Of a stretch of 64,000 nucleotides of DNA, positions 1-64,000 are shown in pieces. The notes beneath the pieces were generated by a model, which was given only the letters and a program-made list of their open reading frames with translations, did not search any database and was not told the origin of the DNA. This DNA comes from an uncultured virus (IMG/VR IMGVR_UViG_3300025727_000009) (taxonomy: Duplodnaviria; Heunggongvirae; Uroviricota; Caudoviricetes). Each line of letters begins with the position of its first letter. The first letter of the stretch is position 1. A program made the translations under genes and the position numbers. The stretch covers positions 1 through 64,000 of IMG/VR virus record IMGVR_UViG_3300025727_000009. One strand, 5' to 3'.

Positions 1-715
1 GCAGCCGACCGTTGCGGGCGCCACCACGACCGGGGAAGAGCTTCCCCAGCTTGATGATGTCGTCCTTCTGCAGCGGGAAGATGAGGTCCTCGTCCAGACC
101 ATCCTCGGCGTTGGCCGCGGCGGACTGTTGGATGACGTCGATTCCCTTGACCTTGCCCAGCTCCTTCACGGTGCCCTGGGCAACGTTGAAAGCCGAGAAA
201 GCGTCATCGTCCGCGTAGACCGCGCCGAAGACCAGCCCGTTGGCGTCCTCCTGCAGCGACTGACACGCCGACTCCACGTGGTTCAAGAACGTGACGTCCT
301 CAACCTCCTGGATGTCGTTGACGATGTGCCGCTTGATGATCGCCGTGACGGGGATCGTGTAGGCGGCCAGCTCCTGGGTCGTCTGCTCGAACCGCGGGGA
401 ACCCACCTCGTGGAAGGGCACCTCGAACCGGCTCGCCGTGTAGTAGTTCACGTCGGGCTGACCACGGAACGACATGCTCATGGCACGACTTTCCGGCTCA
501 GTCTCGACGATCTTGATCAGGGTGTCGTGGTTCACCGACACCTGCAGCTCACTGCGTCCGACCTGACGTGGCGGCAGGATCTTCCGAGCGAACGACTCCT
601 CGCGGAGGCGGTCCCGAATCCAGTCCGAACCGTAGGCGGCGATCTTCTCTTTGCCTTCAGCCGTATCGAGCTTCTGCGCGAAGAGGGCGTTCAGGGCGTC
701 ATTTGCAACACTCAT
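1..715 (-). CDS. Major capsid protein (3' part runs off the window)
   Basis: Open minus-strand frame from ATG at 715 (MSVANDALNALFAQKLDTAEGKEKIAAYGSDWIRDRLREESFARKILPP...), missing from the ORF track because no stop falls in the window. It lies downstream of protease/scaffold-like genes, and the RE.sFARKIL N-arm resembles large-phage HK97-fold capsids. Confidence 0.65.
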   Translation of the reverse strand, partial: MSVANDALNALFAQKLDTAEGKEKIAAYGSDWIRDRLREESFARKILPPRQVGRSELQVSVNHDTLIKIVETEPESRAMSMSFRGQPDVNYYTASRFEVPFHEVGSPRFEQTTQELAAYTIPVTAIIKRHIVNDIQEVEDVTFLNHVESACQSLQEDANGLVFGAVYADDDAFSAFNVAQGTVKELGKVKGIDVIQQSAAANAEDGLDEDLIFPLQKDDIIKLGKLFPGRGGARNGRL

Positions 716-718
716 CGA

Positions 719-1312
719 CTAAATCCTCTCGCCGACGAAGCGTGGCATGTCGTAGAGCATGACGCGAATCTTGACGCCCGAGGCGCCCTTGACGGCGGAA
801 CTGCGCGTGACCTGCCCGACAGCCCAGCCGGCGGAACCATGGGGCAGCGGAGTCAGCAGCAGACGGTTCAGCGAACCCTCCACGGCGACGTTGGCCTCAG
901 CCACCGAGACGAGGTTGCCCTCGGCGAAGTTGCTGACGTGGTTGTTGTCCTCGCCATCGTCAGCGAGCAGGTAGAGATTGGTTTCAATCTCCAACGGCCC
1001 CATCCAGATGACGGGCACACGCTTGTCGCCACTCGCCGACCGGTCGCTACGCAGGGCCGAGGCCCACACCATACGGAGGCCAGAAGCCTCGATGGTCGTA
1101 GCGGTAACGCCAGCGACATTGGCGCCAACGAACACACCATCGGCCACCGCAAGGTTGGAACCGACTTCTCCGTTGACCATCACGAACTGACCATCCTCAG
1201 GGGGGAAGGCCATCGCACTGCAGTCAATATCACGCGTCAGGTTGGCGCGGATAATGGAAGAGACCGGCTTGACGTTGCGGCGACGCGTGGCAGAAATTGG
1301 CTTAACAGCCAT
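719..1312 (-). CDS. Head-associated protein (decoration/cement candidate)
   Basis: 197 aa, beta-rich, directly upstream of the capsid gene, with a GGAG RBS. Confidence 0.45.
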   Translation of the reverse strand: MAVKPISATRRRNVKPVSSIIRANLTRDIDCSAMAFPPEDGQFVMVNGEVGSNLAVADGVFVGANVAGVTATTIEASGLRMVWASALRSDRSASGDKRVPVIWMGPLEIETNLYLLADDGEDNNHVSNFAEGNLVSVAEANVAVEGSLNRLLLTPLPHGSAGWAVGQVTRSSAVKGASGVKIRVMLYDMPRFVGERI

Positions 1313-1340
1313 TTTTTATTTCTCCTTGTACGTCTGAACT

Positions 1341-1700
1341 CTAGTTCCCGCCACGAAGGTAGGACTCAAAGCGGTCTCCGCTCTGGCCCCCCTCGGACGC
1401 TGAACTAGCAACTTTGGAAAACGACATCTCTGGCGCCTGCATCGAGACCGCCTGTTGCAGCACGTTGAGGTCACGTCCTGAGATCAGAAGAGCCGCAATC
1501 TTTTCCTTGCGGGACATGCCCGCCTCTCCAAGACCACGCGACTCCATCAGGTCGACCACGTCTCCGGCAAGGTCAGCCGATGCCTGCTTCTCCTTCAGCC
1601 CGTCGTTCTCGGCACGAAGCGCGTCGCGCTCCGCCACCAAGGCACGAAGAACCCCCGGAACCGCGGCCATAACTTCCTGAGCTGCCTCTTTGGTCAACAT
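1341..1700 (-). CDS. Small coiled-coil head/scaffold protein
   Basis: 119 aa, heptad-like segment, four K-x-A motifs. Confidence 0.55.
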   Translation of the reverse strand: MLTKEAAQEVMAAVPGVLRALVAERDALRAENDGLKEKQASADLAGDVVDLMESRGLGEAGMSRKEKIAALLISGRDLNVLQQAVSMQAPEMSFSKVASSASEGGQSGDRFESYLRGGN

Positions 1701-1701
1701 C

Positions 1702-2316
1702 TCACGCTCCTCGCTGCTGCTCAGGGTGGACCCGAACTTTCAGCTTCTTGATGAGGCTCTGCCTCACCTTGTCCCCGATGTCGCTGGTTGCCTCATCACC
1801 GGTCTCGGCCCCTGCCTGTTGGTCAGGGCTCGCGTCGGAGGTACCCGCTCCGAGAGCATCCTGAAGCACGTCCGAAAGGGACAAGTGCTCCAGGTTCTCG
1901 TCTTCGCTCATTTCGGCCTGGGCCTCCGCGGCAGCTTCCTGGTCCTCTTCCGCCTCTCCAGCCTCTTCAGGCGGGGGCGGGGGCTCATCAGGGGCTGCGA
2001 CCGCTTGCGCGGCTTCAACGGCGGCCAACTTGGCCAGAACCTTGGTTGTGATGTGCGACCGGCGGTCATCGGCCACCGACGCCTGCTTCTCCTTCATGCG
2101 AGCGATAACGCCCCCAACGACCAGCTGCGGGTCGAAGGTGGGAGCAGCCGGGGCATCAGCGGTGAAGGCGAAGCCCGTGCTCAGGACCTCTTCGCAAGCC
2201 GACGCCAGCTTCTCCACGTAATCCGTCTCAACGACAGAATCCGTAGGAACGCTTGCAGACTCGGGAGCGCCACCGAGGCGTTCAATCATGTCTCTGACCG
2301 ACTGGTTCATCACCAC
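1702..2316 (-). CDS. Acidic head/scaffold-like protein
   Basis: 204 aa, acidic and Pro-rich, EKLAS/EKQAS motifs, abuts the next gene. Confidence 0.55.
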   Translation of the reverse strand: MVMNQSVRDMIERLGGAPESASVPTDSVVETDYVEKLASACEEVLSTGFAFTADAPAAPTFDPQLVVGGVIARMKEKQASVADDRRSHITTKVLAKLAAVEAAQAVAAPDEPPPPPEEAGEAEEDQEAAAEAQAEMSEDENLEHLSLSDVLQDALGAGTSDASPDQQAGAETGDEATSDIGDKVRQSLIKKLKVRVHPEQQRGA

Positions 2317-2354
2317 TCTCTTTCAGGTAGGCGCTACTTCGACAGTTCTTAGAG

Positions 2355-2369
2355 TATTACCGGCTAATA
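2355..2369. repeat. Dispersed palindrome copy, 1 mismatch (TATTACCGGCTAATA)
   Basis: Intergenic, between a terminator and the start of 1702..2316. Confidence 0.8.
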
Positions 2370-2390
2370 ATTTGTCGAAGCGGTAGTCAG

Positions 2391-2425
2391 AAAAAAGGAC
2401 GGGAGAATTGCTTCCCCCGCCCTTC
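2391..2425 (-). terminator. Rho-independent terminator
   Basis: Minus strand reads AAGGGCGGGGGAA-GCAA-TTCTCCCGTCCTT followed by a T run, just after the stop of 2447..3085. Confidence 0.65.
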
Positions 2426-2446
2426 TTCAAGCGGACCCGATGAGGA

Positions 2447-3085
2447 TTACTCCTCGTCGAACGCCGCAGCGATGGCGTCCACATCCCAGCCGGCCGCGTC
2501 AAGCAGCTCCGCGGTGCGGTTGCCAAGCAGGTCGGTCAGCTCCTCGTCGAACGAGAGCGAAGCGACCTTCTCGCGGCCCTCGGTCTGCTCCAGGGTGTCA
2601 CCCTCCAGCGCGCCGAGCTGCTCCAAGATGTCGTTGGCGTTCATCGCGGCGAGTTGGTTGAACTCGTCCTCGGTGATGTCCTCGACACTCGCGACCTTGT
2701 CCATGCCGTCGTCACCCTGGCCCCAGATGCCCGCCAGCTCTTCAGCCATGGCGTGCGCCTGAACGCGACCGAGGTAGTCCGCCGCAGCGACCTTCTCCAT
2801 GTCGACGCCAGCGGGGAGGTCGTTGCCGGGAGCCGAAGCCACCTTCTCCACGCCCTCTTCGCCACCAGGAGCGGCAGCGACCTGCTCGCCGACCTCTTCG
2901 CCCATGGTCTGACGAATCATCTCGACGATCTGGTCGTCCGTGAACTGGCCGAGGTCGATGCCCTCAGCAGCCGCGGTCTTCTCCAGCTCTTCGAGCACGT
3001 TGAGGGCCTCAGGGCCCGCGATCTTCTCCAGCTCGCCGTGGTCGGTACCACCGGACAGGAGCTGGTCAACAAAACTGTTGCTCAT
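2447..3085 (-). CDS. Scaffold-like acidic protein
   Basis: 212 aa, very acidic, six (E/D)K-x-A-(S/A/G) motifs, immediately downstream of the protease-like gene. Confidence 0.6.
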   Translation of the reverse strand: MSNSFVDQLLSGGTDHGELEKIAGPEALNVLEELEKTAAAEGIDLGQFTDDQIVEMIRQTMGEEVGEQVAAAPGGEEGVEKVASAPGNDLPAGVDMEKVAAADYLGRVQAHAMAEELAGIWGQGDDGMDKVASVEDITEDEFNQLAAMNANDILEQLGALEGDTLEQTEGREKVASLSFDEELTDLLGNRTAELLDAAGWDVDAIAAAFDEE

Positions 3086-3159
3086 TTTTGAATCCCTTTT
3101 TGAATGTCAGAGCGAGGGCATCATCGTCGACCCGGTTCTCCGAGTCTAGGTGCGCTCAA

Positions 3160-4818
3160 TCAGGTCAGCTTAGCTAGACCTGCATGCAAAAGCTGACCGA
3201 GCTTTCCAGTCCTGTGCAGTTGGTTCCCAAGTCGAACCAAACCGAGCAGAAGCGATGCCGCCAGCACGGGATGCCGCTCAACGAACTCATCAACAGCGGA
3301 AGCGCTCTTCGTAAGCCCACCGAAACCTTGGTGGTGAGCCCCATAAAGGTAAGCAAGGCTGGTGTCGGTCAGTAGCTCGGGGGGGATCCCAGCGCTCTTT
3401 TCCAAACCCAGCAACGAACCTTCAAGCACTTCGCCGAAGACGGTTGATAGCAGGTCTCCGTCTCTACTTGTCACTGAGCTTACTAGAGAAGGTGCCTTCT
3501 CCAGAAGCTGAATTCTGTATCCGTTGTAACCCTCGGCCACCTTCGTGAGAAGAGGGGTGTTACTTTCGACCGGCCGGACAACGCGAACGATGCAGCGAGG
3601 GCGGCCTACACCGGGGTCTTCACCCAGCGCACTACGACGTCCGAGGATGCGACTCAGGGCGCGCGTTATTAGCGGCTGATAATCGCGGGGGCTCCCCCAA
3701 CGCATCCCCATATCCGCACCGGACTCAGGGGCGAAGCACTGACCGCCGTCCCACATCTCGCGCGCCAAACGGGGCTGGCGCATCTTGATGAGCACGATGG
3801 TCTGGAACTCCGAGGGCTTCAACACCATCCCAGCAGCGCCGGTACTGGTGAGGGTCCGCTCGATTGGCTGCCTCGCCAGCTCCTGCATCTGCCCCATGTC
3901 CATGTCGGGCTCACGGGAAGCAAGGTGCGGACTGAGGCCATGGGCCAGCGAAGGGATGCGCTTGGTGATGGTGGCCTTCTTCTGGACCTCCGCCATCTTC
4001 TGCAAGAGGATGCGGCGGTCGAAGTCTCGGCCCGTTCCGGCTACAGCCGCAGCGTCAGCCGACAGGCCGTGCTGCAACGCCTCCTGGGCGTAGGCCACCT
4101 TGAGCATGGCGTAGCTGGTCTTGTCTGCACCGATGATGACGAAGCTCAGGTCGAAGAACTTCGGCTTCGGGTTGTACACGAACACCTTGCGGCCATCAGG
4201 GAGGACCTGATTGCGCATCATCTTCATGTCGTTGCAGTAGTCAGCGCGCGTGAACGACTTGTTGCCGCAGATGCTGCAGACGTCGTACTTGACCCGCGCA
4301 CCCATGCTTACGGCTGGGTGGCCGCCCGCATCCAGCTCCGACAAGAGGTCCTGGTACCCCAGCTCCTCAGCACGGCGTCGGTCAATCTCAATGATGAGTT
4401 CGACGCGGTGCATAACCTCGTTGTAGACGACCTTTACGATCTGCCCGTAGGTGATGCCGGGGTCTTTGTTCTTGTGGTGCCTGAAGACGTTCGCGCGGAG
4501 AAACGTCTGGTGCCCGTACAGGCTCGGGTGGTTGACGTCGACCGGGAGCCCCTTGAACTCCTGCGGGTCGAGTTCCGACTCCTCGAAGTAATCCGCGTTG
4601 ACGTTGGAGCCGTAGTACTCACCCGCACCGAGGGCGTTGACCAGGACGCACAGCTTGCCGGGGCGCGGCTTGTAACTGTCGACGTACTTCTGCATCTCCG
4701 GGTGGAGACGGCTGAAGGATGCAACCTTCACCTTCCCGTCGTCGACGTCAGGGAACAACGCCTGGACGAGGGGCTCCCCCGTAGAGGAGACGCCAGAGAA
4801 AGTGATGAGCTTGTCCAC
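3160..4818 (-). CDS. Putative prohead (capsid maturation) protease with Cys cluster
   Basis: Motifs FRHHKNKD, VSMGARVKYDVCSICGN...YC and FFDLSFVIIGAD resemble large-phage HK97/herpes-type maturation proteases; position in the head module fits. Confidence 0.6.
   Translation of the reverse strand: MDKLITFSGVSSTGEPLVQALFPDVDDGKVKVASFSRLHPEMQKYVDSYKPRPGKLCVLVNALGAGEYYGSNVNADYFEESELDPQEFKGLPVDVNHPSLYGHQTFLRANVFRHHKNKDPGITYGQIVKVVYNEVMHRVELIIEIDRRRAEELGYQDLLSELDAGGHPAVSMGARVKYDVCSICGNKSFTRADYCNDMKMMRNQVLPDGRKVFVYNPKPKFFDLSFVIIGADKTSYAMLKVAYAQEALQHGLSADAAAVAGTGRDFDRRILLQKMAEVQKKATITKRIPSLAHGLSPHLASREPDMDMGQMQELARQPIERTLTSTGAAGMVLKPSEFQTIVLIKMRQPRLAREMWDGGQCFAPESGADMGMRWGSPRDYQPLITRALSRILGRRSALGEDPGVGRPRCIVRVVRPVESNTPLLTKVAEGYNGYRIQLLEKAPSLVSSVTSRDGDLLSTVFGEVLEGSLLGLEKSAGIPPELLTDTSLAYLYGAHHQGFGGLTKSASAVDEFVERHPVLAASLLLGLVRLGNQLHRTGKLGQLLHAGLAKLT
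3667..3681. repeat. Dispersed palindrome copy, 1 mismatch (TATTAGCGGCTGATA)
   Basis: Inside the protease-like CDS. Confidence 0.7.
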
Positions 4819-5159
4819 TACAGGCTCGCTACAGGTTGGGGCTGCTTCTTGTAAGTTACTACATGCCGCTTCGGCACCTTACTGACCAGCGGCTTCGCGT
4901 CAGGGGTGACGTGCCAGTTCTTGCCCTTGGTCAGCTTACGGGACACCCCTGCAGCACGCTCAGCGCGGTACTGCCCCAACGTTGGGGGAGGCAGACTCTT
5001 GCTACCCCGGGTATTCCGCGCGGCAGGAACAAGCGCCCGAACAATAGAAGCAGTGGTGCTCTGGTGGTCGTGCACCCACTTACGCTTCTTGTCCCACCCG
5101 TTAGGGGTGAGCCAGCCCGCGAGCTTCTCCAGGACCTGCTGTTTGCGTGCGCGGGTCAT
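4818..5159 (-). CDS. Basic virion-internal protein candidate (shared leader)
   Basis: Begins MTRARKQQVLEKLAG; stop overlaps the start of the next gene. Confidence 0.6.
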   Translation of the reverse strand: MTRARKQQVLEKLAGWLTPNGWDKKRKWVHDHQSTTASIVRALVPAARNTRGSKSLPPPTLGQYRAERAAGVSRKLTKGKNWHVTPDAKPLVSKVPKRHVVTYKKQPQPVASL

Positions 5160-5161
5160 CC

Positions 5162-5611
5162 CTACTTCTTCTGCAGGCTCTTGATGATCTGCTTCTCTTC
5201 ACGAGAAGACCAACCCTTGTCATTGAGGTTGGCCTTCCCCTTCAACGCACGAGCCCGCACCTTGTTCCGCAAGAACGACATCCCGCTGTCAATGCCGGCG
5301 CCTGCCCCAACACCGAGAAGCGTACCAAGAAGGAGCGTGGCTTTCGCTGACCGCGGCATGGGGTAGCCCATACGGGCAGCTGCCTGAATACGGCGCTTAG
5401 CCCCCAAGAGCCCCACTACACCACCACCAACAGCGGCAACGGAACCCGAAGCGAGGGGAGACGTCATGAACCGAGAAATCGGATAGGTCTTCTTCTTCTT
5501 TGGCTTGCTCTGCAACTGCTCAAGCGCGGCCACATTCTCGGGGCTCACGTCACCGATGACCCGCAGCTTGGCGAGCTTCTCCAGGACATGGGCTTTTCGG
5601 GCGCTGCGCAT
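5162..5611 (-). CDS. Basic Gly-zipper protein (shared leader, YPISRF family)
   Basis: MRSARKAHVLEKLAK leader, KTYPISRF motif, two Gly-rich hydrophobic segments. Confidence 0.65.
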   Translation of the reverse strand: MRSARKAHVLEKLAKLRVIGDVSPENVAALEQLQSKPKKKKTYPISRFMTSPLASGSVAAVGGGVVGLLGAKRRIQAAARMGYPMPRSAKATLLLGTLLGVGAGAGIDSGMSFLRNKVRARALKGKANLNDKGWSSREEKQIIKSLQKK

Positions 5612-5613
5612 GC

Positions 5614-6264
5614 TCAGTCCTTCTTCTTGCGACGGCCGGGTGCAGCCGCAACGCCGAGGGCGGCAGCCAAGGTTCCCGCCGCAGCCGTAGCCGCGGCCGT
5701 GCGCTTTCTACCCCCGCGGGACGTGGCCCGCAGGGCGTCCACAATTCGTTCCTCGTGGCCTGACAGTGCCCTCAGCTCTGAAGGCGGCACGCGGGACGTG
5801 CCTAGAAGAGCCCGAGCACCAATCTTGTTCTGCAGGAACTTGAGCGGGGGTATCCCCGCCAAGGGGTTATGGATGAACCTTTGGATCGGGTAGGTGCTCG
5901 CGCCCGCTTTCTTCTCCTTGAGCGCACTACCGGCCGCGACGCCACCAAGACCGGCGGCGGCGACACCCGCGGTCTGCTTCGCGGCCCCTCGCGCGCGGTT
6001 CTTAGGGCTGTCCGCCCTCAAGGCCCGAATGATCTTCTTCTCTTCCGCCGTGGTCATGTCCGTGAGCTTGTTCTTGAGCCCCGTGCCCATCCGCGCCTTC
6101 CCTTGAAGGCGCTGGGCGTAGGTCATGTTCTTGATATACTCCATCCCGGGATTTCCACCCATAACCCACTCGGCCCAGGGGTTCTTCAGGAACCTGGAAA
6201 TCGGGTAGGTCTTTGGCCCTGCCCCAAGCTTCTCCAGCACCTCTATCTTACGGGTGGCAAGCAT
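5614..6264 (-). CDS. Basic Gly/Ala-zipper protein with internal duplication (YPISRF family)
   Basis: MLATRKIEVLEKLGA leader; two modules TYPI(S/Q)RF...EE..I..ALR, each followed by a hydrophobic segment. Confidence 0.65.
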   Translation of the reverse strand: MLATRKIEVLEKLGAGPKTYPISRFLKNPWAEWVMGGNPGMEYIKNMTYAQRLQGKARMGTGLKNKLTDMTTAEEKKIIRALRADSPKNRARGAAKQTAGVAAAGLGGVAAGSALKEKKAGASTYPIQRFIHNPLAGIPPLKFLQNKIGARALLGTSRVPPSELRALSGHEERIVDALRATSRGGRKRTAAATAAAGTLAAALGVAAAPGRRKKKD

Positions 6265-6267
6265 CGG

Positions 6268-6729
6268 CTACTTCTCCGCTTTGGACAGGCGCCCCAGGCC
6301 GATGCCGGCAGCACCGGTAGCAACAAGGGCTGTGCCCTTAGCGGCCTTCATGCCCTTACCGCTGAGATGCATCTTGCCGCCCATGAAGGGGAGGCTCCCC
6401 TTGGAGGCCCCCTGGAAGCGCAAGGACAGTTGGGCCTCTTCCTTGGTGAGCCCCGACATTGCCCCCGTCGACTCCAGCTTTCGTGCTCGACCCAAGAGGG
6501 CACGGCCCTGCGCCTTACGAGCGATGGAAGCCGCGCCCAGGCCGTACAGTCCGCCGATGCCCGCTCCTATAGCTGCGCCGGGAGGGCCGCCTACGGCTCC
6601 GCCGAGAGTACCGCCATAAGCCGCACCGACACCAGCGACGGTTTTGCGGCTCGTCAGGAAGCGAGAAACTGGGAACGTCTTCGCCCCCGCCAGCTTCTCA
6701 AGAACGGCGGCTTTGCGTGCGATGTTCAT
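6268..6729 (-). CDS. Basic Gly-zipper protein (YPISRF family)
   Basis: MNIARKAAVLEKLAG leader, KTFPVSRF, and a GxxxG zipper. Confidence 0.65.
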   Translation of the reverse strand: MNIARKAAVLEKLAGAKTFPVSRFLTSRKTVAGVGAAYGGTLGGAVGGPPGAAIGAGIGGLYGLGAASIARKAQGRALLGRARKLESTGAMSGLTKEEAQLSLRFQGASKGSLPFMGGKMHLSGKGMKAAKGTALVATGAAGIGLGRLSKAEK

Positions 6730-7350
6730 TTAGATGTCCATTCCGGGGGCAGCGGCAACGGCACCGAAGGCGCGAGCCAGGATGGACTCCTTGCGCGCCC
6801 CGCCCAGGTTGCGGGTAACTTCACTGAGGGTCTTCACGTCAGGGGCCTGAATGCCCTCGGTCTTGAACTGCAGCTGCTTCTTCATGAAGGAGCCGGCGAC
6901 CAACGGGTCTTTCGCCATGGTCGGCGCGAAGTTGTAGAGGGTATTGAAGATGCCCTGCACGTCCTTCTTTGGCTCCTTCTTGAACTGCGGGTTGGCATCC
7001 ATCATGTCCTGGAAGCCCTTCTTCTTGGTGACCGAGCCGTGGACCTTGCCAATGGCCATGTCCGCCAAGCCGACGCCACCGCCGATGCCCGCCGCGACCG
7101 CACCGAATGCGAGCGCCTTCTTGAGCGCACCGCCGCGACCGAAGATCATTTTGCTTACTGTGGGCTTCGGCTTGAGCCGCTCCTTCAGCTGCTCGGAGAT
7201 GACGTCCTTGAGGACACCCTTGGTCGTGTCGCCAACGAGGCTGCGCCCATACCCGGCAAGCGCCTTACCAGGGCTGTCCCCGAACACCGTTTCGCCGAGG
7301 CTGGCGCCGAGCTTTTCGAGGAGTGCTGTTCGTCGCTCGTCAGTAATCAC
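6730..7350 (-). CDS. Virion protein candidate with one hydrophobic segment (shared leader)
   Basis: MITDERRTALLEKLGA leader; ALAFGAVAAGIGGGVGLA segment. Confidence 0.65.
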   Translation of the reverse strand: MITDERRTALLEKLGASLGETVFGDSPGKALAGYGRSLVGDTTKGVLKDVISEQLKERLKPKPTVSKMIFGRGGALKKALAFGAVAAGIGGGVGLADMAIGKVHGSVTKKKGFQDMMDANPQFKKEPKKDVQGIFNTLYNFAPTMAKDPLVAGSFMKKQLQFKTEGIQAPDVKTLSEVTRNLGGARKESILARAFGAVAAAPGMDI

Positions 7351-7949
7351 TGCCAGACCTCACGCGCCAAGGGGTTCTCTACCGAATGCTGCTGCCGCAG
7401 GCGAGCTGCGAGAGATGCGTTGATTTGCTGTCGGGGCATCATAGCGCCGCCCATTGCACTAGCCGCCTGCCGGTTCTCCGGTTTCTTGGCGAGCCAGTAC
7501 GCCGCCAACGCGCCACCGCCAGCAAGCAACGGGTGCTTCATCGCCATGCCAACCGCGCCGCCAGGACGGAACTTCCGTGCGTAGCGATACGTCTTGCCGT
7601 CGATACGGGCCTTGTACGCCTTGCCCTTGGTGCGCCCCTCTTTGATGTCGTCGTAGTCCGCCATGGAGATTTCGCGCATACCGCGACCCGGGCCACCCTC
7701 GACAGCGTGCATTCGCTTGCCACGGAAAGGACCCCGCCTCGACTTCTTGCCGAGCGCCATAGATGCCAGCGACCGCTGGGCTGCCCGTACCGGGGCACCA
7801 GCTGCCCGTGAGACCCCTCGGCTTACTGCGCCCTTGGCGTAGCGGTAGGGTGCGGTCAGGCGGCTGCGGGCAACGCGGTCCTGGGCACGAGCGCCCATGT
7901 TGTGTAGGGCCTCGCCAATCTGCACTTCTGTGGGCTTCGGCTTGGGCAT
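7347..7949 (-). CDS. Basic hypothetical protein with hydrophobic segment
   Basis: 200 aa, ATG start, 4-nt overlap with the next gene. Confidence 0.55.
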   Translation of the reverse strand: MPKPKPTEVQIGEALHNMGARAQDRVARSRLTAPYRYAKGAVSRGVSRAAGAPVRAAQRSLASMALGKKSRRGPFRGKRMHAVEGGPGRGMREISMADYDDIKEGRTKGKAYKARIDGKTYRYARKFRPGGAVGMAMKHPLLAGGGALAAYWLAKKPENRQAASAMGGAMMPRQQINASLAARLRQQHSVENPLAREVWQ

Positions 7950-7951
7950 CT

Positions 7952-8950
7952 TTACGCGACCGGACCCTGTGGCGGCATGGGGCCACCAGGGGCGGGACCA
8001 GGACCAGGACCAGGAGCCGGGACCGGACCCTGCGGACCAGCCGACTGCGGGATGACGTCACTACCGGGAACGCCCGGCTCCATCGGGGGCGGCATCCCTC
8101 GGAGGTGCTGTAGCAGCGAGTCCATGGACATCTGCGCCTGCTGGACCAGCTGACTGGTGGTCATGAGCTGCTGTGAGGTCATCTCCAGGGACTGGATAAC
8201 CCCCGGGAGTGGACCGGCTTGTACGGGACCCATGCCCGCGTTGGCGAACTTCAGCATGTGGCCGAACTCGACCAGCTCGGGGTACTCGGCCGCCACGACC
8301 TTCTGCACACCCGCGGACATCCCCAGCATCTCCAGGGCAGCGCCGGTCTCATGGGGCTGATGTCCCTCAGCCGCCGCGGTCTTCAGCAGGCCGCCCAGCG
8401 TCCAGAGGTGCTCTTCCATGTTGATGAGCGCCATCTTGAAGTCCGCTTCGGCTTCCTTCTTGAGCGCCATCTGCTTGGGGATATGAGAAGGCAGCGGGGC
8501 TTCCTGCGTATAGAAGACCTGCGCCTCCTTCACCAGTTCGCCGTATCGCTCGGGCTCGTCCGCGTGCTGGTCGAAGAGGTCCTCCAAGCGAAGGCCCTCC
8601 CCACCGGGGATGTAGACCTCACGCGCGGACAGCGCGACCGAGATGGGCGAGGCCACCTTGGTCTTCTCCCCGCCAGCAATCTCGTTGAAGTCAGCCAGGG
8701 GGAAGGACACGTTGCCCTTGTGCCCCGCACGCTTCAGCTCGACGAACGCCGTGTTGTTGGCCGTTTCCACCACGCGCTTGGTCTGCTCGCCGGTGAGCCC
8801 CGCCTCTTTCACCATCCCAGCGATGGTGCTGTTGAGGGACACGCCATCCTGCACAAACCGCGCTGCGGCCTGCTTCCCCATGGACCGCAGACGCTCCGCG
8901 GAGAGGAGGGTGTCCGAGCTGGCGGAGAGGTAGGCTTCAAAGTCGTGCAT
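7952..8950 (-). CDS. Hypothetical head protein with Pro/Gly tail
   Basis: 332 aa, several K-x-A motifs, C-terminal PGPGP repeats, GGAG RBS. Confidence 0.6.
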   Translation of the reverse strand: MHDFEAYLSASSDTLLSAERLRSMGKQAAARFVQDGVSLNSTIAGMVKEAGLTGEQTKRVVETANNTAFVELKRAGHKGNVSFPLADFNEIAGGEKTKVASPISVALSAREVYIPGGEGLRLEDLFDQHADEPERYGELVKEAQVFYTQEAPLPSHIPKQMALKKEAEADFKMALINMEEHLWTLGGLLKTAAAEGHQPHETGAALEMLGMSAGVQKVVAAEYPELVEFGHMLKFANAGMGPVQAGPLPGVIQSLEMTSQQLMTTSQLVQQAQMSMDSLLQHLRGMPPPMEPGVPGSDVIPQSAGPQGPVPAPGPGPGPAPGGPMPPQGPVA

Positions 8951-8961
8951 TGAGAGGCTCC

Positions 8962-11832
8962 TTAGGACGCAGGCCCTACCGGAGCGATAATATCAGGCCG
9001 GGGGTAGTGAATCATAGACGCCAAGAGGCAGTAAAGCATCGCGTGGATGGTGTCATCGGACGCCCCAGGGGACCGGGTAACCGTTGTCTTCCGTCCGTGC
9101 TCGGCCGTCTCTGCGAAGACTGCCAGCAGGTCAGACATGAACGGCGTCTCGATATCGTCCCACTGAGGAAGCCGAATCATGTCGTGCCTCGTCAGCGCAT
9201 TGACAAGCGCCATCAGGGCTTCCGTGCGATTCACCATGAAGCGCGCGAGGTGCTTGTCGAAGTAGATTTGCTTGGTCCCGACGTACTGGTACCGGGCCAA
9301 CCGCTTCAGACCGAACGTACGGATGAGTTCGCCGTTGTAGACGTGCCCACCGCCGTAGTCCGTCCCCAGGATACTCACCCCGAAAAGGTTCGCCAACCGG
9401 ATGATGTCCGCCATCATGACGTCGTCCTCGGCTGCTGCCCCCTCGTACCGCTTGAAGTAGATGAAGGTGAACTTGCCCCCGAGGTAGGCACCCACGGTCA
9501 GGACCGTGAAGCTCTTCTTCTCCTCCGCCTCGCTACCACCACCCCAGTCGATGCCGAAATAAATCTTCGCGTTGCTCTTGAACTTGAGTGCGTGCTCCAG
9601 CGTCATCGGGCTGCTGGTGCAGTTCGGGAGTAGCTTGCTCTTCGTAAGCAGCTTGTCCGCGTGGTCGTACGCCTGCCCGAGAACCTCGTTGATGAACTTG
9701 GCCCGGGTGTACAGGCGCCGGTTGTCGTTGATGTCGTGCCAGTCCACCCACGGCGTGATTATCTGCGGGATGCGATACCCCTCGAACGGACGCTTGATGG
9801 GCGGGTCCTTGAGCCACTTCGGCGACCGCATCGAAGCCCACTGTGCCCGGTCGTGGTTCGGGTAGATTTGCTTCCCGCACTTGTCGCAGATGAGGTGCTC
9901 CAGGCCGATGTGCTTCTCGCCTGGGATGTTCCAGTGGTTGCAGGCATCACACGGGATAACCCACTCGTTCATAGTCGAGTGGTTCTCCCAGTACCAAGCA
10001 ATCGTGTTGTCCAGCGACTTCGGCGTACCAGCGTATCGAAGGATGCGGTACGGGGAGTGAGAGAGGGACTGCTCGATGACCGGAATGATGTCCGGGATGA
10101 TGTCCTGCAGCTCGTCGATGCACTGGCCCACGATGACGGGCTTGCTGCCCAAAGAACCCTTCACGATGGGGCGGTGGCTGGGGACGGTGAAGCAGTACAC
10201 CTGCTCGTCCGTAACAACCTCGGCCATAACACGGCGCTTCCGCTGAAAATCCGCCCGCCAGAAGATGTAGTAATCCCGCTTGTGCGCGTGAACCTCGTAC
10301 ATCGGCACAGGGTCACGAACCTCTGCACCCAAGTCAGTGTCCTGGTGCACGGGAACGGACTGTCGTTCGTGCACCGCCGCTGGCCTGCCTAAGCGTAGCC
10401 ACGCCTCCTGCGCGTCTTCTGCCAACTGAACAGACCGAGTTCTCAGCACCCCCTCGTCCCACTCATCTTCGGCGTGATAGCACGCGTCCCCTAGGTACAG
10501 CCCGTAGAGCAATCCCTCCAGCGCTTCAGGCTGCGCAAAGAACTCGCGCGGAATGTACTTGTCGTACGAGCCCCCGAGCTGAGCGTAGTAATCCCCCAGC
10601 CGCCTAGACCGAATAACCATGCGCTTTACATGAGGCGCCCGCGGGTCTGAGTACAGTTTGAAATCGAGCCCAAGGCCACGCACCACCTCTAGCATTTCGT
10701 CTAGATAGCGGCCCTCTGCCTGCGTAATGACCGGGTAGGCATACTTCGGCTCGCCGTTATGTCGGCCCCACTGGATATGCCCTTCCGCCAAGTACCAGCC
10801 GGTCAGCTCAGCGAAACCATGAAGCTCCAGCTCCAACGGTTCCGCGTTTTCCCCATAGCCCCCCTCTACAGGCGGGATGACCATGTGGCTGGCCTCGCCA
10901 TCTGCCCAAGCCGCCCCACAGGTCAGCTTGAACCCCATGGTCTCCAGGCGGGCCAACTCGGCAGCCTCTACGAACTCGTACTTGTCCTCCACTCTCTGCG
11001 TAGCTTTGACCTTCCGGTTAGCCCACATCTGGTGATTGCCAGTAACCCTAAGCTCGAACGCCCGGTGCCCAAATTGCACCATCTCCCCTGTATGCCGCCG
11101 CCCGAAAATATTTGCCGGGTGCTGCCAAGAAACGACTCCGTCATCTCCGACATCCGCGACCAGATGGTCTGTGGTGAGTGCCTCGACCGCCACCCAACCA
11201 GACTTCGTGAGCACCCGAGTCCCCTCGGCAAAGCACAGCAGGTCGGCGAAGACACCGCGAACTCGGTCGGCATGGAGGTACGCGTACCGGAGGGTGATGT
11301 TTGCGTGAGTGATGAACTCCTTGAACATCACGTTGTCCGCGAAGGTCGGGTTACTACCCTTGAACAACTTCAGCCGCTTGCTCAGTTTGATGGGCGCGGC
11401 GATACGGTCCCGCGAGAACGTGGTCGTCTGCGTCTCAGTCGGAGACACATAGAGCGACTTGAAGTGGTTACGCATGCAGCTGTACGTAAGAATTTGGTTG
11501 CCCAGACTGGTGGTCTTCTCCGTCTGCCGCCCGCACATGAGGAGCGTCTTGCGCGCCTTGGTGTCGTAGACGGCGGGCAGATACGGGCGCTTATCAAACG
11601 AGAACTTCTCCAGCCCTATCTCGTCCGGGTCAACACCCACAAGCTGGCTCTCGTCCTTGACGACGTGGTCTACGTCGATGGGGTCGACGTCGTCTACGTC
11701 AGAGACGTGGACGGGCATACGCATGAAGTGGTGCGTGAACTCCGAGGGAAGGAGCCCGATAATCTCGGTGCGGGCGGCAGCAATTTCTTCCCGGAGCACT
11801 CTGTCGGCCGGGGTAGGGTGAACTTGAAACAT
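8962..11832 (-). CDS. terL: Terminase large subunit containing an intein (start uncertain, 11718-11970)
   Basis: GpA-like ATPase: CGRQTEKTT, Walker B reconstituted as ADLL|CIDE after splicing, GTPK motif, a CxxC pair, and a nuclease GIDWG...DD.IHA motif. Confidence 0.85.
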   Translation of the reverse strand: MFQVHPTPADRVLREEIAAARTEIIGLLPSEFTHHFMRMPVHVSDVDDVDPIDVDHVVKDESQLVGVDPDEIGLEKFSFDKRPYLPAVYDTKARKTLLMCGRQTEKTTSLGNQILTYSCMRNHFKSLYVSPTETQTTTFSRDRIAAPIKLSKRLKLFKGSNPTFADNVMFKEFITHANITLRYAYLHADRVRGVFADLLCFAEGTRVLTKSGWVAVEALTTDHLVADVGDDGVVSWQHPANIFGRRHTGEMVQFGHRAFELRVTGNHQMWANRKVKATQRVEDKYEFVEAAELARLETMGFKLTCGAAWADGEASHMVIPPVEGGYGENAEPLELELHGFAELTGWYLAEGHIQWGRHNGEPKYAYPVITQAEGRYLDEMLEVVRGLGLDFKLYSDPRAPHVKRMVIRSRRLGDYYAQLGGSYDKYIPREFFAQPEALEGLLYGLYLGDACYHAEDEWDEGVLRTRSVQLAEDAQEAWLRLGRPAAVHERQSVPVHQDTDLGAEVRDPVPMYEVHAHKRDYYIFWRADFQRKRRVMAEVVTDEQVYCFTVPSHRPIVKGSLGSKPVIVGQCIDELQDIIPDIIPVIEQSLSHSPYRILRYAGTPKSLDNTIAWYWENHSTMNEWVIPCDACNHWNIPGEKHIGLEHLICDKCGKQIYPNHDRAQWASMRSPKWLKDPPIKRPFEGYRIPQIITPWVDWHDINDNRRLYTRAKFINEVLGQAYDHADKLLTKSKLLPNCTSSPMTLEHALKFKSNAKIYFGIDWGGGSEAEEKKSFTVLTVGAYLGGKFTFIYFKRYEGAAAEDDVMMADIIRLANLFGVSILGTDYGGGHVYNGELIRTFGLKRLARYQYVGTKQIYFDKHLARFMVNRTEALMALVNALTRHDMIRLPQWDDIETPFMSDLLAVFAETAEHGRKTTVTRSPGASDDTIHAMLYCLLASMIHYPRPDIIAPVGPAS
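10123..11235 (-). mobile_element. Intein with LAGLIDADG homing endonuclease in terL (371 aa)
   Basis: Starts CFAEGTRV, has block B VTGNHQM, LAGLIDADG-like GWYLAEG and GLYLGD, and ends IVGQ before the +1 Cys. Confidence 0.85.
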
Positions 11833-12190
11833 GTCCTCGACAATACCAGATGACCTTGCCCACGTGGATCGCGCCCTCAGTGGGCTGGTCCACAAGATTG
11901 AGACTACCGAAGGTGGCTTCGTCCTACAGGTCGACCCCCTTTTATTAGTCGCTAATAATGCGGGCTTCAAGGCCGCGCTTCGCGAAGTCCTACCGAACTA
12001 CACGGTCTATGCGAAGAAGAACGGGGTAGTGCGCCTCATCAAGAGGAAGCAAAATACGCGGCGGAATCGCGCAGGCTCACGACTGAAGCTGGAGCAGGTT
12101 GGTGAGGCGTTTGAGACCCAGGCGGTAGAGGTGCAGGAGCAGGGGGACGACGGCGCCGCTGACGCTGTGGACTTTTTTGCGCCTGATTGA
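11831..12190 (+). CDS. Hypothetical protein (uncertain)
   Basis: 119 aa with natural-looking composition and an acidic tail, but it overlaps minus-strand ORFs. Confidence 0.35.
   Translation: MSSTIPDDLAHVDRALSGLVHKIETTEGGFVLQVDPLLLVANNAGFKAALREVLPNYTVYAKKNGVVRLIKRKQNTRRNRAGSRLKLEQVGEAFETQAVEVQEQGDDGAADAVDFFAPD
11943..11957. repeat. Dispersed palindrome TATTAGTCGCTAATA
   Basis: Perfect arms; lies upstream of terL. Confidence 0.9.
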
Positions 12191-12377
12191 CCGCGTCCTC
12201 GGTCCCCTCCATCTCGAAGAAGTCATCACACAAGAACGACTCGTGCACGAACCACTGAGGGAAGCCTGAGCAGGCCCCATCGCCTCGATGCGACCGGCCT
12301 GCTCTGAAGATGAACTGAGGGCAGTCCGCGCAACGGCGGGCTTCATTGGAGACGCGTAGGTTAGGCGGCCTGAGCAT
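12039..12377 (-). CDS. Small Cys-rich protein (uncertain)
   Basis: CADC...C...C cluster; start overlaps the end of 12361..14355. Confidence 0.35.
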   Translation of the reverse strand: MLRPPNLRVSNEARRCADCPQFIFRAGRSHRGDGACSGFPQWFVHESFLCDDFFEMEGTEDAVNQAQKSPQRQRRRRPPAPAPLPPGSQTPHQPAPASVVSLRDSAAYFASS

Positions 12378-14355
12378 AGGCGACCAGCATATCCTTCGTA
12401 GAGGGCTTCTTGAAGTTCAACTTCCCTCGACGCAGTGCACGCTCATACGACTTCGCCTTACGCATCTTCCCCGCGCTTTCTGCATACCGCTTCAGCGCCG
12501 CACCACCACCGCCAAGCGCAGCTATCGCTGCGGCAGGAGCCAAGGCCGCACCACCGGTCGCCAGACCCAGCGTGCCTGCCGCGCTGAGGGCCAGCAGCTT
12601 CTTCCCACGGCTCCGGTCCTTGACCGAGTCTTCCGTCAGGCTCCGGGCCTGTCCCTTGTACCGGCCGATGTGAAGGAGGCGGTCCCTCTTCTCGGAACGG
12701 TTCGCCATCCGCAGGACTTCCCGCGCCCTGGCAGACTCATTCATCCGCTTTACGACCTTGCTCACGACATGGGCGGCTTCCTTGGAAAGGTCGGAGCCCG
12801 TCTTGTTCATCGCGGCGCCAGCCAGCAGCCCAGCAACGCCAGCACCACCGCCAGCCATTGCGAGGTTCTTGTAGTTCCTCGCCTGACGACGAGCCTTCAG
12901 AATCTGCCGAGCAATGAGAGCACCGCCACCGAGAGCGCCAACGCCAGCCGCACCGAGGGCCGCGGGCGCACGCCAGTCACCGCCCATGTGGGTTTCCTTG
13001 CTCGTCGAGCGCGTACCGCTGGGCATCTTCTTCTTCCGCGGCACGGCGCTCACACGGCCGTGCACGTCAACCTGCATCTTCGCTCGCCGCCGACCCGCAG
13101 CACTGCTGTGGTGCCGCCGCACAACGCGAGCAGTGGGCCGCGTAGGAGTGGGCGCATCGTCCGTCCAGTTGCTACCACGACGCGCCGAGGGGCTGGCCGA
13201 GGTGCTGGCCCGGGAGCTGGTCCGAGTGGGTGCCGAGGCTGCCGCTTGAGCACGGGCTCTGTCGAGGGCCTGACGTCCCAACGCGGGCATGTTCATCGTC
13301 TGCTTGGTCGGGTCAGTCGGGATGCGAACGGCCTTCATGTTCATCGTGCGCTGGGTTGGGTCACCCCCACGCTTGGGGGCCGCCACCTGCTCCGGTGCCT
13401 TCTTCGGCGCTCTTGCGGGCGGCGGGACCCGCACCGCGCCACGACCAGCCTCTGCCTCCCGGGCTCCAGTCGACTTGAAGCGGGCGCTTCGCGCGGCCAT
13501 CTCGTTGCGCTCGTTCTTCAGCGCGCCAGCAGGCGTGTTGGCACGACCCTTCGGGAGCTTGTACGGGGTCTGCTGAGCACGCTGGACAGCCTCGTCGATA
13601 CCCTTCTTCCCTCGAACAGCCGGGAAGTCGTGCACCGTGTCCCGCTTGCTGTTGTGCGCGACCCGACTCGACTTCATCTCAGCACGGGTGGCCATGATGT
13701 CGTCAGCGGCCTTCCCACCCTTGGCCTTCTTGGCGGCCTTGGCACCGCGGCCTGTCATGCGGGACGCCCAGGAGAGGGCTTTGAAGGCCGCGTTGGCCTC
13801 CTTCTTCTTGCCCCGACGTCTCCTCGCGTATGCATATGCGCTCAAACCAGTAACTCCTGTCAGACCCGCCCCAGCGACGACGGCGCGGCGCTTCAGCTTC
13901 TTTGTGTGCTTCGCGTTGTATGCCTTGGCGGCCAGCAACTCTTTCTTCGCGGCCTGCATCTTCTTGCCGCGCTTCAGCGCTGCCCCGACGCCCATGAGCA
14001 CGGGAGCTGCGGCGAACGGGGCGAGGTGCGGCGCACCGGCGGCAAGCAATGCGCCATTCAGTGCACTTGTTCCGCCAACCCCCACGTTCGCGTGGCGAAC
14101 TGCTGAACGGCGGTATGCCTTGATTGCCTCTTCGCGTCGGGGGATGTTCTTGAACCCAGCCAGCTCCTTGAGCTGCGCCTTCAGGTACTTCTTGGCTCCG
14201 CCTGTCTTGGTCTTCATACGACGCTTCTTCTTCCGCAGCTTGGCCACACGGCGCTGCTTGAAGTGAGTTTGAGCCAACCCCTTGATACCTGCAGCCTTAA
14301 ACGCCCTGTAAAGGCTGTAGGCGCGGTAAACTCCTTGGCCATCACGGATGTTCAT
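12361..14355 (-). CDS. Large Lys/Arg-rich multi-module protein with Gly/Ala hydrophobic segments
   Basis: 664 aa, extremely basic, several Gly/Ala-rich membrane-like segments. Confidence 0.6.
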   Translation of the reverse strand: MNIRDGQGVYRAYSLYRAFKAAGIKGLAQTHFKQRRVAKLRKKKRRMKTKTGGAKKYLKAQLKELAGFKNIPRREEAIKAYRRSAVRHANVGVGGTSALNGALLAAGAPHLAPFAAAPVLMGVGAALKRGKKMQAAKKELLAAKAYNAKHTKKLKRRAVVAGAGLTGVTGLSAYAYARRRRGKKKEANAAFKALSWASRMTGRGAKAAKKAKGGKAADDIMATRAEMKSSRVAHNSKRDTVHDFPAVRGKKGIDEAVQRAQQTPYKLPKGRANTPAGALKNERNEMAARSARFKSTGAREAEAGRGAVRVPPPARAPKKAPEQVAAPKRGGDPTQRTMNMKAVRIPTDPTKQTMNMPALGRQALDRARAQAAASAPTRTSSRASTSASPSARRGSNWTDDAPTPTRPTARVVRRHHSSAAGRRRAKMQVDVHGRVSAVPRKKKMPSGTRSTSKETHMGGDWRAPAALGAAGVGALGGGALIARQILKARRQARNYKNLAMAGGGAGVAGLLAGAAMNKTGSDLSKEAAHVVSKVVKRMNESARAREVLRMANRSEKRDRLLHIGRYKGQARSLTEDSVKDRSRGKKLLALSAAGTLGLATGGAALAPAAAIAALGGGGAALKRYAESAGKMRKAKSYERALRRGKLNFKKPSTKDMLVAYAQAA

Positions 14356-14370
14356 GCGTCTGATTCTACC

Positions 14371-17300
14371 TCAAGCCGGCGGGGAAGGGATGGGCTGGAC
14401 AGAGGGGAAGTTCCCCGAGGCGGCCTCACCCGGTATCACAGACGGCTTCGGGGGACGCTTAGTCCCGCCCCCTACAGACTCCGGCTTCTTCCAGAACTGG
14501 TACCACTTCTTCTTCTTTCGCGGCTTGCTTAGGCCCATCGCGCGCTGGCTCGGCCCTTGGGGCAGTGCAGGCAACTTCTCGGCTCGCGGCGAAGGGGAGT
14601 ACTCAGGCGCGGACTTGTAGAACTCGTACCATGCCCGCTTCTTCGCCGGGGCGGCCTTGCCCCCCTTCGGGTAGACGTAGCGCATCTTGCCGTTCGCGGC
14701 ACGGTACTTCTTGATGTACTTGTGCGGCTCACGCATGACCCTCTTGAACGTCTTGGTCTTCCGCAGCTTGTTGTCCGCCACGCTGCTGACCCACTCGTCA
14801 GTGGTCTGCGGGGCCTGACGCCCAATCAGCTTGCCGAAGAACCCAGGCTTCTTGTTGTCCGGCACGACCGACTGGTAACGCCGCACGTCCACTACCCGGT
14901 TCTCGGGCTTACGGAAGTCCTGCCCACCGAGACGGCGAGCACGGGCCTCCGCCTGCGCAGTAACCTCCGGGTTGAAGTGAGCGTCGAGCGAGTAGAACGC
15001 CGTGCTGTTCTTGAGGTCGAGGCCCTCGGCACCAGCACCACTCAGAATGATGACCCGCTTCTTCCCCGCCTTGTAGTCCTTGACCCCCTGTTGCCGCACA
15101 GGACCCGTGACCTTCACGTTGCCGACGTCCCGGCCCTTGCCAACGAACAGAGCGTGGTCGATGCCCCGGGCCTTTAGCCCAGCCGACATCACGTCTACTC
15201 CGCCCTTTACCAAGTTCGAGTACAGAACAACCTTGTGCGTGGAGTCCGCCTGGAGGTGGCTCTCCGCATCCTCGATGAGCTTCTTGACCTTCGGCGTAAT
15301 CTCCGCCGACTTCTTGGGGCTGACGTTGGACTTAGCCGTGTGAACCGAGTTGGCAATCTGCCGCGCCTGGATGAGCTTGCCGAAGAGCTGCTGCGCCTCG
15401 CGGACGGTGACCTCCTTGTCCCGCGTCATCAGGTACTTCTTGAGCGGGCCGAGCTTGTCGAGCGCCAGCTCGTACAGATCATACTGGTCCTCACTCATGG
15501 GTACCTGGACCGTCTGGAGTTCCTGCCTGGGCATGGTCTTGCCCTTCAGGTCTTCCGACGTAATCAGGTCCATCCGCGGATAGGTGAGCCGCAGCATCTC
15601 CGGGATGTTGTCGAGGTCGGTGACTTTCTTCGTGCCGCCCTGGAAACCCTTCGAGTGGCCGATGGTCTTCGTGAAGGCCGCCTTGAACTGGGCAGGGCTG
15701 ACGAGGCGCTTCCCCTCCGTGATAGTCAGCAGGGTCGCCAGCTCTTGCGGGTTGTTGTTGATGGGCGACGCAGTCAGCCCCATCACGTTGACCGCGAACG
15801 CCCGAGCCTTCATGAGCGCCTGGAAGGTCAGTGCCTTCTCATTCCGCGCCTTGTGGAACTCATCCAGGATGAGTGTGTCCGACCCCGTCGCCTGCATGTA
15901 CCTCTCAGGGTCCCGGCGGAAGGTCGCGTAACTGACTATGGTGTAGTCCTTGGTGGCGTCCACCTCGTTCGGACGGACGACGAGCGAGCTGTACTTCTTC
16001 TCCGACGCAGAGCCAACAATCTGCACGGACGACGTCGTGAAGTTCTGGATGCCGTTCTCGGCGAAGTTCATGCGAAGACCCGAAGGAACGACGACCAGGG
16101 CCTTCTTTGCCTTCTTGTCGTGGCGGAGCTTCTCGAACCCGTAGATGGCACTGGCAGTTTTTCCTGTCCCGGTCCCATGCGCCAAAATCATCTTGCCGTG
16201 GTTGTCGTACATCTTCCGTACGGCCGAGGCTTGATGGGGGTACGGCTTGAACCACGACTTCATCGCAGGGATGCCGGTGCCGTGCTGTGTGCCCAGGTTC
16301 TCGGCCGCAGCCGCGGCTACCTTCGCCATACCCTTTACGGCCACCCTTCGTCGATGTGCCTTCACACGAGTGCCGTCTTTTCTGCGGTACCCCTGAACCC
16401 ATCCACCGGACCGGCCTGCAACCCCTGTCAGCTTTCGCTTGAGCTGCCCCACCATCCTAGGGGTCAGCACGTAGTGGTACTTGTTGGGCGCCACGCCCTT
16501 CGCAGTGCCCACCATGTTGGCTGTGTTGTCCTTGGGGTGCCGTACAGCGCCTGCAACATTGCTGCCCAAGGCAATGGTCGTAGTGCCCTTCGGCGCGAAC
16601 CGAAGCCGGTCAACCCCCCGGCTGTACCCCACCCACACGTCGGCCTTTTTGGGGGAGGTGTACGGTAGCCCCGGGTCCGTTGTCACCTCGAAGCCTTCCC
16701 CCTCCAACAGCCCGACGACCTTCTTGTAGAACGTCGCCGTGCGCGCCTCATGCCCAGTGCGCCAGCGAGGGTTCCCCTGGATAAACACCGCGGTACGCTT
16801 TGGGCCAAGCTTTTCGGCCGCAGCGGAGGCGACTTTGCTGAGGACGCCAGCCGCGGCGCGCTTCTGCTTGCCCTTATCGAGCGCCTTGAGCGCGCGGTCA
16901 GTCACAGCAGCCAAGCCCAGGCCGCCCAAGGCCCCTCCGACAACGCCGCCCGCGCCACGGGGCAGCGCTGCCTTGAACAGCTTCCGGTTGACCCCCTTGG
17001 GGGCGTGCCGTAGCACTTGCTCCGCGTAGCGAGATGCCCCACCGAGGGCGGCACCAACTGTGGCGGGCACGAGGTACTTGTCCCTGCTCCGCTTCTTCTT
17101 TCTTCCAGCGGCGACGCCCAGGGCAAGGGCTATTGCTTTCGGAGACTTGACCAGTGCCCTCGACGCACCGAAGCCTAGCCCCTCCTTCGCCGCAGCCTTA
17201 CGAGAAAGGCCGTGCAGTCTTGCCTCTCGAAAACCTTCCACACCCCCTGTCGCGATTCCGGTGAACGTGCTCGCCGCCAGAATGTCTCGGAGCCCCTTGT

Positions 17301-17574
17301 TCCTCCGATGCTTCTCCTTCGACGACGCCCGGTGCACCCCCCGTACGAAGAGCGGGGCGGACGCAATGGCCGCCGTCCCACCAAGAGCCCGGCCTATGCC
17401 GCGGCCCTTGAAGCCGTGCGTGAGTAGCTTGCTGAACTTCTTCGAGCGGTCTCTGAGCTTGCCCTCGACTGCAGACTCAACTGCGGCCTTGGGGATGTCC
17501 GCCAGCGTCTTGACCGCGAACATGGGGGCCACCGCCAGCAACTGCTTGCTGTAGCTGTCGTTGCTGGTGGGCAT
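14371..17574 (-). CDS. SNF2-like SF2 helicase fused to N-terminal membrane-like and GxSxG modules
   Basis: HGTGTGKT, DEFH, LTASP.NN, EGLDL and QAEARARR motifs; the first ~240 aa are Gly-zipper hydrophobic. Confidence 0.8.
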   Translation of the reverse strand: MPTSNDSYSKQLLAVAPMFAVKTLADIPKAAVESAVEGKLRDRSKKFSKLLTHGFKGRGIGRALGGTAAIASAPLFVRGVHRASSKEKHRRNKGLRDILAASTFTGIATGGVEGFREARLHGLSRKAAAKEGLGFGASRALVKSPKAIALALGVAAGRKKKRSRDKYLVPATVGAALGGASRYAEQVLRHAPKGVNRKLFKAALPRGAGGVVGGALGGLGLAAVTDRALKALDKGKQKRAAAGVLSKVASAAAEKLGPKRTAVFIQGNPRWRTGHEARTATFYKKVVGLLEGEGFEVTTDPGLPYTSPKKADVWVGYSRGVDRLRFAPKGTTTIALGSNVAGAVRHPKDNTANMVGTAKGVAPNKYHYVLTPRMVGQLKRKLTGVAGRSGGWVQGYRRKDGTRVKAHRRRVAVKGMAKVAAAAAENLGTQHGTGIPAMKSWFKPYPHQASAVRKMYDNHGKMILAHGTGTGKTASAIYGFEKLRHDKKAKKALVVVPSGLRMNFAENGIQNFTTSSVQIVGSASEKKYSSLVVRPNEVDATKDYTIVSYATFRRDPERYMQATGSDTLILDEFHKARNEKALTFQALMKARAFAVNVMGLTASPINNNPQELATLLTITEGKRLVSPAQFKAAFTKTIGHSKGFQGGTKKVTDLDNIPEMLRLTYPRMDLITSEDLKGKTMPRQELQTVQVPMSEDQYDLYELALDKLGPLKKYLMTRDKEVTVREAQQLFGKLIQARQIANSVHTAKSNVSPKKSAEITPKVKKLIEDAESHLQADSTHKVVLYSNLVKGGVDVMSAGLKARGIDHALFVGKGRDVGNVKVTGPVRQQGVKDYKAGKKRVIILSGAGAEGLDLKNSTAFYSLDAHFNPEVTAQAEARARRLGGQDFRKPENRVVDVRRYQSVVPDNKKPGFFGKLIGRQAPQTTDEWVSSVADNKLRKTKTFKRVMREPHKYIKKYRAANGKMRYVYPKGGKAAPAKKRAWYEFYKSAPEYSPSPRAEKLPALPQGPSQRAMGLSKPRKKKKWYQFWKKPESVGGGTKRPPKPSVIPGEAASGNFPSVQPIPSPPA

Positions 17575-17587
17575 CGAGCGGGGGCTC

Positions 17588-17977
17588 CTAGAGCTTAGCG
17601 GCTAGCTTGCTCAGGATACGCTCTACGGCGGGGGGAGTGGGAGGGAGTGCAGGCTCGAACGCCATGTAGATACTCTCACGGGCGAGCGTGTCGGTCGGGG
17701 ACTTGCACACCCCACTGGCGAGGTCGACCACCGGGCGGGGCAGGTTCCTGGCGAACTCAGCGACAACAGCGGCGGCGCCAACGGGGAGATTGACTCCGTC
17801 GTCGGTAGGCCAGAAGTGAAACTCCAGGCGCGTCTTGCCGACACAGTACTCGGCGTCCAGGCCGTTGAGCTTGGTCTCAGCCTGCACGAACTGCGGCACA
17901 GCCTCGAACGTGGCCTGCTGGAACACTGCGACGCCCTGCACGAACGCCTCTGCCATCTCTTTATGCTCTTCGCTCAT
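17588..17977 (-). CDS. Hypothetical protein
   Basis: 129 aa, start coupled to the upstream stop, GAGGAG RBS. Confidence 0.55.
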   Translation of the reverse strand: MSEEHKEMAEAFVQGVAVFQQATFEAVPQFVQAETKLNGLDAEYCVGKTRLEFHFWPTDDGVNLPVGAAAVVAEFARNLPRPVVDLASGVCKSPTDTLARESIYMAFEPALPPTPPAVERILSKLAAKL

Positions 17978-18840
17978 CAGGTGTCTCCTCGCAACTCTTC
18001 GATGGAAGATACCTTAACTTCCTGCGTCCGAATACGGATACTTCGCAGCTCCTCCAGTAGCTGCTGAGTCTGGTTCCCCGTGCCCGCCAGACGGTCGTCT
18101 GAACTCATCAGGATTTCCGTCCAGAGCTTGGCCGTCTGCGCGGTGTGCAGGCAGTTGCTCATCAAGCTGGTCTCGGTGAACCTCATGGCTGCCTCATGGA
18201 ACATCGAGCCAAGGACTTGGTCCCGTCCCAGCTCAACGCGGTGGCCCAGCTGCCAGAGTGCGTACTCGGGGCTCCGCATACGCATCGTGTCGAGCAGCTT
18301 CTTCGACTGCAGCGACATGATGGGGACGGTCATGTCCTTCGCCCGGACACCGTTGGCGGCCTGATCCTTACGCTCCTGGTGGAACTCCCCCTTGAAGTAC
18401 GCCACCCACTGCCGCTGGGTCAGAGAGTTGGCGTCCCAGAAGTAGTGCTCGTAAGCCGCGATGGCCGCAGCGTCGATGGCGACACCCAACACGTCACGGG
18501 CATATTCCGACACCACGTTGTGCGGAGTATTAGCGACTAATAGAAACTCCACGACACGGCGCAGCTGAAGCTGGCTCAGAATGCCGCGCGCTGCGGTGAC
18601 GTGCTCCGTCTCGACGTGCATCGACCACAAGCCCGCATCGCGAATCCAGCGGATGGCCTCAGTCGACTCGGGCTTGAAGGGCTTTGGGCGTCCGCGAGCA
18701 AGCTCCAAGCGGACGAAGGTGAGGGTCTCGTTGGTCGGTGGAATGAAACCGTACGAGTCAGCGACGAGAATCGCTTCCTGAATGGTCATGCCCTGGAACT
18801 GTACAAGGCATTTCAGCCACCGCTCGTATGGAACCCGCAT
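17977..18840 (-). CDS. Hypothetical helical protein
   Basis: 287 aa, operon-like spacing. Confidence 0.6.
   Translation of the reverse strand: MRVPYERWLKCLVQFQGMTIQEAILVADSYGFIPPTNETLTFVRLELARGRPKPFKPESTEAIRWIRDAGLWSMHVETEHVTAARGILSQLQLRRVVEFLLVANTPHNVVSEYARDVLGVAIDAAAIAAYEHYFWDANSLTQRQWVAYFKGEFHQERKDQAANGVRAKDMTVPIMSLQSKKLLDTMRMRSPEYALWQLGHRVELGRDQVLGSMFHEAAMRFTETSLMSNCLHTAQTAKLWTEILMSSDDRLAGTGNQTQQLLEELRSIRIRTQEVKVSSIEELRGDT
18528..18542. repeat. Dispersed palindrome TATTAGCGACTAATA
   Basis: Inside a CDS, read as LLVANT. Confidence 0.9.
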
Positions 18841-18846
18841 TCAGAC

Positions 18847-20793
18847 TCACCGCATCGTCGACCTGGACTGCATCGCTTTCAGCCCGTCAATCGTCCGGTC
18901 GAGGCCGCGAAGGGCAGAACTGACTGCCGCTTCAGGAACGTCCTTGAGTCCCAGCCTGACCGCAATAAGCAACTCTGCCAGCTTTGTCACACAAGTTTCA
19001 AGGTCCGGGAGAGCTTCGAGAAAACTCTGCGTGTTCTCCGGAGTCAAGAAACTGAGCGACAAGACAGAGTCTACGGTGTCCTGGTCCGCCTCCTGCGCCA
19101 GCGCCGCGGCCTCCTTCAGGAGGTACACGCCTCGGTGCTCAAGTGCCTCGGGCTGAGCTGTCTCCGCGCCCGTGAGCTGGGTAGGCAGGTAGAACTGCAC
19201 GGGGTCGGCGTGGCTCGCAGCACACTTCTCCAACGCTCCTGCGAGAGAGTCGCCCTCCCGCACAAGTGCCCAGACCGTACCCTGGAGGTTGGACCGGCCC
19301 TCGACAGCACCACGAAGGATGTAATCCGAGCCGTCGACCTCGATTGAAGCCAGTTTGTCCATCCGACCGGCACTCTGGTGTGCGTCGGTCACCCGCTCGT
19401 CGCTTACGAAGGCGTCGTGCGCGGGCCGCTTGTTGCAGAAGTACGTGTCCTCGGGAAGGAACAGGGCGCCATCACGCAGGATAGGCGAGGCCACCTTGGT
19501 GAACACCGCCTCGACCGCACCGTGGAACGGGTGCTCCACCGTGTACCGCGGACGACCTTCGACCGTGTAGGAGCTGACCGAGACCGGCTCACTGATGGCC
19601 GCCAGCTTCTGGAAGAAGAACACGCCCGCGCCCTTGGCTTCTTGGGCGGGGATGAAGTTCATGTCCTCCAGCGTAACCGGGCCCTCTAGGACACCCGCGA
19701 CCTTCTCCTGCATCGAGGCCGTGTCACCACCCACGACGAGGACGTTGCTGGACGGGTTGCCGTCCAGGCGCAACACGTTGCGGAAGACCTGCACGGTCTC
19801 CAGCTCCGGGATGCCCTCACGCATCGCGCTGTACGTCCCATTGACGAAGGCGAGCTTGGTCTTGCCCACATGCCCCACAACCGGGAGGGGCTCCGAGGCT
19901 CCGCCGACAACCGTGAACCCCTGAGACATCACCTGCTGGCGCAGGGCAGGCGAGAGCCGCGAACCCTCAGCGTTGGTCAAATCGCGCGAGACCGAGGCGG
20001 TCTTAGCGCGGTAACCGCCATCGGTCTTCTCCAGCAGGACAGGACCGTCGTCGAGAGCCACTTCCATGGCCATCTCGGCGGGCTGCATGTTCTCGATGAT
20101 GCGACCAACCGCCAGCGACAGCGCGGGGGACCGCGTCAGCTCCGACCGGAACCCCTCGGTCCCTGCCATCTTGAGGAGCACGTCCGTGCCCGCCGCCGAG
20201 CTGATGGTCACCCGGTCCAGCAGGCTGCTCGGGCTGGACTGCTTGACCTGCCCCAGTCGCGACCCGCCACCCATGGCCCCCTCGGGCTTGCCGCCCGTGA
20301 AGCCCTGAGTTGTCTGCATCTGGTTGGTCTTCAGCGCAGACGCTGGGGCAACCGCGAACGGAGAGGCGTCGAACATCTGCGCAGCCAGCCGCTGCTCCGA
20401 CAAGGGCCAGAACTGCCCGTTGGGGTCGATGAACACATCGAACCCGTGAGCCTTGTTCTCTTGGACGATGACCGGAATCCGCACCGCCTTCGAGGGGTCC
20501 TCGGGCTCAGGCTGCTCCGACTGTGGGTGGATGGACGACGCCTGTGCCGCGGTATTCGGGGCGGGGATGTCCGTTGCCGCCTTGACCATGAACATGCCGT
20601 ACAGATAGCCCAGGTTTTGCTCCTGGTTCTCAATCTGCAGCTGGATGCTGTAGGTCCCCAGGTACGGGTGCTGCTTGTAGAGCTGCGCTTGCAACTCGGA
20701 TTCGAGGGTAGCCGGGTTGTCGCTCAGCTTGAACTGAGCAGCGACCTTCTCGAAAACAACCCTGGTGTCACGCTCAATCTGAAAGAGTTCCAT
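18847..20793 (-). CDS. Head/virion protein rich in K-x-A motifs
   Basis: 648 aa, about ten K-x-A motifs. Confidence 0.6.
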   Translation of the reverse strand: MELFQIERDTRVVFEKVAAQFKLSDNPATLESELQAQLYKQHPYLGTYSIQLQIENQEQNLGYLYGMFMVKAATDIPAPNTAAQASSIHPQSEQPEPEDPSKAVRIPVIVQENKAHGFDVFIDPNGQFWPLSEQRLAAQMFDASPFAVAPASALKTNQMQTTQGFTGGKPEGAMGGGSRLGQVKQSSPSSLLDRVTISSAAGTDVLLKMAGTEGFRSELTRSPALSLAVGRIIENMQPAEMAMEVALDDGPVLLEKTDGGYRAKTASVSRDLTNAEGSRLSPALRQQVMSQGFTVVGGASEPLPVVGHVGKTKLAFVNGTYSAMREGIPELETVQVFRNVLRLDGNPSSNVLVVGGDTASMQEKVAGVLEGPVTLEDMNFIPAQEAKGAGVFFFQKLAAISEPVSVSSYTVEGRPRYTVEHPFHGAVEAVFTKVASPILRDGALFLPEDTYFCNKRPAHDAFVSDERVTDAHQSAGRMDKLASIEVDGSDYILRGAVEGRSNLQGTVWALVREGDSLAGALEKCAASHADPVQFYLPTQLTGAETAQPEALEHRGVYLLKEAAALAQEADQDTVDSVLSLSFLTPENTQSFLEALPDLETCVTKLAELLIAVRLGLKDVPEAAVSSALRGLDRTIDGLKAMQSRSTMR

Positions 20794-20797
20794 CCGG

Positions 20798-22096
20798 CTA
20801 CCTAGTCGTCTTTAGAAGTGTCGAGGTTGCTCTGGTAATCCCGCCGAGCGTAGGGGACTTCTTAGCCCTCACGATTCCGGCGTTCGTTGAGGGGACCGCC
20901 CCCTCAATGTAGTGCTCGTGGTCACGAATCGCACGAAGCAGGTCGTGGCTGTTAATCACGACGTCGTGTCCGCCAGGGCCACCGAAATCCACACGACCAC
21001 CCCCCGGCGGGGTAATGGTCAGGGCTCCGCCCTCGAACTGCATTCGTACAGCCCCTAGATTCATTGTGGCTTCAGCTGCCCTCATGTGTATCAGTTCGGT
21101 GCTTTCCAAGAGCAGTTCCCTGACCACCGCCTTCAGCCTGTTGGACTCCGCTATAGCCTCGATGAAGCTAGCTCCGAAGACAACTTTACCCTTTTGCCCT
21201 AGCTTGAGGTACAGCGACTCGGTTTCTACCTGGATATGGCCCTTCGACATCATGAAGCAGTCACCCTCTCGGGAGACCTGTACGGCGTACGTAACCGCGG
21301 GCACCTCGTCGCGCGACATCACGGTGCAGCTGAGCACCCCAATATTAGTCGCTAATAGTTCGTAGTCGTCCTGCTTGTTCCTGGCAAATGTGTGGTGCTT
21401 GCCAGCCTTCTCCGGGTCCAGCACATCGAACGTCAGCTGCCCGAAACGAACCTCCACCGCCGCTGCGGTGTCCTCGATGGACTCTTTGAAGTCGTACTCA
21501 ATCAGCACAGCAACGGTGTCGTCGTCTTCCTCCAGGATAGTCGCGTGCCCCCACTCGATGCGCCCCTGCGGCGACCGGGCCTGATAGCGCTCGAAGTAGT
21601 CCCGGATGACATTGCCAACGGGGATGTACAGCCGCTGGGCGATACCCGTTGCCGCAATCTGGACGATGCCCCCGCGACGAAGGACAACACGGTTGCCATC
21701 CTTGGTCGCCATCGCGATGTCGCCGGGCTCCATGTCCAAGCGGAAGCCCGAGAAGTCCGGCCCCTTCGAGGACTCGATGAGCGTAGGGGTGCCGTTCTTA
21801 TCGAAGACCTCCCCCTCGACGGACTGTGGGTTGGTAACGAACCCCATCAGCATGGACGTGCCGTCTGCTGACGTGAACACGTAGGCGTAGGCACCCACCT
21901 CGGGCATCACGTACACACCACCGCCGTGGTCGGGGTGGCAGTACAGCGAGGCAAAGGGCATCTCCGCATGAGGCTTGTGCGTGAACACCCCCATGAGGCT
22001 CACCGTGAACTCGGTGGTGTTCACATCGGTAACTTCGCACAGCTCCAGCCGCCCTGGGCGCGACGCCTGCTCAGGGGATTTAGAGAGCCCACTCAT
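20798..22096 (-). CDS. Baseplate spike/hub-like protein (gp5/GpV OB-fold N-terminus)
   Basis: GGGVYVMPEVGAYAYV motif typical of gp5/GpV OB domains, a beta-rich C-terminus, and HEH near the end. Confidence 0.5.
   Translation of the reverse strand: MSGLSKSPEQASRPGRLELCEVTDVNTTEFTVSLMGVFTHKPHAEMPFASLYCHPDHGGGVYVMPEVGAYAYVFTSADGTSMLMGFVTNPQSVEGEVFDKNGTPTLIESSKGPDFSGFRLDMEPGDIAMATKDGNRVVLRRGGIVQIAATGIAQRLYIPVGNVIRDYFERYQARSPQGRIEWGHATILEEDDDTVAVLIEYDFKESIEDTAAAVEVRFGQLTFDVLDPEKAGKHHTFARNKQDDYELLATNIGVLSCTVMSRDEVPAVTYAVQVSREGDCFMMSKGHIQVETESLYLKLGQKGKVVFGASFIEAIAESNRLKAVVRELLLESTELIHMRAAEATMNLGAVRMQFEGGALTITPPGGGRVDFGGPGGHDVVINSHDLLRAIRDHEHYIEGAVPSTNAGIVRAKKSPTLGGITRATSTLLKTTR
21343..21357. repeat. 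Dispersed palindrome TATTAGTCGCTAATA
   Basis: Inside a CDS, read as LLATNI. Confidence 0.9.
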
Positions 22097-25000
22097 TAGT
22101 ACGGGCTCTTGGAGCCTGAGTCGGGCTTACCGAACTCAGCTGTGTACGCAATGCCGGGAGCCGGGTGGACCCCATGGATGTCCGACTTCCAACCCTCGTT
22201 CGCCGCGCGGGTGAAGGTCTCCTTGAGCTTCCGGTACTGCAGTCGAGCAATCCAGTCCGTGGTCTGGTCCAGGGCCAGGGTCTCGACGCCGCGGAGAACG
22301 GGGACGACCTTGACGGTCTCCTTCCCCTTGTTGGCTCGGTTGAGGGCGTTCACCTTCGTCAAACTCACGTAGTCATTACGGATGATGCCCTCCTCGTCGC
22401 CCACTTCACCGGGGTCTTCTACAACACCCAAGTTCGTAAGCGCGCGGACGACGACCTCGACGTTTCGCTTCTTGACCCCCGCCTCCGCATACACCCCGTG
22501 GACCTCGTCGGTCAGGTAACGCTGCACCCGGTCCAGGTTGGTCAGCGTCAATAGCTCTCGGGGGTCAACCGGCCCCGAGCTGAGGGCATCACCCTTCTTG
22601 ACCGTAGCGCCCACCTTGAACTGGAGTGTCCGACCGTGCGGTATGTAGTGCTCCTCGCCGCCGACAGTGATGTCGTAACCGCCCACCGCGCTCTTCGCTA
22701 TCTTGCCCACGCGCCCGGGGACCTGAGCCAACGTGGCCTTCCCCGGCAGGGTCTGAGGAATCTTCAAGAGCTGCTTCACGCGTTCGATGCCACCCACCAC
22801 AGAGCTACCGCCCGCACCGGAAGCGCCGCCTGTGTGGAACACCCGCATACTCAGCTGCGTACCGACCTCACCGATAGCCTGACCAGCGATGACCCCGATG
22901 TTTGTCCCGAGCGCAACGGGGCCACCCCCGTCCATAGCGCCGTAGCACTTCGCGCACATCCCCTGGTGGGACTCACACTTCGTCGGCGACCGGACAACCA
23001 GACCGTCCACACGCGCGGCCTTGAGACTTGTAACCATCTGCGGCGTGATGAGACTTCCTGCCCGGAACGACTGCCCCTTCGCCTTGACTCCCTTGACGAG
23101 AACGCGGTCTACAAGGTCGCTGTCCCCAATCTTCATGTGGATGCCCGTGGTCGTTCCGCAGTCCTCGACGGTGATGACCTGTGGGATGGCCGTGTTCACA
23201 ATCTGCTTGGAGAGCGCTCCCGGCTCACTCACGGACTGCACCTTCTCGATAAGCCCCTTCCGCGCACCGGACGACGCCGTCCAGTAGCCCGCGGTGGAGA
23301 GCCCTTCTGCGTAGGACTTAGTCACAGGAACAGGGATGATACGTCCGTCCGCGTTCTCCATCAGGAGGGGCGCGATGATGAGCTGCTGGAGCTGGGACCA
23401 GCCCGGCTTCACGCCCGCCTTGTACATGGTGTACAGCCGGTTCCCAGTAGCCTGCAGGTACTTCTCCGCGTCGTTTTTGATGTCAGCCGTCGCCTTTTGG
23501 TACAGCGCGACAACCTTGCCGTCCTGCTCTTTCCGTGTGCCGCCCGCCCCGCGGACCACCTTCTCGCGTGCCTGCGCGACCTTCAGGTGCTTATCCCGAA
23601 TCGTGCTCAGGGTATTGAAGTCGTCAGAATCAAAACTGAACCCGCTGCTGTAGGCGAACCCGAAGCCGAGGTCCTTCAGCTTGTCTACAGAGTTAGCGAA
23701 CTGCGCAGGATGGTCGGTGGCTAGGTCCCGCAGCACACCTTGGAGGCTCTTATTATTCAGGGTGAAGTCCGCATCCTCCAGCAGTTCCGCGGTTCGCAGA
23801 CTCGCAGGAAGGGCACCCGCAATCTTCAATCGCCCGGCGGTGGTCTTCTTCCCGTCCACTGTGACCACATCGGTCATGGCGATGTCGCCCTTGTTGGCCG
23901 CGTCGATGGCGTCCTTGTTGCTCGCGAACTTCTCCCGGGAGCGCTTCCCGAACTGCGTGAGCATGAACAGCCCCAGCTGCCCCTCCAGCGAGGGTTGGTA
24001 CATGACCTTCCCGGTCGAGGGGTTGAAGAGGTTCTTGCTGGGCATCATCTTGTACGCCTCGTCGACCGCGCCCTGCGAGATAGGCACGAACACCCCCATC
24101 GCGTCCCCGTCGAAGTCAGCGTTGAAGCCCCCCACCACCAACGGGTGGATATGGATGGCCTTCTCGTCGTCGATGATGCGCGCCTTGAACGCCATGATGC
24201 CGAACTTGTGCAGCACCGGGTCTCGCTTGAAGAGGACCGGGCGCTTGGAGGCCACGACCGCGAGCGCCTTGTTCGCCAGCGACGTGTCCTTCTCGATTTC
24301 TTCCCGCGCCTGGAGAGGTGTGTAGCCCATGGCCACCATCTCCTTGACGACGAAGGGCCGGAAGATTTTCATCGCCCCCTTCTTCGGGAGGCCCATCTCG
24401 TCCAGGTGCAGGCTCATATCCGGGACGATGACCGACCGCATGGTCAGGTCCTGCTTGCGGTCGAGGATGGCCTTGTGGAAGTAGCTCTCCTTGGGCGAGG
24501 TGCGCCCTGAGAGGATGTTGAGGATGCCAGGGGGCCTGGGCTGCCCATCAGTCGTCAAACCCTGGTCAGAGGCCGTGGCGGTACCCATGAGTGCTTCGAC
24601 GGCGCTGTACAGTTCAGTGCGGAGCTTGAACAGCTCCGCGTCCGGCAGAACCCCTTTGGCTGCCTTCAGCTGGTCACTCAGCAACGAGACATCCCGGTAG
24701 AGCAGGTTGAGTCCGTCCACGTTGAGGTCACCCGCCTCCATCACAGAAATGGGGCGGAACTGCGGCGGAACGACCGGAAGGTTCTCCAGGACGTACGCCT
24801 CTCTAGCTGACAGCCCCGTCTTGTTGAGCATCAGGAGGTACTTGATTCTCTTGTTGACCTTGTCGAGGCTGCTGCGGCGAGCGGTCTTGATTTCTTCCTT
24901 GGCCGCGGTCAGCTCCTTGTCGACTTCGATGCCGGACAGTGCCGCTGCAAGGGCAGCGGGCCCGGTAGCCCCGCCCTCCTCTGTGACCTTGCCATCCTTG

Positions 25001-28000
25001 TCCAGCGAGACCTTCCCCGCGAGGATGCCGTCGTACTGCTTACCAGTGAGCCCGAGCAGCGACCGAATACCCTTCTCAAAGAGGGGGTTGGGCATGGACT
25101 CAGCCAGGACCAAGTGGCTCCAGTTCTTCCCGCCAACGCCGCCTGTGATTTCCTCATCGAAGAGGCCGCCCTTCTCCGGGCGCAGGTCCTTACCACGGAC
25201 CACCTTGCCGCCGTCCTCCAACGCACCGGACGACATCTCAGTAATCTGCTTGTCGGTCATGGGGAGCACGACAAGCTCGTTGCCGTGCTTCTCGACGTTG
25301 ACTCCGAGCCCGTTGAGGTACCCGAGAAACTTCTCGTACGCAAACGACGGGCGGGGCGCGGGAAGCATCTGCCCTGTCTGAATGGCCGTCCAGATTTCGT
25401 CCTGGGACCGGTCTGAGTTCCCAACCAGGAAGCCGCGAACGAAGTACCTGTGCGTATCCTCCACCTCCAAATTGAACAAGTACTTCCCCCGCCATTCCGG
25501 CAGGTCTCCCAAGCACCCAGCAGGCTCAACTGCGTCAACCGGGGTCTCCACCAATCCCGGGGCACCAGGAGCAGAAAACTCAACCAGCTTCTGCCCAATA
25601 GGGGCCACCACATCGCAGGTCTTGTAAGACAAACTAGGGTGAAGGTACGGACCCAGCTTGCTCAAGAAGTGCTCTGCGGCCACTCCGTGCTTCTTGAGGT
25701 GGTCGACGTTGTCGTTGAAGTGCACCTCCGTCAGCCGCTCGATAGCCGCGATGGCAGACTTCCGCTCATCCGAGTTCATCGAGTAGACCGCAAGACCCGC
25801 CTGCACACCGCCGCCATTACTCAGCGAACGATACCCACAGCCATCGTCCTGGAACCAAATTGCCAATGACCTCAACGTCAGCAGGTCCCACACCTCCTGT
25901 GGGAAGCGCCTCTCCCCAGAGGCATAAAACTGACGATGCAATTTCAGGAACTCAGGCGTAGCGAAGCTGGACCACTCCACCATCTGCTGCCCACAGCTGA
26001 AGCCTTGGTACCCCGCGGTGTATTCCCGCAGCTCTCGGTGCGTGAACGAACTCAGTGCATCCGCCTTGAACTGGAGATACTCCCGCTGCTTCACCGAATG
26101 GCGTTCCTGGAAGTAAGGAAACCGCGAAGTCTCCTTCTGCGCCATGTAACCATCCCCCAGGAGTGAGCCCAGCAGAAGGTCATGCTGGCCCTCCGAAAGC
26201 TCGTTTCCCCAGGTGAGTATGGCATCCACCCCAGGGCGGAGGTCTTTCGCCCACACCTTCTCCAGCTGCCCCTCGCGCCGAACGTAGAACTGGTGCTCCT
26301 CGGTACAGAGAACCGTCCCTTTCACGAAGGCAAACTCGCCGCTCCGCCTGCGGTGCGCCGTAACACGCACAAGCCGGTCCTGCTCCCCGTTACGCCTCCA
26401 GTAATTCTTGATGGGCCGGTAGCACAGCCCTTCTTCGTCCGACCACGTCAGCACCTTGACCGGGAGGCGATTGGTGACAATCTTTCCAATCTCGATTTCG
26501 CCTTGGTCGGTCAGCACCTTCTCGTGATACGGGAAGCACTTCCACGACAGAGCGTCGCGGATGTTGTTGACCGCGCCGTGGGCAATCATCGCGTAGAGGC
26601 CCAGCTCGCCGTACCGCTGAGCGCCGTCGTTACCACCGTAGGTACCTCGCGGCACCATGTTGGCGTTGTAAGCATGCCCGTAGCCGTGCGCGCGGGCAGA
26701 CAGCTTCTTGTCGACTTGGTGTTCCTGCTTGAGGATGTACTGGTGCCCCGTCATGACTGGGCCCAGGCTCTTCCCCGTCTCCGGGTCGAACAGCTCCGTC
26801 GTCTCCGACAGGCCCTTCTTCTCCAGGATTTGGTCAATGAGCCCCTTGTAACCGGTCTCGTACTCGTAGGGTTCAATCCAGATGCGCTTCGAGCCCTTCC
26901 CGGACTTGATTGTCCGGTAGTGCCCCTTGACCTGGACGATCTTGGTGGACACGTCGCCCACGCTGATGCGGTGCCCCTCGTCGCCATCGAAGTTCGAGAC
27001 CGCGTAGGGCTTCCCGTCCTCGACCGCTGCGAGCGTGATGGCGTTCTCCAGGACCTGCCCAGGATTGATGCGCCCAGGAACACCCGAGGGGTTCAGCACA
27101 ATCTCCAGCGGGGCACCATCGCCATCCCGGGGCATCTCCTCGTCCGGGAGGATGGCAACCACGACGCCTTTGTTCCCATGGCGTGAGGTCAGCTTGTCGC
27201 CGATGTCGGCCTCTTCTGCCGTCTTGACGTAAGCGACGACCTCTTTGCCGTTACGCACGACCTCCGTGACCACACCCGTGTACGGCTTGTTCCACGTGAG
27301 CGAGCGGTCCCTGTAGGGCTTGGCCAAGCTCTTGTGGATGCCCTTGAGCATGATTTGCTCTGCCGAAGGGTCCGCCTCCTTGAGCACTGTGGCAATCACG
27401 TCACCAGGGCGGACGATTTCGCCACGCTTGATGACCCCATCCTCGTCGAGCTTGGCGGCGTTCGCGTCAGAGACAACCCCGGGGAAGTTCGCACGGAACT
27501 TCTTCAGCCCCATCATCATCCCGGTGTCCAGGTACACACGCGGCTTGTGCAGGTGCTCACTGGTGAGCTTCTTGGCGGCCGTCTCACTAATGGTGATGCC
27601 GTCCTCGTAGTTGAGCCCCTTGTACGCCAGATAGCCCACGCGCAGATTGGTGCCCATCGAGAGGACGCCGCCCTTGGTGAAGCTAGTGTCAGCGATGACG
27701 TCGTCCTTCTTGACCTCGTCGCCCTTCTGCACCAGGGGCTTGCTGGTAACGAACGCCTTGGAGTCGTTGAGGGGGTAGTTATCGTAGAGCTGGACAACGT
27801 GCTTCTTGCCGTCGTCCCCTGCCACCACAATGCGCTCGGCTTCGACCGACTTCACCGTCCCGGACACCGGGCTGGCGTGTGACTGCATTTGGCCGAGAAT
27901 CTTCTCCCAGGTGTCCCATGCCGGCTGGTCCGAGCCAGAAGCCACCTGAAGAAGGGGCTCCTCGGGGTTCTTCAGCGGAACCGTCTGCTCCATGTGACGC

Positions 28001-29532
28001 GCAGCCATTCCCGCACGGTTCGCTTGGTCAGAGGGCAAGAACGGTATGAGGTTCGCAGTGAATGAGAACATCGCCTTGGGAGATCGCAGAACATAGTCCA
28101 CCTCGTTGGCTTTCACATTGGTGGGGTCACCCTCACCCCCGCGGATGACCGTGATGAGGTCTTTCCGAGGCTTGAAGGTCTTTCCGTCTCCCGTGTCGTA
28201 CTGGTCGGGAAAGGCCAGCGTCTTCCCGTGCAGCTCCGTGGGGGAGACATCCGCCCACTTGCTGTTCTTCACGTCCCACACCTTGATGACCGGCTCGTTG
28301 CCTCGCTTGGAGACACCCAGCGTCAGGTGCGTGGTGATACCACTTCGGGTCCCCTCCGGGCTGTGAAACGGGTCAGTGAAGCCCATCTGGCTAGAGTCCA
28401 GCATCTTGGCAGAATGACTGACCGCGTTCTCCGTGCTGATACCGCCGGTGCCCATCAGGGTGGCTTTGAGGTGCCCGCCAATCATGTCGACCGGGTTCAG
28501 CTGTGAGGGGCGCTGAGACAGGGAGGTCGAGGTGAAGAACGACTTGACCGGGACGTTGAAAACGTCAGGGGTCACAATCTTGCGGATGTCGTCACGGCGG
28601 TCCAGGTTGTTGCGGATCTTCCGCTCCACCCGACGACGCGAGTTCTTGATGCGCTCCGGGAGGTGGTCGGCCACCGTCCACAGCTCCTTGAACCGGAGGG
28701 AGTCACGGTTGTCCACCTCGGCCGTCCCACGAGAAACGCCGAGCAGCTTATTAGCCGCTAATAGCAGCGCCTCGCCGGTGACGGTCGTGAAGCCCTTGCC
28801 CAAGGTGACGCTGGTGGTGTCCGGGCGAAGCTCGGTCGCCGCGAACGACTCACGTACAACATCCTCGACCTCCTCGGGAGTGGTCGCTTCGGACCGGGGG
28901 TTCAGGGTCTTGGCGAGCTTCGCCATCTGCCCTTTGCGCTGAAGGCGTGCGGCGGTCTGGTAGACCTCCGGCCCCCAGGCCGTCTCCATCTCCTCGGCGC
29001 TGATACCCAGTGTCTGAAGAAGGGGCACGAGGGGCGTGTTGGTCGTCCCGTGGGTGGCCAGGAACTGGCGCTTCTTGGGGTCGAAGCTCACACGGAACCC
29101 GCGGCCCTTGCTCAGGTTGAACTGGGTCTCCAGTCCGCCGTTAGCCTTCATACGTGTGTACGCGCCGGCCTTGAGGCGCCACTGGTTGTCTGCTTGGTAC
29201 TCCGTCCCGTCCACGATGAACGAGTACCGGCGGGTGTAGTGCGGCAGATTCAGCAGCCGCACGCCCTTGGTTTTCGACACCACTTTGCCGGAGGCTTTGT
29301 CCACCAGCTCCATGTCCGCGAGGATGGGGACCGCCCATGTCCGATTGCGGACCCTGGCCCGCTTTTGAGCGTGTATGTCGTCGATGTGGACGTTGGGCCC
29401 AGCATAGACGTTTGTAGCGCGCAAGATGCGCGTCCGCCCCTCAATCGGGAGGGTGTCTTTGAGAACCTGGATTGTGCCGTCTTTGAGGGCTTGCATCGCC
29501 CTCTCTGGGTCCAGGGTATGGATATCCGCCAT
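22096..29532 (-). CDS. rpoBC: Fused RNA polymerase beta-beta' subunit containing an intein (ORF open to 29571)
   Basis: Beta motifs SPEG..SG, LIPFL..D..NRA.M, GLNYEDG, GDKLTSRHGNKGVV and QRYGE are followed in frame by beta' motifs RSVI, RDPVLH, FNADFDGD, GARKGL and GEVGTQLSMRVFHTGG. Confidence 0.95.
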   Translation of the reverse strand: MADIHTLDPERAMQALKDGTIQVLKDTLPIEGRTRILRATNVYAGPNVHIDDIHAQKRARVRNRTWAVPILADMELVDKASGKVVSKTKGVRLLNLPHYTRRYSFIVDGTEYQADNQWRLKAGAYTRMKANGGLETQFNLSKGRGFRVSFDPKKRQFLATHGTTNTPLVPLLQTLGISAEEMETAWGPEVYQTAARLQRKGQMAKLAKTLNPRSEATTPEEVEDVVRESFAATELRPDTTSVTLGKGFTTVTGEALLLAANKLLGVSRGTAEVDNRDSLRFKELWTVADHLPERIKNSRRRVERKIRNNLDRRDDIRKIVTPDVFNVPVKSFFTSTSLSQRPSQLNPVDMIGGHLKATLMGTGGISTENAVSHSAKMLDSSQMGFTDPFHSPEGTRSGITTHLTLGVSKRGNEPVIKVWDVKNSKWADVSPTELHGKTLAFPDQYDTGDGKTFKPRKDLITVIRGGEGDPTNVKANEVDYVLRSPKAMFSFTANLIPFLPSDQANRAGMAARHMEQTVPLKNPEEPLLQVASGSDQPAWDTWEKILGQMQSHASPVSGTVKSVEAERIVVAGDDGKKHVVQLYDNYPLNDSKAFVTSKPLVQKGDEVKKDDVIADTSFTKGGVLSMGTNLRVGYLAYKGLNYEDGITISETAAKKLTSEHLHKPRVYLDTGMMMGLKKFRANFPGVVSDANAAKLDEDGVIKRGEIVRPGDVIATVLKEADPSAEQIMLKGIHKSLAKPYRDRSLTWNKPYTGVVTEVVRNGKEVVAYVKTAEEADIGDKLTSRHGNKGVVVAILPDEEMPRDGDGAPLEIVLNPSGVPGRINPGQVLENAITLAAVEDGKPYAVSNFDGDEGHRISVGDVSTKIVQVKGHYRTIKSGKGSKRIWIEPYEYETGYKGLIDQILEKKGLSETTELFDPETGKSLGPVMTGHQYILKQEHQVDKKLSARAHGYGHAYNANMVPRGTYGGNDGAQRYGELGLYAMIAHGAVNNIRDALSWKCFPYHEKVLTDQGEIEIGKIVTNRLPVKVLTWSDEEGLCYRPIKNYWRRNGEQDRLVRVTAHRRRSGEFAFVKGTVLCTEEHQFYVRREGQLEKVWAKDLRPGVDAILTWGNELSEGQHDLLLGSLLGDGYMAQKETSRFPYFQERHSVKQREYLQFKADALSSFTHRELREYTAGYQGFSCGQQMVEWSSFATPEFLKLHRQFYASGERRFPQEVWDLLTLRSLAIWFQDDGCGYRSLSNGGGVQAGLAVYSMNSDERKSAIAAIERLTEVHFNDNVDHLKKHGVAAEHFLSKLGPYLHPSLSYKTCDVVAPIGQKLVEFSAPGAPGLVETPVDAVEPAGCLGDLPEWRGKYLFNLEVEDTHRYFVRGFLVGNSDRSQDEIWTAIQTGQMLPAPRPSFAYEKFLGYLNGLGVNVEKHGNELVVLPMTDKQITEMSSGALEDGGKVVRGKDLRPEKGGLFDEEITGGVGGKNWSHLVLAESMPNPLFEKGIRSLLGLTGKQYDGILAGKVSLDKDGKVTEEGGATGPAALAAALSGIEVDKELTAAKEEIKTARRSSLDKVNKRIKYLLMLNKTGLSAREAYVLENLPVVPPQFRPISVMEAGDLNVDGLNLLYRDVSLLSDQLKAAKGVLPDAELFKLRTELYSAVEALMGTATASDQGLTTDGQPRPPGILNILSGRTSPKESYFHKAILDRKQDLTMRSVIVPDMSLHLDEMGLPKKGAMKIFRPFVVKEMVAMGYTPLQAREEIEKDTSLANKALAVVASKRPVLFKRDPVLHKFGIMAFKARIIDDEKAIHIHPLVVGGFNADFDGDAMGVFVPISQGAVDEAYKMMPSKNLFNPSTGKVMYQPSLEGQLGLFMLTQFGKRSREKFASNKDAIDAANKGDIAMTDVVTVDGKKTTAGRLKIAGALPASLRTAELLEDADFTLNNKSLQGVLRDLATDHPAQFANSVDKLKDLGFGFAYSSGFSFDSDDFNTLSTIRDKHLKVAQAREKVVRGAGGTRKEQDGKVVALYQKATADIKNDAEKYLQATGNRLYTMYKAGVKPGWSQLQQLIIAPLLMENADGRIIPVPVTKSYAEGLSTAGYWTASSGARKGLIEKVQSVSEPGALSKQIVNTAIPQVITVEDCGTTTGIHMKIGDSDLVDRVLVKGVKAKGQSFRAGSLITPQMVTSLKAARVDGLVVRSPTKCESHQGMCAKCYGAMDGGGPVALGTNIGVIAGQAIGEVGTQLSMRVFHTGGASGAGGSSVVGGIERVKQLLKIPQTLPGKATLAQVPGRVGKIAKSAVGGYDITVGGEEHYIPHGRTLQFKVGATVKKGDALSSGPVDPRELLTLTNLDRVQRYLTDEVHGVYAEAGVKKRNVEVVVRALTNLGVVEDPGEVGDEEGIIRNDYVSLTKVNALNRANKGKETVKVVPVLRGVETLALDQTTDWIARLQYRKLKETFTRAANEGWKSDIHGVHPAPGIAYTAEFGKPDSGSKSPY
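25417..26538 (-). mobile_element. Intein with LAGLIDADG endonuclease in the RNAP (374 aa)
   Basis: LSWK|CFPYHEKV...CTEEHQF...LLGSLLGDG...WFQDDG...FLVGN|SD; removal restores the beta C-terminal KSD motif. Confidence 0.9.
28749..28763. repeat. Dispersed palindrome TATTAGCCGCTAATA
   Basis: Inside the RNAP CDS, read as LLAANK. Confidence 0.9.
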
Positions 29533-29590
29533 CGGGGAAAAGCCTCTGTTTTGGGGCGTACCTTCGCCCATACTAGCAGCGCACGGCCTG

Positions 29591-29629
29591 CGCTAAACAG
29601 GTTCTCCTTCTTGGTATAAGAATTACGAA
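29591..29629 (+). promoter_or_regulatory. Putative promoter (CGCTAAA...GGTATAAG...ACGAA)
   Basis: Same spacing as the 52.6-54.5 kb promoter family. Confidence 0.45.
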
Positions 29630-29769
29630 CAAGGAAGAATACTCTTCCGACGTTCGCAGTCACTGTGTGAGAGGAGCCCAGTTTTTTATGAAAGCAATCA
29701 CAAACACGTCCACAACGAAGGACCTGGAACGCGGGACCGAAGACGCGCTCACCCCCGTTCAGAAGTAGG

Positions 29770-30027
29770 GTGAACCCAAAATTCATCCCGCTGAGGCCGG
29801 GGGTAAGCTGTCCGCTTGCCCCGATGCCTTGCTACACCCCCCGGGAGTGTGCTGACTGCCGCTTCTTCGAGAAGCGACGCGCCTGGACGGCCGAGTGGCT
29901 GTGCGGTACGTGTCTGGTCGTCGAGGAGGACACCGCTGAGGTGTACTTCTCAAGCGGGAACTGTGAGGAGTGCGGGGGGTTCAGCCCCGTGCTCTGCGCA
30001 GTGGTGCTTGCCTCCGCGCGTGACTAG
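29770..30027 (+). CDS. Small Cys-rich (Zn-binding) protein
   Basis: CADC, CGTC and CEEC pairs; lies downstream of the putative promoter. Confidence 0.5.
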   Translation: MNPKFIPLRPGVSCPLAPMPCYTPRECADCRFFEKRRAWTAEWLCGTCLVVEEDTAEVYFSSGNCEECGGFSPVLCAVVLASARD

Positions 30028-31919
30028 GGTCCGCGCGAGGGTAACTGCTCAGGGTTGGGGCGTAGCCGTACGCCCTGACTTTTTAGGTCCCTGAAAACCA
30101 GCTCGTACAGATTCGGGTTGTTGGCCCGCAGCTGCTCCAGCCGGTGATACTGGTCGACCTCTGACATAGCGCTCAACTGCTGGGCGACGGTCCGCGCCGC
30201 TACGGCGAGGTTCTGGCCTCCCGCGCTCTCCACCGGCTGCTGCTCTTGCCCCGGCTGAGCCTGCTGCTCTTGCCCAGGCTGCTGCGGCTGGCCCTGTTGA
30301 GCCTGCTGCCCCGCAGCACCCTGCTGCTCCTGCCCTTGCTGCTGTTGCTGCTCCGGCGTCGCCATGCCGTTCTGGTTCAGAATCTCCTGCTGCTGCACCT
30401 GCGCCTGTGCGCCGTACTTGGCCTGGATAATCTGCGCCTCGCCTTGCGCCGCCGCTTGGTCGACAATCTGCTGGCGCGATACACGCGCCTGGACCGACCG
30501 CTCGGTCTTGAGCAGCGTCTGCTCCCGGTCGTAGTCGAAGTCCCGAGACTGTAGCAACGACCGCTGCGAGATGAGCCCACCCTGCGACAGCTGCAGGTCG
30601 TACGACGCGCGCTGGATGTCGTCCGCCATCTTGAACGGGCGGAACCTCATCCCAATAGGCGTTTTGTCACACCCACCGGCAATGGCATCCCGGATGAAGT
30701 GAACCAACCGCAGCATGTCTTGACGGTTGCCAAGGAACTCGTTCTCAAGCGCCTTGAGGTTCACGCTCGCGCCGCTGTACTGGGCCTCCCCGTAGAAGAA
30801 CGAGGTGGGCACACCCATGCCCGCTACGATTTGGTCGAAGTAGACCCGCAGCTCCTGGTGGAGCAGCATGGCCCGGCCCTGCCCACCGATGAGCTGGTAG
30901 CCGAGCGGGAACCCGAGGACCGGGATGTGGTTGGGGTCCTGGCGCCACTTGGTGACCTGAAGCTCGACCTCCTTCTGCCAGCTCTTCAGGTTGACCTGGG
31001 AGTAGAAGTTGTTGCCGTCTCCGGTGACCTGCGGGTAGAGCACACGCATGGGGACGATGTGCTCCATGCACACCGCTTCCTGGCTCTTCCGCAGGACCTG
31101 CGTGAAGAAGATGTCCTTCAGGACCGGCAGGACAAGCGGGGCGCCCCAGCCCTGGTCCCCCGGGTTCGTGCTGATGGACGCCCTCCGCGAGTGGAAGATT
31201 TTGTCCGACTCGATGAGGATGGCCTTCTTTTTACGTATCGCGTCGATGAACGTCTGGGGGACGTTCTGCACCACGTCAGGAATGCCAAGAGTAATCTGGT
31301 TCCGCAGATACTGGGGCATCCGGTAGAAGTACCGGGAACGCCCAGTTATCTCGTTGTACTCGATCTCGATTACCCGCGGGTTCCACCGGACCAGCCGCAC
31401 CGCTTCGAGGTTCTTCTGGTACTCGTCGTGTACCTTCGCCTCGTGCTGGGTATCGCACTCCTGGCAGTGCAGCATGAACTTCGTGTCGCGCCACTGGTAC
31501 TTAGCTTTGGACGCCTCGACCGCGTGCTGGCACTGACGACACGTCAGCTTCTTCACGAACGGGAATGAGACCGTACAGAACGAGTTGCCGAACGTGTACC
31601 TGTCCAGGTTCTGCTCGACCAGGAACTGGCGGATGCGCAGCTTGGTCTCGAACAGGTCCCGCCACTCTTCGACCAGCCCCTCGTTCCCCTCGTCGAACAT
31701 GATGTCCGTGATGGGGTACGCCGCGAGGCGACTCGTCACCGTCGAGATGATGGGGTTGGTACGCTGGTAGTAGGCACACCACTCGAACGTCTCCCGGATA
31801 GTCGACGGGAGGTAGTTCTCAGCGATGTCGAAGAACGGTGACGGGTAGAACGCCTCAGGCCGCCCCACTGACGAGGCGCGGGCCTGCCTACCGGCCGAAG
31901 GGGCTGTAATGACGGACAT
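30024..31919 (-). CDS. Portal protein with Gln-rich C-terminal tail
   Basis: 631 aa; YPSPFFD, IFH.R, WGAPLVLPVL and G.GVP.SF motifs resemble large-phage portals. Confidence 0.7.
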   Translation of the reverse strand: MSVITAPSAGRQARASSVGRPEAFYPSPFFDIAENYLPSTIRETFEWCAYYQRTNPIISTVTSRLAAYPITDIMFDEGNEGLVEEWRDLFETKLRIRQFLVEQNLDRYTFGNSFCTVSFPFVKKLTCRQCQHAVEASKAKYQWRDTKFMLHCQECDTQHEAKVHDEYQKNLEAVRLVRWNPRVIEIEYNEITGRSRYFYRMPQYLRNQITLGIPDVVQNVPQTFIDAIRKKKAILIESDKIFHSRRASISTNPGDQGWGAPLVLPVLKDIFFTQVLRKSQEAVCMEHIVPMRVLYPQVTGDGNNFYSQVNLKSWQKEVELQVTKWRQDPNHIPVLGFPLGYQLIGGQGRAMLLHQELRVYFDQIVAGMGVPTSFFYGEAQYSGASVNLKALENEFLGNRQDMLRLVHFIRDAIAGGCDKTPIGMRFRPFKMADDIQRASYDLQLSQGGLISQRSLLQSRDFDYDREQTLLKTERSVQARVSRQQIVDQAAAQGEAQIIQAKYGAQAQVQQQEILNQNGMATPEQQQQQGQEQQGAAGQQAQQGQPQQPGQEQQAQPGQEQQPVESAGGQNLAVAARTVAQQLSAMSEVDQYHRLEQLRANNPNLYELVFRDLKSQGVRLRPNPEQLPSRGP

Positions 31920-31921
31920 GC

Positions 31922-32596
31922 TTAACTCAACAACCTGCTGGACTGCTCGATGAACAGGGCATTCTGCTTCCGCACAAAGGCTACTATAGCCTGGGACTTA
32001 GCGGCTTGCAGGCCGATGGCCGAGCGAGCGTCTACGCCCGGCGAGTTATTAGCGACTAATAGCCGCACCGCATCCTGCATGGACGAGGTACTGCCCTCGC
32101 CCAGCTTCTGCACGTAGTCGTTACACGGCTCAAGCGGCCCGGGGCCGTAGACATACCCCGCCGAGAACATCCCGGCGGCGACGTACTTGTAGACCTCTTT
32201 CGACACCTTGACGTCTTGGCGCAGCGAGGAGAGCACGTCGAGGGCGAAGGCACACTGCAGCGGGTTGGCCTGCTGCACCATGTCAAAGCGTGGGGGTAGG
32301 CCGCGAAGACCCAGGGCTACATTCTCGAAGATGTCCCACGCCTCGTACGGCGCAGAAGCCACCATGCTCGACCGGATAGCCTGAATCTTGTTGCGGGAAG
32401 CCGCAGAAGGTGTGCGCCCGAAGGACAGGTAAATCTCCGCCCAGACGGTCTCAGGCTCCCAGCCGAGGTACTCCGTCTTGAAGGTCTTGAGGAGGATTAG
32501 TCCAAGAACGAGCGGATGTGTCTCGCTGTTCGTGAACGCTTCCGGTATCGCCTCCGGTCCTGTGGGCCCGAGAGCGGAGATTTCTTCAGGGCGCAT
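31922..32596 (-). CDS. Hypothetical protein
   Basis: 224 aa, coupled to both neighbours. Confidence 0.6.
   Translation of the reverse strand: MRPEEISALGPTGPEAIPEAFTNSETHPLVLGLILLKTFKTEYLGWEPETVWAEIYLSFGRTPSAASRNKIQAIRSSMVASAPYEAWDIFENVALGLRGLPPRFDMVQQANPLQCAFALDVLSSLRQDVKVSKEVYKYVAAGMFSAGYVYGPGPLEPCNDYVQKLGEGSTSSMQDAVRLLVANNSPGVDARSAIGLQAAKSQAIVAFVRKQNALFIEQSSRLLS
32047..32061. repeat. Dispersed palindrome TATTAGCGACTAATA
   Basis: Inside a CDS, read as LLVANN. Confidence 0.9.
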
Positions 32597-33599
32597 CCAT
32601 CATCCCGGCAATCACCGCCTTGTGCGGGTCCGGGAGGCTTCCCAGGACACTCACAGGGTCGGCTGCGAACTGCTGGGCGAACTCTGCACCAAACTCACCC
32701 TCAAGTCGAGAGCCCGCTCCCTGTGCGAAAGAAACGATGTCGTCGCCGCTGTAGTCCCGCCCACCGATGGACACGTTGACCGACGCGGTCTTGGTGTGCC
32801 CCTCGTAGGGGGCGCCGTAGATGGAGTACACCGGGTCCGGGATGCTGCGGCCGTAGTACTGCGTGAGCTGGAGAGTGCTATCGAACAGCTCCAGGGAAGC
32901 GACCGCCTCCTCAGCAGTGAACTCGCCCGAGGCCGTCTTCTCCTTCAGCGTGTCGAGCACCTTCGAGGGCTCAGGGGACCAACCCGTCGCGAGCTTGCGC
33001 GCGTCGATAGCCATACTGAGGTTCTGGCCGACCTCCGTGCCAGCGTAGTCCTTCAGCTCCGGAACGGTGTCGAGGTCGACGCCGGCTTCCTTCACCATGA
33101 AGGCCAGCCGCTGCTTGCCTCGGGGGCTGCAGCCAGCGAACTCGTCACGGAGGTGCTCGATGGACGGGTCCGTCTCCAGCTCGAACAGCGCGGCCAGCGC
33201 GTGGTCGTCCGCGGCGGCACTGGTGAGGATGTCGATAGGCGAAGCGATCTTCTCCATCTCGTTGTACGCCGGAAGACCGAACGCATCGAGGGCAGTCTCC
33301 AGCTTCGCCGAGGCTTCCTTCCGCAGCTCCTCCGGGAGATGCATCCCGCAAGACACGAAGTAGAGGAGTGAAGCCGCAGTATTCCCCGCGTCCATCAGCG
33401 GGAACTTGGCGGCCAAACCAGACGCGGTCTTGACGAAGACAGCGTAATCGCTAGGATGCTTGACAGTCACATCCGACAGATTGACAGCGGTCTCGAAGAC
33501 GGCAGGGGTTTTACCCCCCAGCCGGTCCCGAAGCAGCTGTCCGCCGTCGTCGTACTGGTCAACAATCCGGAGGTCGAGCGTATCCATGTGCACCCTCAC
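32586..33599 (-). CDS. Head-associated protein with K-x-A motifs (start may be a few codons later)
   Basis: KTAS three times, plus KEAS, KIAS and KEAG. Confidence 0.6.
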   Translation of the reverse strand: MRVHMDTLDLRIVDQYDDGGQLLRDRLGGKTPAVFETAVNLSDVTVKHPSDYAVFVKTASGLAAKFPLMDAGNTAASLLYFVSCGMHLPEELRKEASAKLETALDAFGLPAYNEMEKIASPIDILTSAAADDHALAALFELETDPSIEHLRDEFAGCSPRGKQRLAFMVKEAGVDLDTVPELKDYAGTEVGQNLSMAIDARKLATGWSPEPSKVLDTLKEKTASGEFTAEEAVASLELFDSTLQLTQYYGRSIPDPVYSIYGAPYEGHTKTASVNVSIGGRDYSGDDIVSFAQGAGSRLEGEFGAEFAQQFAADPVSVLGSLPDPHKAVIAGMMDAP

Positions 33600-33625
33600 A
33601 AGCGGCGTCCGCTTTTCGGTATAAG
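33596..33625 (+). promoter_or_regulatory. Putative promoter of the replication block (TCACAAG...GGTATAAG)
   Basis: At the strand switch; spacing matches the promoter family. Confidence 0.4.
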
Positions 33626-33680
33626 CTGCTCAGAGCAACAAGAGAAGCTTACACGACGTGCGAATGGGAGAAAAGCAGAG

Positions 33681-34106
33681 GTGACCTTCGATGCTCTGCT
33701 AAAAGCCGCGATAACCGACGCGGGGTACTCCTCCCTCAGGACGTTCTCAATAGACGCAGGCATCGCCCGAGAGTCCGTACGTGCGTACACCGCAGGTGAC
33801 CGGATACCGAGTAACGCCAAACTAGAACAGATGGGGGATGTCCTCGGTATCCGCGAGGCACCAACTTACACCCAGCTGGAGCTTGCTCTGGCTACCGCCC
33901 GGCTCCAAAAGAAGAGCGGAGCAAACCAAAAGTACGGAGTTCAAGCCACCGCGGCGCTGAAGACCGCTGACCCCGCTGATGACCTACCAACCCACCGTAT
34001 CGAGGCCCTGGTAACAATGTTCTTCGACCACGGACACCGAGAGCGTACTCCCGAAATCGAGTACTTCATCCGTGAACAAATCACCCGACTTCTGACTGAT
34101 GTCTGA
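33681..34106 (+). CDS. XRE-like helix-turn-helix regulator
   Basis: GTG start; SLRTFSIDAGIARESVRAYTAGDRIPS fits a Cro/CI-type HTH. Confidence 0.65.
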   Translation: MTFDALLKAAITDAGYSSLRTFSIDAGIARESVRAYTAGDRIPSNAKLEQMGDVLGIREAPTYTQLELALATARLQKKSGANQKYGVQATAALKTADPADDLPTHRIEALVTMFFDHGHRERTPEIEYFIREQITRLLTDV

Positions 34107-34683
34107 GGACATCCGTCGCACCTCCGGCGCTAAGTTCGTCTTCCTTAGCTTCTCTGAGGTCGACCAAGTTGGACAAGCACTAAGGGAACTACTTGCCACC
34201 TGGGGTCCAGGTTGGCGAATAACCCGCCCGAGCACCAGCTCACATCCGTTTCTACGCATCGAGTTCCTACCCAGTAACTGGGTTTGGGACCGAGCTGACA
34301 GAGAGTTCTCCACCGGCCCCAAGTGGGCCAAAATGGAGGCGTACTACCTAATGCTTCTCCTACAGGAGCACGGTACACAGATCCTCGCAGGGCGAGGGTG
34401 TGGTCTCGGTCAGTACTTTGAAGACGGGTCTACAGAACGCCAGGACACCACTCTCTACACAGCGAACGTAGAGCGTGCCCACAGTGTCCACTACGTCTTC
34501 TCCTGCCCCCCGGGGTTGGAGCCTCAAGACGCGATTCGCATTCATGGAGGCGTGCCCCTAGCGGGCGCGGTCACATGGGGAAAGTCAGCCGTAAATACGC
34601 TGGCGCCCCTCACCCCTCCTGGAGCAGAATTAGAAAATGCGCATTCTGAGACCCCAGCAGGTTCCGACGACGCCCTGCCCTGA
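34099..34683 (+). CDS. Hypothetical protein
   Basis: 194 aa, overlaps the upstream stop. Confidence 0.5.
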   Translation: MSEDIRRTSGAKFVFLSFSEVDQVGQALRELLATWGPGWRITRPSTSSHPFLRIEFLPSNWVWDRADREFSTGPKWAKMEAYYLMLLLQEHGTQILAGRGCGLGQYFEDGSTERQDTTLYTANVERAHSVHYVFSCPPGLEPQDAIRIHGGVPLAGAVTWGKSAVNTLAPLTPPGAELENAHSETPAGSDDALP

Positions 34684-36475
34684 GCAGGACGACGGAGCCG
34701 GCTTCAAAGATCGTGCGGTAGCCTCAGCAAGTCTGTGGCTGCCGCCCTGCGTGGATGATGTGGACTGGGCTCGTATCGAGGAGCGCAGCGTCGTCACACC
34801 TAAGCTTACATATGACCCGCGTCCGCTCATGACGACCCGAGCGGGGGCCACAATCAAAGGACCTGACGGGAAACCCATGCGCTTCGGGGAACTCCCGGAG
34901 CAAGTACCAATCTCCTTAGTGCGCGAGCTGGACGGCCACTTGGTGGTCCCCCGATACCTGTGCTCCGAAGAAACCGACAAGGTGGACTTCGAGTCCCCAC
35001 AACTTGAGGACGTCTGGAGTCAGATTGACTTCGGCAGCAGGATTGAGCCCAGGAACGTCGCCCAGAAAGCGGCATGGGAGGCCCTCTCCGAAGCCGGTAA
35101 CGGCACCCTCAAGCTATCGTGCGGCAAAGGGAAGACCGTGATGAGCCTGAAGAAGCTCGCGCAGCGGGGCTTCCCTGGCATCGTTCTGGTAAACAACCGC
35201 GGGCTGGCGCACCAGTGGAAGCTCAGCGCTATGAAGTTCTTGGACCTGGAGGACAAGGACATCGGGATGGTCACCTCCGGGCTATCCCACCGCGACGCCT
35301 ACCACATCCCGGACAACCCGAAACTTCTCGCAAAAGCGCTCGTGGACTGTGACTCGGAAATGGTCCAACTGATCCAGCAGCTGGAAAAGGTTGCAGGCCC
35401 GGGGTTTAACCCCCTCTCCGGGAAGCACGTCCAGGCGCTGGTAAACCGCATCTGCACCCCCATAGAGCGGCTCGACTATGAGGCCGGGCGGGCCAAGTGT
35501 CTGCACGCCTGGGCAGACGAGGGTAAAGCGCCCTTCACCCTGCTGCGGGACTACCGGGAGGTGCTCTTCAAGCACCGGCTCCTTCGGGACCGCATCGACG
35601 GGGAGACATCTGTCTGGAACCGCCCGTTGGTCATCAGCACCATCCAGTCCCTGGTGAGCGGGCTCGACGATTTCCCGCAGTGGATACGACAGCGGTTCGG
35701 GTCCGTCTTCTTTGATGAGGGGCACCACCTCCCTGCTGCCACGTTCATTCGGGCTATCGATGTGTTCCATGGTGCCCGGTTCAGCCTCACAGCTACACCA
35801 GAGCGCGACGACGGGCTTGAGGCCCTCATGTACGCACACACGGGTGGGGTCATCTACGAGGACATGGAGCCTGAATATCCAGCGGCTCTTTACTTCAAGG
35901 ACCTGCCCACCCGGCTGGCGACGGAAGACAAGGCTGTCCGCAAGGCTGTGTTCGACCGGCAGAGACGCATCAACCTCGGCATGCTCTACCAGTACCTCGC
36001 TATGGACCGCATCCGGAATCGACAAATCATCCGGCAGATGGTCATCCCCGCGCTGAACAAGGGCCGGGATGTATTGGTCCTGGCCCATGCGCAGGCCCAC
36101 CCGGAGCAGTTGGCGAAGGCGCTGCTACAGGTGAGTCCCACCTTGGCGAAAGCCTCAGGGGTCGGAGTCATCACTGGAGAGACCTCCGGGATTGACCGTG
36201 TTCGGATCCTCGCAAGCTGCCGGGCATGCTTCGCCACAATGGGGGTTGCCCTGGAGGGGCTGGACGCGCCGAAGAAGGACACGGTCGTGATGGCGAGCGC
36301 CTTCACCTCCTGGCGAATGCTGGTCCAGAGCAAGGGGCGCATCGAGCGGCTCTTTGAGGGCAAGCCCCAGCCGCTCTACCTCATCGTCTCTGACACAAAG
36401 ATAGACATCCTGAAAGGGATGTCCTGGGCACTGAAAAGGAAGCTACAGCGCAATGGCCTTGATTACAGCGGTTGA
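34637..36475 (+). CDS. SF2 helicase (XPB/UvsW-like)
   Basis: SCGKGKT, DEGHH, LTATPERDDG, EGLD and QSKGRIER motifs. Confidence 0.85.
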   Translation: MRILRPQQVPTTPCPEQDDGAGFKDRAVASASLWLPPCVDDVDWARIEERSVVTPKLTYDPRPLMTTRAGATIKGPDGKPMRFGELPEQVPISLVRELDGHLVVPRYLCSEETDKVDFESPQLEDVWSQIDFGSRIEPRNVAQKAAWEALSEAGNGTLKLSCGKGKTVMSLKKLAQRGFPGIVLVNNRGLAHQWKLSAMKFLDLEDKDIGMVTSGLSHRDAYHIPDNPKLLAKALVDCDSEMVQLIQQLEKVAGPGFNPLSGKHVQALVNRICTPIERLDYEAGRAKCLHAWADEGKAPFTLLRDYREVLFKHRLLRDRIDGETSVWNRPLVISTIQSLVSGLDDFPQWIRQRFGSVFFDEGHHLPAATFIRAIDVFHGARFSLTATPERDDGLEALMYAHTGGVIYEDMEPEYPAALYFKDLPTRLATEDKAVRKAVFDRQRRINLGMLYQYLAMDRIRNRQIIRQMVIPALNKGRDVLVLAHAQAHPEQLAKALLQVSPTLAKASGVGVITGETSGIDRVRILASCRACFATMGVALEGLDAPKKDTVVMASAFTSWRMLVQSKGRIERLFEGKPQPLYLIVSDTKIDILKGMSWALKRKLQRNGLDYSG

Positions 36476-37151
36476 CCCCCCGCTCTCTGACAAGCTGTGG
36501 GCGGTACAGAGGTGCTGGGCTAGTTGCGACAAGTGCGGGCTCTCGAAGTTCCGCTCTATGCCCGCCTACACCAAGGCGGAGCATGGGCCGCGCAAGCCAG
36601 AGCTTCTGTTCGTCACAGACCGCTTTGACCCCGCCGTTCTACAGACTCGTGAGTTCCCCACTGGAAACTACGAGGGGGTCTTACGCACCCTGCTGTCGAG
36701 CTTCGGCCACATCCCTGCGGACTACTGGTTCACGCCCGCAACCCTGTGCCCTACAACCGTTCCTGACCCCGACGACTGGCGGCCTCTTGAGTTGATGCCT
36801 GTCCCCAACCGGGCGCAAGTGTCGGCTTGTCGGCCGCGCCTACACGAGGAGATTCGGCTGCTCTGCCCGGAGATCATTGTGTGTCTTGGGAAGATGGCTG
36901 TTGAGGCTGTTTTCCCGAAGAACCCTCCCAAGTTTGTTCCCAACCTGGGGGAGATTGTAGAGCCACAAGTTTCTGGTGGTCTGTCCCCCATGGTAGTACC
37001 CTGCATGGTGACCTACAGCCTCAGTCATCTGTATCGAAATTGGGACATGTCAGAGGGCGGTTTGTGGAACACCGCCTTCAATCACATACAGCAAGCATCC
37101 GTCATCGCTAGGCACCTCCGCGAACAGCGGGGTGAAAATATTAGCGACTAA
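36453..37151 (+). CDS. Uracil-DNA glycosylase family-4-like protein (divergent)
   Basis: CDKC.L N-terminus and ACRPRLHEEIRLLCPEIIVCLGKMA segment. Confidence 0.6.
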   Translation: MALITAVDPPLSDKLWAVQRCWASCDKCGLSKFRSMPAYTKAEHGPRKPELLFVTDRFDPAVLQTREFPTGNYEGVLRTLLSSFGHIPADYWFTPATLCPTTVPDPDDWRPLELMPVPNRAQVSACRPRLHEEIRLLCPEIIVCLGKMAVEAVFPKNPPKFVPNLGEIVEPQVSGGLSPMVVPCMVTYSLSHLYRNWDMSEGGLWNTAFNHIQQASVIARHLREQRGENISD

Positions 37152-37153
37152 TA
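37139..37153. repeat. Dispersed palindrome TATTAGCGACTAATA
   Basis: Overlaps the stop of the UDG-like gene, just before the next RBS. Confidence 0.9.
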
Positions 37154-37166
37154 ATGGAGTCCGAAA

Positions 37167-37691
37167 ATGCGTTCGACCCTTCGCCGCCGTCGTCTCACTC
37201 AGCCTGAGGTTGCGACCGTCACCCCCGTCGTCGAGACAGGCGCCATCACCGCCGCCGAGACCGCCGCCCAGGCCAAGATTGATGCGCGAGACCGCATCAT
37301 CGCCGTGATGAAGGAGTTCATGGCTGAGAACCGGCCTGTCTTCACGCAGTTCATGGAGCTGACCGCCCGCGCCGAGACGGCAGAGGCGGAAGCCAAGGAG
37401 GCCATCCTCGCCATCGAGACCAGCGAGACCTGGAACTACAGCGAGACGACTCGCGGGGCCAAGCCCAGCACCCCGGTCTTCGACATCGCCCTCTTGCCCA
37501 ACGAGGTCCTCCTCACCCCCGGCATCATCAGGAGCATCGACAACGTCAAGCTGGAACAGATGGCCACGGGTACCCTGGCGCACTACGCCCAGGAGCTGGC
37601 CAACGCCAAGAAGCCGAACCCCAAGAACCCCTCGGTCAGCTTCGCGAACAAGACGCCCGCGTCCAAGAGCCTGAAGAAGCTCCTCGACTAG
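37167..37691 (+). CDS. Hypothetical protein
   Basis: 174 aa, GGAG RBS, strong codon bias. Confidence 0.6.
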   Translation: MRSTLRRRRLTQPEVATVTPVVETGAITAAETAAQAKIDARDRIIAVMKEFMAENRPVFTQFMELTARAETAEAEAKEAILAIETSETWNYSETTRGAKPSTPVFDIALLPNEVLLTPGIIRSIDNVKLEQMATGTLAHYAQELANAKKPNPKNPSVSFANKTPASKSLKKLLD

Positions 37692-38147
37692 GTGCTCCGC
37701 ATAGAGGCTGTCTTCAAGGTGGGGCCGGTTCACATAGGTGACTCGGTCTTCCACCCACCCGACCTACTGCACCACATGACCGAGGAGCTGCCCGTGAGGA
37801 AGATGAGGAAGCGAGCTGCGCCCGACCCCCCAACGCGGCCAGAGAAGCACGCAAACACCCCCTGCTGGCATCCAGTGGGGGCCACCATGCGTGCTCGGGG
37901 GAGGGCCTCCGGCGCGACGCACTACGGTCCGGGGGCGTGGGACAAAATCCCGTACACCCTCGAAGTAACCGGAGAGGTCGAACTCTACACGCCGGCTGCG
38001 TACACCCTCGAAGAGGTCCGTGAGACGCAGGACATCGCTGCCCAGCTCGCGAAGGGAGCAGTCCTCCGACACCTGCAGCCGTTTCACGAGGACCTCGTCG
38101 AGCAAATCAGAACAACCCTTTTCCCGGAGCTATTCAATGGCCGATGA
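37692..38147 (+). CDS. Hypothetical protein
   Basis: Fills the operon gap; start uncertain. Confidence 0.45.
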   Translation: MLRIEAVFKVGPVHIGDSVFHPPDLLHHMTEELPVRKMRKRAAPDPPTRPEKHANTPCWHPVGATMRARGRASGATHYGPGAWDKIPYTLEVTGEVELYTPAAYTLEEVRETQDIAAQLAKGAVLRHLQPFHEDLVEQIRTTLFPELFNGR

Positions 38148-38421
38148 GCCTCTTGTCGAGATGCCGCAAGTGATCGCCAACGGGTGTCACCTGCTCAGCG
38201 TCAGCCTCGACTTCCAAAGTGGGGGCATGGTGCTGGCGGAGCCCAACATCACAGCCTTCGTTGCCCTGACACAAACCAAAGAAGGCGAGCAGCCGCGGGA
38301 GCTGGGTCGGATGGAACTTCGCGATGTCGGGGAGTTCGTTGAGGATGAAGCCCAGGCGCTGGTCTCCAAGCTCATCCCCACCATCATGGGCATCCTCGCC
38401 AAGGGAAATCCGGAGACCTGA
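38137..38421 (+). CDS. Hypothetical protein
   Basis: ATG at 38137 with GGAG upstream. Confidence 0.5.
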   Translation: MADEPLVEMPQVIANGCHLLSVSLDFQSGGMVLAEPNITAFVALTQTKEGEQPRELGRMELRDVGEFVEDEAQALVSKLIPTIMGILAKGNPET

Positions 38422-38422
38422 C

Positions 38423-39841
38423 GTGGCGGCAAACTGGGAACTTCAACTGGTGTCAGCCATCTTGTCCGCCGAGGACAGGAAGGAAGCGATGGCGTACGCG
38501 CTGGAGAATGGCATCAGGCTGGAGCTATTCGGCACCATGGCCCCGAGCACTGTGTGGGCCTGGATGCACAGCGTGTATACGAACCGGCGACGGTTTGGGG
38601 CTGTGCCTTCCCGCCAGAAGGCTTTGGAGCAGTTCAAAAACCTTGAGCTGCCTACGCCCATAGAGGAGCTAGAGACCCTTGTAGACTACGTCAAGTCCTC
38701 CCACATCCACCGTAAGACCACCTTGCTGGTGGCTGACTGGGAGGCCGAGGCCAAAGCCAACCCCATCCAGGCGCTCACGGAACTCAAGAGCAAGCTCGAC
38801 ACACTCACCGAAACCGAGATTAGGTCGGACGACGTCGTCTGGCGTGAGCGCGCGTTCACTGACCTACTGGAGAACCTTGGAGCGAAAGATGAGAACGCCG
38901 GCCTAACGGGGCTTCCTTTCCCGTGGGCGGTCATGAACGAGAACACCGGGGGACTTCAGCCAGGAGACCTTGTGCTCTTGTGGGCGCTGCCCAAGTCGAA
39001 AAAGACCTGGATAGGTCTCGTGATGGCGAACTACCTGATGGAGTGCGGGTACCGGGTCCTCGTCTACTCCAAGGAGATGGTGTGGGACAAGATTCGGGAC
39101 CGGATTGCCTGCATCAAAGCGATGATTGGATACGCAGGCTTCACGAAGAACACCCTGCGTGCCGATGAGCGCTTCAGGCTGCTTGCGGCTATTGAGCAGA
39201 CGGTCAGCGCTGAGTACCCCGGTGAACTCATCTTCACGAGCTGCGACAGGCCGGATGGGTCCGCTGGTGGCCCCGCAGAACTCCGGGCCAAGATCCAGAC
39301 GTACAAGCCGCACTTCGTCTTCCTGGACTCCAGCTACATGCTGGAGCTACCGGGGGTCAAAGACGCGTACGACTGGCGGGCCATCGCGGGAATTACCCGC
39401 GCTCTGAAGCAAATCAGCAAGTCCACGGGCATTCCCATGCTCGCCATCATGCAGGAGAACGAGCGCCTCGCGCTGAAGTACGGGAACAAGGGCCGCGGCA
39501 CGGCCTCCATCTCGATGTTCTCCAACATGATTCAGGACGCTGACGTTGGCATCCGGGTAGTCAACCATCCGACTCGCGATGAGACATCGCTGGTGATGGC
39601 CGCCTGCCGAGAGACCAACTGGCCGGGCTGTACCATCCACACCAAGCTCTGCCAGAACTTCGACTACGCGCACGACCATCTCTACGGTATCGAGGAGGTC
39701 AGCGATGCCGAGGAAGAGGGGATGCCCGACCCGCCAGAGGACCTGCCGGATATTCGACCTGGGGCCTCCTTCGCAGACCAGTACCTGAACCCCGACGCGG
39801 ACTTCGACCTGAATCCCACCGAGCCTGAACCCGAGGCGTAG
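38423..39841 (+). CDS. dnaB: Replicative DnaB-like helicase
   Basis: TGLPFPW..MN..TGGLQPGDL, ALPKSKKT, SKEM, FLDS, LKQIS and IQDAD motifs. Confidence 0.85.
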   Translation: MAANWELQLVSAILSAEDRKEAMAYALENGIRLELFGTMAPSTVWAWMHSVYTNRRRFGAVPSRQKALEQFKNLELPTPIEELETLVDYVKSSHIHRKTTLLVADWEAEAKANPIQALTELKSKLDTLTETEIRSDDVVWRERAFTDLLENLGAKDENAGLTGLPFPWAVMNENTGGLQPGDLVLLWALPKSKKTWIGLVMANYLMECGYRVLVYSKEMVWDKIRDRIACIKAMIGYAGFTKNTLRADERFRLLAAIEQTVSAEYPGELIFTSCDRPDGSAGGPAELRAKIQTYKPHFVFLDSSYMLELPGVKDAYDWRAIAGITRALKQISKSTGIPMLAIMQENERLALKYGNKGRGTASISMFSNMIQDADVGIRVVNHPTRDETSLVMAACRETNWPGCTIHTKLCQNFDYAHDHLYGIEEVSDAEEEGMPDPPEDLPDIRPGASFADQYLNPDADFDLNPTEPEPEA

Positions 39842-39843
39842 CC

Positions 39844-40863
39844 ATGCTGCTGTTCGACACCGTTGAGCTGCTGCGGCCATACATGCGCTTTGGGCACTAC
39901 GGCGAAGGTGCCCACGACCTTCCTGCCTACTGCCCGTTCCACGAGCGGAGTAGCCGCCCAACGCTCTACATCTACGTGGGGCCGCCCACTGATACCAAGT
40001 TCCCTGGGGCGGCGTTCTGCTTCAAGTGCAACGAAGGCTGGTCCCTCCCGGGCCTCCTCAGTGCAGTTGAGGCGCCGAGCAGCATCGTCAAGCAGGTCCG
40101 TGACCACCTGGGGCAGCTCCCGAAACCCAAGCGCGACCCTGGAAACCTAGTCGACCTGGAGATGGACACCCTGCCCGAAGCGCTGCTTGGGGCGTACGAG
40201 TTCATCCCCAAGGCCCTGCTCGACGACGGCTTCACCCGAGAGACCATCCAGCTCCACGACCTCGGGTTCGACCGGATGAAGAAGCGCATCACGTTTCCCA
40301 TCCGAAACCACCATGGCCAGTTCGTTGCCCTGTCGGGCCGGGCGGTCCGTGAGTGGGACCCCATGCGCTACAAGGTCTACACAGGGAAAGACTTTGGCAT
40401 CGGGCAGAAATACGACCCCCCGAAAGGGAAGGTGTTATGGGGGCTCGACAAGTTCTGGATGACCCGCCTCACGGCGGGAAAAGACCTGCCTCCCCTCATC
40501 CTATGTGAGGGGTTCAAAGCCAAGATGTGGGTCGAGCAAGCTGGGTTCCCGCACTCCGTCGCGTTGATGGGGACGTGGGTCACAAAAGAGCAGCTTTTCC
40601 TCTTGCAATGTATATCAAGCAGGATAATACTACTGCTTGACAATGACATCCCTGGCATCACCGCAGTCAACAAGCAAGCCGAGCGGCTCGTCCGCCAGGG
40701 GCTTGAACTGGAGTTTGGGAACTACGGCACCCGGGACGAAATCAGCCCGGACGACCTGAGCATCGAACGAGTGAACCAAGCCATCGATACGAGTCTCACT
40801 CTGCGCCAATGGAGAAACTTCCATGACGTCGAGCGGCCTCCGCTGAAGAAATACAATGAGTAA
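39844..40863 (+). CDS. dnaG: DNA primase (Zn finger + TOPRIM)
   Basis: CPFH...CFKC, RITFPI, SGR, CEG and DND..G motifs. Confidence 0.85.
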   Translation: MLLFDTVELLRPYMRFGHYGEGAHDLPAYCPFHERSSRPTLYIYVGPPTDTKFPGAAFCFKCNEGWSLPGLLSAVEAPSSIVKQVRDHLGQLPKPKRDPGNLVDLEMDTLPEALLGAYEFIPKALLDDGFTRETIQLHDLGFDRMKKRITFPIRNHHGQFVALSGRAVREWDPMRYKVYTGKDFGIGQKYDPPKGKVLWGLDKFWMTRLTAGKDLPPLILCEGFKAKMWVEQAGFPHSVALMGTWVTKEQLFLLQCISSRIILLLDNDIPGITAVNKQAERLVRQGLELEFGNYGTRDEISPDDLSIERVNQAIDTSLTLRQWRNFHDVERPPLKKYNE

Positions 40864-42097
40864 GGAAGGAGTCCCGTCCATGAGTACGTGGGCCGATTGG
40901 AGCGCGTCCAACAAGGATGCACAGCAGGCCGCTAAGGCCACCGTGAACAAGCGTCAAGGAACCCCGCCCATCTGGCGACTGCGTCAGGACTTGCGTTGGC
41001 GTCCGCAGGCTGACCCCGGGGCTGGTCAGCGGCACCCAAATGTAGCCGCCATCGAGTACGACCCCATCCGCATGCGCTTCGTCATGCAGGAGGATGGCCC
41101 CTGGACCCACCTGATGGGGAAGTGGGTGTGGGACGGCAAGCGTAACCGCTTCGTCATCTCCAACTCGTGGAACAACCAGAAGCCCGTCCCCTGTCTGCTC
41201 TGGTACGCCTGCGTCAGCGAGGGCGACGAGGAGGAGAAGCAGCGCTTCTTCGCGGACGACATGTACGCCCTGGAGGTCGAGCTTCTCGAAGACTTCCACG
41301 TCGAGCAGGTCCCCATGAAGAAGCAGGGCCGGTTCTACGAGAACTGGCACCGCTGCGAGGGCGTAGACGAAGACGGCAAGAGCCTCTGCAAGCGCTGCGA
41401 CGATGAAGGCGAGACGGTCTTCGGCCGGAAGGTCTTCGTCCTCTTCTTCGACCGCTCGAAGAAGCAGTTCGAGGAGATGATCGAGACCAAGGGCGACGCC
41501 TGCGCTGGGTGCCAGGAAGGCACCATCAACGTCTACGGCTACGTCTGCTCCAACGAGGCGTGTGACCACGTCTTCGGGCACAAGAAGAACGGCCCGGAGT
41601 ACACGGAGCACGAGGCGAAGGCGTGGGAGGAGAATGAGGTCAAGTGCCCCAAGTGCAAGGAAGAGGATTGGCCGACTCCGCTGTTCCGCTGCCTCCACCG
41701 GAAGGGGTACGGGAAGAACCGCAAGTGGGTGGCTGGCTGCGACGAGCCCATCTACGAGAACCCGTGGGCCTACACCTACCTCATCAAGACCACCAAGGCA
41801 GGGCGGTCGGACTCCTACGCCATCGAGGGGTTTGAGTTCATCGAGGACGGCGACCTGCCCGAGCTGACTGGCATCCCCGCGGCACTGCGGGAGCTGGACA
41901 TGGAAGAGCTTCTGGGGCGCATCGACCTCAAGAGCCAGAAGTTCGCGCTCAACCTGGATTCCACCCCGTTCGACCTCGACGACGCACAGCAGGTGCTCGA
42001 CCGCTTCTTCGCGGCCGATGCTGACGTCGAAGACGCGGACTCCATCCCCATCGAAGACGGCGACATGCCCGACATCGACGACCCGACCCCCTACTGA
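40856..42097 (+). CDS. Cys-rich protein with acidic tail (ssDNA-binding candidate)
   Basis: Between primase and polymerase; several CxxC pairs and a D/E-rich C-terminus. Confidence 0.45.
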   Translation: MSKEGVPSMSTWADWSASNKDAQQAAKATVNKRQGTPPIWRLRQDLRWRPQADPGAGQRHPNVAAIEYDPIRMRFVMQEDGPWTHLMGKWVWDGKRNRFVISNSWNNQKPVPCLLWYACVSEGDEEEKQRFFADDMYALEVELLEDFHVEQVPMKKQGRFYENWHRCEGVDEDGKSLCKRCDDEGETVFGRKVFVLFFDRSKKQFEEMIETKGDACAGCQEGTINVYGYVCSNEACDHVFGHKKNGPEYTEHEAKAWEENEVKCPKCKEEDWPTPLFRCLHRKGYGKNRKWVAGCDEPIYENPWAYTYLIKTTKAGRSDSYAIEGFEFIEDGDLPELTGIPAALRELDMEELLGRIDLKSQKFALNLDSTPFDLDDAQQVLDRFFAADADVEDADSIPIEDGDMPDIDDPTPY

Positions 42098-42109
42098 CCG
42101 GAGTACCCC

Positions 42110-44908
42110 TTGGGTAAGTTCGCCGTCCTTCCTCCTACCATGCTCATCAAGACGCGGCAGGAGGCCGAAGTCGCCCTCGCCCAGCTGCGCATTGGGAAGG
42201 GCGGCAAGCGCTCTCGCGTAGTCGCGATTGACACTGAGACCACCGGCTTGAGCCGGCAACGCGACTACGCGCTCATCATGAGCCTTTCTACCGGGCCGAA
42301 CCGCTACGCGATATGGCCCGAGGCGTTCTCCTACTTCACGGAGTACCTAGAAGACCCTGAGCTACAGCTGCTCATGTGGAACGCCAACTTCGACACCTGG
42401 ATGCTGCGGAACGCCGGCATCGACATCTACCGCAACTGCGACCGCACGACCTACCGCGTCTTCGACGCCATGATTATGCACGCGCTGGATTACGACGACC
42501 GGCCGCACACACTGAAGTACGCAGCCAAGGAGATGCTCGGCATCGTTATGGTGGACTTCAAGGCCACCTTCGGCGCGCAGATGCGCACCCGGAAGCTGCA
42601 CGAGATATTCCTGGACCCCGCCAATGAGCCTGTCGTGGCGAACTACGCGGGGCTCGACGCCTACTCAACCTTCGCCCTGGCAGTCGCGCTCCAGAAGAAA
42701 CTATTAGCGACTAATACTGGTGTCGAGGAGTACCCCACCCTGTGGGACTACTTCCGGCACACCGAGGTCCCCTTCACCCGGGTCCTCTTCGAGTGCGAGA
42801 GCAACGGCATCGGGCTGGACAAGCACCGGCTCATCGCAATCGCGCCTGAACTCGACCGCAAGATGATTGCCCTCATGCGGTGGTTCGTGAAGAAGACCAA
42901 GAAGGTGGGCATCAACCTCAACTCAAACCCGCAGATGATTGAGCTGTTCTTTGGGGACCTGGGGTACAACCCCCCCTCGTACACCGAGAAAGGTGCCCCA
43001 CAGCTCCCGCAGAAGTGGTTGTCGCGCATCGCTTCTGATGGTTGTGTCTACGCGGACAAGTTGCTCGCCTACCGCGACCTGAAGAAGAAGCAAGCCACCT
43101 ACGTGCGTGGGCTGCTCAAGTTGGAGCACCGCGGGCGCATCCACACCACGTACAAGCAAGCTGGTGCTCGTACCGGCCGCCTATCGAGCGCGGATCCGAA
43201 TTTACAAAATCAACCTGGGTACATCCGCTTCGCCTACATCGCGGGCGAAGAAAAAGTACTAATTGCTAGGGATTACTGCTTCGCAACCGGCACCCTGGTT
43301 GACACCCCGCTCGGCCCTCGGCCGATTGAATCTTTGCAGGTGGGGGACCCTGTCTTCTCCTACGACCCTGACAGGCGGGTTCCTGTAGTAGGTACCGTAG
43401 ATGAGCACCACGCTGTCGGCGTTGAGCCCGTCGTTGAGATTGAGCTGGACAACGGAGAGCGGATTGTCTGCACGGGCGAGCACAAGTTCATGGTTTGTCC
43501 TGAGAAGTACGTGGCAGACCCCATTGGCGTAGAGGCGCAGGACCTAATCCCTGGAATGCGCCTGCTTCCTCTGCGGAGGGCGTACGGGGGGACGAACCGA
43601 AATTACGAGCATCTCTACGCCCATCAAGCGGTCGTTTATTCCAAGACGCACACAGAGGTAGCGGCCTGGGCGATGGGCGCCCGCCCTGAGGGCTACCACA
43701 CGCACCACAAGGACGGAGACAGCCTAAACAACCACCCCGATAACCTGGAGTACCTGGACGCCCGCCTGCACCTCTCCGAGCACGCGAAGGAGTCTTGTAC
43801 GCGTCAATGGCGGGACCCTGAGACGCGTGCAGCCATGCAGTCGGGTATCCGTCAGAGCATCGCCGACCGTGGGGGCTACAACGGGAAAAACAATCCCCGT
43901 CATGGCGACCGTAGGGGGCGGGTGTACACCGCCTGCCTGTTCTGTGACCAACCGATAGAGACATTCGCTTCTACGAAGAAGAAGTACTGCTCCCGTACCT
44001 GTTACTTCGACCACAAAAGACAGGGAGGAAACCACAAGGTCGTAGCTGTCCGGCAGCTGCAAGTAAACCAGCAGGTGTGGAGCATCGGAGTAGCGCCGCA
44101 CAGAAACTACGCGCTGGCTGCAGGGGTCTTCGTAAAGAACAGCCAACTGGAGATGCGCATCGTCGCGCACTTCAGCCAGGAGCCCAATCTCATCCAGGCT
44201 ATCCGTAGTGGGCAGGATGTCCACTGCTCCTGCGCCGCGCTCATGTTCAAGCTGCCTTACGACGAAATCATGGCAGCTCGGGCACGGGACGACGAGATCG
44301 ACGAACTGAAAAAGGCCGGGCACCCGTACGAGCCGCTGAGTCCCCGAGAGATAGAGTGCCTCACGGCCCGGAAGGCGGCCAAGGCCATCAACTTCGGCCT
44401 GATTTACGGCATGGGTCCGCAGAAGCTCAGCCGAGAGCTGCGGGTCAAGGTGGAGGTCGCCAAGGACTACATCCGCACGTACTTCCAGCAGATGCCCGGG
44501 GTGCAGGACCACCTTCGTCGGGTCATTGGTTTAGCCGAAGAGTCCGGGGTAGTCACCACCATTCTCGGTCGGCGGCGGCAAATCCCGGGCATCTGGTCCC
44601 ACCTACGCGGGGATATCGCCCAGGCGGAACGCCGCGCCAAGAACACTCCCATCCAGGGGACCGCGGCGGACGTCACCAAGATGGCCATGATTAAGACCTA
44701 CGAGGATGACTGGCTCTACGAGATGGGCTACCGCATGCTCCTACAGGTCCACGATGAAATCGTCGGGGAGGCCCCAATCTCCGCGGCTCGTAATCCCCGT
44801 TTTGTTGGACGCCTCCAGCACCATATGGAACACTCGTTGCCATATGACCTGCTGGTCCCCCTAGACACCACCGGAAAAGACGCGGCCGACTGGGCTGGGT
44901 GCAAGTAA
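42110..44908 (+). CDS. polA: Family A DNA polymerase with 3'-5' exonuclease and an intein
   Basis: DTETTG, NANFD, YAGLD, TGRLSS..PNLQN, DY|SQLEMR, KAINFGLIYG, IQGTAAD and QVHDE motifs. Confidence 0.95.
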   Translation: MGKFAVLPPTMLIKTRQEAEVALAQLRIGKGGKRSRVVAIDTETTGLSRQRDYALIMSLSTGPNRYAIWPEAFSYFTEYLEDPELQLLMWNANFDTWMLRNAGIDIYRNCDRTTYRVFDAMIMHALDYDDRPHTLKYAAKEMLGIVMVDFKATFGAQMRTRKLHEIFLDPANEPVVANYAGLDAYSTFALAVALQKKLLATNTGVEEYPTLWDYFRHTEVPFTRVLFECESNGIGLDKHRLIAIAPELDRKMIALMRWFVKKTKKVGINLNSNPQMIELFFGDLGYNPPSYTEKGAPQLPQKWLSRIASDGCVYADKLLAYRDLKKKQATYVRGLLKLEHRGRIHTTYKQAGARTGRLSSADPNLQNQPGYIRFAYIAGEEKVLIARDYCFATGTLVDTPLGPRPIESLQVGDPVFSYDPDRRVPVVGTVDEHHAVGVEPVVEIELDNGERIVCTGEHKFMVCPEKYVADPIGVEAQDLIPGMRLLPLRRAYGGTNRNYEHLYAHQAVVYSKTHTEVAAWAMGARPEGYHTHHKDGDSLNNHPDNLEYLDARLHLSEHAKESCTRQWRDPETRAAMQSGIRQSIADRGGYNGKNNPRHGDRRGRVYTACLFCDQPIETFASTKKKYCSRTCYFDHKRQGGNHKVVAVRQLQVNQQVWSIGVAPHRNYALAAGVFVKNSQLEMRIVAHFSQEPNLIQAIRSGQDVHCSCAALMFKLPYDEIMAARARDDEIDELKKAGHPYEPLSPREIECLTARKAAKAINFGLIYGMGPQKLSRELRVKVEVAKDYIRTYFQQMPGVQDHLRRVIGLAEESGVVTTILGRRRQIPGIWSHLRGDIAQAERRAKNTPIQGTAADVTKMAMIKTYEDDWLYEMGYRMLLQVHDEIVGEAPISAARNPRFVGRLQHHMEHSLPYDLLVPLDTTGKDAADWAGCK
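42702..42716. repeat. Dispersed palindrome TATTAGCGACTAATA
   Basis: Inside polA, read as LLATNT. Confidence 0.9.
43277..44140 (+). mobile_element. Intein with HNH endonuclease in PolA motif A (288 aa)
   Basis: DY|CFATGT...CTGEHKF...HHKDGDSLNNHPDNL...VFVKN|SQLE. Confidence 0.9.
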
Positions 44909-44918
44909 GGAGCCGCCC

Positions 44919-45224
44919 ATGATGGGACGAGTTTGTGACATCTGCCATGGGGCTAGGAGCGTCCCGACAAATCCCGTCTGCCCTGCGTGCAATGGCACGG
45001 GGACCTCCGAGGCTAGGGGACAGATATCCCCGCTCCACACGATAGGACCGGGGGTTGGACGGATAGGCACAGTCTGCCCGACTTGCGGGTACGTCTCTGA
45101 GGTTGGCAGCGCCCACGTCTGTCTTCCGCTTGTCCTCGACATGATGAGGGCTGACCCCGCCTTCATGCGCGAACTCGCGATGATGGTCGACCAAGTCCGC
45201 AACGAGGAGCACATCGATGAGTGA
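44919..45224 (+). CDS. Small Zn-ribbon protein
   Basis: CDICHG, CPACNGTG and CPTC; AGGAG RBS. Confidence 0.55.
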   Translation: MMGRVCDICHGARSVPTNPVCPACNGTGTSEARGQISPLHTIGPGVGRIGTVCPTCGYVSEVGSAHVCLPLVLDMMRADPAFMRELAMMVDQVRNEEHIDE

Positions 45225-45459
45225 CTTGCCCGACCCGCCATACTCGATGGGCTGTCGAGTGGTGCCTACCACCTGCAGCCTTTGCGAGCGGGAGGTTACC
45301 CCTGGAAAAGAGGAGCTTCACCGGAGCCTCTGTGAGCTGACCGCGTCCCTGCTAACCGGCATGCTCAACCGCCCCAGCTACGCCCGGCAGATTTTCCCTG
45401 TAACGGAACTCCCGCCGGAAGAGCTTGTGGACCTGGAGGGGGTACATGAGGACGTCTGA
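45217..45459 (+). CDS. Hypothetical protein
   Basis: Overlaps the upstream stop; GAGGAG RBS. Confidence 0.45.
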   Translation: MSDLPDPPYSMGCRVVPTTCSLCEREVTPGKEELHRSLCELTASLLTGMLNRPSYARQIFPVTELPPEELVDLEGVHEDV

Positions 45460-46030
45460 CTACCCGAAGGAGCCCTTTACCGCGCCGCCGGCACTCACCC
45501 TGCTCGACTACAAGGGGCGGAAGGTGGGTGTGCTCGCGGAGCTTGCGCTAAACCAGCGCTACCCCGACCCCATCTGGGGCCTGGGTACGGGGGGATTCAT
45601 GCAACACCCCGCCCACACGAAGCCCGACACAGAGCTGCGTATCCAGCGGCTCATGATCTCTGAGAGATGGGTTCGTGGGCTCAAAGCCGACATCAAGTGG
45701 TTCCGCGAAATCGGAGAGAAGGCAGAAGCGGCGGAGATGGAGTCGGACGGCTGGGCTGGTGGGGCGCCCTTCAGCATCGGCCCAACGGATGCAGCGCACC
45801 CCACTGAGCTGGAGGGCTTGCTGCTCCTTCCGACGAGCTTCAACTACACGGTGACCACCAACGGCGACATGCGCATCATCGAAGACGTCAAATTCCTCGG
45901 GCTCAGACTCCCCGAGGCAATCCGCATGTCCACAGGCAACCCCCGTATGGCTCACGCCGTGAAGAGATTTACTGACGCCCTACTTCCGCGTAGGCCGTCC
46001 CTGGACGAGACGATGCACGAGGATATCTAG
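45446..46030 (+). CDS. Hypothetical protein
   Basis: ATG at 45446 with GGAGG upstream. Confidence 0.55.
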   Translation: MRTSDYPKEPFTAPPALTLLDYKGRKVGVLAELALNQRYPDPIWGLGTGGFMQHPAHTKPDTELRIQRLMISERWVRGLKADIKWFREIGEKAEAAEMESDGWAGGAPFSIGPTDAAHPTELEGLLLLPTSFNYTVTTNGDMRIIEDVKFLGLRLPEAIRMSTGNPRMAHAVKRFTDALLPRRPSLDETMHEDI

Positions 46031-46031
46031 T

Positions 46032-46292
46032 GTGACCGAGAACAACCTGCGGATTCTGGAGATTGGCGGACGGCACATTCCTGTCACCACCACACGGGGC
46101 CGCGCACCCGGGAAGGAGCATTCGATGACTATGGAAAAGTACGGGGTCGACACCGAGAAGGCGGAAGAGCTGGTCCGGCGGAAGCTGGCGAAGGACACGT
46201 CTGAGGGCCTGGAGAAGGTCGCGAGCGGTGAGGCCGACAAGCTCATCGACGATGACAAGAAGAAGGACGACGAGGATGGAGACGGCAGCTGA
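46032..46292 (+). CDS. Small hypothetical protein (may start at MTMEKYG)
   Basis: AAGGAG precedes an internal ATG; contains EKVAS. Confidence 0.45.
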   Translation: MTENNLRILEIGGRHIPVTTTRGRAPGKEHSMTMEKYGVDTEKAEELVRRKLAKDTSEGLEKVASGEADKLIDDDKKKDDEDGDGS

Positions 46293-46671
46293 GCGGAAAA
46301 CCCGTGGGTGCACCCCTTGCACCGTCTGCGAGACGATGGACTGCATCTGGTTGGGTGGTTGGGGTGCGCCGAACGACCGTCCTGACCTGAGCGGTATCCG
46401 CCTCGACAAGATGGAGTACAGCGAGAAGTTCAACGGGTCGATTGTGACGGTCACCCCGACCACGGAAGACGGGGCGCGGTCCAAGCAGGGGCATTACCTC
46501 ATCGGGCGGTTACTCCAGGAGGAGGGAGTCGAAGCAGTCATAGAGGTCCAGGCGGACGGTCGGCAGGTCCTCATTGGGCATGACGCCATCAAGCGTAGGG
46601 CGGACATGGTGTTGAAGCGGCGTGAGCGACGGAAGCGGCGACGGGTCCGCACCAAAATCATAAGGGGTTAA
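46228..46671 (+). CDS. Hypothetical Cys-containing protein (likely starts at METAAERK)
   Basis: CTPCTVC..C cluster and a basic C-terminus. Confidence 0.45.
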   Translation: MRPTSSSTMTRRRTTRMETAAERKTRGCTPCTVCETMDCIWLGGWGAPNDRPDLSGIRLDKMEYSEKFNGSIVTVTPTTEDGARSKQGHYLIGRLLQEEGVEAVIEVQADGRQVLIGHDAIKRRADMVLKRRERRKRRRVRTKIIRG

Positions 46672-46673
46672 GT

Positions 46674-47867
46674 GTGGCGAAGGGTAGAAGCAAGTTCGAC
46701 AAGCTCCGAGCGAAGATCGAGAAAGACATGAAGGGGGCCGTCCGCATCCAGGATGTAGAGGACGTCACTGCTCCTTTCCACCTTCGTCGGCCCAGCGGTG
46801 TCCTCAACCTGGACATCGGGACAGACGGCGGGATGCCTGGGGGTTCCATCGTCCAGCTCCATGGCAGGGACGGAGTCAGCAAGACCGGGCTCAGCTTCCA
46901 TTATTGCGCCGAGAACCAGCGCGTCTACGGTGCGGAGTCCGCCATCTTCGTTGCGTCGTTCGGGTACAAGCCGGACCTGAACTACATGCGCATGTGCGGG
47001 ATGCGGCTGGCTCTCAGTGACCAGGAGGTCCTTGAGGCCGGGTACACCCTGGAGGACGTGCCTGCTGCGGTCCGTGGGGAGACTATCGGGGAGGTGTTCT
47101 TCCTCGACCTGGGCTTGGTCAACATCGCCGCGGAAGCTCCTGCAGAGACAATCTTCGCCGCAGCGGCGTCGTTGGTGGAGTCGGGGATGTTCCAGCTGGG
47201 TGTCGTTGACGAGTTCGGCTCCGGTGAAACGAAGGACGTCGTCGTGAAGGGCCTGGAGGAGACCGTGAAGGTCGCCGCTTGGGCCAGCCTCGTCACCCGC
47301 TTCTGCCAGCGGATGTACACCATTCTCCGGATACCGCTGGAAGACGGTAGTCCGAACGCCACCACGCTCTTTGTCCTCAACCCCGCTCGCGCTGCAGGCG
47401 TTGGCGGTAGCGGTGGCAGGGTGAAGCCCGGGTATGTGCCCCCGGACAACATGACCTCCGGCTTCGCACTGAAGCACGCCAAGGCTGTCGACATCCTCCT
47501 CAAGAGCGGTGCCCAGGTAAAGCAGGGCAAGAACCGCGTCGGCAAGCAGGTGCACTGGCGCATCATCAAGGGGAAGCACGGGCTCCATGAGGGGCTCAGT
47601 GGTACCTACGTGTGGCTGGACGGCGAGGGCATCGACATGGTGACCGAGCTGGCCAATGCCGCCAAGACGTTCGACACCATCCATCGGGCCGGACGGTGGT
47701 GGCGCATCTTGGATTACGAGGACAAGATCGAGGGCGGCTTGGAGGGCGTGATTGACCTACTACGAGAAGAGCCCGAGCTGTATCAGGAGCTGTACGAGAA
47801 GACCATCGCAGAGGCCCAGGACTCGCTCATCCTGGACGACGACGACTCAATCCACGAAGACAAGTAG
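46674..47867 (+). CDS. recA: RecA-like recombinase
   Basis: PSG...LD...GGMPGGSIVQLHG..GVSKT, VVDE and SGFALKH motifs. Confidence 0.8.
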   Translation: MAKGRSKFDKLRAKIEKDMKGAVRIQDVEDVTAPFHLRRPSGVLNLDIGTDGGMPGGSIVQLHGRDGVSKTGLSFHYCAENQRVYGAESAIFVASFGYKPDLNYMRMCGMRLALSDQEVLEAGYTLEDVPAAVRGETIGEVFFLDLGLVNIAAEAPAETIFAAAASLVESGMFQLGVVDEFGSGETKDVVVKGLEETVKVAAWASLVTRFCQRMYTILRIPLEDGSPNATTLFVLNPARAAGVGGSGGRVKPGYVPPDNMTSGFALKHAKAVDILLKSGAQVKQGKNRVGKQVHWRIIKGKHGLHEGLSGTYVWLDGEGIDMVTELANAAKTFDTIHRAGRWWRILDYEDKIEGGLEGVIDLLREEPELYQELYEKTIAEAQDSLILDDDDSIHEDK

Positions 47868-47885
47868 CCGACAGAGGGGGGCGCG

Positions 47886-48659
47886 GTGAAGGTGCTCATT
47901 CGTACCACCAAGGGTACAACGAAGCAGGTAACGGGCAGGCCCTTGGTACGCGGATTGGCGTTCCATCCTTCCCTCTCAAACACGCCGACCAACGGCAACC
48001 TGCACAACATCACACACTTGGAGAGCGGGCTATCCGTGCTCCACCAAGTTCCGCATGACGCGATACCCCGGATAGCTGAGATGCTCGCGGTGGTGAGCTG
48101 GGATACCAGCTCTTCCATCATCTTCGACTCGGCCGAGCACACCAACACCCTGGAAGACTGCCTGGAGTTCCTCGTGGCATACAAACATCGATTCAGCCAA
48201 CGCTGTGAGGCGGATGTAGCCAAGGACCTGGGTGGCAAGGTCCAGCCTGCGAGCGGGTCGCTCCCCGGCTATAAGCGGGACATCCTCACCGCGGACATCC
48301 TGGCCGAGCACAAGACCTCCGAGCCGGGGTCGCAGTCGGCCGACTACCGGGATGTCGACCTGAGGGACCTTGAGTTCCATAGACGTCAGGCGCTCAGCAT
48401 CGGCAAGGTGCCCGCCTACATCTTCGCCTTCGAGGGTCAGGACAGCATCGTGTTCCTCCCCGCGGATGAACTCGACGACGATTTGGCGGGCATGAACTTC
48501 CACGAGGTCGACGTTTCCTCGCAGGTGGTTTGGCGGCTGCACAGGGCGACCGGCCTGAAGCTGAACGAGACCACTTGGCTCAAGCTGATTCTCGCCAAGC
48601 GGGTCTGGCTGGGTGTGCCCTACCTGGACTTTCTGGAACTGGCGAAAGGCAACTTCTGA
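47886..48659 (+). CDS. PD-(D/E)XK nuclease (Holliday junction resolvase-like)
   Basis: E..VAK.LGG..QPASG....RDI...EHKT motif. Confidence 0.55.
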   Translation: MKVLIRTTKGTTKQVTGRPLVRGLAFHPSLSNTPTNGNLHNITHLESGLSVLHQVPHDAIPRIAEMLAVVSWDTSSSIIFDSAEHTNTLEDCLEFLVAYKHRFSQRCEADVAKDLGGKVQPASGSLPGYKRDILTADILAEHKTSEPGSQSADYRDVDLRDLEFHRRQALSIGKVPAYIFAFEGQDSIVFLPADELDDDLAGMNFHEVDVSSQVVWRLHRATGLKLNETTWLKLILAKRVWLGVPYLDFLELAKGNF

Positions 48660-49846
48660 TGGTTCAGATGTGCACCGGGGACATCTTCGCAAGCACCGCG
48701 GACGCCCTGGTAAACCCAGTAAACTGTGAGGGGGTCATGGGTGCCGGGCTGGCACTGCAGTTCAAGAAGCGCTTTCCCGAGAACTTCACAGCGTACGCCA
48801 AGGTGTGCCAGGACGGCGACCTCCACCCCGGTAAGCTCTTCACCTTCGAGGACCCCGCGTCGAACAGGCTCATTGTAAACGCCGCGACCAAGGCCGAGTG
48901 GCGTAACCCGTCGAACCTAGACTGGGTAGTCAGCCTAGGGGAAGAGTTGCGCCAGCTAACGGAGGAGCGAGACATCAAGCGGCTCGCTGTCCCGGCGCTT
49001 GGCACCGGTTTGGGCACGCTCCCGTGGCTCGCGGTCCGGGACATTTTGGCGGAGAGCCTTATGACCTCCTCCGTCGAAATTGAGCTGTACGAGCCGAGGG
49101 GCTACGAGCCGCCCACACTGCCCCAGGAGGGGTACTACGCCTCGGCCTGCCTCAGCCACACGGGGAAGCCCGCCGCCAACGCGGACTACTCTCTCGTCTC
49201 CTACATCCGGTTCTCCCGGGGAGACGACGCCAAGACCTACGACCGCAAGATTGGGTGCTACCACCCTTCCGCTGTGAGCCTTGAGGGATGCAACCGCGCC
49301 CTGGCTTACGAGCGGCTTGCGGTTACCCCGAGGCCCGTCCCCAGGACGCACGGCTTCGGAGTCAACGTCTTCGACCTCGGGGACGCAATCCACGACGCCA
49401 TCCAAGGCCGCCTCTCCAAGGTGACCGGAGTTCATGGACAGCGTTTCCATCCTGAGGTCGAAATCAGCTACCCCCCGCTGGGGCTCTACGGACACTGCGA
49501 TGGCGTGTTCGGGCAGCTGGTGGTGGAAATCAAGAGTGTGAGCAAGAACATCTTCAAGGGGCTCAAGGCCCCGATGGCTAGCCACATTCGCCAACTGCAC
49601 TGCTACATGCTGGCTCTGGATATTCCATACGGAGTCATCCTGTACGTGTGCCGAGACAACGGAGAATTCCGAGAGTTTCCCGTCCACTTCAGGGCGGACG
49701 TGCTGGCGCGCATCGCCACCACGATTCACAACATCGAAGCCCACTTGCGACGCGGAGTGATTCCTGACCAGGAACCGAACTCGTTCATCTGTTCACGCTG
49801 CAAATTTCTCTACACGTGTAAGCCGGACCTAGCCAAAGATGAGTGA
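48659..49846 (+). CDS. Macrodomain (DarG/YmdB-like) fused to a Cas4-like exonuclease
   Basis: GDIF...ALVNPVNCEGVMGAGLALQFK and PALGTGLG, then HPS...C, G...H, CDG, EIKS, QLHCYM and C..C.....C. Confidence 0.8.
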   Translation: MVQMCTGDIFASTADALVNPVNCEGVMGAGLALQFKKRFPENFTAYAKVCQDGDLHPGKLFTFEDPASNRLIVNAATKAEWRNPSNLDWVVSLGEELRQLTEERDIKRLAVPALGTGLGTLPWLAVRDILAESLMTSSVEIELYEPRGYEPPTLPQEGYYASACLSHTGKPAANADYSLVSYIRFSRGDDAKTYDRKIGCYHPSAVSLEGCNRALAYERLAVTPRPVPRTHGFGVNVFDLGDAIHDAIQGRLSKVTGVHGQRFHPEVEISYPPLGLYGHCDGVFGQLVVEIKSVSKNIFKGLKAPMASHIRQLHCYMLALDIPYGVILYVCRDNGEFREFPVHFRADVLARIATTIHNIEAHLRRGVIPDQEPNSFICSRCKFLYTCKPDLAKDE

Positions 49847-50450
49847 ACCCGTAGACCCGTTCAGCGAAGCCGCTCGGTGGATCAGCGAACAAATCGCGCA
49901 GTACCCCAGCCCTGCTCTCCCCGACGCCATCAACGACCTGAGCCTCGTCGAGGTCAAGGCGTACTACGACGTGCTCATGCGGCACCATGACCAACTCTCA
50001 ACAAAGCTTGCGGCCACGTTGGGAATTGCTGGTGTCTCTGAAGAGCGTCTGAAGGTGTCAGAAGCTGGGGCGCTACTCCGCACCAACAAGGACAAGACCC
50101 TCACAAACGCCGCCCTACGCGATGCAGCGGTTCGGTCGGATGGACACGTGGTCCATGCCCGACTGGACATGCTTCGCTCGGACGGCCTCAAGCGAGCCCT
50201 GGAGGCACTCAGAAAAGATACAAGCAAGCGCATGCAGCGCCTCGACCGAGAACTCTACGAGCGGAACGGCCCCAGCGGTCGTTCCTGGAATTCCTCAGGC
50301 ACACAGACCGGGCGTACTAGGTCCGACCGGCCGAACTACTCGAACCCGCCGCGCTCCGACTCTACCCCAGCGACGGGGAAGGCGCCGCGGAGCATGATGC
50401 AAAAGGCGCGGGTCCAGGTGGCCCGAGAAGAGGTGGAGGACGACGAGTGA
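49839..50450 (+). CDS. Coiled-coil hypothetical protein (recombination-mediator candidate)
   Basis: Helical protein between nuclease genes; function inferred from context only. Confidence 0.45.
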   Translation: MSEPVDPFSEAARWISEQIAQYPSPALPDAINDLSLVEVKAYYDVLMRHHDQLSTKLAATLGIAGVSEERLKVSEAGALLRTNKDKTLTNAALRDAAVRSDGHVVHARLDMLRSDGLKRALEALRKDTSKRMQRLDRELYERNGPSGRSWNSSGTQTGRTRSDRPNYSNPPRSDSTPATGKAPRSMMQKARVQVAREEVEDDE

Positions 50451-51154
50451 TTATCACGGTAGGCATCGACCCCGGGAAGAGCGGCGCAATCGCGGTCGTG
50501 GCAGACGGCGCGCAAGTATTAGTCGCTAATAATGTCCCCACGGCCGGGAAGAATTACCTACCGGCCCAGATGGCTGCGCTACTGCTCCCCTTCGCCGCGT
50601 TGTGGCGGGAGCGGGACGCGCCTCTCCGACTGCTCCATACCTACACCGACCTCCTGGACGCCGTCAAAAACCCGGACATGCCGGAGGAGGAATTCGAGCA
50701 GGTCTACACGTGGAGCGAGGTCGCCCTGGCGGCCTACATGCAGCAAGACGACCGCGCCGTTCTGGCCATGGTCGAGAAGCAGCGTGGGAGGAAGGGTGAA
50801 GGCCCTGAGCGCCTCGTCCAAATCGGCAAAGGCTGGGGCCTGTGGGAGGGCATCTGCGCCACACTGTGCATCCCGTACGAGGAGGTCTCTGGCCCCAAGT
50901 GGGAGCGGGCTATGGGGTGCTCAACCGCAGCGTCGGTCTCGCTCACGCAGAAAGCCGGCGAGGAGGACAAAGCCTTCGATAAGCGTGAGAAGGCTGCCAA
51001 GGCCAAGGCCCAGCGAGACAAGAAACACTCCCACGTCGCCCAGGCGCAGGCGTTGTTTCCTGACTGCCTCATAAAGGCATCCGACGACGGGCTCGCCGAC
51101 GCCCTCCTACTAGCTGTGTACGCCTTCAGGACCTATCAGGGTAGGGAGCAGTAA
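50447..51154 (+). CDS. RuvC-like Holliday junction resolvase
   Basis: VGIDPGKSGAIA, VEK, P.W and DGLADALLLA motifs. Confidence 0.75.
   Translation: MIITVGIDPGKSGAIAVVADGAQVLVANNVPTAGKNYLPAQMAALLLPFAALWRERDAPLRLLHTYTDLLDAVKNPDMPEEEFEQVYTWSEVALAAYMQQDDRAVLAMVEKQRGRKGEGPERLVQIGKGWGLWEGICATLCIPYEEVSGPKWERAMGCSTAASVSLTQKAGEEDKAFDKREKAAKAKAQRDKKHSHVAQAQALFPDCLIKASDDGLADALLLAVYAFRTYQGREQ
50517..50531. repeat. Dispersed palindrome TATTAGTCGCTAATA
   Basis: Inside the RuvC-like CDS, read as VLVANN. Confidence 0.9.
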
Positions 51155-51158
51155 GCCC

Positions 51159-51527
51159 GTGCCTCAACCCCCGCCAAAGCTGCCTGACGCGCTGCTCTCC
51201 CTACCGCAGCACCGTCGCCGAGCAGAGCTGGCAGACATCATTTGGAGACAGATGGGAGTACGCGTCCACCCCTCAGTAGATGGGGATGCGGCGCTGAATC
51301 TACTGTGGTACAACATCGCTACCGACGAAGTTAAGCCCAACCTAACCAACCCGCTCCGCGACGAGTTGATGGCCTTCATCAAGGAATACCAAGACCAGCT
51401 GTCACTACCCTGTGACGGCAACTGTTACGGCCACACGGACGCCCGGGTGCTTCTCTGCTACCTGGAGTTCCAGAAAGACAACGAGGTGGCCGACCTGGAC
51501 TTGGACATCCTCGGGGGGACCATGTAA
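51159..51527 (+). CDS. Hypothetical protein
   Basis: 122 aa, TAATG coupling to the next gene. Confidence 0.55.
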   Translation: MPQPPPKLPDALLSLPQHRRRAELADIIWRQMGVRVHPSVDGDAALNLLWYNIATDEVKPNLTNPLRDELMAFIKEYQDQLSLPCDGNCYGHTDARVLLCYLEFQKDNEVADLDLDILGGTM

Positions 51528-52294
51528 TGGCCGCGAAACCGAAGAAAGCCCGAATCACACAGAAGGCCCTCGGGGTCCTTCACCCAGCCGAAATGCGCTT
51601 CGCCGTCATTCATGCCGGCATCGCAGAGCAGCTGGACGCATTCCGTCTGGACCCCTCCCACTGGCAGAAGCTGCTGGCGGGAGACCCGGACGTTCAGAAG
51701 CAGTTCCTTGAGACCGACTTGGACGACCCTGAAATCAAGGTGTACGTCTACGGTCCCGCACCCGCTATCCGTGAGTCCGCTTACATGTACCTGCGCGCCC
51801 TTCAGGCCGCGGTTCTTGTCGGTGGACCTCAGCCGGATTTCATCGAAATTGCTCAAAAGCTTGAGCACAATTCGGGGGACGAACCCCTGAAGCAGCAGAA
51901 AGAAGACGCCACCATGCGTGGAATCAAGCGCCGCAAGTCCGCCAAGAAGCCCGCCGCAGACACCCCGGAGACGGAGGCAGCTCCCATCGAGGAAGAGGCC
52001 GCTCCCGTCGAGGACATCACCCCCGCTGACGGTGACAACGCTGGGGCCAACCTCAACGTCTTCGACGCTGTGGACGAGATCAGCAAGCAGGTCCAGTCCG
52101 CCCAGGAAGACACCGCCGCGGTCATCGTCGCGCTGGAGGCGAAGGTCGACAACATCACCGCGCAGAACACCGCGACCTTGTCGGTGCTCTGGAACCTGTT
52201 GGAGCTGGACCCCGCGGACTTCCCGGCGGACATCTCCGAGTTCCCGTCCGTCTCCGACATCGCGGAGTTCCTCGAAGACGCGCCCGAGGAGTAG
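51527..52294 (+). CDS. Hypothetical acidic protein
   Basis: 255 aa, strong codon bias. Confidence 0.55.
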   Translation: MAAKPKKARITQKALGVLHPAEMRFAVIHAGIAEQLDAFRLDPSHWQKLLAGDPDVQKQFLETDLDDPEIKVYVYGPAPAIRESAYMYLRALQAAVLVGGPQPDFIEIAQKLEHNSGDEPLKQQKEDATMRGIKRRKSAKKPAADTPETEAAPIEEEAAPVEDITPADGDNAGANLNVFDAVDEISKQVQSAQEDTAAVIVALEAKVDNITAQNTATLSVLWNLLELDPADFPADISEFPSVSDIAEFLEDAPEE

Positions 52295-52298
52295 CCCG

Positions 52299-52655
52299 AT
52301 GCCGCACAGCATCGCTGTCCATGCCCCCATCAACGTGGCCGCGCTCGACGAGCGTGACCCGGAAGCGGGGAACGCCAGTCACAGCTACGCCATTCAGTAC
52401 GGCGGGCCTGACGACGTCTGCTACGTCCAGTTCCAGCACGGCCCGCGTGGGGTGGAGGGATCGACCCCCGGCGTCTTCGACGACGCCCTGCTCGCCATCA
52501 TCGAGGACCGGTTGATCGGGTTCCAGTCGGGTCCGTACGCGTGCCCGGAAAACCAAGCCGCGCTCAATGCTGTTCGGGATGCCCGCGCTGCGCTGAGTTC
52601 GCGCGTGGCCAACCGCATGGCCAAGAGCGTGCTCGGGGTAAACGCGGTCCACTGA
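52299..52655 (+). CDS. Tad1/Acb2-like anti-defence nucleotide sponge
   Basis: VQFQHGP...G...ALLAIIEDRL.GFQSGPYACPENQAAL...R...R...VLG matches the Tad1-family pattern as I recall it; GAGGAG RBS. Confidence 0.7.
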   Translation: MPHSIAVHAPINVAALDERDPEAGNASHSYAIQYGGPDDVCYVQFQHGPRGVEGSTPGVFDDALLAIIEDRLIGFQSGPYACPENQAALNAVRDARAALSSRVANRMAKSVLGVNAVH

Positions 52656-52661
52656 CCTCGT

Positions 52662-52691
52662 TGCAAAACGGGCATTGGTTTTTGAGATAGG
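52662..52691 (+). promoter_or_regulatory. Putative promoter TGCAAAA-N17-GATAGG
   Basis: Member of the repeated promoter family. Confidence 0.5.
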
Positions 52692-52731
52692 AATTCCAGC
52701 GGCGTTCATACCCCGTCGCTGGAAGGTTCCC

Positions 52732-52929
52732 ATGTTGGACGCCAAGCACCTCTCCAAGTCCATGCAGCACTTCTGCACGGCTCTCCCCACCCGCTTTCAG
52801 TGGACCCCCCACAACCTTTGGGCGCACCCCCTCTCCGAGCTGCTGTTCCAGCTCGGGTACGAGGACGAGGGGAACTGGGTACACGAAGCAACCATTCCCA
52901 TCCACGAACGCGGTACCGGTCTGGGCTAG
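52732..52929 (+). CDS. Small hypothetical protein
   Basis: ATG after GGAAGG, preceded by the hairpin TTCCAGCGGCG...CGTCGCTGGAA. Confidence 0.5.
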   Translation: MLDAKHLSKSMQHFCTALPTRFQWTPHNLWAHPLSELLFQLGYEDEGNWVHEATIPIHERGTGLG

Positions 52930-52939
52930 TCCCCGGCCC

Positions 52940-52969
52940 GAAGCGCCCCCTCCTGGGGCGCTTCTTCTT
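52940..52969 (+). terminator. Terminator-like hairpin
   Basis: GAAGCGCCCC-CTCCT-GGGGCGCTTC followed by TTCTT. Confidence 0.6.
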
Positions 52970-52973
52970 ACCC

Positions 52974-53011
52974 TGCAAAAACCGCGCATGTCTGGGTATA
53001 AAGACAATGAA
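52974..53011 (+). promoter_or_regulatory. Putative promoter of the large ncRNA (TGCAAAA-N16-TATAAA-N4-ATGAA)
   Basis: Member of the repeated promoter family. Confidence 0.6.
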
Positions 53012-53017
53012 GGGACA

Positions 53018-53830
53018 CGTATAGCTTCGGCTGTTCAGGGAACTTCTGGTTGTATGGAATCGTCAGGATAACTCGCGGTGACGCGGGGAAAGGTTTGGCC
53101 CGCTCCGGGTTGGACCACCGAGTAGTCGGCCCATCTATACAAGTCTGAGTCTGCCCTCGTGAGGGGTCGCTGGTGAAGAGCCGGTGGAGAATTGTGCAGG
53201 AGTGGTGGCCCCGCGGCGGCGGGATAAAGTGACCGGGCGGAGAAATCCGTGGTCGCGGAAGCTGGGCTGGTACCCCGGCTGCCATGCATCCAAATCCAAC
53301 ACAAGTGCTCGGGTAACAGATAGCGTACGTGAACAATCTGTGAGGAGGCAGCTCCAGGCAGGTCGTACGAAGTTCGATAGGGTGTGAGTTCTTTAGTCGG
53401 GAAACCGGCAGCCCTTGAAGAACCGATAAATCGGGTGACTGACCCGAGAATGTCACGAGATGGTGTGGGAGTTCCCTATGGTCAAAAGCCATGGGCCCGC
53501 TGGTAAGGCGCCATCTCTAGGAGAAAAACCGGTTAGGAGCCGGACTACGCATTTCACGCGAAGCTGCAATCAGCCCTTACCCGGGTACTGTCGAAAGATG
53601 CCTAATCGTCTGCCCTCCATGGGGAACGGACGCACCTAAAGCTCGCAAGGCTAAGGGTGTCAGTTGAAGAGCCGTAGGAGTGGGCCGCAAACCTATTCTG
53701 AGGGGACACTGCTGAGTAGACGTATCCGCTAATGGTAGTAAACCCGGCTTCGGTCGGCTCTACCGGCATTGTATGGCTACTGGGGAGACCCAGTGGATAG
53801 GGCCCTGAAAAGGGGCTCAAAGGCTGTACG
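53018..53830 (+). ncRNA. Large structured non-coding RNA candidate (~810 nt, GOLLD/ROOL size class)
   Basis: No credible ORF; 10-bp 5'/3' closing helix; multiple GNRA and UUCG tetraloop hairpins with G-U pairs; flanked by a promoter and a terminator. Confidence 0.75.
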
Positions 53831-53831
53831 C

Positions 53832-53859
53832 GAAAGGGGGTAATTCTCACCCTTTTCTT
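53832..53859 (+). terminator. Terminator-like hairpin after the ncRNA
   Basis: GAAAGGGGG-TAATTCTCA-CCCTTTTC followed by TT. Confidence 0.5.
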
Positions 53860-53867
53860 ACCCCTAT

Positions 53868-53882
53868 TATTAGCCGCTAATA
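53868..53882. repeat. Dispersed palindrome TATTAGCCGCTAATA
   Basis: Intergenic, 3 nt upstream of a promoter motif. Confidence 0.9.
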
Positions 53883-53885
53883 ACG

Positions 53886-53924
53886 TGCAAAACGGGTACC
53901 CCTTTAAGGGATAAGAACTATGAA
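53886..53924 (+). promoter_or_regulatory. Putative promoter TGCAAAA-N17-GATAAG-N4-ATGAA
   Basis: Member of the repeated promoter family. Confidence 0.65.
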
Positions 53925-54129
53925 CAAGGAGGATTACATGGATTTCATTGACCCGAAGAAGTGTCCTTGGTTCCAGGAAATCTGGGACATCCTGGAGAAC
54001 CCGAGGCCGGGCGGAGTGGAGCGAGTGAAGGAGCTGACCAAGCTCATCTCGGACCGCTCCAAGGTCCGGACGGAAGCGTACAACGCGGACTTGTCCGCTC
54101 GAATCGAAGCGATTAACAACCGGGGCTAG
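53920..54129 (+). CDS. Small hypothetical protein (probably leaderless)
   Basis: 69 aa; ATG lies 4 nt after the GATAAG box. Confidence 0.55.
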   Translation: MNKEDYMDFIDPKKCPWFQEIWDILENPRPGGVERVKELTKLISDRSKVRTEAYNADLSARIEAINNRG

Positions 54130-54167
54130 TCCCCCACCAAGCCCCGCTGGGGCAGAACGGCTGAGAG

Positions 54168-54284
54168 TTGAAGAAGTTCGTAGAGAAGTGCATTCCGATG
54201 GCCCTCGGGGCCAGCCTGCTCATCGTCGTCCCCGCCTTCCTGGCGTGGGGCAGGGCAGCGGCCCTCATCATGGGCGGAGGCTGA
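54168..54284 (+). CDS. Small hydrophobic peptide (38 aa)
   Basis: MKKFVEKCIPMALGASLLIVVPAFLAWGRAAALIMGGG from a TTG start. Confidence 0.35.
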   Translation: MKKFVEKCIPMALGASLLIVVPAFLAWGRAAALIMGGG

Positions 54285-54285
54285 G

Positions 54286-54399
54286 ATGGAGAGTCTGCTA
54301 GGGAAGCTCATCGCAGCCGGCATCGGTCTTGGCCTTGTGGCCGCCGAAGTCGGCATCTTCTGGCTCGGTTCGCTGCTGAAGTCCCTCCTGGGGCTATAG
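54286..54399 (+). CDS. Small hydrophobic peptide (37 aa)
   Basis: MESLLGKLIAAGIGLGLVAAEVGIFWLGSLLKSLLGL with a GGAGG RBS. Confidence 0.5.
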   Translation: MESLLGKLIAAGIGLGLVAAEVGIFWLGSLLKSLLGL

Positions 54400-54493
54400 C
54401 AGCGGGCTGAGCGTCTTGGGGGGCATGTGCCCCCGTTCTTACGTATATACCCCCTAAACAGCCTCAAACAGGGCCGTACCCCCCCCTCCAAAC

Positions 54494-54532
54494 TGCAAAA
54501 ATGGCACCTTTTATAGGGATAAGAAGTATGAA
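54494..54532 (+). promoter_or_regulatory. Putative promoter TGCAAAA-N17-GATAAG-N4-ATGAA
   Basis: Member of the repeated promoter family. Confidence 0.65.
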
Positions 54533-54672
54533 GGAAGCATTACGCTCTCCTCCCACCCCAAGGCATCCTGCCTTTTGGTGGGATGAACACTTCGAGGCTG
54601 GAACCACGGTGCTGTGGGTCCGTAGGCTTTGGAGTCTTTAGAATACGCCTCATTGAGGCGGAAGGATTCGAT

Positions 54673-55203
54673 ATGTCTCGCCAGTTGGTAATTGGAAATC
54701 TTCGCTTCGGCCTGACCCCCGCGCGCCAATCGGGCAATGGTGCCCTGGCCGTCGTGGCCCTCGTCACGGTCATCACCGTCGTGGTGGCGGGGGGCGTGTA
54801 CTACTTCGCCAACCGCGACACCGCGGACGCCTACGCTCACGCTCATGGCGGTGTGGTGGTGATGCAGGAGCGGACCATCGCCGCGAGCATCAAGCTCATC
54901 GAGAAGGCGTTCGACAACGCGGTCAAGGCCGTGGCGGCGTGCGAGAAGGCGTCGGAGTCGAAGGGGGACAAGGACCCCTCGGCGACGAGCGTGGCGAAGG
55001 CCGCGAACGCCCGAGACGAGAAGCTCGACGTGCTCGACACCGAGATCGGCCGAGCCCTCGCGCACGCCCCGGACGCCGGTGCCCGCTTCGACGGGTTCAG
55101 CCGGACGGCCGCTGTGAAGAGGGGTCTGAAGGTCCACGGGCGGGCGGCGAAGGCCGTCGCCGCGGGCAAAGCGGACAAGGACGCGGCGAAGGCCGCGGCC
55201 TAG
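54673..55203 (+). CDS. Membrane-anchored Ala/Lys-rich protein
   Basis: ATG after AAGGA; single N-terminal TM segment ALAVVALVTVITVVVAGGVYYF; strong codon bias. Confidence 0.6.
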   Translation: MSRQLVIGNLRFGLTPARQSGNGALAVVALVTVITVVVAGGVYYFANRDTADAYAHAHGGVVVMQERTIAASIKLIEKAFDNAVKAVAACEKASESKGDKDPSATSVAKAANARDEKLDVLDTEIGRALAHAPDAGARFDGFSRTAAVKRGLKVHGRAAKAVAAGKADKDAAKAAA

Positions 55204-55326
55204 CCGCACCCCTGAGGTGACCTGTCAGCCGCTCCGGCAGCAGGTAGGTCCCTCAGGTTCGAGTGTCTTGAAATTCTAACAACAGGCGCCCAGCCTGGAG
55301 CCCGCTGATTGCGGTAGCAAAGGGAT

Positions 55327-55362
55327 AAAGAAGAGAGGGCGAGCACCCGCTCCTCTTCTTTT
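55327..55362. terminator. Bidirectional terminator between convergent blocks
   Basis: AAAGAAGAGAGGGCG...CGCTCCTCTTCTTTT imperfect hairpin at the strand convergence. Confidence 0.55.
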
Positions 55363-55374
55363 AGCTACACCAAC

Positions 55375-55389
55375 TATTAGCCGCTAATA
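55375..55389. repeat. Dispersed palindrome TATTAGCCGCTAATA
   Basis: Immediately after the stop of the tail-fibre gene. Confidence 0.9.
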
Positions 55390-55390
55390 A

Positions 55391-58300
55391 TTAGACGACG
55401 ATGTTGTTGCCTATATCCGGGTTGGTCCCGGCGTCAGTCACTGCGGTGTCAACGATGTTGAACTGCACCACGTTGTCATTCGTAGCGCCACTCAAGTCCA
55501 CGGTAGCCGTGGCGCTCGGCCCGGCACCATCGTAAACCAAGCAGTTGTGCACGATGAGGTTGCCGTCCGTGCTTATGGAGATGAGGCCACCAAGCGTGGT
55601 GTTACCCATGAGGGTGTTCTTGTCACCGGTGTTAATCACAATGCCCGAGGTCTCGTTGTTCCGGATGAAGCTTGAGTTGCCTCCGGTGTACAAGACGTTC
55701 GCGCAGTGGTTGTCACTGATGGAGTGCGCCCCGCCGGCTCCGCCAACCGTGATGTCGCCGGTCATCGTGTTGCCCTGAACGCGGTGACCGATGCCCCCGT
55801 TGATGTCGACTGTCGTGCAGATGTTGTTGTAGACGGAGATGTTGTCTCCCGACGTCACCTGGATTTCATCCGCAACGCGGCAACCCACCACCATGGAGCC
55901 ATTGGCGCCAGCCAAGTCAATACCTGAACCGCCGCACACGCCAACGTCACAGTCCTTGACCGACGTGTCCGCGCTGGCAAGGTAAAAGCCTGTGCCGTCC
56001 GCCACGACGACGGTGCACCCCGTGAAGTGGATGTTATCCCCGATAGCCTGAAACCCCATATCGGCTGACGCCTGGACGACGCACCCCACTGCCCGAGACC
56101 CGGCACCGTTCAGAGAAATACCCACAAACCGAGCATCGCGGACCACTACGTTGCTGACGACGACGACCCCGGTAGGGTCAGTCTTCACGCCCATCACGGC
56201 TGCGTCAGGCGTCGTGCGGTCGATATGAATGAGGCAATCGGAGATGTGCACGGACGCGGTAGCCAGGGCGTCGTCTACCTGGATACCGTGCCCCAAAGCG
56301 TCAAGCACAGTCGCGCCGGAAACGACCCCGTGCTGCTGGAGGTCTTCCAGGAAGATCGACGCATCCGCGAATCCCTCAAGGATGCAGTCGCGGACGACCG
56401 CGGACTCGGCGAACTTAATCTTCACACCGTGCAGGTTATTCGTGTTGTTGTCCGTCCCCGACGCAAGGAACCTGCAGCGCTCCACCAGGACGTCCTCGAT
56501 ATCAACCCCGCCCGCGCCCTCAACGATGATGCCGGCACCGGTAAGCGCCGTACCCTGGCAGTCCCGAAACCTAATACGGCCGCCTACCGTAAGGTTGCGA
56601 AGAGTCGCAAAAGCGCTCCCGCCCGTAAGCACGCAGTCCTCAACCGACAGGCCGTAAAGGCTCCCGCTACTGGCGTCGAAGACGGAGGCCGTTGGCTCAG
56701 CTGGAGTGGCTGCGGCAGCCGCGGTACCTCCCCAGATAAAGTCGAGCCCCTTAAACTCCAACCCGCCTTTTCCGTTTAAGTCGAACAGCGCCGAGTCGTC
56801 TGCAGACCAAGTAATTCGTGGGCGGGCCGCGGTGAGCGAGCCCACAGGGCCTCCGCCAACAATCGCGATGTTGTCCACCGGAATAGCCAGGGGTACCGTC
56901 ACGCCCTTGTTACCGTCCGACGCCTCCGTCGTTGAGCCCACCACCCTAATGCGCCACGCGAAATTGCCAACGGCTGACGAGCCGGTAGCGTCCACCTGGA
57001 TGAGTTCAATCATCCGGAGGGCCTCACCGATGGTGGGAAAGGCGGCGCGCTCGTTATGGTACGCCGCGTCCAGGGCGCCCGCGCCCGTGAAGCTGCCCAC
57101 GGTGATGTCGATGCGCTGGTCAAGGCGGCTAAGCGGCTGCGTGTACGCTGCAATCTGGGTAATGCTGGTGGCGTCTGTAGTCACCTTGGCCAGAATGACC
57201 CGGCCACCCGAACTCAGAACCTGCCCCGAGACATCCGCCTCTGCCGTAACCGTCCGCGTAGTTTCCGTCCACACCAAGTACTCGACAGCAGAAGGGGTAA
57301 TGTCCACCGCCACTTCCGCCACCGCATACGCGGCGCCGTGCACGTAGACGAGGCACGCCCCAATAGCGGCCTTGAACGGGTTGGTGACCACGTAGCCAAC
57401 GACGTCCGTGAGGTCCTCGTCCATCCCCGCATCGAGAACGGCATCAGCCGCGCCCACCGAACTCACCGCGGAGAAGTACCAAGTCCCCGACGCACGCTGA
57501 ACGGCAATCACGTCGCCGTTCGCAAGGGGCACACCGTTCTCAAGGTCACCGGCGTCGTGGCGCTTAATCTTGTCGTCCGCCTCGGTGATGGTGAAGTTGA
57601 ACGCCGACTTCACAGCCAGACCCAGCGAGAGCCCGGCCGTGGACATCGGGAAGCCAATCGGGTCGCTGGGACCGATGAGCCCGTCGCCCAGCATGCGCTG
57701 GCTAGAGCCCGCGCCCTGGAGCGCCCCCGTCAGCCCCTGCGTAGTGCCTGCCAGTATCGACTTAACCTGCAATGGCAGTACGTTGTGGTCAGCACTGCTG
57801 AACGGGATCTTGTTCCCCAATCCGGTGTGCCCGTCAGAGAAGCCGAATCCTGCGGAGCTACCCGTATTGGTCCAGTGCAGTCGCGCCTGCAGCGCACGTG
57901 CCTCGTTGGTCAGGCCCAGCGTGCGGTTGAGGGCTCCGATGTAGGCTTCGTCGTTAGTCTCGTGCGTACCGAACAGCGCGTTGATAACCGCAGCTGCATC
58001 ACGGTCGCGAATGGTGATGGCGTCGACACCACCGCCCTGCTGGCGCAGCTCGATGCCCTCCTTCACCCCAGCACCCGAGGGCAAGAGCAACGTGAGCGGT
58101 CGAGACGCATGCATCTCAATGAAGCGACCGGCACCCTGGTACCGGGAGTATTGGTCTCGGTCCAGCAGGTTCCAATACGAGTCGTTCAGCCCGCCGGACA
58201 GAAACCGGTCGGCGCCAACATCGTCGTCTAGGATTGGTGCGTGCTCAATGGAGGTGACCCGAAAGGTGTCCCCGCCTGCAGAGAAGCCGGAGCCCTCCCC

Positions 58301-60085
58301 AACATGGCCACCTACAACAATCGGCGCAGACGACCAGTCATCCTCAGGTGCCCACTCACTGGCCGAGCCGAAGGTCTTGCGCACTCGCTGCAGGACCATC
58401 ACGTTCCCGGCGACTGAGACTATGAGCGCCCGCGTAATCGGCGCGCTCGGCTCGTCCCGGTTGTAGAGCCCCAAGTTCGCACCGGCAGTCGCACCGGCAG
58501 CCTCAAGCAGGAGCGCTCCGTCGTCATTGGTAACGGTGACTTTCCAGAGGTCCTCGCCAAGCACGCGAGCCGTGGGAGCCATCGACGTGTTCACGCCGCC
58601 CACAAGGCTGGTGGCCGCAGCTTGGTTGCCGACCTTCGCGTCCTTCATCCACGTCCGCAGGCGCACCTGCTCCGAGCGGCTCAGCCCAAGACGGGTAGAC
58701 GGGTCTTCCGACAGCCCCGGTGCAGCCGACATGCCCTGGCTCTGGAGGCGCTCACGGAAGGTAGAGAGCGTCCGACAGTCCACGCCGTAGTCGCCACCGA
58801 TGAGGTCGCCGTAGGTGTAAATCAGCTCGGGGGACAAGGCGAACCCAGGCGGGCTGACGATGTAGACGTTCCCGGCCGCCTGATTCGGGTCGAACCGCAC
58901 AGGCGAACCAGCGTGCTCGACCGCGGAGATGAGGGAGTTCGTCGTCGCCTGCGAGTAGAGCCGCGTGCCGTTGAGCAGGCCGTGGTTCTCCACGACGCCA
59001 GACTCTTGGTCCCACAGGCCGACCTGCCCCGACTGGAGGCTACCTGTGAAGTCCCCGCTGTCGTTGTTGACGCCAACCGCCTTGCCGTCGACCAAGAACT
59101 CCTCAGACGAAGACGCGGGCAAGAGCCACAAGTCATTGCCGACGATGTACACGCAGTACGCGAAGTTGTCCCGCTCGTCCGCCGTGGAGGCCGCGGCTTG
59201 GTTCGGGGGCGTCTGCCACTCGACCCGGTCGCCTGCAGTGAACTGTGTGCCGTCACCCACAGTCACCTTGTGCAAGCCACCGCGGGTCAGGACAGCCTTG
59301 TCCCCTGTGCCGGCAGCGCCTGTGTCCTCAGACGGCATGACGTAGGCGATGCGGTAGAGCCCTGCATTGCCGCCGTTGGCCGCCTCGACGTAACAGCCGG
59401 GGCGTGCATAGCGACTGGCGAACGTGGCCGCCTTGAGGCGCACACCGTCGTAGTCCCACGACGAGGCCGCGACGATACCGTTGTCCGAGTTACCCAAGTA
59501 CGGGGGCAGGTCCGAGCCGACCCGCCGCATGGGCGCGCACGCCTTCGGGTAACGCCGCGTCGGAGAACCCGTGGTAGCAATCGTGCGAAAGACCGAGCTG
59601 GCTCCGCCGCCGCCCGTGTTGAACCGGACATCGACGGGCTCACGAATCTCCGTGACTCCGTCCGCGTCCTGGCGAACAAGCCGGATGCACTCAGACAGCT
59701 GCTCAGCGAACAAGCCGTGGTAGAGCCACACAGCGGCGGCGTCTATCCCACCGGACGCGTCACCGAGGTTGATGGCCGTCGCACCTTGCGTGACGCCCGC
59801 CAGAGCCTCAAAGCCGAACTGGTCCGCACCACCGTCAGTCTGCTGGGGCTCCAAGAAGTCGTCCCGCAGCACCGGGCTGTCGAGCAGGCTGGCGACGTAG
59901 TCATTATTAGCGGCTAATGCCGAGAGCGCTCGACTGACCGCGTCGTGCGAGAAGTTCTCACCGTTGGTGAACAGCTTCGCGCCCGGCGAGGGCGCGGTGA
60001 ACGGCGTGCCCGTGGCGGCGGAAGGAATCGACGTGAGCGCCGTGTGCGCGTTGGTGTTCCCAGCGAGCTTACCGAAGTACTTCAT
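55391..60085 (-). CDS. Tail fibre/tailspike with C-terminal parallel beta-helix
   Basis: 1564 aa, Gly/Ala/Thr/Asp-rich; FPTIGEAL followed by pectin-lyase-like repeats with Asn/Cys ladders. Confidence 0.7.
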   Translation of the reverse strand: MKYFGKLAGNTNAHTALTSIPSAATGTPFTAPSPGAKLFTNGENFSHDAVSRALSALAANNDYVASLLDSPVLRDDFLEPQQTDGGADQFGFEALAGVTQGATAINLGDASGGIDAAAVWLYHGLFAEQLSECIRLVRQDADGVTEIREPVDVRFNTGGGGASSVFRTIATTGSPTRRYPKACAPMRRVGSDLPPYLGNSDNGIVAASSWDYDGVRLKAATFASRYARPGCYVEAANGGNAGLYRIAYVMPSEDTGAAGTGDKAVLTRGGLHKVTVGDGTQFTAGDRVEWQTPPNQAAASTADERDNFAYCVYIVGNDLWLLPASSSEEFLVDGKAVGVNNDSGDFTGSLQSGQVGLWDQESGVVENHGLLNGTRLYSQATTNSLISAVEHAGSPVRFDPNQAAGNVYIVSPPGFALSPELIYTYGDLIGGDYGVDCRTLSTFRERLQSQGMSAAPGLSEDPSTRLGLSRSEQVRLRTWMKDAKVGNQAAATSLVGGVNTSMAPTARVLGEDLWKVTVTNDDGALLLEAAGATAGANLGLYNRDEPSAPITRALIVSVAGNVMVLQRVRKTFGSASEWAPEDDWSSAPIVVGGHVGEGSGFSAGGDTFRVTSIEHAPILDDDVGADRFLSGGLNDSYWNLLDRDQYSRYQGAGRFIEMHASRPLTLLLPSGAGVKEGIELRQQGGGVDAITIRDRDAAAVINALFGTHETNDEAYIGALNRTLGLTNEARALQARLHWTNTGSSAGFGFSDGHTGLGNKIPFSSADHNVLPLQVKSILAGTTQGLTGALQGAGSSQRMLGDGLIGPSDPIGFPMSTAGLSLGLAVKSAFNFTITEADDKIKRHDAGDLENGVPLANGDVIAVQRASGTWYFSAVSSVGAADAVLDAGMDEDLTDVVGYVVTNPFKAAIGACLVYVHGAAYAVAEVAVDITPSAVEYLVWTETTRTVTAEADVSGQVLSSGGRVILAKVTTDATSITQIAAYTQPLSRLDQRIDITVGSFTGAGALDAAYHNERAAFPTIGEALRMIELIQVDATGSSAVGNFAWRIRVVGSTTEASDGNKGVTVPLAIPVDNIAIVGGGPVGSLTAARPRITWSADDSALFDLNGKGGLEFKGLDFIWGGTAAAAATPAEPTASVFDASSGSLYGLSVEDCVLTGGSAFATLRNLTVGGRIRFRDCQGTALTGAGIIVEGAGGVDIEDVLVERCRFLASGTDNNTNNLHGVKIKFAESAVVRDCILEGFADASIFLEDLQQHGVVSGATVLDALGHGIQVDDALATASVHISDCLIHIDRTTPDAAVMGVKTDPTGVVVVSNVVVRDARFVGISLNGAGSRAVGCVVQASADMGFQAIGDNIHFTGCTVVVADGTGFYLASADTSVKDCDVGVCGGSGIDLAGANGSMVVGCRVADEIQVTSGDNISVYNNICTTVDINGGIGHRVQGNTMTGDITVGGAGGAHSISDNHCANVLYTGGNSSFIRNNETSGIVINTGDKNTLMGNTTLGGLISISTDGNLIVHNCLVYDGAGPSATATVDLSGATNDNVVQFNIVDTAVTDAGTNPDIGNNIVV
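59905..59919. repeat. Dispersed palindrome copy, 1 mismatch (TATTAGCGGCTAATG)
   Basis: Inside the tail-fibre CDS, read as LAANN. Confidence 0.8.
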
Positions 60086-60119
60086 GTCAGTTCCACACAG
60101 CCTTCTACCGCGTCCAGAC

Positions 60120-60749
60120 TCATAGACGTAATTCCCAGTTCACCCGCAACACCGTGTTAGGCGTCACGGGTATGGCCGAGAAAGTGTTGTACGCCACCAA
60201 CCGATTCACATCGGTCGGCGTCACCAAAGCCGGGTTGGCCGTCGACAGGTAGAGCCCCGCCTCAGAGACAGGCGCGTTCGTTCCAACGAGGATGCCCGAC
60301 GTGTACGAAGTGCTCAGGGCGTAGGACACCTCCGACTCGACGAAGTCGGCGATGAAGGCAGTCCGGAAGTCCCCGGGAAAGAACACGTTGCTCGGGTAAG
60401 ACTGGTCGAGCACCTTCTTCAACCACGTCTTGACCCCGCCACCCGTCTGGCTGACAGGGATGGGGTCTTCGAGCGCGGTGACCGTAACCGTCTCCGGCTG
60501 AGTGTTGGCGAAGTTGGCGTCCGTCTGAAGGGCGCCTCCGCAGCCCAAGCCGATATACGCCACCTTCTCCGTTGCGTGCGGCGTCGGCGGGTCGACCGAG
60601 TAGTCCGACGCGCCGAGCATCTTGGCCAGCCACGCACGGCCCGTGTTCACGAAGACGTTGTGGGACTCACGCGTGTGCGCCAGGACCCCGTCCTCGTAAG
60701 CGCGGACCACGACGTTGGCAGAGATGTTGAAGTTCTCTGTGAGCTTCAC
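60120..60749 (-). CDS. Tail/baseplate structural protein
   Basis: HNVFVNTGR...YIGLG.G...SEAGLY...W.L pattern typical of tail-fibre-base proteins. Confidence 0.6.
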   Translation of the reverse strand: MKLTENFNISANVVVRAYEDGVLAHTRESHNVFVNTGRAWLAKMLGASDYSVDPPTPHATEKVAYIGLGCGGALQTDANFANTQPETVTVTALEDPIPVSQTGGGVKTWLKKVLDQSYPSNVFFPGDFRTAFIADFVESEVSYALSTSYTSGILVGTNAPVSEAGLYLSTANPALVTPTDVNRLVAYNTFSAIPVTPNTVLRVNWELRL

Positions 60750-60770
60750 TTGAACGCGCCCCTCTCAAAA

Positions 60771-61295
60771 TTACGCAACATGAGCCCAACTCCTACGCAA
60801 GATGATGTTGCGGGCCTGAACATTCGTGACACCGTACTGCCTACCCAGCTCTGAGTAACTCAGCTTACCTTCAGGGCAGCTCCCGGGCTTTCCCCACCCA
60901 TGCTCAGCCCAGTCAGCGCGCATCGCTAGAACGACAGCTTCGGTGAGCTTCACCGTGTTGGAGATGTCAGAGCCGCAGGCCGTACGCTTCTTGGCGTCAC
61001 GGTCACTCATGTTGTCCGCGGGAGTACCCAACCACAGGTGGTCCGGGTTCACGCAACCGGGGTTGTCACAAGCGTGGCCGACGAAGAGCTTCCCGGGCTT
61101 GCGCCCGTTGCCGAACTCGAAGGCCAAGCGGTGCGCCTTGTACGTCTTACCCCTGAAGCTGAGTCGGCCATAACCCTTGGTGTCGTGGCCACCCTCCCAG
61201 GTCCAGCAGTCTCCGGGGTTGTTACCGGGGGCTGCTCGATGCCGGAAGCGCGCCTCCAGAGATAGCTTTGCCCACCCGTCAGGTCGTGCCCCCAT
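60771..61295 (-). CDS. Free-standing HNH homing endonuclease
   Basis: CWTWEG, GYG, AHR and HACDNPGCVNPDHL..GT..DN..D, with a C-terminal HTH-like segment. Confidence 0.85.
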   Translation of the reverse strand: MGARPDGWAKLSLEARFRHRAAPGNNPGDCWTWEGGHDTKGYGRLSFRGKTYKAHRLAFEFGNGRKPGKLFVGHACDNPGCVNPDHLWLGTPADNMSDRDAKKRTACGSDISNTVKLTEAVVLAMRADWAEHGWGKPGSCPEGKLSYSELGRQYGVTNVQARNIILRRSWAHVA

Positions 61296-62029
61296 TACTT
61301 CCAGACCCCCGAATACTCCATGTGCATGTCGTCCGGCGTGCTCCACCGACCGCCCCACGCCCAGCCGGCTTGCTCGAAGGTTTCGACAAAGCCCATGTGC
61401 TTCCGCAGCATGGTGTCAGTCTTCCCGTACCCGTTGAGCCGTGCGTCGAAGTCGACCGCGATGCCCCAGGAATGCCTGGACAGCGGCTTCGTCGGATTCC
61501 ACATCATGTGGCGCGGGACCCAAGAGCCAACCCGCTCGGGGACGTAGCCCCCGGCGGCGCAAGCGGCCCTGAACAGGTCAGCGAACCCGACTGCAACCTT
61601 CTTGTTCAGCCAGACATGCCGACCGATGTGGAGGTCTACCTTGACGATATTGGCATACGACCAACTCTTCGAGATGATGATGCCGCCCTTTTGGGCGGGG
61701 TTCTCCTTGTACTCGAAGTCGCCGTAGGTCCGCTTGACCACGTCCCTAGACAAGAGTGTAGGGAACGCCGACTCGGGGACCTCGACAGCAGACGGGACGA
61801 CCGCTTCAGGTGCGATACCGCCTACCAGCGACTCAATGACCGAGCGGGTCATGGGGCCGCACAGCGAGTCGACTGTGAGCTTGTGTGCCTCCTGGAACTC
61901 CCGTGTGCCAAGGCCGACGAGGTACACCAGAGCGTCCTCGCTCAGCTCCTTGAGGGCTACCCGGTTGTACGCGTCCGCGTTCACCACGCTTGTTACCTCT
62001 GCAATCACATCCGAGATTTCAGACAACAT
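61295..62029 (-). CDS. Endolysin: peptidoglycan-binding domain + M15 peptidase
   Basis: FQEAHKLTVDSLCGPMT (PG-binding-like), SRHSWGIAVD and WGGRW...D.MH.E. Confidence 0.8.
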   Translation of the reverse strand: MLSEISDVIAEVTSVVNADAYNRVALKELSEDALVYLVGLGTREFQEAHKLTVDSLCGPMTRSVIESLVGGIAPEAVVPSAVEVPESAFPTLLSRDVVKRTYGDFEYKENPAQKGGIIISKSWSYANIVKVDLHIGRHVWLNKKVAVGFADLFRAACAAGGYVPERVGSWVPRHMMWNPTKPLSRHSWGIAVDFDARLNGYGKTDTMLRKHMGFVETFEQAGWAWGGRWSTPDDMHMEYSGVWK

Positions 62030-62032
62030 ACG

Positions 62033-63934
62033 CTAGTACCCCGGGACGGCGGCAAGGGATTTGAACGCGAGCATGTACACACGTGGCAGCTCAGCCGCCG
62101 TTTCCGAGTTTACCCGAACAGCCAGCCTGCCCGCAGTAGCGACCACCCCGGTGTACCGGTACATGAAGCTCGGTAGCTGCCCTGGCAGGGCATAGTAGAC
62201 ATCCAGGTCGGTGCCCGTCCGCTCCAGGAAGATGTCGTACGTAGTGCCCCGCCAGAACTCGATGCGCATGCTGGCGCCTGGGTTGGTGTCGTTGTCCCAG
62301 TAGTCGGTGGCTGTGACGCCGCTCATCGGACCGAAAGCGTAGTCGGCCGCTTCTTGGAGGTCGGAAAACAGCCCCCCACCGAACCAGTTGTCTGTATCCA
62401 CGTCGGTGACGCCATTGAGGAAGGCGAAAGACGTCTGAAACCGTGTGGCGTTGTTCAGGTCAATGCCCTGCGGGAGCGAGACAGCGAGGCGCATCGCATA
62501 CACGAAGTCCGTCGCGGGGGTGTTAGTGGTGTGAACCACCCCCTGGGCCTGCAGGGCGTCCGTCAGGACCATGCGGATGATCGTGCCGTTCACATCCACG
62601 GTGTCCCGTGTAGCCAGCGCCTGATCCCCACCATACCCGCTGGCGTCGGCCCACTCCGCCAGCACGGGCGTGGCGCCTGTGTACGCCCAGTCTCCGACGC
62701 CCACGCCATCGCCCGCCGCAGACGGGGTAGCGGGCGCCCAGCGCGAATTGCCGTTATCCCAGGCCAGCACCTGTGTGTCTGTCGGGGCGTCCGTGTGGAC
62801 CGTACGGCCCTGGAGCTGGGTAGCGTTATGGACCAGCGTCGTCGGGTCCCAGCGCGTATTGCCGTTGTCCCACACCAACGCTTGGCCGTCCGTGGGTGCG
62901 TCCGTGTGAACGGTGCTGCCCTGGAGCTGCGTGGCATTGTGGACGAGGGTAGTCGGGTCCCACCGGCTGTTCCCGTTGTCCCAGGCCATGACCTGCCCGT
63001 CTGTGGGCGCGTCGGTATGAACTGCGTAGCCTTGTAGCTGTGTGGCGTTGTGGGTCTCCACCGCGTACGTGTCCGGAGCGCCGTCGAACCACACCATGCC
63101 CGCGGTAGCGGTCACCATGGTAGACGCCGCCTTCTGGAGGCAGTAGCCGACCTGCCGCGTGAAGTCACCGACGTCCTTCGCCATCAGCCCCCCGTTCGAG
63201 ATGTAGACCGGGTCGTTCTCGGCCGTGTACCCCGACGTGTCCAAGGGGAAGTAGCCCCGCAGCATCAGCATGCCTGTGGCGCCGTTGGCGACCGTTCCCA
63301 GCCACGCACCAATCGAGGCATCCCCAATGGCCGCCTGTGTGCCGAGCGCCGTTCCCGTCTGGGCAACGATGTCCGTCAGGTGGGCGGACATGGCGTCACC
63401 GTCTGCGCCAGCCCCAGAGAAGCGGGCGTAGTCCGTGACCTGCGACAAGTCCCCCGCCGACCGCTCCGCGCCGGTACCGTTGATGGCCATGACAGCCATG
63501 CGCCCACCAAGGACTTGCTGGAGGCGGCGGAGGTGCTGCTCGATAGACCGGGACCAGCCTGTCTGGTCCGTGTACTGGCCGCCCTCGCGTGGGGCCGGAA
63601 GAGCCTCAGCCCCGTACCCGCTGGCAATCTCAAAGAGGCCGGAAAGAGTGACTTGGTCGCCGCCTGTCTCCGTCACGATACAGATGACGAGGTACCGCCC
63701 CGCTACCTTGGGCGTGAACGTCTTGTCCTCCAACGTCGAGGACAGCCCAGAAAGCCCCAGCCCGGCCGGGTGGTGTTCCGGCCCGTACAGGAAGAAACCC
63801 TCCCCATCACCGGGGGCGTCGTAGTCACCCCAGACGGCCCCAACCGACAACGCGACTGTTACCTGCACATTCGCGGGACGGTTCTGCAGGACCTGCTGAG
63901 GTCCTGTCGCGTCCTCCATCGTAAGCGTAGCCAT
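62033..63934 (-). CDS. Tail/virion structural protein with internal repeats
   Basis: 633 aa; Ig/PKD-like N-terminus (FTPKVAGRY) and three 37-aa repeats. Confidence 0.6.
   Translation of the reverse strand: MATLTMEDATGPQQVLQNRPANVQVTVALSVGAVWGDYDAPGDGEGFFLYGPEHHPAGLGLSGLSSTLEDKTFTPKVAGRYLVICIVTETGGDQVTLSGLFEIASGYGAEALPAPREGGQYTDQTGWSRSIEQHLRRLQQVLGGRMAVMAINGTGAERSAGDLSQVTDYARFSGAGADGDAMSAHLTDIVAQTGTALGTQAAIGDASIGAWLGTVANGATGMLMLRGYFPLDTSGYTAENDPVYISNGGLMAKDVGDFTRQVGYCLQKAASTMVTATAGMVWFDGAPDTYAVETHNATQLQGYAVHTDAPTDGQVMAWDNGNSRWDPTTLVHNATQLQGSTVHTDAPTDGQALVWDNGNTRWDPTTLVHNATQLQGRTVHTDAPTDTQVLAWDNGNSRWAPATPSAAGDGVGVGDWAYTGATPVLAEWADASGYGGDQALATRDTVDVNGTIIRMVLTDALQAQGVVHTTNTPATDFVYAMRLAVSLPQGIDLNNATRFQTSFAFLNGVTDVDTDNWFGGGLFSDLQEAADYAFGPMSGVTATDYWDNDTNPGASMRIEFWRGTTYDIFLERTGTDLDVYYALPGQLPSFMYRYTGVVATAGRLAVRVNSETAAELPRVYMLAFKSLAAVPGY
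62720..63052 (-). repeat. Three tandem 111-bp (37-aa) repeats
   Basis: HNATQLQG..VHTDAPTD.Q...WDNGN.RW.P units start at 63052, 62941 and 62830. Confidence 0.85.
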
Positions 63935-63945
63935 CGTTCACCAAT

Positions 63946-63960
63946 TATTAGCGGCTAATA
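63946..63960. repeat. Dispersed palindrome TATTAGCGGCTAATA
   Basis: 11 nt upstream of the start of 62033..63934. Confidence 0.9.
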
Positions 63961-64000
63961 GCCGCCAGCTTGTGGAGGACTGTAGCGCGTCGCTGGAGGG

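What the first reader, a model, noticed from the sequence alone, without database searches (positions are those of the whole stretch)
53018..53830. Candidate giant structured non-coding RNA (~810 nt) with its own promoter and terminator
Seen: this is the only long gene-free stretch in a dense genome. Its 5' end CGTATAGCTT (53018-27) pairs with the 3' end AGGCTGTACG (53821-30) using G-U pairs. Internal hairpins have canonical tetraloops: CCTC-GTGA-GGGG (53155), GTCGG-GAAA-CCGGC (53396), TGTC-GAAA-GATG (53589), CCGGC-TTCG-GTCGG (53744, nested in GGTAG/CTACC), CTACTGGG-GAGA-CCCAGTGG (53777) and CCCT-GAAA-AGGG (53803). A longer-range helix GAGATGGTG/CGCCATCTC pairs 53457 with 53509, and several AGTA (E-loop-like) motifs occur. 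The G-U pairs and GNRA loops work on the plus strand, matching the promoter. Known: GOLLD and ROOL are large phage-associated RNAs of unknown function in this size class. Inference: a divergent GOLLD-like RNA or a new class; it does not interrupt a gene as an intron would.
Basis: partly seen in the sequence, partly recalled or inferred. Interest (0 to 1): 0.9.

Follow-up and report, generated by a model that had tools for sequence, protein, structure and literature searches.

The report
Divergent GOLLD cage RNA, tRNA-free phage
This gene-free stretch of a large marine phage is a real folded RNA, but it belongs to an already known family of cage-forming phage RNAs (GOLLD); it is an unusually diverged member that lacks the tRNA genes these RNAs usually sit among.

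Summary
The structured RNA is real, but it is not a new class. Its 3' half (53456-53853) matches the whole Rfam GOLLD model (137 bits, E 5e-38), just under the 150-bit cut-off, so a default scan misses it. Models built without the window find GOLLD 5'-domain modules at 53047-53150 (E 2e-7) and 53312-53459 (E 0.004); the part between them was not recovered. Seawater metatranscriptomes hold a roughly 92%-identical relative as one ~790-nt contig; of its listed changes, 6 are compensatory pairs, 6 keep a pair and none breaks the helices scored. Distinctive features: no tRNA nearby or inside (12 of 67 GOLLD loci are like this), only one P21 hairpin, a GNRA-capped P26, its own repeated promoter motif, and a host phage with a fused beta-beta' RNA polymerase whose two syntenic relatives showed no GOLLD. 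It probably forms an RNA cage; its role (best guess: shielding phage translation early in infection) is inferred only. Verdict: new member of a known family, modest interest.

The parts
52941..52969 (+). GC-rich hairpin plus pyrimidine tract after the upstream 65-aa gene; likely terminator insulating the RNA gene
   Evidence: read from the sequence; not called by the terminator scan; inferred
52974..53002 (+). promoter-like motif TGCAAAA...GGGTATAAA; copies at 53886 and 54494, looser ones at 52662 and 29592; predicted start about 53009-53011
   Evidence: function inferred
53018..53047 (+).
   Evidence: RNA contigs begin at 53021, 53026 and 53029
53048..53150 (+). GOLLD 5' module P1-P5; GUGA GNRA loop on P3; P4 fully paired, lacking the CCUA-type loop common in homologues
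   Evidence: leave-window-out HMM E 2.2e-7, only hit in the 71.5-kb genome; alignment A3
53151..53311 (+). middle 5' subdomain, lineage-specific and fast-changing; hairpins at 53154, 53170, 53237-53250 and 53260-53280 (UGGU loop, CCA at 53290)
   Evidence: not recovered by leave-out models; 3 compensatory pairs in the relative
53312..53455 (+). last module of the GOLLD 5' domain (three stems)
   Evidence: leave-out covariance model R3, top hit, 20.1 bits, rough E 0.0035; 1 compensatory pair in the relative
53456..53518 (+). P14 with the conserved UCAAAAG loop
   Evidence: Rfam RF02032 alignment
53519..53578 (+). variable linker J13/15: no tRNA; two small hairpins with 7-nt loops 4 nt apart (possible eroded anticodon arm plus T arm); conserved GCAA
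   Evidence: the tRNA-remnant reading is inference
53579..53853 (+). conserved GOLLD 3' core: long-range helix, CUCGCAAGG loop, single P21 hairpin (CGCAA loop), P23 (53771-78 with 53822-29), GAGA-capped hairpin, GNRA-capped P26, P27 loop GUAAUUCUCA
   Evidence: variants
53853..53859 (+). U-rich tract after P27; probable 3' end
   Evidence: inferred
53868..53882 (.). TATTAGCCGCTAATA near-palindrome, one of 11 in the window; genome-wide signal, not part of the RNA
   Evidence: 0 in 100 shuffles

Best explanation
A full-length (~830-840 nt) GOLLD RNA gene, transcribed on the + strand as a stand-alone unit in a large tailed phage that encodes a fused beta-beta' RNA polymerase. Shown: family identity of the 3' domain and of two 5' modules, and selection on the helices. 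Supported but not proven: abundant transcription. Inferred from solved GOLLD structures (about 0.8): it folds into a 5' cap and a 3' ring and self-assembles, through GNRA A-minor contacts and GC kissing loops, into a hollow dihedral cage with the linker inside; with one P21 hairpin it more likely resembles the Streptococcus agalactiae 10-12-mer than the env-38 14-mer. Inferred role (about 0.3, the likeliest single option): an accessory early-infection RNA that shields phage translation, acting as a very abundant, stable carrier or decoy of tRNA-like RNA against host RNA-cutting defences; here it would have to act in trans or with only a tRNA remnant, as no tRNA gene is nearby. The confidence figure is for identity plus cage.
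For: Rfam model positions 1-416 matched, 137.3 bits, E 5.3e-38; Kretsch et al. collected GOLLD at E 1e-5 (PMC12286853, passage). Leave-out models hit the two 5' modules in the right order. In alignments of 36 and 31 GOLLD sequences, 19 of 20 and 45 of 49 consensus pairs have two-sided changes; the window keeps 17 of 27 and 42 of 64 pairs predicted without it (several misses look like register shifts). A relative in 3 of 4 laid RNA runs spans 53021/26/29-53815 as one 786-798-nt contig at depth 6, 80 and 58, against 2.6-5.4 for flanking fragments in the latter two runs. Of 42 substitutions scored, 18 fall in the helices I defined: 6 compensatory pairs, 6 one-sided and still paired, 0 broken. Loops that make bridges in env-38 (supplement Table 2) have counterparts by eye: L3 GNRA, UCAAAAG, linker GC with CGCAA, a GC-bearing P21 loop, a GNRA on the hairpin inside P23. 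Role: 55 of the 66 other loci have a tRNA nearby or a tRNA or T-loop motif in the linker; the gene shares a promoter motif with small accessory genes; phage tRNAs countering tRNA-cutting defences is in print (search listing only).
Against: The score is below Rfam's gathering cut-off of 150 (one search found nothing). 53151-53311 was not recovered by either leave-out model, so homology there is unproven. The RNA evidence is assembled contigs only: no strand, no true ends, DNA carry-over not excluded, runs were found with a query centred on the RNA, three 2019 runs carry the same variant and may be one campaign, and they hold a relative, not this phage. Only 40 of 145 difference rows were shown, I drew some helices after seeing them, and 24 of the 42 substitutions lie outside the scored helices. 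No cage, timing or target was tested; the lack of any tRNA in cis weakens the tRNA-carrier idea.
Confidence: 0.85

Rival explanations
1. A new RNA class, or a chimera of a GOLLD 3' domain with an unrelated 5' domain.
For: Below the gathering score; best identity to any non-identical GOLLD collected is 44-47%; middle subdomain not recovered.
Against: Both ends of the 5' domain are found by models built without the window; a variable 5' domain is a described property of GOLLD (PMC12286853); L003, a GOLLD with an embedded tRNA, also scores under the cut-off (123.7 bits).
Confidence: 0.05
2. The 5' leader really pairs with 53821-30 and acts as a switch that displaces P23 and so gates folding of the 3' ring and cage assembly.
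For: 10/10 pairs, probabilities near 1 for most, and a stronger duplex than P23 in the window (-14.1 vs -10.4 kcal/mol); the leader matches the P23 5' strand at 7 of 8 positions.
Against: The leader duplex beats the P23-region duplex in only 3 of 36 sequences, the window included, and exceeds shuffled leaders by 3 kcal/mol only in the window. The relative's two changes in the 3' strand are matched in P23 and would break 2 of 10 leader pairs unless 53021 and 53023 also changed; those positions were not reported, though one contig aligns from 53021 without a loose end (weak).
Confidence: 0.08
3. GOLLD, but acting late, as a scaffold in virion assembly or lysis, like phi29 pRNA.
For: GOLLD expression rises during lysis (PMC12286853); it forms rings.
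Against: It sits at the end of the replication-recombination block among small self-promoted genes, not in the structural operon; two syntenic relatives showed no GOLLD (83% and 75% complete, and that search had no positive control).
Confidence: 0.15
4. Protein-coding or chance sequence, or an intron or ribozyme remnant.
For: A 174-aa ORF lies on the - strand at 52968-53492.
Against: GC3 0.58; the relative has single-base indels inside it; no intron, RNase P, tmRNA, ROOL, OLE or HEARO hit at E up to 10.
Confidence: 0.01

Closest known systems
GOLLD RNA (Rfam RF02032), env-38 14-mer (PMC12286853)
   Same: Size about 830 nt, whole 3' domain P14-P27, P1-P5 type 5' start, bridge-forming loops, phage location.
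   Different: One P21 hairpin instead of two; P26 is a plain GAAA-capped hairpin without the GGAA...AUAAUCC motif; P4 loop and middle 5' subdomain remodelled; 57% GC, the highest of the 67 loci; no tRNA gene nearby; extra 5' leader.
Streptococcus agalactiae GOLLD (10-mer and 12-mer; review PMC12990946, passages only)
   Same: Lacks one P21 branch (P21b) and still forms cages.
   Different: 700 nt with a reduced 5' domain; sequence not compared here.
GOLLD loci of uncultured phages collected here (L340, L018, L131, L363, L322 group)
   Same: Colinear 5' modules and 3' core.
   Different: 44-47% identity at best; most lie in tRNA arrays; the three carrier records tested (G008-G010) have no match to this phage's RNA polymerase.
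ROOL RNA
   Same: Large phage RNA that forms cages (works-like resemblance).
   Different: No Rfam match; unrelated structure.

Membership tests
GOLLD | Significant full-length match to the conserved 3' domain model RF02032 | tested here: met
   positions 1-416, 137.3 bits, E 5.3e-38; far beyond the 1e-5 used in PMC12286853
GOLLD | Rfam gathering score of 150 bits (a catalogue cut-off, not a structural feature) | tested here: not met
   137.3 bits; lost mainly to a 17-position deletion in P21, the changed P26 loop and a GC-rich linker; L003 with an embedded tRNA also falls short at 123.7, so I do not treat this as excluding membership
GOLLD | Helices of the 3' domain kept under selection | tested here: met
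   P23 two compensatory pairs; three one-sided changes kept in the helices at 53607-53659
GOLLD | Variable 5' domain homologous to other GOLLD 5' domains: first and last modules | tested here: met
   leave-out E 2.2e-7 and rough E 0.0035
GOLLD | 5' domain: middle module | tested here: inconclusive
   no hit with leave-out HMM or covariance model; structured by its own compensatory changes
GOLLD | Encoded by a phage or prophage | tested here: met
   terminase, PolA, primase, helicase, endolysin-like and baseplate-like hits; virus record
GOLLD | Often next to or containing tRNA genes (typical, not universal) | tested here: not met
   no tRNA in the window; one weak Rfam hit about 113 kb away in the identical 143-kb record, not confirmed by ARAGORN; 11 of 66 other loci also have none
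GOLLD | Expressed as a discrete abundant RNA | tested here: inconclusive
   relative assembled as one RNA-sized contig in 3 of 4 metatranscriptomes; contigs only
GOLLD | Forms a homo-oligomeric nanocage | not testable with these tools
   bridge-loop sequences present by eye against PMC12286853 supplement Table 2
ROOL, OLE, HEARO, group I/II intron, RNase P, tmRNA | Match to the family's Rfam model | tested here: not met
   none at E up to 10 over 52900-53950; ARAGORN finds no tmRNA
mReC phages (PMC7481178), for the host phage | RNA polymerase branches in the mReC clade | not tested
   fused beta-beta' domains shown; no tree was built

The most novel reading that the evidence does not exclude
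A tRNA-independent GOLLD subfamily of marine phages with a single-chain RNA polymerase, in which the 5' leader copies the P23 strand and acts as a strand-displacement switch that opens or blocks cage assembly, under a remodelled cap of new geometry.
Probability: 0.08. Interest if true: 0.7.

Novelty: new member of a known kind. Interest (0 to 1): 0.3.

Why it matters
GOLLD cages have solved structures, and I found no demonstrated function in the papers searched. This member is a natural stripped-down case: no tRNA gene beside or inside it, one P21 branch missing, P26 reduced to a tetraloop, yet still under structural selection and apparently abundant in seawater RNA. It can test whether GOLLD needs tRNA in cis and which bridges set cage size. 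It also shows that Rfam's default cut-off misses real GOLLDs. It does not itself reveal the function.

Tried and rejected
Rfam at gathering threshold: nothing in 64 kb, misleading. blastn against annotated phages: two 22-nt chance hits upstream of the RNA. Searches for close DNA relatives returned only identical copies, so the leader of the metatranscriptomic relatives could not be read. The 183-kb identical contig could not be searched for tRNAs. Leave-out model R2 found nothing at the locus. Model R1 included the window, so its window score is not used as evidence. Four helix registers (P13in, P20hp, P24, P26) were set off by one; none holds a listed substitution, so the counts stand. By-eye kissing-loop guesses in the 5' domain (CCUA loop partners; CTCGGGT with ACCCGAG) did not hold across homologues and were dropped. 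PMC7549688 was not held; the GOLLD alignment in the Kretsch supplement zip was not reached, so I could not check whether this sequence is already among their 806 GOLLDs. Earlier-finding searches by place and sequence were empty.

Full report
Observation. The quoted hairpins are all at the stated positions, the + strand folds better than shuffles (z -3.09) and the - strand does not, and no ORF across 52930-53919 has the codon signature of the neighbouring genes. The region is therefore a real non-coding, strand-specific structured element. Some details are wrong: the 3' end lies about 23 nt further on, one hairpin is probably part of a long-range helix, and the AGTA count is at chance level.

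Identity. Rfam at the default cut-off finds nothing in the window. With E-values, 53456-53853 matches all 416 positions of GOLLD (RF02032) at 137.3 bits, E 5.3e-38, against a cut-off of 150; the other three hits have E above 0.5. The Rfam model covers only the conserved 3' part, so I collected homologues. One pattern gave 102 stretches, 85 distinct; with three loci added from earlier searches, 77 had enough flank and a recognisable 3' end, 67 distinct, one being an identical copy of the window. Only four non-identical loci were confirmed by cmscan, L113, L018, L131 and L003; the rest rest on shared motifs and alignment. An iterated 5' HMM anchored 59 of the 67; after dropping 8 short or mis-anchored ones and clustering at 82%, 36 remained, at best 44-47% identical to the window. 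Their 5' domains covary strongly. Models built without the window find the first module at 53047-53150 (E 2.2e-7, sole hit in the genome) and the last at 53312-53459 (top hit, rough E 0.0035). The stretch between was not found and is remodelled in this lineage. A variable 5' domain on a conserved 3' domain is how GOLLD is described (PMC12286853; I read parts 1-3 of 9 of the main text, further passages, and supplement file 1).

Selection and expression. Eleven RNA runs held a small share of the query's words; I laid four. Three carry a relative with 50 substitutions and 17 gaps as one contig of 786-798 nt from 53021, 53026 or 53029 to 53815, two with a 14-22-nt tail that continues the GOLLD 3' end; a second, more distant relative matches in pieces. 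Depth was 80 and 58 against 2.6-5.4 for flanking fragments in two runs, and in the third only the RNA bins were covered. These are contigs, so strand, ends and level are not shown, DNA carry-over is not excluded, and the three runs may be one campaign. Of 42 substitutions I could read (40 of 145 rows shown, plus 2 from the tail), 18 fall in helices I scored: 6 compensatory pairs, 6 one-sided changes that keep pairing, none broken. Some helices were drawn after seeing the list. Single-base indels in the relative rule out the overlapping 174-aa ORF.

The end-to-end helix. In the family, 53822-29 pairs with 53771-78 (P23), and the relative changes two P23 pairs on both sides (A-U to G-C, G-U to U-A). 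A leader-tail duplex stands out from shuffled leaders only in the window among 36 sequences. The helix is most likely a coincidence, with a small chance of being a lineage-specific switch.

Context. The contig is a 71.5-kb fragment of a large tailed phage with terminase, PolA with intein, primase, helicases, RecA and a 2491-aa fused beta-beta' RNA polymerase. Identical copies lie on 143-kb, 49-kb and 183-kb contigs, the last titled marine metagenome. No tRNA lies near the RNA, whereas 53 of 67 loci have one in the flank held and 40 of 67 have a tRNA or T-loop motif in the linker; 12 of 67, the window's copy included, have neither. Two syntenic relatives (polymerase 59-61% identical) showed no GOLLD (incomplete records), and three carriers of similar GOLLDs lack the polymerase, which suggests horizontal gain. 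The RNA has an upstream terminator-like hairpin and a promoter motif shared with small downstream genes.

Mechanism. Shown: identity and structural selection. Inferred from env-38 and S. agalactiae structures (PMC12286853; review PMC12990946, passages): a two-domain fold and a hollow cage, probably 10-12 chains since one P21 branch is absent; which branch is kept is uncertain. The stem numbers in the 3' domain follow those papers by eye. For the role I favour, at about 0.3, an early accessory RNA that shields translation as a carrier or decoy of tRNA-like RNA: GOLLD linkers mostly hold tRNAs that erode by degrees, this linker keeps two 7-nt-loop hairpins (no tRNA-model hit), ribosome binding is reported second-hand, and phage tRNAs counter tRNA-cutting defences (search listing). 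A late, assembly role is the main alternative. Mycobacterial GOLLD with an embedded pseudo-tRNA is described in PMC6582537 (passages).

Verdict. A real, probably expressed, divergent but ordinary member of GOLLD. No demonstrated GOLLD function and no report of this locus turned up (25 of 29 papers listed); unseen supplements could already list it. Interest 0.3.

Noticed in passing
window 11943, 18528, 21343, 28749, 32047, 37139, 42702, 50517, 53868, 55375, 63946: Near-palindrome TATTAG(T/C)CGCTAATA, 11 copies in the window against 0 in shuffles, several inside genes, in a 61% GC genome; likely a phage-wide binding, late-promoter or packaging signal. Not seen in the 21-kb loci of two relatives.
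   Followed up: partly
window 22096-29571 (-): Single-chain beta-beta' RNA polymerase of 2491 aa with an internal LAGLIDADG domain (probable intein); relatives G003 and G004 have a 2089-aa fused form without that stretch.
   Followed up: partly
window 8962-11970 (-) and 42110-44908 (+): Terminase with a LAGLIDADG insert and DNA polymerase A with an HNH-bearing intein.
   Followed up: no
window 48659-49846 (+): Macro domain fused to a Cas4-like exonuclease; in the two relatives only the nuclease part matched.
   Followed up: no
window 54533-54671 (+): About 140-nt leader between the third promoter copy and the 54672 gene, containing a GC-rich hairpin (CCCACCCCAAGG...CCTTTTGGTGGG); possibly a small regulatory RNA.
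   Followed up: no
window 52916-52933 and 54121-54136: Similar GGGCTAGTCCCC hairpins overlap the stop codons of the two small genes flanking the RNA.
   Followed up: no
window 53371-53475 and 53624-53685 (runs X1, X3, X5, X11): A second, more distant relative of this GOLLD is present in the RNA runs; its P21 hairpin appears to have a GGCC-containing loop in place of CGCAA (loose end).
   Followed up: partly
alignment A4, columns 208-211 and 229-232: In homologues the UGGC/UGGU/UAGC loop covaries with downstream GCCA/ACCA/GCUA, a kissing contact like bridge B5; the window keeps 3 of 4 pairs (seen by eye).
   Followed up: partly
L018 2786-2855, L003 3166-3235, L291-L364 linkers: A graded series from intact to eroded tRNAs embedded in GOLLD linkers (35 of 67 called by relaxed ARAGORN).
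   Followed up: partly
window 62737-63069: Three tandem 111-nt repeats inside a baseplate-like gene.
   Followed up: no
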